A stretch of DNA of 26,869 nucleotides, from the IMG/VR virus record IMGVR_UViG_3300012953_003636, positions 1 to 26,869 of that record; one strand, given 5' to 3'. Under the pieces are notes generated by a model. It had not been told where the DNA came from and did not search any database. It worked only from the letters and a program-made list of their open reading frames with translations. A program made the translations under genes and the position numbers. Numbering within the stretch: position 1 is the first letter of the stretch; every line of letters begins with the position of its first letter. Below, in pieces: positions 1 through 26,869 of this stretch. Source of the stretch: a virus (taxonomy: Duplodnaviria; Caudoviricetes).

Positions 1-10
1 CCCTGTAGTA

Positions 11-39
11 TGGACGGGGCGCGTATATATTTATATCAT
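11..39 (+). promoter_or_regulatory. Putative sigma70/SigA-type promoter for the structural operon
   Basis: TGGACG (11-16, 4/6 match to TTGACA), a 17-bp spacer and TATCAT (34-39, 5/6 match to TATAAT), upstream of the first gene of a co-oriented operon. Confidence 0.45.
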
Positions 40-45
40 AGGAGA

Positions 46-55
46 GAACATGTTC
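46..55. promoter_or_regulatory. Perfect 10-bp palindrome GAACATGTTC, possible operator
   Basis: Palindrome read directly from the sequence; it lies at the expected transcription start of the putative promoter. Function is inferred. Confidence 0.3.
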
Positions 56-76
56 AAACCTTTTAGGAGATATTAA
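50..76 (+). CDS. Putative 8-aa upstream mini-ORF (MFKPFRRY)
   Basis: AGGAG at 40-44, ATG at 50, TAA at 74-76 overlapping the next ATG (TAATG), the same junction used repeatedly in this operon. Confidence 0.3.
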   Translation: MFKPFRRY

Positions 77-462
77 TGTCAGCAATGTCAAATTATTTGG
101 AGAATAAAGTCTTAGACTATGTTCTTCGCGATCAAGCAGATTGGGCTCCTGCGTCTGTGCATCTTGCGTTGCATACCGCAGATCCTACTGATGCCGGTTC
201 CGGTGCAGAGTGTTCTGGTGGGTCTTACGCCCGTCAGGCTATTACATTCAATGCCGCCCATGCTACAGCAGGTACTATAGACAATTCGTCCGCTGAAGAG
301 TTCACTAACATGCCGGCTTGCACTGTGAGTCATATAGGTATTTGGGATGCGGCTTCTTCAGGTAACCTTTTGTTTTATGGAGCTGTTACGGCTTCTAAGG
401 CTGTAGCATCTGGAGACACGATTTCTATGGCAGCAGGTGCGCTAGTTATAACATTGGCATAG
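76..462 (+). CDS. Phage virion structural / tail-associated protein
   Basis: RBS AGGAGA at 65-70. Motifs SNYLENKVLD, LALHTADP, GGSYARQAITF and HIGIWDAASSGNLLFYG are typical of a widespread ~130-aa phage tail-associated family. Confidence 0.75.
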   Translation: MSAMSNYLENKVLDYVLRDQADWAPASVHLALHTADPTDAGSGAECSGGSYARQAITFNAAHATAGTIDNSSAEEFTNMPACTVSHIGIWDAASSGNLLFYGAVTASKAVASGDTISMAAGALVITLA

Positions 463-466
463 TCCA

Positions 467-1015
467 ATGGCTACTAACTATCCGGGATCTTTAGATACCG
501 CTACACAACAACCTGCGCCGTCTAGTACTACTGATTTGGACGCCACAGGGTTCGAGCATGACGTAGTTCATACGAATCATTCTGGCGCTCTTATCGCTTT
601 GGAAACAAAGTTAGGTAGTACTGACAGTAACCCTATTAATCGTGCTGTTCTTGTAGGTACTGGTACTGGTACTACGGAGTGGGATTACTCTCCTACGTTC
701 GCGGCTACGTTAGATATTCATACGCCTACAGATAATTACACTTTAGTAATTCATGATGCAGCGAAAATAATTAATGTGAATAAAGGGTCTGCGGTTAACT
801 TGACTGTTCCTCCTAACAGTTCAGTTGCTTTTACTATCGGTTCGCAAGTGTTGGTTAACAATTACGGCGCTGGGCAGGTTACTATTGTTGCCGGTTCGGG
901 TGTGACATTACGCTCGGACGGCAGCAAGCTGAAAATCAAGTCACAGTTTTCTGCCGCTACGCTTGTTAAAATCGGCACCGATGAGTGGATGGTTTTCGGA
1001 AATCTGAGTGCGTAA
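467..1015 (+). CDS. Phage tail fibre-like protein
   Basis: MATNYPGSLD N-terminus, a short helical AL-x-ALETKLG segment, and a C-terminal beta-sandwich signature (LTVPPNSSVAF..G......GAGQVTIVAGSGVTL...ATLVKIGTDEWMVFG) common in phage tail fibres. Confidence 0.75.
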   Translation: MATNYPGSLDTATQQPAPSSTTDLDATGFEHDVVHTNHSGALIALETKLGSTDSNPINRAVLVGTGTGTTEWDYSPTFAATLDIHTPTDNYTLVIHDAAKIINVNKGSAVNLTVPPNSSVAFTIGSQVLVNNYGAGQVTIVAGSGVTLRSDGSKLKIKSQFSAATLVKIGTDEWMVFGNLSA

Positions 1016-1677
1016 TGCAGTTTCAGTATCAGAGCGGTGTTGCAGGTTCGGCTGGTGGTCCTGACACTTCGGGTAACGGTTGGGTTCTTATAGAAGAAGT
1101 TGTGCCTTCGTTAGCTTCAGATAATAGTAGCTATATTCTTGGCGCTACTACTAATGGGCCTTGGACTGATTATCAAACGTTGCAATTAAGGTGGGGTGGT
1201 TCTTCTACTAACACAACTGCTGGTAGTCATCCTTATATAGTGGTTCAAGTGGGACATACTGGTACGAGTTACACATCGGGTTGGGATGCAAGTGTAAATG
1301 ACCATTATCAGGCAAGTGAACGTGGCGCTAATTATTACAATCAGTCGAATCCAAACGAAACAGGTTACGGGTCACAACTAATGGATAAATCGTATTCTGT
1401 TCCTGCTAGGAATAAAGCTCATGGGACGTTCACTATATTCAATCCGAACGACACACATAATTTTAAAACTTTTCAGCTTACTTATGTGAGTATGAGTGCT
1501 GGTTCAGAAGGAAACAAAGCAGGGCATGATATAGTCGGCGATGTATGGGGTCAAAGTGACTGGACTAACGCTGTTAAAAATTTAAAACTTTATATGGGTA
1601 ATGCTAGTGGGAGTGTATGGGAACAAGGTTCGTACATGTTGTTGTACGGTTTAGCAACAGGAAGTAGTGGATCGTAA
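1015..1677 (+). CDS. Putative tail/receptor-binding protein, paralog 1
   Basis: Start reassigned from 985 to 1015 (in-frame TAATG overlap). G/S/T/N/aromatic-rich beta protein ending in GSYMLLYGL. Confidence 0.6.
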   Translation: MQFQYQSGVAGSAGGPDTSGNGWVLIEEVVPSLASDNSSYILGATTNGPWTDYQTLQLRWGGSSTNTTAGSHPYIVVQVGHTGTSYTSGWDASVNDHYQASERGANYYNQSNPNETGYGSQLMDKSYSVPARNKAHGTFTIFNPNDTHNFKTFQLTYVSMSAGSEGNKAGHDIVGDVWGQSDWTNAVKNLKLYMGNASGSVWEQGSYMLLYGLATGSSGS

Positions 1678-2267
1678 TGCCAGAAGTAGGAGATTCAGCT
1701 TTAATACATTATTACGGTGGTGAAACTGCGGGTGATAGTCATTTTGGTGCTTGGCAACCTGACTTAGATGATTCTTATAAACACACTCATTTTGTTATTC
1801 GCGCCGCTTGGAATGGTAATGTTAGTGTTCCCAGTTCCCCTTCCGTTTTTTTTGAGAATAATGATGCAGGTAGTTTTGATACAGGCGCTCATTACAACAG
1901 AGGCATTGGTTGGGGGTATGGAGGTAATCGTTATGCGTATGGGGATAACCGACAAACGTATGGTGTTCTAGGCGCTCTACCTTTTTCTACTGGTGGTACA
2001 GCTTCTTTTACAGACGATGTTGTGGGTTGGACAGAAGGAACTATTTGGAATCACAGCGTATCTGATGCGGCTACAACAATAACTTTTAGAAGCGGCTGTC
2101 ATAACACTTCTGGCACTACAGGAAGCGGAGCGACTGTTTATAACTATTTTTATTGGGGTTGGGTGAATTACAGGGTAGAAACTAAAGCCACCCAAATACA
2201 TATAGGTAGTACTACTTATAATCTTGTTGAAGGTTCACGATTAGATTTATGGGGGGTGAGAAGTTAA
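1677..2267 (+). CDS. Putative tail/receptor-binding protein, paralog 2
   Basis: TAATG-coupled; similar size and composition to its neighbours; ends in GSRLDLWGV. Confidence 0.6.
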   Translation: MPEVGDSALIHYYGGETAGDSHFGAWQPDLDDSYKHTHFVIRAAWNGNVSVPSSPSVFFENNDAGSFDTGAHYNRGIGWGYGGNRYAYGDNRQTYGVLGALPFSTGGTASFTDDVVGWTEGTIWNHSVSDAATTITFRSGCHNTSGTTGSGATVYNYFYWGWVNYRVETKATQIHIGSTTYNLVEGSRLDLWGVRS

Positions 2268-2878
2268 TGGCTTCTGATGGTTTAACATGGAAAGAATCTT
2301 TTGTTGTCACTAATGACACAACATCAAGCCATAATCTTGCTGTAGGGTCGGCTGGGGTTATTTATTGTTCGTTAGCAGGAAACGACGGCGACACAGGTCA
2401 TGTTCAATACGAATACGGTTGGATTTACGCAAGGGTTTACAACGCTACCGACGGATGGGTTGTGAGTAGCTCCTATGATTTCAACCAGCTTTATGCGGCT
2501 AGTGCTTATTTAACTGCTTATACAAGTATGAGTACTTACTGGCCGTATATAGCTATAGCAAATAGTCACGTTACTACCGACGATCATCAATGGGGGGTTA
2601 CAAAAATTGAATACCGTAACATGCCTAATTGTGGTTTCGTTTGGTGGCATGACGAATTTGCTTCAGCTAACGACACGAACACAACAGGATCAGGTTTAAG
2701 TAACGTATACGGTGATCTGGATACGTACCCTCCTTATTCGTGGATTGGTCGCGGAGGAGGTAGCGAAGAAGGAAGCTCAGTCACAGCCACTTATTTAGGT
2801 ATGACTTTTACAGGTAACAGTCATAGTTATTACGCTCCGGGTTCTAGAATAGATCATTATGTATACGATGTTGGGTAA
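2267..2878 (+). CDS. Putative tail/receptor-binding protein, paralog 3
   Basis: Start reassigned from 2249 to 2267 (in-frame TAATG overlap). Tyr/Trp-rich; ends in GSRIDHYVY. Confidence 0.55.
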   Translation: MASDGLTWKESFVVTNDTTSSHNLAVGSAGVIYCSLAGNDGDTGHVQYEYGWIYARVYNATDGWVVSSSYDFNQLYAASAYLTAYTSMSTYWPYIAIANSHVTTDDHQWGVTKIEYRNMPNCGFVWWHDEFASANDTNTTGSGLSNVYGDLDTYPPYSWIGRGGGSEEGSSVTATYLGMTFTGNSHSYYAPGSRIDHYVYDVG

Positions 2879-2887
2879 GGAGAACAA

Positions 2888-3199
2888 ATGTTAAGACCAT
2901 CGCATGTAATGGAAACGGATCCTAATGATCCTACTAAAACTATTACAAGAGAATTGACTGAAGAAGAATACGCAATGCACGAAGCGGCTGAAGAACAGAT
3001 AAATTTGGATCTTGGTTTTGAACGCCATCAACGTAACGTGATGTTAGCTGATTCTGATTGGACTCAATACGCTGAAGACAATCCGTTGTCTGACGAGAAG
3101 AAAGCTGAATGGGCTACGTACCGTCAAGCTTTAAGAGATCGTTTCACAGATAAAACACGAATGTCGGAACTCGACGCTTGGCCTACGCCTCCTAGCTGA
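2888..3199 (+). CDS. Phage tail (fibre) assembly chaperone
   Basis: RBS AGGAG upstream. R..RN..L..SDWTQ...PLS..KKAEWATYRQALRD....WP..P is the recognisable tail assembly chaperone signature. Confidence 0.85.
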   Translation: MLRPSHVMETDPNDPTKTITRELTEEEYAMHEAAEEQINLDLGFERHQRNVMLADSDWTQYAEDNPLSDEKKAEWATYRQALRDRFTDKTRMSELDAWPTPPS

Positions 3200-4215
3200 T
3201 GGCATACGATTATAGACAAAGCGGAATTGACTATCGGGCATCCGATGTTACATATCAGGGCGTAGTAACTCGCCATGAAATAGCCGCGTCTATATCAGGT
3301 GCCGGTTCAGTAAGTTGCGCTATTGTTGAAGAAGCGTTAGTTCAGTCTTCTTTGTCGTGTTCAACGACAATCTCTGCTGCTATTTCCCACACAGCGCCAG
3401 TAGCTTCTGCGCTTTCTTCAGCGGCTTCTGTTTCTTGTTCTATTGTTGAGTCTGCTGCCATAGCTGCCAGTATATCATCTACTGCGTCTACTGCTACGGC
3501 TATTCTAGAAAGAGCGTTCGTAGCGGCAACGCCTTCAAGTGCGGCAAGTTTAGCGTGTACTCTTCAAGCTAACTTTAGTATTGGTGCTACGCCTTCGGCT
3601 TCTGCTTCTATAGCTCCAGTTATCGTAATGGAAGCGGCTGTAGCTTCAAGTGTGTCTTCTGCGGCTTCAATTTCAGCAGCGATAGTAATGGAAGCATCAG
3701 TTGCAGCTACCTCATCGGGTAGTGCTTCTGTTGCAGGTGCGATAGTTGTGGAAGCTCCAATAGCTTCTTCTATCACATCGACTGCTTCTACTGTTGCTGC
3801 AATAATTGAAATAGCTTCTGTAGCTGTTGCGGCTAGTTCAGCAGCGTCTTTGTCTGCTGCTATTATAATGGAAGCCCCAATAGCAAGTAGTGTTTCAGCT
3901 ACCGGCTCTACTGTCGTTGCGATAATCGAAAAAGCTTTTGTTGCTGTTTCTGCGTCAAGCGCGGCTTCTGTTGTAGCAGCTATCGACAGAGAAGCACCCA
4001 TAGAAGCAGGTATTTCTGCGGCAGCTACATGGACATCAGCTATTGTTAAAGAACGTCCAATAGCTAGTGCGTTATCTTCAGCAGGTACTACAAGTACAAC
4101 TATTCTTGTAAAGTACAAAAAACCAGCCGTATCTATTTCCACTTCTACTTATCATGATGTTACGATTGCAGTAACGCAATATCACGACGTTACATTAGAA
4201 GTAAGTACTACTTAG
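3199..4215 (+). CDS. Ala/Ser/Val/Ile-rich repetitive virion fibre protein
   Basis: TGATG-coupled; Tyr-periodic N-terminus followed by 14 tandem 20-aa repeats; located in the tail module. Confidence 0.65.
   Translation: MAYDYRQSGIDYRASDVTYQGVVTRHEIAASISGAGSVSCAIVEEALVQSSLSCSTTISAAISHTAPVASALSSAASVSCSIVESAAIAASISSTASTATAILERAFVAATPSSAASLACTLQANFSIGATPSASASIAPVIVMEAAVASSVSSAASISAAIVMEASVAATSSGSASVAGAIVVEAPIASSITSTASTVAAIIEIASVAVAASSAASLSAAIIMEAPIASSVSATGSTVVAIIEKAFVAVSASSAASVVAAIDREAPIEAGISAAATWTSAIVKERPIASALSSAGTTSTTILVKYKKPAVSISTSTYHDVTIAVTQYHDVTLEVSTT
3262..4101 (+). repeat. 14 x 60-nt (20-aa) degenerate coding tandem repeat
   Basis: Units such as IVMEAAVASSVSSAASISAA, IVVEAPIASSITSTASTVAA and IIMEAPIASSVSATGSTVVA tile 840 nt without gaps. 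Confidence 0.85.
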
Positions 4216-4223
4216 GAGTTTTA

Positions 4224-4511
4224 ATGCCAACATACGATAAAGGAGATCAAGTACGAGTAACGGCTACTTTTACAAGCGACGGCACAAACACTGATCCTAC
4301 AGATACTATTAATGATGTTACAGTTACATGGCGTAAACCTACAGGTGGGACAGATGCAACACCAGCAGCTACTAAAAGTGCAACAGGTATCTACTATGTT
4401 GATTTAACGTTAGCTGAAGTTGGCACACATGCTGTTAGAATTACAGGGGATGAAGGGGTTATAGCCGCAGGTATAGTAGAGTTGGAAGTACAACCTTCAG
4501 TATTCGATTAA
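4224..4511 (+). CDS. Small Ig-like virion structural protein
   Basis: RBS AGGAG upstream. All-beta pattern GD.VRVTATF...DPT...VTV..RKP.G.....TGIYYVD......GTH.VR..G. Confidence 0.6.
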   Translation: MPTYDKGDQVRVTATFTSDGTNTDPTDTINDVTVTWRKPTGGTDATPAATKSATGIYYVDLTLAEVGTHAVRITGDEGVIAAGIVELEVQPSVFD

Positions 4512-6200
4512 ATGGCTAACGCATCAAAAGATAAAGGCATCCTTAACAGGAAAGTATTCTTAGAATCATTAGAGAATAATGGAAAAGTCGCTGATGCTCT
4601 TATAGCTACTGGGGTAACAAGATCTGCTTACGAAAAGTGGAGGCAAAGATTCCCAGACTTTGCTGCAAAAGCTGATGCTATAAGACTCAACTTTCATACT
4701 GAAAAACCTGACAAAGATACACCAGCATTTGAACATTTCAGATCAGAACATTTCGGGCATATGTCTCCTTGGTTTCATTTACGCGCTATAGACGCATACG
4801 AAAACACACCCCCCGGAAATATTACGCTGATTCTTTGGCCACCTGAACACGGTAAAACAACACTTGCTGAAGATTATTTCTGTTACAAACTTGCAACAAA
4901 CCCTGAGTTTCGTATCACAGTAGGTTCAGAAGGACAGGATATGGCTAGGAAAATCCTTGGTCGTATTCGTACTCGTATGGAACCAACTGGTCCATTTCCA
5001 CTATATGTAGCTAAGTATGGTCCTTTTGTTCCACAGAATGCGTCTGGTCGTAAAACTGCTCAAGCGTGGGGAGCAGATTATTTTAATGTATACAAAAAGT
5101 CTGCACATGATGAGCGTGACTATTCGATGGTTTCTTTAGGTTGGCGATCAAAGATTGCTGGTACACGCACCGATCATCTACACATTGATGATATTCAATC
5201 TCGCGTGTCGTTAAATCTAACAGAACAGATGTTCGAGATTTTTCGACAGGACTGGTTAACTCGTCCGGGAGAGAACGGGCGTACAAGTATTAACGGTACT
5301 CGTGTAGGTGAAGATGATTTCTATCAGAGGATTATGACTGAGATAGATGAAGATATTCTTAGAGTGATTCGTTTTCCTGCAATAGTACAAAATGGTGACG
5401 AAGATCCTGAACCTTTGTGGCCTGAGATGTTTTCTATGGAAGCTCTTGACAGGATTAGACGCAAAGTTGGTGAAGAAGCTTGGTCACGTAACTATATGCA
5501 AGAACCTTCAAGTTCTTTAGAAGCTACGTTTGATGATGATTCTATTAAGAAATGTTTAAATCCGTTGCGTTCTACGTTGCATGATCCTCCTAAAGATTGC
5601 ACTGTTTATATTGGTGTTGACCCTGCGTTGGGTGGAATGAATTGTGTTATGGCAGCTACACCGCATGAAGGAAAATTAAAAATACTTTTCTTACAGGAAG
5701 ATCAAGGATTAACTAGAAATGAGCAGATACTTCAGGTAGTAGAAGAAGCAATTTTACGTTGTCAAAAAAATGGTGCAACTGTTTCTGATGTAGTTATAGA
5801 AGCGATGGTGTTCCAAAAAGGGTTGTCTCGTGATGAACGTCTTATAGAAATGACTGAAAGATACGGGTTTAGAGTTAGGGAACATCTAACAGGTATAAAC
5901 AAATATGATGAAACTATTGGGATACCGTCGATGGCTTTATCGTTTATGCGGGGGGAGATAGACATAGCTTACGCTGATGATCCTGTTACTAGGCATCAAG
6001 CTGATGAGCTTATAAGACAGCTTAAATCATGGCGACCTTTGATAAGAGGTACGAAATTGAGGCAAGATAGGGTGATGGCGTTGTGGTTTATATGGATTCT
6101 TTGGAGACAAAGAAAGCAAGCTTTTGCTGTAGACTCTTCACAATTTAACTTTAAAGCGCTACCTTATAATAAGACACGTTCTAAAATTGGAGCTTATTAG
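4512..6200 (+). CDS. terL: Terminase large subunit with N-terminal HTH extension
   Basis: Walker A PPEHGKTT, Walker B HLHIDD, motif III GTR, LWPE...YMQEP segment, RNase H-like nuclease acidic motifs IGVDPA, VVIE and QDRVMAL; immediately upstream of the portal. Confidence 0.93.
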   Translation: MANASKDKGILNRKVFLESLENNGKVADALIATGVTRSAYEKWRQRFPDFAAKADAIRLNFHTEKPDKDTPAFEHFRSEHFGHMSPWFHLRAIDAYENTPPGNITLILWPPEHGKTTLAEDYFCYKLATNPEFRITVGSEGQDMARKILGRIRTRMEPTGPFPLYVAKYGPFVPQNASGRKTAQAWGADYFNVYKKSAHDERDYSMVSLGWRSKIAGTRTDHLHIDDIQSRVSLNLTEQMFEIFRQDWLTRPGENGRTSINGTRVGEDDFYQRIMTEIDEDILRVIRFPAIVQNGDEDPEPLWPEMFSMEALDRIRRKVGEEAWSRNYMQEPSSSLEATFDDDSIKKCLNPLRSTLHDPPKDCTVYIGVDPALGGMNCVMAATPHEGKLKILFLQEDQGLTRNEQILQVVEEAILRCQKNGATVSDVVIEAMVFQKGLSRDERLIEMTERYGFRVREHLTGINKYDETIGIPSMALSFMRGEIDIAYADDPVTRHQADELIRQLKSWRPLIRGTKLRQDRVMALWFIWILWRQRKQAFAVDSSQFNFKALPYNKTRSKIGAY

Positions 6201-8032
6201 TGGCGTATTCTTTTGAGGAAATAGTCGGAATAGTCCGACAGAGACAAGACATTCAGTCACCTTTGTTGTCAAAGATGATTGATATTAAAGATAGGTATAA
6301 CGGTGATTATGTTATACCTCTTCCTTCTATGGACGAAGAACCTGTTCTTCCTCCATTAACTCCGGCTTTAATATCTGAAAACATTGATGCTGTAGCTCAA
6401 AGAGCAGCATCTGTAACCCCATATATAGGTTGCCCTGCTATTGATCCTAGTAAAGAACGTGGTAAAAGATCGAGGCAATATGCTGATATTCGTAAACGTG
6501 CGCTTGCAGCTACGTGGTATCAGAATAAATATAAGTTAAAAATGCGTCGCGCTTACAGACATCTTGCTGGTTACGCGACTACTGCTCTTGTAGTAACACC
6601 AGATTTCAATATGGGTATGCCTAAGATAGAGGTTCGTGATCCTCTTGGTGTTTATCCTGAACCATCTGCGGCTGAGAATTATGATATTCCACGTAACTGT
6701 GCTTTTGTTTATGGCAAATCAGGTGATTGGTTAAGGGCTAACTATCCTGCTTCACGAGATGAGAATGGTGGACCAATAGCATCTGATGAGAATGCACGGC
6801 AAGAGTTATGGGATTGTTGTGAATGGATTGACGAAGAAGATATTGTCATCGGAATAATGGGACCTCGTTATAACCAGTTTAATCAATCGTACCCTTATCA
6901 CAGCACACAGTTAGAATTGTCAAGGTATAAAAATCTTGCTGGTATGCCAGCAGTAATAACTCCGGGTCGTGTCACTTTAGATAAAATTTCTTCTTCAGTA
7001 TCGAACGTCGTTGGGATGGTCGATCTTATGGCAAAACTAATGGCACTTGAAATAATAGCCCAAGAGAAAGCAATCTTCCCAGATCGCTACATCATCGGAC
7101 GTTCAGGACAGGTGCCGATGATAGTAGGAGGTGAGTGGAAAGATGGTAGGGAAGGCGAGGTCAATGTTCTTCTCGACGCAGAACAAATCGGGGAGCTTAG
7201 AGGATCACCTGACCAGAATACGAACATCGTCATCGATAGACTCGAACGTAATGCCAGAGTATCGACAGGTACGGTTCCCCAAATTGGGGGAGAAAGTTAT
7301 GGCGCTCTTCGCACTGGTAGGGGTATTGACGCTCTTATGGGTGCCGCTCTTGATCCAAGGATACAAGAACTTCAAGAGATCATGGAAGGACATCTTCCCC
7401 ATCTCAATGAATGTTTATTCGCCACATATAAAGGATACTTTGGAAGCAAAACGATATCTACATTCACTGGTTATGCAGGCGATTTTGGACAGGTCGAGTT
7501 CACGCCTAACGAACATTTTGAAACGTTCGATAACGTAGTATCTCATTCAGTTCCGGGTGCTGATGTTCAAGGTACAACTATTCAGCTTGGACAGTTGTTG
7601 CAAATGAAAGGTATTAGTCTTTCAACATTTAGAACAAAACATCCGTTTATTGAAGATCCTGAAGCTGAAGGTAGACGAGTTGATGAGGAACAATTAGAAG
7701 AAGCTGTTATGGTTGCTATACAACAGCAAGCTGTTCAAGGCGCGTTGCCTGTAGTCTATATATCTAAAATTGAAAAGCATCGTAAAAAAGGATTTGATAT
7801 TTTTGAAGCTATAGAAAAAGCTGACGAAGAAATTAGAGAAATGCAAGCAGCGCAAGCTCCTCCTCCAGAACCAGAACAAGCTATATCTCCTGAAGAAGCT
7901 ATGGGTCTTGCTGGTCCTCCTCAAGCTTTACCGCCTGAAGCTATGGCACAAGGCGCACCTGCGGCTCCGCAAAATGTGGCACCTGAACAAGCAGTAGCAG
8001 AAATGCAAGCGGCATTAGCAGCAGGTGGCTAA
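6200..8032 (+). CDS. Portal (head-tail connector) protein
   Basis: GTG start overlapping the terL stop; 610 aa; follows terminase; VRDPLGVYP, GE..G..RTGRGI.ALMG and a Gln/Pro/Ala-rich C-terminal tail are typical of podoviral-type portals. Confidence 0.85.
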   Translation: MAYSFEEIVGIVRQRQDIQSPLLSKMIDIKDRYNGDYVIPLPSMDEEPVLPPLTPALISENIDAVAQRAASVTPYIGCPAIDPSKERGKRSRQYADIRKRALAATWYQNKYKLKMRRAYRHLAGYATTALVVTPDFNMGMPKIEVRDPLGVYPEPSAAENYDIPRNCAFVYGKSGDWLRANYPASRDENGGPIASDENARQELWDCCEWIDEEDIVIGIMGPRYNQFNQSYPYHSTQLELSRYKNLAGMPAVITPGRVTLDKISSSVSNVVGMVDLMAKLMALEIIAQEKAIFPDRYIIGRSGQVPMIVGGEWKDGREGEVNVLLDAEQIGELRGSPDQNTNIVIDRLERNARVSTGTVPQIGGESYGALRTGRGIDALMGAALDPRIQELQEIMEGHLPHLNECLFATYKGYFGSKTISTFTGYAGDFGQVEFTPNEHFETFDNVVSHSVPGADVQGTTIQLGQLLQMKGISLSTFRTKHPFIEDPEAEGRRVDEEQLEEAVMVAIQQQAVQGALPVVYISKIEKHRKKGFDIFEAIEKADEEIREMQAAQAPPPEPEQAISPEEAMGLAGPPQALPPEAMAQGAPAAPQNVAPEQAVAEMQAALAAGG

Positions 8033-8493
8033 TGGCAAGAACAGCACCTAAACCTAAAATAGATAAAGCTGGTGGTACACAACCTGCGGCTACTTCTCCT
8101 GACGTTGTTTATGGGCAGGGTCAACAAAACATTGAAGCTCAGAATCAAATAGGTTTACCTGACAATAGAGGAATGCCTACTAATGCTCCTGCATCTCAAC
8201 CTGTTTTGCAAGGGCCACAAGGTATTGTTTCTGCTGGCGCTCCGCAAGCTTCACCTGATGCTTTGGAAGCAGCACGAATGTACAATCCTCAAACGATGGC
8301 TATGAATGCTGCTGACGATGATCCTATTTTAGATATAACTGCTGGTTTGTATAGAACTTTAGATTCTGCACAATTTAGACAAGATCAAAAAGTTACTGCT
8401 GTTAAAAATAGATTACTTGAAGGTTTAGCAGATGCGGAAAGCGAAGTATTACAATCACTAGGTTCGCACATTAAGAGCCGCCAAACACTATGA
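8032..8493 (+). CDS. Small Pro/Gln/Ala-rich protein following the portal (probable virion protein)
   Basis: Coupled to both neighbours (TAATG, ATGA); low-complexity with a YGQGQQ..EAQ motif; function not assignable. Confidence 0.6.
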   Translation: MARTAPKPKIDKAGGTQPAATSPDVVYGQGQQNIEAQNQIGLPDNRGMPTNAPASQPVLQGPQGIVSAGAPQASPDALEAARMYNPQTMAMNAADDDPILDITAGLYRTLDSAQFRQDQKVTAVKNRLLEGLADAESEVLQSLGSHIKSRQTL

Positions 8494-11400
8494 GCGTAGA
8501 AGAAGAAGTCTACGCAGGCGGAGGATCTTCTAGTAGAGGTGGACGTGGAGGACAAAGAAGATCTGTTTCTCCTTCTGGTGGTTCTAATGATGAAGCGCAA
8601 ATTACTTTTAATAGAAGGCTGCAACTTTTATCTGACGCTGGTGCAGGAGGTTTATTCCAATTAGATAACGACCTGTTAAGTGAATTGATTCTTAACACAA
8701 CTATTTCTGATGGAGAAATGCTTCAAAGTTTTTATTCTGCTTTAGATGAAACTCATAAAAATTCAGCAGTCGATTATTTAAAAGGAATGAAAAAAGAATC
8801 GCAACGATTTTTTTGGAATGCTTTACCTGATGCTACGCGAAATGAATTAAATCAATTTGGTTACGAACTGCCTCAAAAAGATAAAATTGATTGGTGGAAT
8901 CCTTGGGATTGGAAAGATTTTTTTGATGAAGAAGTAGGTAGTGAATTTAAAAAAAATGCTTTGTCTTGGTATAACCCAATAGATGCTATTAAACATCCTA
9001 AAAAATATTTTGGAACTGCTGCTAAAACGATAGCTAAAAATCCTTGGCTAGGTGTTACGGCACCTATTTCTTTGATTGGTGCGGCTGGTAGTTATATCCC
9101 ACGAAAAACTATTGAAGGTATTGATTGGTTATTTCATAATGTTGGAGGAAGAGCTAAGAGAGGTTTTGCTGTTGGGATGGACAGTATGACTGGCATTCAT
9201 CCAAATGATTTATTAAAACCTTTTCACGGTGTTGTTAAATATTGGGATAACGCTAAACACGCAGAAACAACATATTCTGATGAAACTATTAATGCTATTA
9301 AAGATCAACTTAATGGTAATGAAACATTATACGAACAGCTTTTATATACCCAAAGATATGGGGATATCTCCGAAGGAATTTTTAGATATTACTTAGATGA
9401 AAATGGTGGAGATCAAATAGACGCACGTAAAAGCATGGAACGATTTTTATCGAGCGGTGTATTAAATTCTACTTCTTGGCGTGGCGCTGAAAGATACGCA
9501 ATGGCAGGAAACATTACTTACGGTGGGCTTCATATGGATGCTTGGGATGATCTTGTTTTGCAAATTCCACCTTATTTTGGTGGTGCTAGACGAGAAGATC
9601 TTTGGGGATTTGAAGGTTTAGAAACTAAAAGACCAGATTCTTTTCAAGGTTACGAAACTGAAGTTTACGATGAAGAAGCTAAAGAATGGGTTAATGGAGA
9701 AAAAATAATAAGAGGTGTGGAATATTATGACAGTCGTCAAGAAGCACTTTCACATGCAAGTAATTTTTATGATTGGAATAGAAAAGCTATAGGAGTAACT
9801 TTTGAAATTATTGGATCTATAACATTTGATCCTACTAATGCCGGTTTAATGAGTATAGCTAAAATTAGACATGCTCGTTCTAGTATAAGAATGGGTAATA
9901 ATTCTACTCTTCAAGGCTATCAAGGCGCAGTTCAAACAGAGCGTGAAGCTGCTTCTGCTATACGAGCGTTAGATGAATTACAAGAAGCTGTTGAAATGGG
10001 AGTTCCTGCTTATAAAGCTGCTAGTGAAGTAGGACAAGGGTCGCGCTTAACTAGAGGTATTTTTAATGGTACTGACGGTTCAAGAAAATCTGTTAAAGGT
10101 GTTCTTAAAACATGGGCAGAAAAATCTGGGGATACTTATTTTAGAAATACTTCTAGATGGAGAAAAGAAGAACTTCGTTCTGAAGGTAGAAAAGTATATC
10201 AAATTAATGAAGCTTTTGCAAAACATGAATTGTGGTTAGTAGAGCAACGAATATTGCAAGCTGCTGGTAAACCTTCTCACGAAACAACAAGTCCTCTTGT
10301 TGAGTTAATTAGAAAAGATCCTCGTTTTGAATCTGTTATAGAAGGTATGGAAAGATGGCATCATCAAAGAAAGACAGCTATTGGTACACAAGATACAGAA
10401 ATAATAGATGTTTTAGATGAAGCTGGAAATGTTATTAAAACAGAAAGAGTTTTTGTTGAACCTACTGATTTTAATATACCTGTAAAAAAACCGGGACTTG
10501 ACGAGTGGGATGGCTGGTGGGATTTTGTAGGTGAACAAGCAGGATATTACACAATGACTGTTGCTTTAAATCAACGTCATCAAAGTAACATAATTTTCCC
10601 ACGTATATCTTGGGGTGGCATATTAAAGAATCGTGCATTTCTTAGCGCTAGAACTTTTATGTCAAAAGGCGACAGTCTACAAGGTTTGCGTGGTGGCATT
10701 TGGGCTGATTCTGTTATGCGGCATGAAGCAATAAGTCAAAGAATGATAGGCGATGCTGTCTATACGCACATTCAAACTGAACCACACTTTAGTAAAGCAT
10801 TAAAAGCAATTACGCATGACGAAATTTGGTCAGCAACAATACGACCACAATATTTTGAAGAGCATGCTAAAAGCCTTGCAAAAAAATGGCAACTATCTGA
10901 CGACGAAGTAGTTGTTTTACAAGAACTTATTACAGCTCAAAGAAATAAAGCAACAAGAAAATTGCATGAAATGTACGATGCAGTAATTTTAAAAGGCGAC
11001 GATCTTGATGATTACATAAAAGCTAATTTTGGTGATCCTGAGTTATCTCAAATTATGAAAGATAACTGGGTGCATATAGATGAATTTTGGCAAACACATT
11101 ACTCTAATCATGGTGTTCCTAAATTTGATAAAGACACAGGACAACTTCTTTTCCCTGCTAATTGGTGGAGAAACTGGGGTCGTCAAGGAAAAGCTTACGC
11201 TGAAAGAAGAAGACGTGGGTTACTTACTAAACCCGGAAGTGTAGAAAATGAACATCTATTAAGATTTCCTAATGAAGTAACTAAGACTACTACTCAAACT
11301 TGGGATGAACTTTATCATGCTGGTATAGATGTAGGTAAAGCACGACACAATTTAAACTCTGCAAAAATTGCAACTCCTGATGAATTAATGCAGTTGTTAG

Positions 11401-14400
11401 AAACTCAAGGAATTAAATGGGTTGCTGAAGAATTAAAAATGTCTGTTAAAGATTTAAAATCTTTTATTAAAAGTGATCTTCATCTTTATTATGTAGAAAA
11501 CAAAATGTACAATGCTGCTGGTAAATTGCGAGATTTTGGGCTTGCAGTTGCTTATCAAACGATGTACAAACCTATGCAATGGACATCGTATTTCTTTAAA
11601 AATGCTCCTCAAAAAAATACTATAAACGTTAATACCGATTTTATGAATAATCATGAAATGGTTGGAGAATTAAAATCATTAGTTGATATGGGAACATTAG
11701 GTGGAGTTCCTACAACTGTAATTGACCAGTACATAAGTCGTTTTCTTTACGGCACAGAAGGTCAACGAATGAATATCATTAATGAATTTTTGTATGATGT
11801 TATGGGTAGATCTGGTGGTTTTGCATACGGAAGAAAAAAAGCTTTAGATATATTTAATGAGTACGCTTTATCTACACAACAAGCTTATTCAAATATAGGA
11901 CAAGATTTATTTTTAGGTAAATCAGGATTAACAGTAGGCGCGATGCTACCTGCTGAAGCTCACGCCGCACAATTAACTAAATTAAAATTAATTCCTGATT
12001 GGCGACAAGTTGGAAGAATGACACAACACATGGGGTTGTTGCGTAATTTAGGATACAGGTTTGGAATTGCTCAACTAGATTTATTTTTCCAAAAATTTTG
12101 GCGACCTAAAGTATTGTTAAAACTTGGTGTAGCTCCAAGAAACTTTTTTGACGAAGCATTACAAATGGGATTACGTCATGGGTTTGGCGCGCAAGTTGAT
12201 ACTCGTTTAGCAATTACTGCGGCGGGAAGAATTTCTCAACGAGATGAATACGGCAGAATATTTGGAGCGCAAGTTGGTGATGTTGCTTGGACTAAAGAAC
12301 AAATAATTAAAGGTGACAGACAAGCTTTATTAAGACAATTAGCTGGTGTTCAACCAGTGGCTCAATCAAATATTGCGTTACTTAAATTCCCTGCCATTGT
12401 TTCAAGAAAATTTTTAGATGTTATGCAAATGGGTAATAAAGCCATTCATAAAAAAGCTGAAAAAGCTGCTATCGCTAGAGAAGGTGGACGTTGGGATAAA
12501 TTACCAAGTGAAGAAAAAGATGCGATTGTTCGTAATGAAATGATAAAACTTTATCAAGAAGAATCTGGGTTTGTTTCAGAAGCAGCTATGCATACACAAT
12601 TTGTTTTAGAATGGAAGCTTCAAGAGATGTTACCTAACGCTCATTTAACAAGTAAATTGTCACCATTTGATCCTGCTATTTCTGACAAAATTGCTGTAGC
12701 TAATAAAATATTAGAAATGCGTGGCGTGTCTGGAGCTAAACAAAGAGAAGGTGTATACCACGCTTTAAACAATCCTGTAGTAATGGAAGCTGTTACAGAA
12801 AGTTTAATGCGCCCTCTAGCGCCTTACATGGATGACGCTAAAGGAACTGATTTAGTAGTAAGACATGGTGGCGATACTCATAATCGAAACATTATGTATC
12901 GACTAGAAATGGATCCTTCAAGAATAGAAACCAAATTTTATACTGAAACTAGAAACAGTAGAGAAAGAGTTGAAGGCGCTTTACAGCAAATGAATTGGAT
13001 GAAAGATGAACCTGCTGCTGTAGAAATGGGAGTTGAACTTGCTCATCATATAGATGAACCTATGAATCTGTTCTTTAGAGATATTGTTCCTCCGGGTTAT
13101 CAAGCTCCTTGGAGGAAAACTGGTAAACCTGCTTTGCCTCAAGGTACTGGAATGCCTCCTCATGTTCCAGATATAGATATTAAAAATGTAGATACTGGAG
13201 TAGGGTCTTCGATTCATCGAGCTACTGACTCGCTTAAAAATGTTGAAGGTAAATTAGAAATTCATTTAGACTTTGGTGTTCTTGCTAAACAGTATAAAGC
13301 TATTTTATTTAATCACAAAAACATAACAAAAGGACCTAATGCTGTTGCTTTAAAAACTCTTGGTTATAATCCTTCTACATTTGTTAAAGGTTTATCAGAG
13401 CTTAATTTAACCGCAGGTCATTCAAGTGTTCCTGAAACTTTTTTAAATGCTTTAAATGTTGAACGCGCAAAAATGGGTATGGCTCCAAAAAAAGCAGGAG
13501 ATGTATTAGAAGAAGCTGAACCTTTTTATTTGTATTCTTTTGAACGTCAGTTAGCTGCTGTTCGTTTACAACATTATGATGATGCTGTTTCAGCTTCTGA
13601 TTTAGTAAAAGCTAATCAAATTGCTTTGCAACAATTAGGTGTTGGTGAATCAGCAGCTCTTTCAAGTAAAGTTCCTCTTGCTCATCCTGTTACTAGAATT
13701 ATTTCTGGCGGTCAATCTGGTGCTGATATAGCTGGTGTTCGTGCGGGTCGTGCGCTTCAAATTGAAACTGGTGGAGTAGCTCCTGTAGGAAAAACCGGCA
13801 AACTTTCTTCTAGTAAAGAAAAAACAAAATACGGAAAATTAGTTACTGATGAAGAAATGAGAGATCTTGGTATAACAGAAGTTGAAGGACCTATACCAGA
13901 AGACGGTGGTAATTGGGGCGAATATTATATGAGGCGGACTAAAGCTAATATAGATGCGTCTGATGGTACTGTTATTTTCACTCAACCAAATTTGCCTAAA
14001 ACAATTAAAGGTAGAGGAGTTTCAGGTACAGAAAGAACAATTAAATATGCTACAGATAAAGCTGATTATCCAGATCCTTTAATATTTAATGCAGAAAAAT
14101 TTACTGATAAAGATAAAACAAGACTTTTAAAATGGTTAAAACGAAATAATATTCAAACACTTAATGTTGCTGGTCCTAGACAACATGTAGTTGAAATGAA
14201 ATGGCAAACAAACAAAAAGAACTCTGTTGTTCTTAGTGGTAAATTTGGCAAAGGTAATATATTTAAAGCAGCAGCAGGAAGTAAATCTAAAACTCTTTTT
14301 GAAGCAGTAGTTAAAGGTGAGCGTAATGCTTTAATAGCTCCTAAATCTACTGAGGTAAGATCTGACACAGTAAGAGGCATGGAACGAGATCCTGAACTAG

Positions 14401-17400
14401 CAAAAGGTGTTAGTCCACTTATAGAAAAAGGTTATAAAAGTGGAGAAGCAAAGATATTACCGATTGATTTAAATCCGGGTCTTTTAGAACGGTTTGGCGA
14501 AGGTGAGTTGCTAACTATAACAAGTGGTAAAGAAAAAGTTTTAGTTCGTGTTATTAGTAAAAAACCTTCTGATGAATACAAAAGTAGAGAGTTAGCTAAA
14601 AAGCTTGGTTATGAATATGATACAAGAACACAAAATTGGGACGAGCTTGCAGTTAGCCATACTGTAATTGAGTTTGAAGTAGTAGCAGAAGATCTTCTTA
14701 AAACTGCTCCAGATTTTGAATCTTCAGTTCAAAAGTTTTTAACTGACTCTTTGTCTGGTGGTGCTAGAACTTATGTACCTCCTGCTCCTACTGCAAGTGG
14801 AATTGATTTACAAAAGAATCTTGAAGCAATAGAAGAATTAGGTGGGCAATTAGATTATTACCCACAATCAATACAAGGAATTACGTTAGATGATGTAGAT
14901 AATGTTGTTGAATGGCAATCACCGTTTGGTGCAAGTAAACCTGAAGTAACTGTTTTAGGTGAAGTAGGAACAGATTATTATTACACGTATCATCATTATC
15001 ATATTGTTGATGAAGGTAAACCAGTTGGTACTGTTCTTCGCTCAAAAGGAAATGGTACAAAAGGAAGCACTAAACATGTATACGTTCAGGGCGGTTGGGA
15101 TCCTGTTATTCAAGATGTTAAAAATCAAGTAGAAGCTATAACTGGTTACGAATTTGATACAGTTATTGTTCAAAAATATGCAAGAGGTAATGTTGATTTA
15201 GGTTTTCATTACGATAAAGAAACAGGAACTTGGCCTGCGCAACCTGAAGCAATTATTGCTTCTGTAAACCTTGGTGCTACAAGAGATTTTGTTTTCAGAC
15301 CACGAACTTATATAGATAAAACTGGTAAACGAGTAGAGTATTCGCGTCAAGCATGGAACAAAACATCTAGAAAAGAAGAACATGTACCGTTTGAATTAAA
15401 CGATAAAGATGTTTTCTTAATGCGTGAAGGCACACAAGATGCTTGGGAACATAGTTTAATGCGACGTAAAGGAAATGTTGGTCCACGTATTAATCTAACA
15501 TTCAGGCGACGTAATCCTGCTATTCAGAAAAAAAGTCGCGGCGACGCAGCAGTTCCATTTAGAGGTGAAGACGTTGCATCTTCAGGATTTACTCCAGCCC
15601 CTCCAAAACCACCAGCATTTGCTCCTGCTTCACCGCCACCACCTGAAGATCCTTCATCACAATTTGCACGAGCTGCATATGACAAAGTAACAGAAATGGG
15701 AGTTCGTTCTCATTTACGAGAATTTTATGAAAACGTACATACTTTTGAACAAGGCACAATGCGTGATGAAGTTAATTTACTTATTAAAAATATTAAAAAA
15801 ACAGTAGGTATAACACCTTCTGAAGAAAAATTTATTAGAGGATTGTTAACTCCTTCAGATAAAAATGTTGGTTACGTTCACAGTAATGCTTTAGCTTGGC
15901 TTGTTAATTACAGAGTTAATCCTGAAGCTTTAGTCGGCGGCAGAGATTTACAACCTATTGTTTCTCGGCAAGTTGATAGAGGAGTAAAAGAGTTTACAAC
16001 TATCTCTGGGCAAGACAGATTAAGATCTTTAAAAGCACATGGCGGTCATCAAGGAGTTATGCTTCCTGTTCCTCCTGATCGAGTAGAAATCTTTTTGCCT
16101 CAAATTAATGGTGATGCTGCATTGCATCTTGGGTATTTATTTGAAGCAGCTCGTGGTCCTATGACTATTGAATTAAGAAACGCTCTTAAAGGATTTCTTG
16201 TTAAAGAATTAGGAACTGACAAATTAGCTATAGATGCTTTAAATATGTTGAACCCTATGAATAATCCTTATGGTTCAACTTTGCCTAGTGCTTGGTTAGA
16301 AAGAAACGTACCTAAAGGCGGAAGTTTTCTTGGACAATTAATAAGTAATAATCCTTCAAATGGTTCTCCGGGAACTTTTGTACCTTTAGGTAGACATACA
16401 GGTGTTCAACAACAGACTGTAATTGGTTTAACAGGATCTCATAATAGTGAACATGCTCAAGCTATTAGTAGAGCAGTAGAAAAATGGAATGAATGGATCT
16501 ATCAAAGCGGTGGACAAATCGGATCACAAATGCTTGATGATGCTTTGAACCCAATGGGACCATTTAAATCTTTGCCTTCTGTTAGACGACTTTATTCTAA
16601 AGGTGAGTATCAAGCAGATATAGGTTTTGGTAGACAATTTGGTTCTTCTCAAGGTATAAATCTTCCGCGAGGTGGGTATGGTCAAGATGTTTCTAGACCA
16701 CCTTCTGTCTATATTGCAGGTGAAGGTTGGGCTGATAAAAAGAGTGTTCCTTTAGGTTGGGTTGAAGAACGAGCTGATGGTGTACCAACTGGTAAATGGA
16801 TTCCAGATGAGACTCCAATGCCTAGCGAATTTGAACCAACTGGTATTATTGGATTAGAAACTGAACTTGAAGCACGTAATATACGTTTTCCTACTACACC
16901 ACAATCCCCTGAAAAACTTGCTACTACTCTTGATAGACGAGAGTATCTTGAAGAAGAAATTATAAATCTTGCACATTCACTACTTTCTTTACCAAGTGGA
17001 TCAAAAGTAACTTATCCGTTTTCTGCAACAGCTTCGTATCAAAGATGGAAAGGCGATTTACCATACTATGACGATTTTGGATTTACTTTAAATAGATTAA
17101 TAAAAATTGTTAACGATCATGGTGCGTCTTCTACTTCTACTATTGCAGATTTAGAACGAGAAATATGGCAAATACTTGGAGATCTTCCAACAGTATCAAA
17201 AGGAATAGCAGACTTGCCGTATATAGGTACTGTAGGTGGGGTAAAACATGATGGTGTTCGTAGAATATTTACTGATTTTGAACCTACAGATCTTGTTCCT
17301 AATTTAGAAATAAAAGGAAACCCTGTAGGTGATATAACACAATTTGATTCTGATATTTTAAAACCGTGGAACATGAGTTATGAAGAAGTTCAATGGATGC

Positions 17401-20400
17401 ACGATGATCCTTCTCTTATAGTAGGTGACACTATAGAACAATTAGCGCAAAGAGACATAGGTTTTGAACAAGATGTCTTCTGGAATTACGCGCGACCTGA
17501 CGAACAATTTTTCCCTGCTGCTGGTTTATCTACAGCAAAACCGGGTGATGTTATACCTCCTCGTGGTGTTATTGGACGTAAAAAAACTCCTGAAACTCAT
17601 GACGCTTTATTCCAAGCTGGTGTTAAAGACGTTGAAGAATACATGATAAATAGAATTAGCGGAATGCCTGAAGAAAAACTTGCAGCATTTTTAAAATGGA
17701 GACAACAACAAATAGATGAAGCAATACAAGCAGGACATGTTGATGCTGTGTGGCCTTTCTTTCGTAATCCTTCTAGCGCTACTTTTGATTATGATGGAGC
17801 AGCTAAAACAATTTTAAGAAATCCTGATCCGCAAGATTATCCTGTTTCGTTTAAAGAAACTGCTAAAGAACTTAAAACTAAAAACATTCCAATCGATGAA
17901 ACCGCCCAACAAAATATGCCTACGAGAACAGCAGCAATAGTTAAAAGTAAATTAAGAACAATAGCTGAATCAGATACACCTAGAGCATTATGGACGTACG
18001 ATAGTGAAAGAGCAGCATCTTTAAGACCAAGTGATATAGGTGGTTTTCATCATGGCATAGATCTTGTAGGTGTAAATCCTAAGAGTGTTGGACCAAATGA
18101 TATTGAAACTGTAATGGATTCACATAATGTGTTTCATGTTTGGGAACATACAAAAACAAAAGATATACACATTCTTCCTGATACTGCTTATAATCCTACT
18201 ACTAAAGAATTAAATATACCTGTCGGTTTTAATCCAAAAGATTATAAATCAATAGGTTCGTTTGAAGCTGGTTCTAACGATATGGCTCAATTTACTAGAG
18301 TCCAAACTGAAAAAATAAAAAATGAAATGAATCATCTTTTAACTACACATGACAGAGTAGAAGCATCTGGAGGCGCACAAGTTAATCATCCTATGTTGCT
18401 TGAGTTAACTGGTTTTCCAAAAGATGCAGCTATGTCAGAAGCGCGATTAGTTACACATAGTAATGATGGATTGTTGCCTCAAAGAATGTTGCATACAATG
18501 CCAGCGGGCGCTCCTAAAACTGGAGCGGGTGGAGCAGTTATGTCTGGTATTAAACATTTAGAAAGAGCTTTCTTTGGTGGTTACATGCATCCTGTTATTA
18601 AAGCAGGTATCCGTGAACCTATGTTCTTGTGGTATTTTTCTGAAACTTGGGCTACTAAATCTTTAGGTATAACTGAATTTTATCAACACAGCGCTAATGC
18701 GTTTAAATTTTTAGAAACAACATTGTTAAAAGAAGTACCTAATTGGTTGCTGCCTAGCAGACTATCGCCACATCATAAAGCTATGCATAACGGAGTAGAA
18801 CAATTTGATATTCCTGAGTTAAGAACCTTTATTGAAACTTTCCGTAATAGAAGAAAAGCTGAAGATGTTACTGCTGTTTTTGCTGACGTAGTAGATGATT
18901 GGATGTCAGGAGTTAAAGACAAAAATCTTTTGTTAGAACAAGTATTTGATCTTCCTAAAGGTGAAGTGCGTATTGGAAATGATTATGGATTGCCCGGAGG
19001 TGGGAATCTTAAAGGTACGCATAGTTTAAGTAAAGCATATGGAAATAATCCTGATGAAGCTTTACGTGATGCTTTAGCAAATAGAAATTATTATGATGTT
19101 GAAATTAATTTTAAAGACAAAGGATTATTCCACAGAGTATTTGCAGGTAACGAAGAACAGTTCTTTCATCTAAAAGAAACATTACCAACAGACGAATACA
19201 ATTTATTTATACGCAGCATAATGGAATGGATGTCGCAACAACTTGCTTCACATCATGCAAGAGTTGATTTTGCAATGCTTGATTCTGCTAAACGAATGAG
19301 TCATTACGTTGACATGCACACAAAACGATCATTCTTTCAAGAGATGGTTGGATCAGCAATACCATTTCATTTTGCTCATTTCCAATTCTTATCAAGATGG
19401 GCAAAAACAATAGAGCATAATCCAGCAGCTATACCAAGATTAAATTGGTTATTGTTTGCTGCTGTACAAACAGGTTACAGATATGAAGATGAACGAACAG
19501 GACAGATGAGACTTAAAATACCTTTCACTGAAACAGGTGTAGGTATTTTCTTAGAAGTAATGAATAGTATTCCTATAGTTCAAAAATTCTTTGGTAGTAA
19601 ATTATTAAGCGTCTTTGAAGATGGTGTAGGGTTCCCTGAAAGATTTATTTTGCCGGGATACGATCCAGATAATTTACTTGAATTTCAACTTGGTCCAATA
19701 CTAGGAATCCCTTTAACAGCAGCATCTCATGTAATTGGTCCACAACTGCTTAATGAAGGTTTACTTGGTGTAGGTGAAAATCTTGTAATGAATAGAACTT
19801 ACGATGAGCCTTTAGTTAATTCAATTTTTGGTCAGCTATTACCTACAACATTTGTTCGACCATTTGCTGCTGTTCTTAATGCTTTTGGTGGTTCTGATAT
19901 AGCTGGACTTTATTCTAAAGCTGAAGCTGACGCAGTTATGATCTTAGGATTAAAAGGAATGTTACCTGACCAAGCTGACATGGCTGGCAGGCCGGGTGAA
20001 GAAGTTTTCAATCAGAATTGGTATGAAGCTATTTCTCATATAGCTAAAGTAAAAATGGTTATGGATATGGTGACATGGCAAATAGTTGGTACGTCATCAC
20101 GTTCAACAATATTGTCATCTGATGCAGCTTGGGAATGGAATGAGTTAATGCAACGAGGTATTGATATGGGTATGCCTCATGAAGAAGCTTTTGAATACAT
20201 GTTGGATCAAGCTAAAGAAGACTTTGATGCTAATTTTGCTATAGAGTATCCAAATATTTCTACAGATGATTCTTTTTATTGGGATGAATGGAATAGAGAA
20301 ATAACTAGAATAGGTACTACTGGCGTAGGCGCAACAGAGAAAATAACAATAGCTGATTTGCCTATGACTGTGGCAGCTTGGGAATGGTTGACAACAGGAG

Positions 20401-21140
20401 ACAATCAAGAATGGGTATTAGCTGCACCTTTAGTTCATTCATTCTTTATTCCAAGAGGATTTACTGAAGAAGAAACATTGTATGCACAGTTTGCAAGAGA
20501 TTGGCAATTAGGTGAAGCGTTACGTTGGGATCGTACAACTGAAGAAATACAAATTGCTATTCAAAGTGTTGCTCCTTCTGTTGAATATTATCAAACAAAA
20601 GAAGCTCATTTAAGACAATTAAATATATTCAGAGAAGCTAGAGACAGTGGTCGTAGAAACGATATAAAACCGGGTGTGTCATGGGCTGATATGATTATGA
20701 TGGAAGAAGAAAGCTGGGATTCATACGATGCAACGTTTAAAGAACGGTATCCTATATGGGCAGAAAATACGTTCGGTTTAGATTCTCAACATAAACGTAA
20801 AGAAACGCTTGATGAAATGCGTCGTTTGTTTACATCAGATAATATTGATGCAATTCCTGACAGCCCACATAAAACCGATATTCTTTCAGGTATGAAATTA
20901 ATTATTAATTTAGATAACGCTTTAATACAATTATCTGGTGTAAGAGGTAGTAATGACAAAGGTGTTAAATGGACATCTATTCGTAATAATCTTATACTTG
21001 ATACATACAACGAATTTAGTGCTTTAGTTGCGGGTAGACCGTGGCTTAACACAATGTTTTATAACTTGCTTTTGCCTTTCATTGGTGAAGATTGGGTAAT
21101 AAAGTTAGAAGAAGGCACATTAGATTTAGGAGTTAATTAA
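8490..21140 (+). CDS. Giant polyvalent internal virion / ejection protein with SLOG, ASCH-like and AlkB domains
   Basis: Uninterrupted 4216-aa ORF in the structural operon. Largely helical backbone with motifs seen in large phage internal proteins (FWRPKVLLKLGVAPRNFFD; IPFHFAHFQFLSRWAK...NP...D..TG....KIPF) and embedded enzyme domains. Confidence 0.8.
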   Translation: MSVEEEVYAGGGSSSRGGRGGQRRSVSPSGGSNDEAQITFNRRLQLLSDAGAGGLFQLDNDLLSELILNTTISDGEMLQSFYSALDETHKNSAVDYLKGMKKESQRFFWNALPDATRNELNQFGYELPQKDKIDWWNPWDWKDFFDEEVGSEFKKNALSWYNPIDAIKHPKKYFGTAAKTIAKNPWLGVTAPISLIGAAGSYIPRKTIEGIDWLFHNVGGRAKRGFAVGMDSMTGIHPNDLLKPFHGVVKYWDNAKHAETTYSDETINAIKDQLNGNETLYEQLLYTQRYGDISEGIFRYYLDENGGDQIDARKSMERFLSSGVLNSTSWRGAERYAMAGNITYGGLHMDAWDDLVLQIPPYFGGARREDLWGFEGLETKRPDSFQGYETEVYDEEAKEWVNGEKIIRGVEYYDSRQEALSHASNFYDWNRKAIGVTFEIIGSITFDPTNAGLMSIAKIRHARSSIRMGNNSTLQGYQGAVQTEREAASAIRALDELQEAVEMGVPAYKAASEVGQGSRLTRGIFNGTDGSRKSVKGVLKTWAEKSGDTYFRNTSRWRKEELRSEGRKVYQINEAFAKHELWLVEQRILQAAGKPSHETTSPLVELIRKDPRFESVIEGMERWHHQRKTAIGTQDTEIIDVLDEAGNVIKTERVFVEPTDFNIPVKKPGLDEWDGWWDFVGEQAGYYTMTVALNQRHQSNIIFPRISWGGILKNRAFLSARTFMSKGDSLQGLRGGIWADSVMRHEAISQRMIGDAVYTHIQTEPHFSKALKAITHDEIWSATIRPQYFEEHAKSLAKKWQLSDDEVVVLQELITAQRNKATRKLHEMYDAVILKGDDLDDYIKANFGDPELSQIMKDNWVHIDEFWQTHYSNHGVPKFDKDTGQLLFPANWWRNWGRQGKAYAERRRRGLLTKPGSVENEHLLRFPNEVTKTTTQTWDELYHAGIDVGKARHNLNSAKIATPDELMQLLETQGIKWVAEELKMSVKDLKSFIKSDLHLYYVENKMYNAAGKLRDFGLAVAYQTMYKPMQWTSYFFKNAPQKNTINVNTDFMNNHEMVGELKSLVDMGTLGGVPTTVIDQYISRFLYGTEGQRMNIINEFLYDVMGRSGGFAYGRKKALDIFNEYALSTQQAYSNIGQDLFLGKSGLTVGAMLPAEAHAAQLTKLKLIPDWRQVGRMTQHMGLLRNLGYRFGIAQLDLFFQKFWRPKVLLKLGVAPRNFFDEALQMGLRHGFGAQVDTRLAITAAGRISQRDEYGRIFGAQVGDVAWTKEQIIKGDRQALLRQLAGVQPVAQSNIALLKFPAIVSRKFLDVMQMGNKAIHKKAEKAAIAREGGRWDKLPSEEKDAIVRNEMIKLYQEESGFVSEAAMHTQFVLEWKLQEMLPNAHLTSKLSPFDPAISDKIAVANKILEMRGVSGAKQREGVYHALNNPVVMEAVTESLMRPLAPYMDDAKGTDLVVRHGGDTHNRNIMYRLEMDPSRIETKFYTETRNSRERVEGALQQMNWMKDEPAAVEMGVELAHHIDEPMNLFFRDIVPPGYQAPWRKTGKPALPQGTGMPPHVPDIDIKNVDTGVGSSIHRATDSLKNVEGKLEIHLDFGVLAKQYKAILFNHKNITKGPNAVALKTLGYNPSTFVKGLSELNLTAGHSSVPETFLNALNVERAKMGMAPKKAGDVLEEAEPFYLYSFERQLAAVRLQHYDDAVSASDLVKANQIALQQLGVGESAALSSKVPLAHPVTRIISGGQSGADIAGVRAGRALQIETGGVAPVGKTGKLSSSKEKTKYGKLVTDEEMRDLGITEVEGPIPEDGGNWGEYYMRRTKANIDASDGTVIFTQPNLPKTIKGRGVSGTERTIKYATDKADYPDPLIFNAEKFTDKDKTRLLKWLKRNNIQTLNVAGPRQHVVEMKWQTNKKNSVVLSGKFGKGNIFKAAAGSKSKTLFEAVVKGERNALIAPKSTEVRSDTVRGMERDPELAKGVSPLIEKGYKSGEAKILPIDLNPGLLERFGEGELLTITSGKEKVLVRVISKKPSDEYKSRELAKKLGYEYDTRTQNWDELAVSHTVIEFEVVAEDLLKTAPDFESSVQKFLTDSLSGGARTYVPPAPTASGIDLQKNLEAIEELGGQLDYYPQSIQGITLDDVDNVVEWQSPFGASKPEVTVLGEVGTDYYYTYHHYHIVDEGKPVGTVLRSKGNGTKGSTKHVYVQGGWDPVIQDVKNQVEAITGYEFDTVIVQKYARGNVDLGFHYDKETGTWPAQPEAIIASVNLGATRDFVFRPRTYIDKTGKRVEYSRQAWNKTSRKEEHVPFELNDKDVFLMREGTQDAWEHSLMRRKGNVGPRINLTFRRRNPAIQKKSRGDAAVPFRGEDVASSGFTPAPPKPPAFAPASPPPPEDPSSQFARAAYDKVTEMGVRSHLREFYENVHTFEQGTMRDEVNLLIKNIKKTVGITPSEEKFIRGLLTPSDKNVGYVHSNALAWLVNYRVNPEALVGGRDLQPIVSRQVDRGVKEFTTISGQDRLRSLKAHGGHQGVMLPVPPDRVEIFLPQINGDAALHLGYLFEAARGPMTIELRNALKGFLVKELGTDKLAIDALNMLNPMNNPYGSTLPSAWLERNVPKGGSFLGQLISNNPSNGSPGTFVPLGRHTGVQQQTVIGLTGSHNSEHAQAISRAVEKWNEWIYQSGGQIGSQMLDDALNPMGPFKSLPSVRRLYSKGEYQADIGFGRQFGSSQGINLPRGGYGQDVSRPPSVYIAGEGWADKKSVPLGWVEERADGVPTGKWIPDETPMPSEFEPTGIIGLETELEARNIRFPTTPQSPEKLATTLDRREYLEEEIINLAHSLLSLPSGSKVTYPFSATASYQRWKGDLPYYDDFGFTLNRLIKIVNDHGASSTSTIADLEREIWQILGDLPTVSKGIADLPYIGTVGGVKHDGVRRIFTDFEPTDLVPNLEIKGNPVGDITQFDSDILKPWNMSYEEVQWMHDDPSLIVGDTIEQLAQRDIGFEQDVFWNYARPDEQFFPAAGLSTAKPGDVIPPRGVIGRKKTPETHDALFQAGVKDVEEYMINRISGMPEEKLAAFLKWRQQQIDEAIQAGHVDAVWPFFRNPSSATFDYDGAAKTILRNPDPQDYPVSFKETAKELKTKNIPIDETAQQNMPTRTAAIVKSKLRTIAESDTPRALWTYDSERAASLRPSDIGGFHHGIDLVGVNPKSVGPNDIETVMDSHNVFHVWEHTKTKDIHILPDTAYNPTTKELNIPVGFNPKDYKSIGSFEAGSNDMAQFTRVQTEKIKNEMNHLLTTHDRVEASGGAQVNHPMLLELTGFPKDAAMSEARLVTHSNDGLLPQRMLHTMPAGAPKTGAGGAVMSGIKHLERAFFGGYMHPVIKAGIREPMFLWYFSETWATKSLGITEFYQHSANAFKFLETTLLKEVPNWLLPSRLSPHHKAMHNGVEQFDIPELRTFIETFRNRRKAEDVTAVFADVVDDWMSGVKDKNLLLEQVFDLPKGEVRIGNDYGLPGGGNLKGTHSLSKAYGNNPDEALRDALANRNYYDVEINFKDKGLFHRVFAGNEEQFFHLKETLPTDEYNLFIRSIMEWMSQQLASHHARVDFAMLDSAKRMSHYVDMHTKRSFFQEMVGSAIPFHFAHFQFLSRWAKTIEHNPAAIPRLNWLLFAAVQTGYRYEDERTGQMRLKIPFTETGVGIFLEVMNSIPIVQKFFGSKLLSVFEDGVGFPERFILPGYDPDNLLEFQLGPILGIPLTAASHVIGPQLLNEGLLGVGENLVMNRTYDEPLVNSIFGQLLPTTFVRPFAAVLNAFGGSDIAGLYSKAEADAVMILGLKGMLPDQADMAGRPGEEVFNQNWYEAISHIAKVKMVMDMVTWQIVGTSSRSTILSSDAAWEWNELMQRGIDMGMPHEEAFEYMLDQAKEDFDANFAIEYPNISTDDSFYWDEWNREITRIGTTGVGATEKITIADLPMTVAAWEWLTTGDNQEWVLAAPLVHSFFIPRGFTEEETLYAQFARDWQLGEALRWDRTTEEIQIAIQSVAPSVEYYQTKEAHLRQLNIFREARDSGRRNDIKPGVSWADMIMMEEESWDSYDATFKERYPIWAENTFGLDSQHKRKETLDEMRRLFTSDNIDAIPDSPHKTDILSGMKLIINLDNALIQLSGVRGSNDKGVKWTSIRNNLILDTYNEFSALVAGRPWLNTMFYNLLLPFIGEDWVIKLEEGTLDLGVN
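13692..14753 (+). other. cpYpsA-type SLOG domain within the giant protein (interrupted by an insertion)
   Basis: RIISGGQSGADIAGVRAG.....TGGVAP, Y.RRTKANIDASDGTVIF, SGTERTIKYA and WLKRNNIQTLNVAGPR match the circularly permuted YpsA (formerly putative molybdenum carrier) family; the probable final helix PDFESSVQKFLTDSL is at 14709-14753. Confidence 0.85.
14283..14685 (+). other. ASCH/PUA-like domain within the giant protein
   Basis: FEAVVKGERNA resembles ASCH F..I..G.K/R.; followed by GEGELLTI....KVLVRVIS, a LAKKLGY helix and a terminal VIEFEVV strand. Confidence 0.55.
14850..15512 (+). other. AlkB-family 2OG-Fe(II) dioxygenase domain within the giant protein
   Basis: W.P....VK..VE..TG..FD.V.V..Y, HxD (GFHYDKE, H at 15207), IASVNLGATRDFVFR, L.....FLM...TQ..WEH (H at 15450) and PRINLTFR (Rx5R at 15486-15506): full ALKBH2/3-like motif order. 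Confidence 0.92.
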
Positions 21141-21142
21141 AC

Positions 21143-22972
21143 ATGCCACCAGATGATTTAGATGAATTTACTCCAAATGAGGGGAGTGTTCCTTCTGGCG
21201 CTCCTGAACCAGATAATCCTTGGGAAATAGAACAACCTAATTTTACAGGTGGTGGTGTTAATACACAAGAAGCTGCTTCTTTATCTACAATAATTCAAGC
21301 ACCAGATAAACTTCATCATATTTATTTAGCTAACAGTGACCCTGCAACTTCTTTTACTAGAATGATTAATGTTCTTTTAGATAACTATATTTATTATGTA
21401 ACATTTAGTGGCAACGCTCCTTTGCCTGCTGATTCAATATATGGGGCTGTTGATCCTTTAGGTTTAAGTGGACAGTTTGGTGAAATTATGGGAGCAGGAG
21501 GAGTAGAGGGACGTACTCCTATGACTGTTGAAGTTGTTGAAATAAATTCTGTAGGCGGACAAGAGCTTTTAAGAAATTATCATGCAGCTAATGGGGATGG
21601 TGGCGGAGAAAAAAATAGAACATACGAACAATTAAACGACGAAGAAAAAGCTAAAGTAGATGCACATATAACTGGTACTTATGCTGGACATGAGTTTATG
21701 TTTTTAGCACCAGAAGATGAGGGTGCTACTTTTAGAGATCCATTAAATCTTAATTTGTATGATGATCCTGAAACAGATGTGAATGAAGGTGTGCAAATTC
21801 CTATGATAGGTATTGTTCCTTCTTATGATGGAACGAACATGGGATACATTTCAACAATAGAAGAAATGATGATGGGTGTACCGTTAGATCAAAAAAGTTT
21901 AGATTACTATATGCGTAATTTAGAAACAAAAAGCCCTGATATGTTTCGTGCAGTTCAAGGACAGCTTTCTGCTTTAGGATATTACAACACTGATTCTGGT
22001 GGACCAGAATGGGGTTACTCTAGGAATAGAGACAGGCAAGCGTTTCGTAGTTTTATGGCTGACATTATTACTGAACGTGTAAGAGTAGAGGATTACAACA
22101 GAAAGAATCCTAACAGCCCAATTTCTATGGCTAGGGTAGGAGAGTATTTAGATAAAAGATTTTTTTCTAATATTGAAGCTAACAGCGCTAAATGGGGTGT
22201 AGGCGTTACAAAAGATGCAGATGGTAATACTATTTCTATGTCTCCAATGAGAGGTTTACAAAACGATGTGCAATCAGAAATTGTAAATACATTAAATAAT
22301 TTGTGGAATGGTACAGGCAGGCAAGTCGGTGACAGAGAACAAGACATAATAGAAAAAGCATTTAATGAATTGTATGTTGCAGGTGACATTGATCCTACTG
22401 AATATAAAACAGAAGGGTTTACTGATTTAATGGGGTTAGCTGATTCTTTTGGTGCTGAATATTATGGCGGTCAAGAAGGATGGGAAAATAATATACGGAT
22501 AGGAATTGGTGGTAATCGAAACGAGTTTTTGCGTATGGCAAGAGCTGCTGGTGTGCCAATAAATGTTGACGAAGCTCCTACTGCTCAACAACGTAAAGAT
22601 ATTTATAGATGGAATTTTATTACTTTGTTAAATAAAAACAATGGTAACTTTGAAGCAGCAAGTAATGAATTTGCTAATACTTTTGGCGCTCAAACATTTA
22701 GAAATCAAGAATATAATTCTGATTGGTTAAGAAATGTAATTTCAAATGCTCAAACTCCTACATCATTTGGTCATGTAGCCGGGGCTAAAACAATGCTTGA
22801 GCAAGACGAACTACGGTTAGGTGCTTTAGACGATATAACTAAACGTGTTCAAGTTGCTTCTGGTTTTGGTAATGAAAAATCTGGTATGGCTAGGAAAGCA
22901 GCTAACGATGTGCTTGCAGCTTTTGCTTCTGTAGGGAAAGGTAATCAAAGAGACAGAGGTACTAGAATATGA
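21143..22972 (+). CDS. Putative internal virion protein with a peptidoglycan-binding-like motif
   Basis: GGAG upstream. Acidic 609-aa protein; VQGQLSALGYY.....WG.....RQAFRSF (about 21950-22056) resembles the three-helix PG_binding_1 pattern. Confidence 0.55.
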   Translation: MPPDDLDEFTPNEGSVPSGAPEPDNPWEIEQPNFTGGGVNTQEAASLSTIIQAPDKLHHIYLANSDPATSFTRMINVLLDNYIYYVTFSGNAPLPADSIYGAVDPLGLSGQFGEIMGAGGVEGRTPMTVEVVEINSVGGQELLRNYHAANGDGGGEKNRTYEQLNDEEKAKVDAHITGTYAGHEFMFLAPEDEGATFRDPLNLNLYDDPETDVNEGVQIPMIGIVPSYDGTNMGYISTIEEMMMGVPLDQKSLDYYMRNLETKSPDMFRAVQGQLSALGYYNTDSGGPEWGYSRNRDRQAFRSFMADIITERVRVEDYNRKNPNSPISMARVGEYLDKRFFSNIEANSAKWGVGVTKDADGNTISMSPMRGLQNDVQSEIVNTLNNLWNGTGRQVGDREQDIIEKAFNELYVAGDIDPTEYKTEGFTDLMGLADSFGAEYYGGQEGWENNIRIGIGGNRNEFLRMARAAGVPINVDEAPTAQQRKDIYRWNFITLLNKNNGNFEAASNEFANTFGAQTFRNQEYNSDWLRNVISNAQTPTSFGHVAGAKTMLEQDELRLGALDDITKRVQVASGFGNEKSGMARKAANDVLAAFASVGKGNQRDRGTRI

Positions 22973-24264
22973 CGTTTATTACAGGTAATAATGCTCCTCT
23001 AGTTAAAGATGAAGTCATAGAAGCAGTAGACATTCTTTATGATGTTAATCAATGGGCTTGGAATCAAGGCGTAGAAGTATTAGATGAGTTATGGAATCCT
23101 TTTGGAAATAATGTTAATAAGTGGCTTGGTGAAATGCAGCATCTTGTAGTTCCTGTTATGGGCAAATCTAATCCTGATGATATTAAACAAATGTGGGATT
23201 ATTTATATGGGATGCATGGAGAAAGTGCATCCGATATGTTTGCTCCCTCTGGTTCTAATCCTTTAGAAGATGGTTTAGGATTGTATGTAATTTATGAAGA
23301 TGAAAAAGCTGAGAAAAAAGGAAAAGAAACATTAGGTCAGTATGGGTTAGCTTCTCCTGTTATACCTAATATGATTGTACCAATGGGATTGTATTTAGAT
23401 GACACTCCTTATGATATCCCTAATGTTGACACAGCTAAATACAATATAGGTAACACTAAAACAAGACGCAGATTTGACGCTATGAACGAAGGTTTTGAAA
23501 GTATTTACAGTCCAATATTTTATGCACCTCAATGGGAACTAGGTCAAGCAGGAACTAAATGGGCTAATAAATATCAAATGAATCGTGGAAATGTAGAAAA
23601 CCCAGAGTTGCGTTATGCAGATGTGCCAAATCCTGAAACAGATGCAGGGTTAAGTCGTGGTAATCCAAACTTTGGTAGAAATTTACCAAGTATGGCTACG
23701 CCTGATTACGAAGAACAAGCTCGTGATTTAGCTGTAGTTATGGCTATGCAAGAAAATGATGGAGCAGGTTACGATGACGGCTGGGGTGATCCAACAGTAA
23801 AGTATAATGGCGCATATCAGTTTAGTGAAAATGATTGGGCTTATTGGAGCAACGATTTATATGGTGAACCAGTTACAGGTAAACCTAATCCTGATGTTCA
23901 AGATGCTGTAGCTGAACATAAATTTAAATCTTTTTTAGAAAAATATGATGGTGACATAGGCGCAGTAGCTGCTGAACATTATGCTGGTATCCCAGCTAAA
24001 ATTCGTTTCTATGACAAAGGAATAGATTTTACTCATGGGAAACCTAATAGTGAACATCCAACTATGATGGAATATGTATCTTATATTAATCGTTCTTATT
24101 TAAATTATTTGAATACAAAACAGTCATCTGGAACAGGGTCTGTTGTAAAGGGTGAAGGTTTACCTTCTGTTACTGGTGCTAATTATGCACGTACAAAAGA
24201 AGAACGTTTAGCTTATGAATTACCTGATACAAATTTTTTAGATAAGAATCGAGGTTTAAGATAA
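22969..24264 (+). CDS. Virion-associated lytic transglycosylase (lysozyme-like / Rpf-like C-terminal domain)
   Basis: Helix-end catalytic Glu (MAMQEND), GAYQF...DW, P.VQDAVA, and KY.GD..AVAA.HYAG....YV..I at about 23730-24090. Confidence 0.75.
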   Translation: MTFITGNNAPLVKDEVIEAVDILYDVNQWAWNQGVEVLDELWNPFGNNVNKWLGEMQHLVVPVMGKSNPDDIKQMWDYLYGMHGESASDMFAPSGSNPLEDGLGLYVIYEDEKAEKKGKETLGQYGLASPVIPNMIVPMGLYLDDTPYDIPNVDTAKYNIGNTKTRRRFDAMNEGFESIYSPIFYAPQWELGQAGTKWANKYQMNRGNVENPELRYADVPNPETDAGLSRGNPNFGRNLPSMATPDYEEQARDLAVVMAMQENDGAGYDDGWGDPTVKYNGAYQFSENDWAYWSNDLYGEPVTGKPNPDVQDAVAEHKFKSFLEKYDGDIGAVAAEHYAGIPAKIRFYDKGIDFTHGKPNSEHPTMMEYVSYINRSYLNYLNTKQSSGTGSVVKGEGLPSVTGANYARTKEERLAYELPDTNFLDKNRGLR

Positions 24265-25373
24265 TGAATCTTCCTAATATAGATTACGATGCACTAGGAA
24301 ATGCAGAAGAACAAATGACTGTTTTTGGAGAACATTGGTTAGAAGATTTCTATGATGAGTTTCCTGCTTGGGCTTCAATAATTAGAAATGATGAAAACCT
24401 TAAAGGAATTATTTTTGATTGGTGGAATAAACACGGCAGGACAATGAGTTCTGATGGTCTACCATATACAGATTTGTATGACGGATTAATGAATGCTCTT
24501 AAAGAAAGTGAATGGTATTTAACGCAACCAGAAAAACTTCGTAATGCTTTAATATTAGAAGCAACTGATCCAGCTACATACGAATATAATTTTAATGAAA
24601 ATATGCGTTACGCAACAGACATTGTAGGCACATATTTTGGAGGTGAGTTTTCTCCAGATTTTTATAAATTTTTGTCTAACGAAGCTTTACGAAATGATTG
24701 GACTGATGATCGATTTAAAAGAGAAATTATAGGTGCAGCCCGTTCAGGCAAATGGACAAAATCTGCACCAAATTCAGGCCGTGTTAAACAAAACCATGAC
24801 GATATTATGAGCTATGCACAAGACATGCTTGTACCAGTAGGCGGTGACGCTTGGGATTTAGCTTGGAAAATAGCTGAAGGTACTAGAAATCTTAATGATG
24901 CAAAAGATTTTGTAGATGGGTTAGCAGAAAGTAGATACGGGCAATGGATTGATATACGTGGTTTAACTAATAGAGGCATGACTATGGCTGATGTTGTTGC
25001 AGAACAAAAAGATGCAATTGTTGAAACATTAGAATTGAATCCTGAAGATGTCCACATGTGGAAGATACCTGTTGATGATTTGTTTGTTGATCCTTCTCAA
25101 AGCCCTCTTTCTCCTCCTACTATCCCTGATACTAAAGGTATAGACAAAGGATTAGAAGCAAGTAACGATCAAGGTGTGCAACTGTTTTCTAGTAAAGCTA
25201 CTAAATTTGGTGAAGTTATGACAGAAGAAGGTTCTAGAACTAGAAGACTTAGAACAGCAGACGAAGCTAGAACTTGGGCTAAAGGTAGAGATAGGTATCA
25301 AACAACTAGAGGCTTTAGAGATAGTATCAGAAGTCTTTCTGGTGCCATGGCTCAAACGATGGGAACAAGGTAA
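24264..25373 (+). CDS. Putative internal virion protein
   Basis: TAATG-coupled helical protein in the internal-protein block; LKESEWY......R......TDPATY motif recalled from actinophage virion proteins (unverified). Confidence 0.55.
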   Translation: MNLPNIDYDALGNAEEQMTVFGEHWLEDFYDEFPAWASIIRNDENLKGIIFDWWNKHGRTMSSDGLPYTDLYDGLMNALKESEWYLTQPEKLRNALILEATDPATYEYNFNENMRYATDIVGTYFGGEFSPDFYKFLSNEALRNDWTDDRFKREIIGAARSGKWTKSAPNSGRVKQNHDDIMSYAQDMLVPVGGDAWDLAWKIAEGTRNLNDAKDFVDGLAESRYGQWIDIRGLTNRGMTMADVVAEQKDAIVETLELNPEDVHMWKIPVDDLFVDPSQSPLSPPTIPDTKGIDKGLEASNDQGVQLFSSKATKFGEVMTEEGSRTRRLRTADEARTWAKGRDRYQTTRGFRDSIRSLSGAMAQTMGTR

Positions 25374-26791
25374 TGGCAGAAGATTATTTTATTGACAATG
25401 ATGAAACAGATCCATTGGCAAATGTATCTACAGAAGATCAAAATGCTGTAGATGCTTTTTTAAGAAGCATTAGTGGCATTGGACAAGCTGCTGTAGAACA
25501 AGGCAAATCTTTTATAGAAGGAGTTGTTCAACATTTTCAAGATCCTTTAGGAGATCAAAGCGGAAGTATTTTAAGTACAAAAGCTGCTGAAGAACTTTTA
25601 AAAGGAACAAGTATTAATGATGCTTCAATGTTTGGTTGGGGTAGTCAGATGGATAAAGGAATGTTAGGTCCGACAGATCCTTCTACTGGTTTACCAACAG
25701 ATAAATTGTTTCTTCAAAGTGAGAAACCTACAACTACTATTGTAGATGATGGAGGTTATGTTGCTCCCCCAAGTCTCGGAGATCAAGCAGGTGTTCAAAC
25801 AGGTAATCAAGGAGATGATTGGGGTGGATTTCAAAACGACCCTGAACCTTTTGGAACAGATGTATTGCCTACATTATCTCAAAGAGAAATAGATGACGCT
25901 AAAGATTTTATAGCAGCAGAATTAAGATTAGCAGGATTTAATACTGGTTCGATTACATCTATGATTGAAAACTGGATTATCCCTAGATTAACTGGAAAAT
26001 TTATTGACACTGTTAGTGGAAAAGCAATGCCTCCACCTACTGAAGCTAAAAATCTTTTACCTGAATTGTTTGAACGTCCTGAATTTAAAGAAAGATTTCC
26101 GGGCTATCATCCTCGTCTTGAAGCAGGTTATAACGCTATAGATATTCAAGATTATTTAGCATATGAAAATACTTTTAAAGAATTGATGTATACCCACGGG
26201 TTAGATACTTATATTAATAATGCTACTAATACTAAAACTATGGATACATACATTGGTGATTTAATTACTGGCAATGTTTCTATACAACAAGTTCAACAAC
26301 GTATTAATCAAGGTGTGTCTGCTGTTATGAATGCGCCTGAACAAGTTCAAACTACTTTTGCAAATTGGTATGGAGAAAAAAATGGAGAGAACGCGCTGCT
26401 TGCTAACTTCTTAGATCCTAATGAAGATTTGTTTGATCTTAAAAACATGGCTCAAGCTGCTATAGCTGGAGGTTATGCAATAGATATTCTTGGAGAAGAT
26501 GGAAGAATTACTCAAAACATGGCTGAAGAAATTGCTGATTTAGATTACAGCAATCAACAATTACAACAAGCTTATAGTCAGTTGTCTCAACAAACTTTAT
26601 TGTTTGCCGAAAAAGCTGGTGAAGAAGATTACACTATTGCTAGAGAAGGTGTTTTGTCTGCTTTAAATATGAACTCAGAAGTACAAGAACGTGTTCGTCG
26701 TCGTAAAAGAGAAAGAATGGGTGACTTCTCTGGTGGCGGTGGTGCCATGGTTTCAGGCACAACTACAGGTTTTGGTAGCGCAAATAGATAG
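25373..26791 (+). CDS. Putative internal virion protein
   Basis: TAATG-coupled; PEFKERFPG...R..AG..AI....YLAYE..F motif, Gln-rich helices and an RRRKRE...FSGGGG C-terminus, consistent with ejection-type proteins. Confidence 0.6.
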   Translation: MAEDYFIDNDETDPLANVSTEDQNAVDAFLRSISGIGQAAVEQGKSFIEGVVQHFQDPLGDQSGSILSTKAAEELLKGTSINDASMFGWGSQMDKGMLGPTDPSTGLPTDKLFLQSEKPTTTIVDDGGYVAPPSLGDQAGVQTGNQGDDWGGFQNDPEPFGTDVLPTLSQREIDDAKDFIAAELRLAGFNTGSITSMIENWIIPRLTGKFIDTVSGKAMPPPTEAKNLLPELFERPEFKERFPGYHPRLEAGYNAIDIQDYLAYENTFKELMYTHGLDTYINNATNTKTMDTYIGDLITGNVSIQQVQQRINQGVSAVMNAPEQVQTTFANWYGEKNGENALLANFLDPNEDLFDLKNMAQAAIAGGYAIDILGEDGRITQNMAEEIADLDYSNQQLQQAYSQLSQQTLLFAEKAGEEDYTIAREGVLSALNMNSEVQERVRRRKRERMGDFSGGGGAMVSGTTTGFGSANR

Positions 26792-26799
26792 GAGAATAT

Positions 26800-26869
26800 A
26801 TGCCAAAATATGCAACTAGCTCTTCCAAAGGGAAAGCTAAGAAAGTACCATATAAGAAAGTAAGGAAAG
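26800..26869 (+). CDS. Lys-rich ORF truncated at the window edge (MPKYATSSSKGKAKKVPYKKVRK...)
   Basis: AGGAG at 26790-26794, ATG at 26800, reading frame open to the end of the window; not in the ORF track. Confidence 0.55.
   Translation, partial: MPKYATSSSKGKAKKVPYKKVRK

Follow-up and report, generated by a model that had tools for sequence, protein, structure and literature searches.

We favor, with moderate confidence, the reading that the 4216-aa protein encoded by the window (the 26,869-nucleotide stretch of viral DNA analyzed here) is an ejection protein with an exchangeable cargo block in its middle; once in the host cytoplasm, this block would regain its fold and be active before phage gene expression. 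The features of the window on which this reading draws are the following:

4512..6200, + strand: terminase large subunit (phrog_38, E 2.8e-49)
6200..8032, + strand: portal protein (phrog_104, E 8.5e-8; matches Immanuel3 gp03)
8032..8493, + strand: 153-aa Cys-free ORF, opening the likely ejection block (ORF list, Cys count)
8490..21140, + strand: giant 4216-aa Cys-free protein of ~473 kDa, likely an ejection protein with enzyme cargo (ORF list)
8490..13079, + strand: N-terminal backbone, aa 1-1530 (present in 36/36 orthologs)
13086..13169, + strand: Pro-rich linker 1, left cargo border (Pro count)
13212..13655, + strand: zincin-like domain, aa 1575-1722, HExxH lost (comparison with homologous domains)
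13686..14183, + strand: cpYpsA SLOG core, motifs GGQ.G.D, RT..N and LN.AG.R intact (Pfam PF12694)
14184..14693, + strand: ASCH/PUA-fold domain nested in SLOG, motif-degenerate (structure search)
14709..14759, + strand: final cpYpsA helix, displaced by the ASCH insertion (comparison with uninterrupted copies)
14796..15521, + strand: AlkB 2OG-Fe(II) dioxygenase, ALKBH2/3-like (Pfam; H2240, D2242, H2321, R2333 and R2339 intact)
15567..15584, + strand: variable slot, empty in the window (comparison with close relatives)
15585..15653, + strand: Pro-rich linker 2, right cargo border (Pro count)
15657..19166, + strand: middle backbone, common mainly to the nearer clade
19167..21137, + strand: C-terminal backbone (present in 36/36 orthologs)
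21143..26791, + strand: four more Cys-free ORFs (609, 431, 369 and 472 aa), probably completing the ejection operon (Cys count)

The closest annotated relatives of the terminase are those of Streptomyces Beephvirinae phages (~25-27% identity). The 153-aa ORF had no family match in Pfam or PHROGs; the 472-aa ORF closing the block matches Immanuel3 gp13 (E 4e-14), and two other ORFs of the last four have weak matches to gp11 (peptidase) and gp12 (glycosylase) of the same phage, all of these E-values being calculated among nine proteins. An assembly chimera, which the sequence-only reading had named as a possible undoing of its proposal, is ruled out by other contigs that are 100% identical over aa 1-1155 and aa 1161-4216; in addition, seven of the ten members of the giant protein's cluster, which come from several sources, are 4202-4216 aa long. 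We found no Rfam family in the window and no tRNA in a complete relative of 48.6 kb. Orthologs of the giant protein are present on contigs binned with one Ilumatobacteraceae and one Dehalococcoidia genome; given this binning and the link to the Beephvirinae, our guess is that the host is an actinobacterium.

ORF 8490-21140, with Pro-rich stretches at 13086 and 15594, bears out the earlier description of a giant reading frame whose middle part is bounded by such linkers. The two linkers are the most Pro-rich 30-aa segments of the entire protein (11 and 8 Pro residues; runner-up, 6). The SLOG, ASCH-like and AlkB domains proposed to lie between them proved real: Pfam recovered cpYpsA at aa 1737-1898 (PF12694, E 1.7e-16, 60.7 bits vs. 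a curated cut-off of 26.2) and 2OG-FeII_Oxy_2 at aa 2186-2339 (E 8e-21, above the curated cut-off), while the ASCH domain was found by structure search only. As a three-domain cassette the description was incomplete, since there is a fourth, zincin-like domain and since the ASCH domain is nested in SLOG. In uninterrupted SLOG copies, the equivalent of the final helix follows within ~20 residues of the NVAG.R motif; judged by this comparison, the window's ASCH domain is inserted ahead of the last helix of SLOG. Sixteen orthologs have a zincin-like domain, and five of them retain its HExxH motif (P0003, at the same position, L103, L105, P0183, and P0184). An intact copy matched Pfam Peptidase_M48 below the cut-off (E 0.017), and the Atlas leads for this domain were ImmA/IrrE at 0.87, under 0.9.

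The region aa 1899-2072 has, by its AlphaFold model (mean pLDDT 63, 13-row alignment), a PUA-like ASCH fold. The model aligned with YqfB (Z 8.3, rmsd 2.9, 93 residues aligned) and EF3133 (Z 8.1, rmsd 3.4, 114 residues aligned), and rows 1-8 of the structure search are ASCH-type proteins. Foldseek against the PDB returned the same leading names with nothing at E<=0.001. Pfam gave no ASCH match in the window (a DUF1823 match below the cut-off was disregarded), the copies of relatives matched Pfam ASCH at E 0.003-0.1, below the cut-off, an ASCH profile had no significant match among PDB sequences, and the ESM Atlas held nothing at 0.9 for this region, whose recognition was low. In all four ASCH copies of the window clade, the G-x-K/R-T-x-T-x-R motif is broken and the downstream Glu replaced by Leu; this Glu, retained in the remaining 9 of the 13 alignment rows, and the motif are what we take to be the catalytic residues of YqfB. 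The window's ASCH domain is likely non-catalytic. Its subfamily is also present in a 6386-aa crAss-phage protein.

An alignment and module survey of 36 orthologs, some of them near-duplicates, supports the view of a variable block inserted into a backbone that is itself conserved. Scored with module HMMs derived from these same proteins, 16 of the 36 lack all seven cargo modules, while SLOG is present in each of the 20 that bear cargo, accompanied by AlkB, ASCH, NADAR, DUF7831, or ART in differing order; in Pfam searches of the orthologs, ASCH, YAcAr, ART and most NADAR copies fell below the cut-off. In P0182, the nearest cargo-free relative, the N-terminal backbone runs directly into the equivalent of the window's aa 2409 onwards. 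Close relatives hold a NADAR, DUF7831 or ART-like domain in the slot behind AlkB, NADAR and DUF7831 alternating there within two 90%-identity clusters, and further cargo sites occur in relatives within or after the middle-backbone region. A quick backbone tree with long branches placed the cargo in two separate clades, each with cargo-free neighbors. Between L083 and L084, dS is 0.13-0.31 in the block vs. 1.01-1.08 in the backbone; such low synonymous divergence points to exchange by recombination, and backbones that have diverged appear to pass the block among themselves. The closest pair (L082 and L083) showed no drop of dS in the block.

A reading of SLOG, ASCH and AlkB as one fixed three-part system is not supported: AlkB is missing from 4 of the 20 cargo-bearing orthologs, in which ASCH is no more typical than NADAR or DUF7831. 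With SLOG constant, AlkB absent from some orthologs, and NADAR or DUF7831 typical, ADP-ribose or NAD chemistry would be no less central than the dealkylation of bases. The window's ASCH domain has, in addition, lost family motifs.

A rather unlikely alternative holds that the protein is ejected while its cargo performs plain damage repair, AlkB and ASCH mending alkylation or etheno lesions that the packaged DNA acquired outside the cell, with no target in host defence. The best solved matches of the window's AlkB domain are ALKBH2 (E 1e-13) and ALKBH3 (E 2e-9), and its HxD...H metal triad and R-x5-R 2-oxoglutarate motif are kept in all 17 aligned AlkB copies. In these respects it resembles AlkB proteins of group 1B/ALKBH2-3, from which it differs by its lid-region insertions and by being part of a 4216-aa protein; the bacterial group 1B type has DNA repair activity (PMC2790896). 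Directly ahead of AlkB, the window clade as well as L101, L102 and L109-L112 have an ASCH or ASCH-like stretch, and in L082 and P0180 a whole ASCH is inserted in an AlkB loop. However, P0183-P0185 possess AlkB without a detected ASCH domain, the constant part of the cargo is SLOG (20/20) and not AlkB (16/20), and the NADAR, DUF7831 and ART-like domains are swapped quickly, as an arms race would explain better than chemical damage at a steady rate.

The phage is probably short-tailed, with the giant protein as its large ejection protein and as a likely ortholog of gp09 of the Beephvirinae. We infer its packaging because the scaffold matches this Streptomyces podovirus gene in synteny and profile and because the block is Cys-free. 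Like gp09 in the Beephvirinae podoviruses, the giant gene is positioned after those for the terminase and the portal; hhalign connected the N-terminal backbone with gp09 at a probability of 91.7 (E 7.8e-7) and the C-terminal backbone through a weak profile match (probability 30.7, E 5e-4), the latter having no match among annotated phages. No tape-measure or sheath match was found among 29 ORFs scanned from the complete 48.6-kb relative. The six-gene block encodes not a single Cys in 6250 aa, vs. 20 Cys in 2653 aa upstream, and the 36 orthologs together have 7 Cys in 126,777 aa. As a large gene in a Cys-depleted operon of a phage apparently without a tape measure, the giant gene fits the pattern of podovirus ejection proteins; cysteine suppression is a reported property of Schitoviridae ejection operons (PMC11445570). 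Absence of Cys is not exclusive to such proteins, since the Immanuel3 capsid protein and a 310-aa G006 protein are also free of it. Sequence profiles of the backbone had no significant match to solved ejection proteins, and those run against the PDB gave weak histone and designed-helix matches only, which we judged compositional. Counting against the favored reading, no 19-residue segment of the protein reaches the hydropathy threshold of 1.3.

We regard it as unlikely that the cargo acts late in infection or is cleaved off before packaging, for instance by an intact zincin, so that the fusion would be one of convenience with no co-injection. The intact HExxH in 5 of the 16 orthologs with a zincin-like domain, the self-processing by peptidases proposed for polyvalent proteins (PMC5512222, section 33) and a mass of 473 kDa, large for a head of this class, speak for it. 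Yet the window's own zincin-like domain has a dead motif, and the cargo itself is Cys-free, although 102 of 109 short cpYpsA homologs contain Cys (1.37%; 0.11% in 27 proteins of at least 1500 aa that host the domain). Being Cys-free unlike these homologs, the cargo seems to share the route of the scaffold.

Very improbable, in our view, is that the block is neutral baggage, its mobile domains having settled in a loop that tolerates them, where they decay. Two of the four window domains are motif-degenerate and 16 of 36 orthologs manage without cargo, which speaks for it; the motifs of AlkB and SLOG are intact, however, the block appears to move between diverged backbones, and dN was below dS in all segments of four pairwise comparisons, those of the degenerate ASCH and zincin-like domains included. 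That the giant protein is a virion RNA polymerase bearing accessory domains, like those of N4 or crAss-like phages, to which it is similar in size and absence of Cys, is scarcely credible and was rejected on the missing catalytic motif, since the window protein has neither DxDGD nor DFDxD, none is conserved among the 36 orthologs, and no polymerase family matched in Pfam or PHROGs.

According to the favored reading of an ejected protein with exchangeable cargo, the giant protein would be produced late in infection and packaged in the head, to leave it in an unfolded state together with the DNA or before it. SLOG may then bind or cleave alarm molecules derived from NAD or ADP-ribose, a task in which NADAR, DUF7831 or ART-like domains would assist it in relatives; action of YpsA-like SLOG domains on such derivatives is a published prediction (PMC9503650, section 3.4.4). 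AlkB, using Fe(II), 2-oxoglutarate and oxygen of the host, could remove methyl groups or similar adducts from incoming DNA or from the first transcripts, with the degenerate ASCH domain serving as a nucleic-acid anchor rather than an enzyme. Recombination at conserved linker DNA would swap the block and its single slots between phages, which likely adjusts the kit to the defences of the host. The protein would work like a phage polyvalent protein, its likely task being repair or counter-defence in the first minutes of infection. A wider, rather doubtful proposal is that ejected scaffolds with no relation to one another draw, through recombination and nested insertion, on a shared mobile pool of SLOG, ASCH, AlkB, NADAR, DUF7831 and ART domains (the scaffolds being the non-polymerase protein of the window, crAss polymerases, P0007); ASCH-AlkB might in that case read and erase a host-made base modification set on incoming phage DNA or RNA by an undescribed defence system, SLOG and NADAR undoing ADP-ribose attacks.

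Counter-defence delivered as protein precedes any reading of phage genes, and few such enzymes are known. The family offers a natural experiment, with one scaffold occurring with and without cargo and a single slot found in four states when close relatives are compared; gp09 of Streptomyces cluster BF, a likely ortholog free of cargo, comes from a cultured phage. It also gives testable handles on cpYpsA, DUF7831, and the phage ASCH subfamily, and our literature search found no reported substrate for cpYpsA, DUF7831 or the window's ASCH subfamily. Which methyl-type mark a virion-borne AlkB would remove is a question that these data raise.

Like the polyvalent proteins (Iyer et al., 2017; PMC5512222), the window protein is a large multidomain protein whose gene lies with the late virion genes, close to those for portal and terminase, combines unrelated enzyme activities in one chain, varies in architecture among relatives, and has a zincin-like domain; two of its relatives weakly match ART-PolyVal (in L097, E 0.0098, below the cut-off). 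It differs by its dead zincin motif and by domains nested in one another. No hallmark Pfam domain of the 2017 catalogue (MPTase, MuF, LPDs, ART, SNF2-methylase) was found in it, MuF, LPD, SNF2, methylase and PBECR had no Pfam match in the orthologs either, and AlkB, 2OG, ASCH, SLOG, YpsA, and NADAR do not occur in the main text of PMC5512222. A YpsA-like SLOG domain together with NADAR near morphogenesis genes is shared with the NAD+/ADP-ribose counter-defence systems built from SLOG, NADAR and Macro domains (Iyer et al., 2022; PMC9503650), for whose viral SLOG/NADAR domains packaging and the breakdown of signals derived from ADP-ribose have been predicted. Those viral examples are typically standalone and mostly from myoviruses and large genomes, AlkB and ASCH being absent from the main text, whereas the domains described here lie within a scaffold of podovirus-like phages of 45-50 kb. 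With podovirus ejection proteins (T7 gp16, N4 gp50, DEV gp71, and the crAss001 cargo proteins) the window protein has in common its very large size and its Cys-free sequence in an operon of Cys-free genes (PMC11445570); unfolding during ejection has been proposed for the crAss001 cargo proteins (PMC10172136). Unlike these, it has no sequence match to the solved members, no RNA polymerase motif, and optional enzyme cargo. The Beephvirinae gp09 (1648 aa, annotated as hypothetical) agrees with it in gene position, backbone profile matches and absence of Cys, but is 2.5 times shorter and without a detected cargo module. In the main texts covered by our literature search we found no paper describing a combination of the SLOG/ASCH/AlkB type; supplements may list such architectures. 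The polyvalent-protein concept (PMC5512222) and the proposal of virion-packaged SLOG/NADAR counter-defence (PMC9503650) are already in print; new are the non-polymerase scaffold, the nesting of domains, and the measured swapping.

The window is a complete virus record of 26,869 bases, and the variable enzyme block in its giant protein is real and well supported. The encoding reading frame is:

8490-21140: giant ORF, 4216 aa, downstream of the terminase and portal genes

The Pro-rich borders that the sequence-only reading had set around the block lie at matching positions and are the top two Pro-rich windows of the protein. Two of the three domains named in that reading were recovered by Pfam, SLOG as cpYpsA (E 1.7e-16) and AlkB as 2OG-FeII_Oxy_2 (E 8e-21). 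Among solved structures, ALKBH2 and ALKBH3 are nearest to the AlkB domain, whose HxD, H and R-x5-R residues are retained in 17 of 17 aligned copies. The third, an ASCH-like domain, found no Pfam match in the window; it was detected by an HMM made from the copies of relatives. Pfam ASCH weakly matches the copies of five relatives, and the predicted model of the domain was matched first to ASCH structures, YqfB (Z 8.3, rmsd 2.9, 93 aligned) among them. All three calls were supported by profile or structure searches. That the cargo region might be an assembly chimera, a concern raised with these calls, was ruled out by matching contigs and by a protein cluster drawn from several sources.

What had escaped the sequence-only reading is that ASCH is nested inside SLOG. 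The final SLOG helix lies at most about 20 residues after NVAG.R in uninterrupted copies, while in the window it is displaced to about 175 residues after this motif, and hence the nesting. The related protein P0003 has the same arrangement with a canonical ASCH. Copies in the window clade have an interrupted ASCH motif and a replacement at a Glu that the other nine of 13 alignment rows retain; motif and Glu are presumably the catalytic residues of YqfB. These changes suggest that the window-clade ASCH is likely a binding module. Nesting takes further forms among relatives: a second, complete canonical ASCH sits in an AlkB loop (L082:10945-11304 and P0180 aa2321-2441) with the AlkB catalytic residues retained, and in the giant ORF of contigs L096, L097 and L100 (aa about 2970-3490) SLOG, or ASCH plus SLOG, splits NADAR in two, with an ART-like domain additionally present in L097 and L100. 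On contig L110, a stretch following a YAcAr SLOG (8082-8489, minus strand) looks by eye like a degenerate ASCH; HMM and Pfam are silent there.

By alignment with HExxH-bearing domains, residues 1575-1722 of the giant protein constitute a fourth mobile domain, absent from the earlier reading. HExxH is intact in five of 16 copies, including that of P0003 at the same position, and lost in the window; the motif and weak library matches suggest a zincin.

We collected 36 giant-protein orthologs (2439-4494 aa; near-duplicates among them). N and C backbones are common to all, and 16 of the 36 contain none of the seven cargo modules, as expected of the variable insert in a conserved backbone for which an ortholog alignment had been proposed as the check. 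All were scored with HMMs trained on these same proteins, and the remaining 20 carry:

Cargo modules in the 20 cargo-bearing orthologs: SLOG 20 (14 cpYpsA, 6 YAcAr); AlkB 16; ASCH 16; NADAR 14; DUF7831 12; ART 2

With Pfam, cpYpsA, AlkB and DUF7831 exceed the cut-off in the orthologs and the other modules mostly fall below it. Cargo order and insertion site vary from clade to clade. In P0182, the nearest cargo-free relative, the N backbone is joined directly to the window's aa2409 onwards, and a quick backbone tree with long branches has two cargo clades with cargo-free members beside each. The slot that follows AlkB is unoccupied in the window; close relatives fill it with DUF7831, NADAR or an ART-like domain. 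Within two 90%-identity clusters some members have NADAR there and others DUF7831, and the fourth state of the slot is the ART-like domain of P0226 (aa about 2415-2650), an identity suggested by motifs without a Pfam match. P0158 and P0167 carry about 110 additional residues near aa3450 relative to the near-identical P0003, adjoining the C backbone, a further insertion site.

Contigs L083 and L084 differ at synonymous sites by 0.13-0.31 within the block, compared with 1.01-1.08 for the backbone, and comparisons with the window point in the same direction; the closest pair, L082/L083, has no such drop. dN is below dS in every segment compared. We read the low synonymous divergence of the block relative to the backbone as exchange by recombination.

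The giant protein is probably an ejected virion protein, judging from gene order and composition. The window terminase is nearest to those of Streptomyces Beephvirinae phages, podoviruses described as lacking a tape measure (PMC13097060). Their gene order is that of the window, namely portal, small genes, gp09 (1648 aa) and four further genes, the last of which matches the window's last ORF; profile matches to gp09 reach a probability of 91.7 for the N and 30.7 for the C backbone. Among 29 ORFs scanned in a complete 48.6-kb relative, capsid, fibre and lysin were matched, and tape measure, sheath and RNA polymerase were not. Six consecutive ORFs (8032-26791) together encode 6250 aa without a single cysteine, whereas the 2653 aa encoded upstream include 20; the giant protein, with about 32 expected, has none, and its 36 orthologs have seven in 126,777 aa. 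This cysteine-free block likely marks an ejection operon. In Streptomyces BF phages the equivalent block (gp07, gp09-gp13) contains a single cysteine among 3304 residues, and PMC11445570 describes suppression of cysteine in the ejection operons of Schitoviridae. Three observations speak against ejection: certain ordinary structural proteins are cysteine-free as well, the window protein showed no strong hydrophobic segment, and backbone sequence profiles matched no solved ejection protein. No RNA polymerase motif is conserved in the giant protein and its orthologs. Within the fibre gene block, a 338-aa ORF (3199-4215) of higher GC is built from repeats, each about 30 residues long and rich in Ala, Ser and Ile; it matches no family. 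Contigs of the L126 (45.9 kb) and L125 orthologs are binned with an Ilumatobacteraceae and a Dehalococcoidia genome, a possible host clue or mis-binning.

On balance, we lean towards a co-ejected cargo kit for early action in the host. The giant protein would most likely be packed in the phage head and threaded out unfolded, as PMC10172136 proposes for crAss001 cargo, and the cargo would refold next to the incoming DNA. SLOG, the constant part, may intercept signals derived from ADP-ribose, a role that PMC9503650 predicts for the SLOG domains of viruses, and the NADAR of relatives may reverse DNA ADP-ribosylation; NADAR-type counter-defence of phages against DarTG1 is reported (10.1101/2024.07.11.602962). 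AlkB would strip methyl or related adducts, its putative substrates, with ASCH as anchor; most AlkB-bearing orthologs, not all, have an ASCH-like stretch upstream of AlkB. Phage AlkB is sporadic and possibly resets methyl marks according to a jumbo-phage review (PMC7824862). That the cargo serves pure damage repair appears unlikely. Still less probable is cargo that acts late or is cleaved off: cpYpsA homologs have 1.37% cysteine when short and 0.11% when part of a protein of at least 1500 aa, so that the cargo appears to follow its scaffold's route, the one assumed for a co-ejected kit.

The toolkit is not exclusive to this family. Of the best 150 cpYpsA matches, 27 are proteins at least 1500 aa long. 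The cysteine-free P0007 (1965 aa) combines SLOG, ASCH, AlkB, NADAR, DUF7831 and an ART-like stretch with no detectable match to the giant-protein backbone or the window's other ORFs, and P0149 (4720 aa) bears helicase, PD-(D/E)XK nuclease, ASCH, NADAR and cpYpsA on another scaffold. The same ASCH type occurs near the end of crAss phage cr272_1 gp23 (L120:1827-20987; 6386 aa, 37 in-frame TAG codons), and IAS virus gp055 (L121:11209-13722), with cpYpsA, lies directly upstream of RNA polymerase genes. A literature search for this domain combination at the level of main texts returned no paper describing it. In the 2022 survey (PMC9503650), viral SLOG and NADAR are mostly standalone, whereas here they lie inside a giant scaffold, and AlkB and ASCH go unmentioned. 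By definition the giant protein qualifies as a phage polyvalent protein (PMC5512222), although the main text of that paper never names the window's cargo domains. What is new here is this form of the polyvalent-protein theme, on a non-polymerase, probably ejected scaffold.
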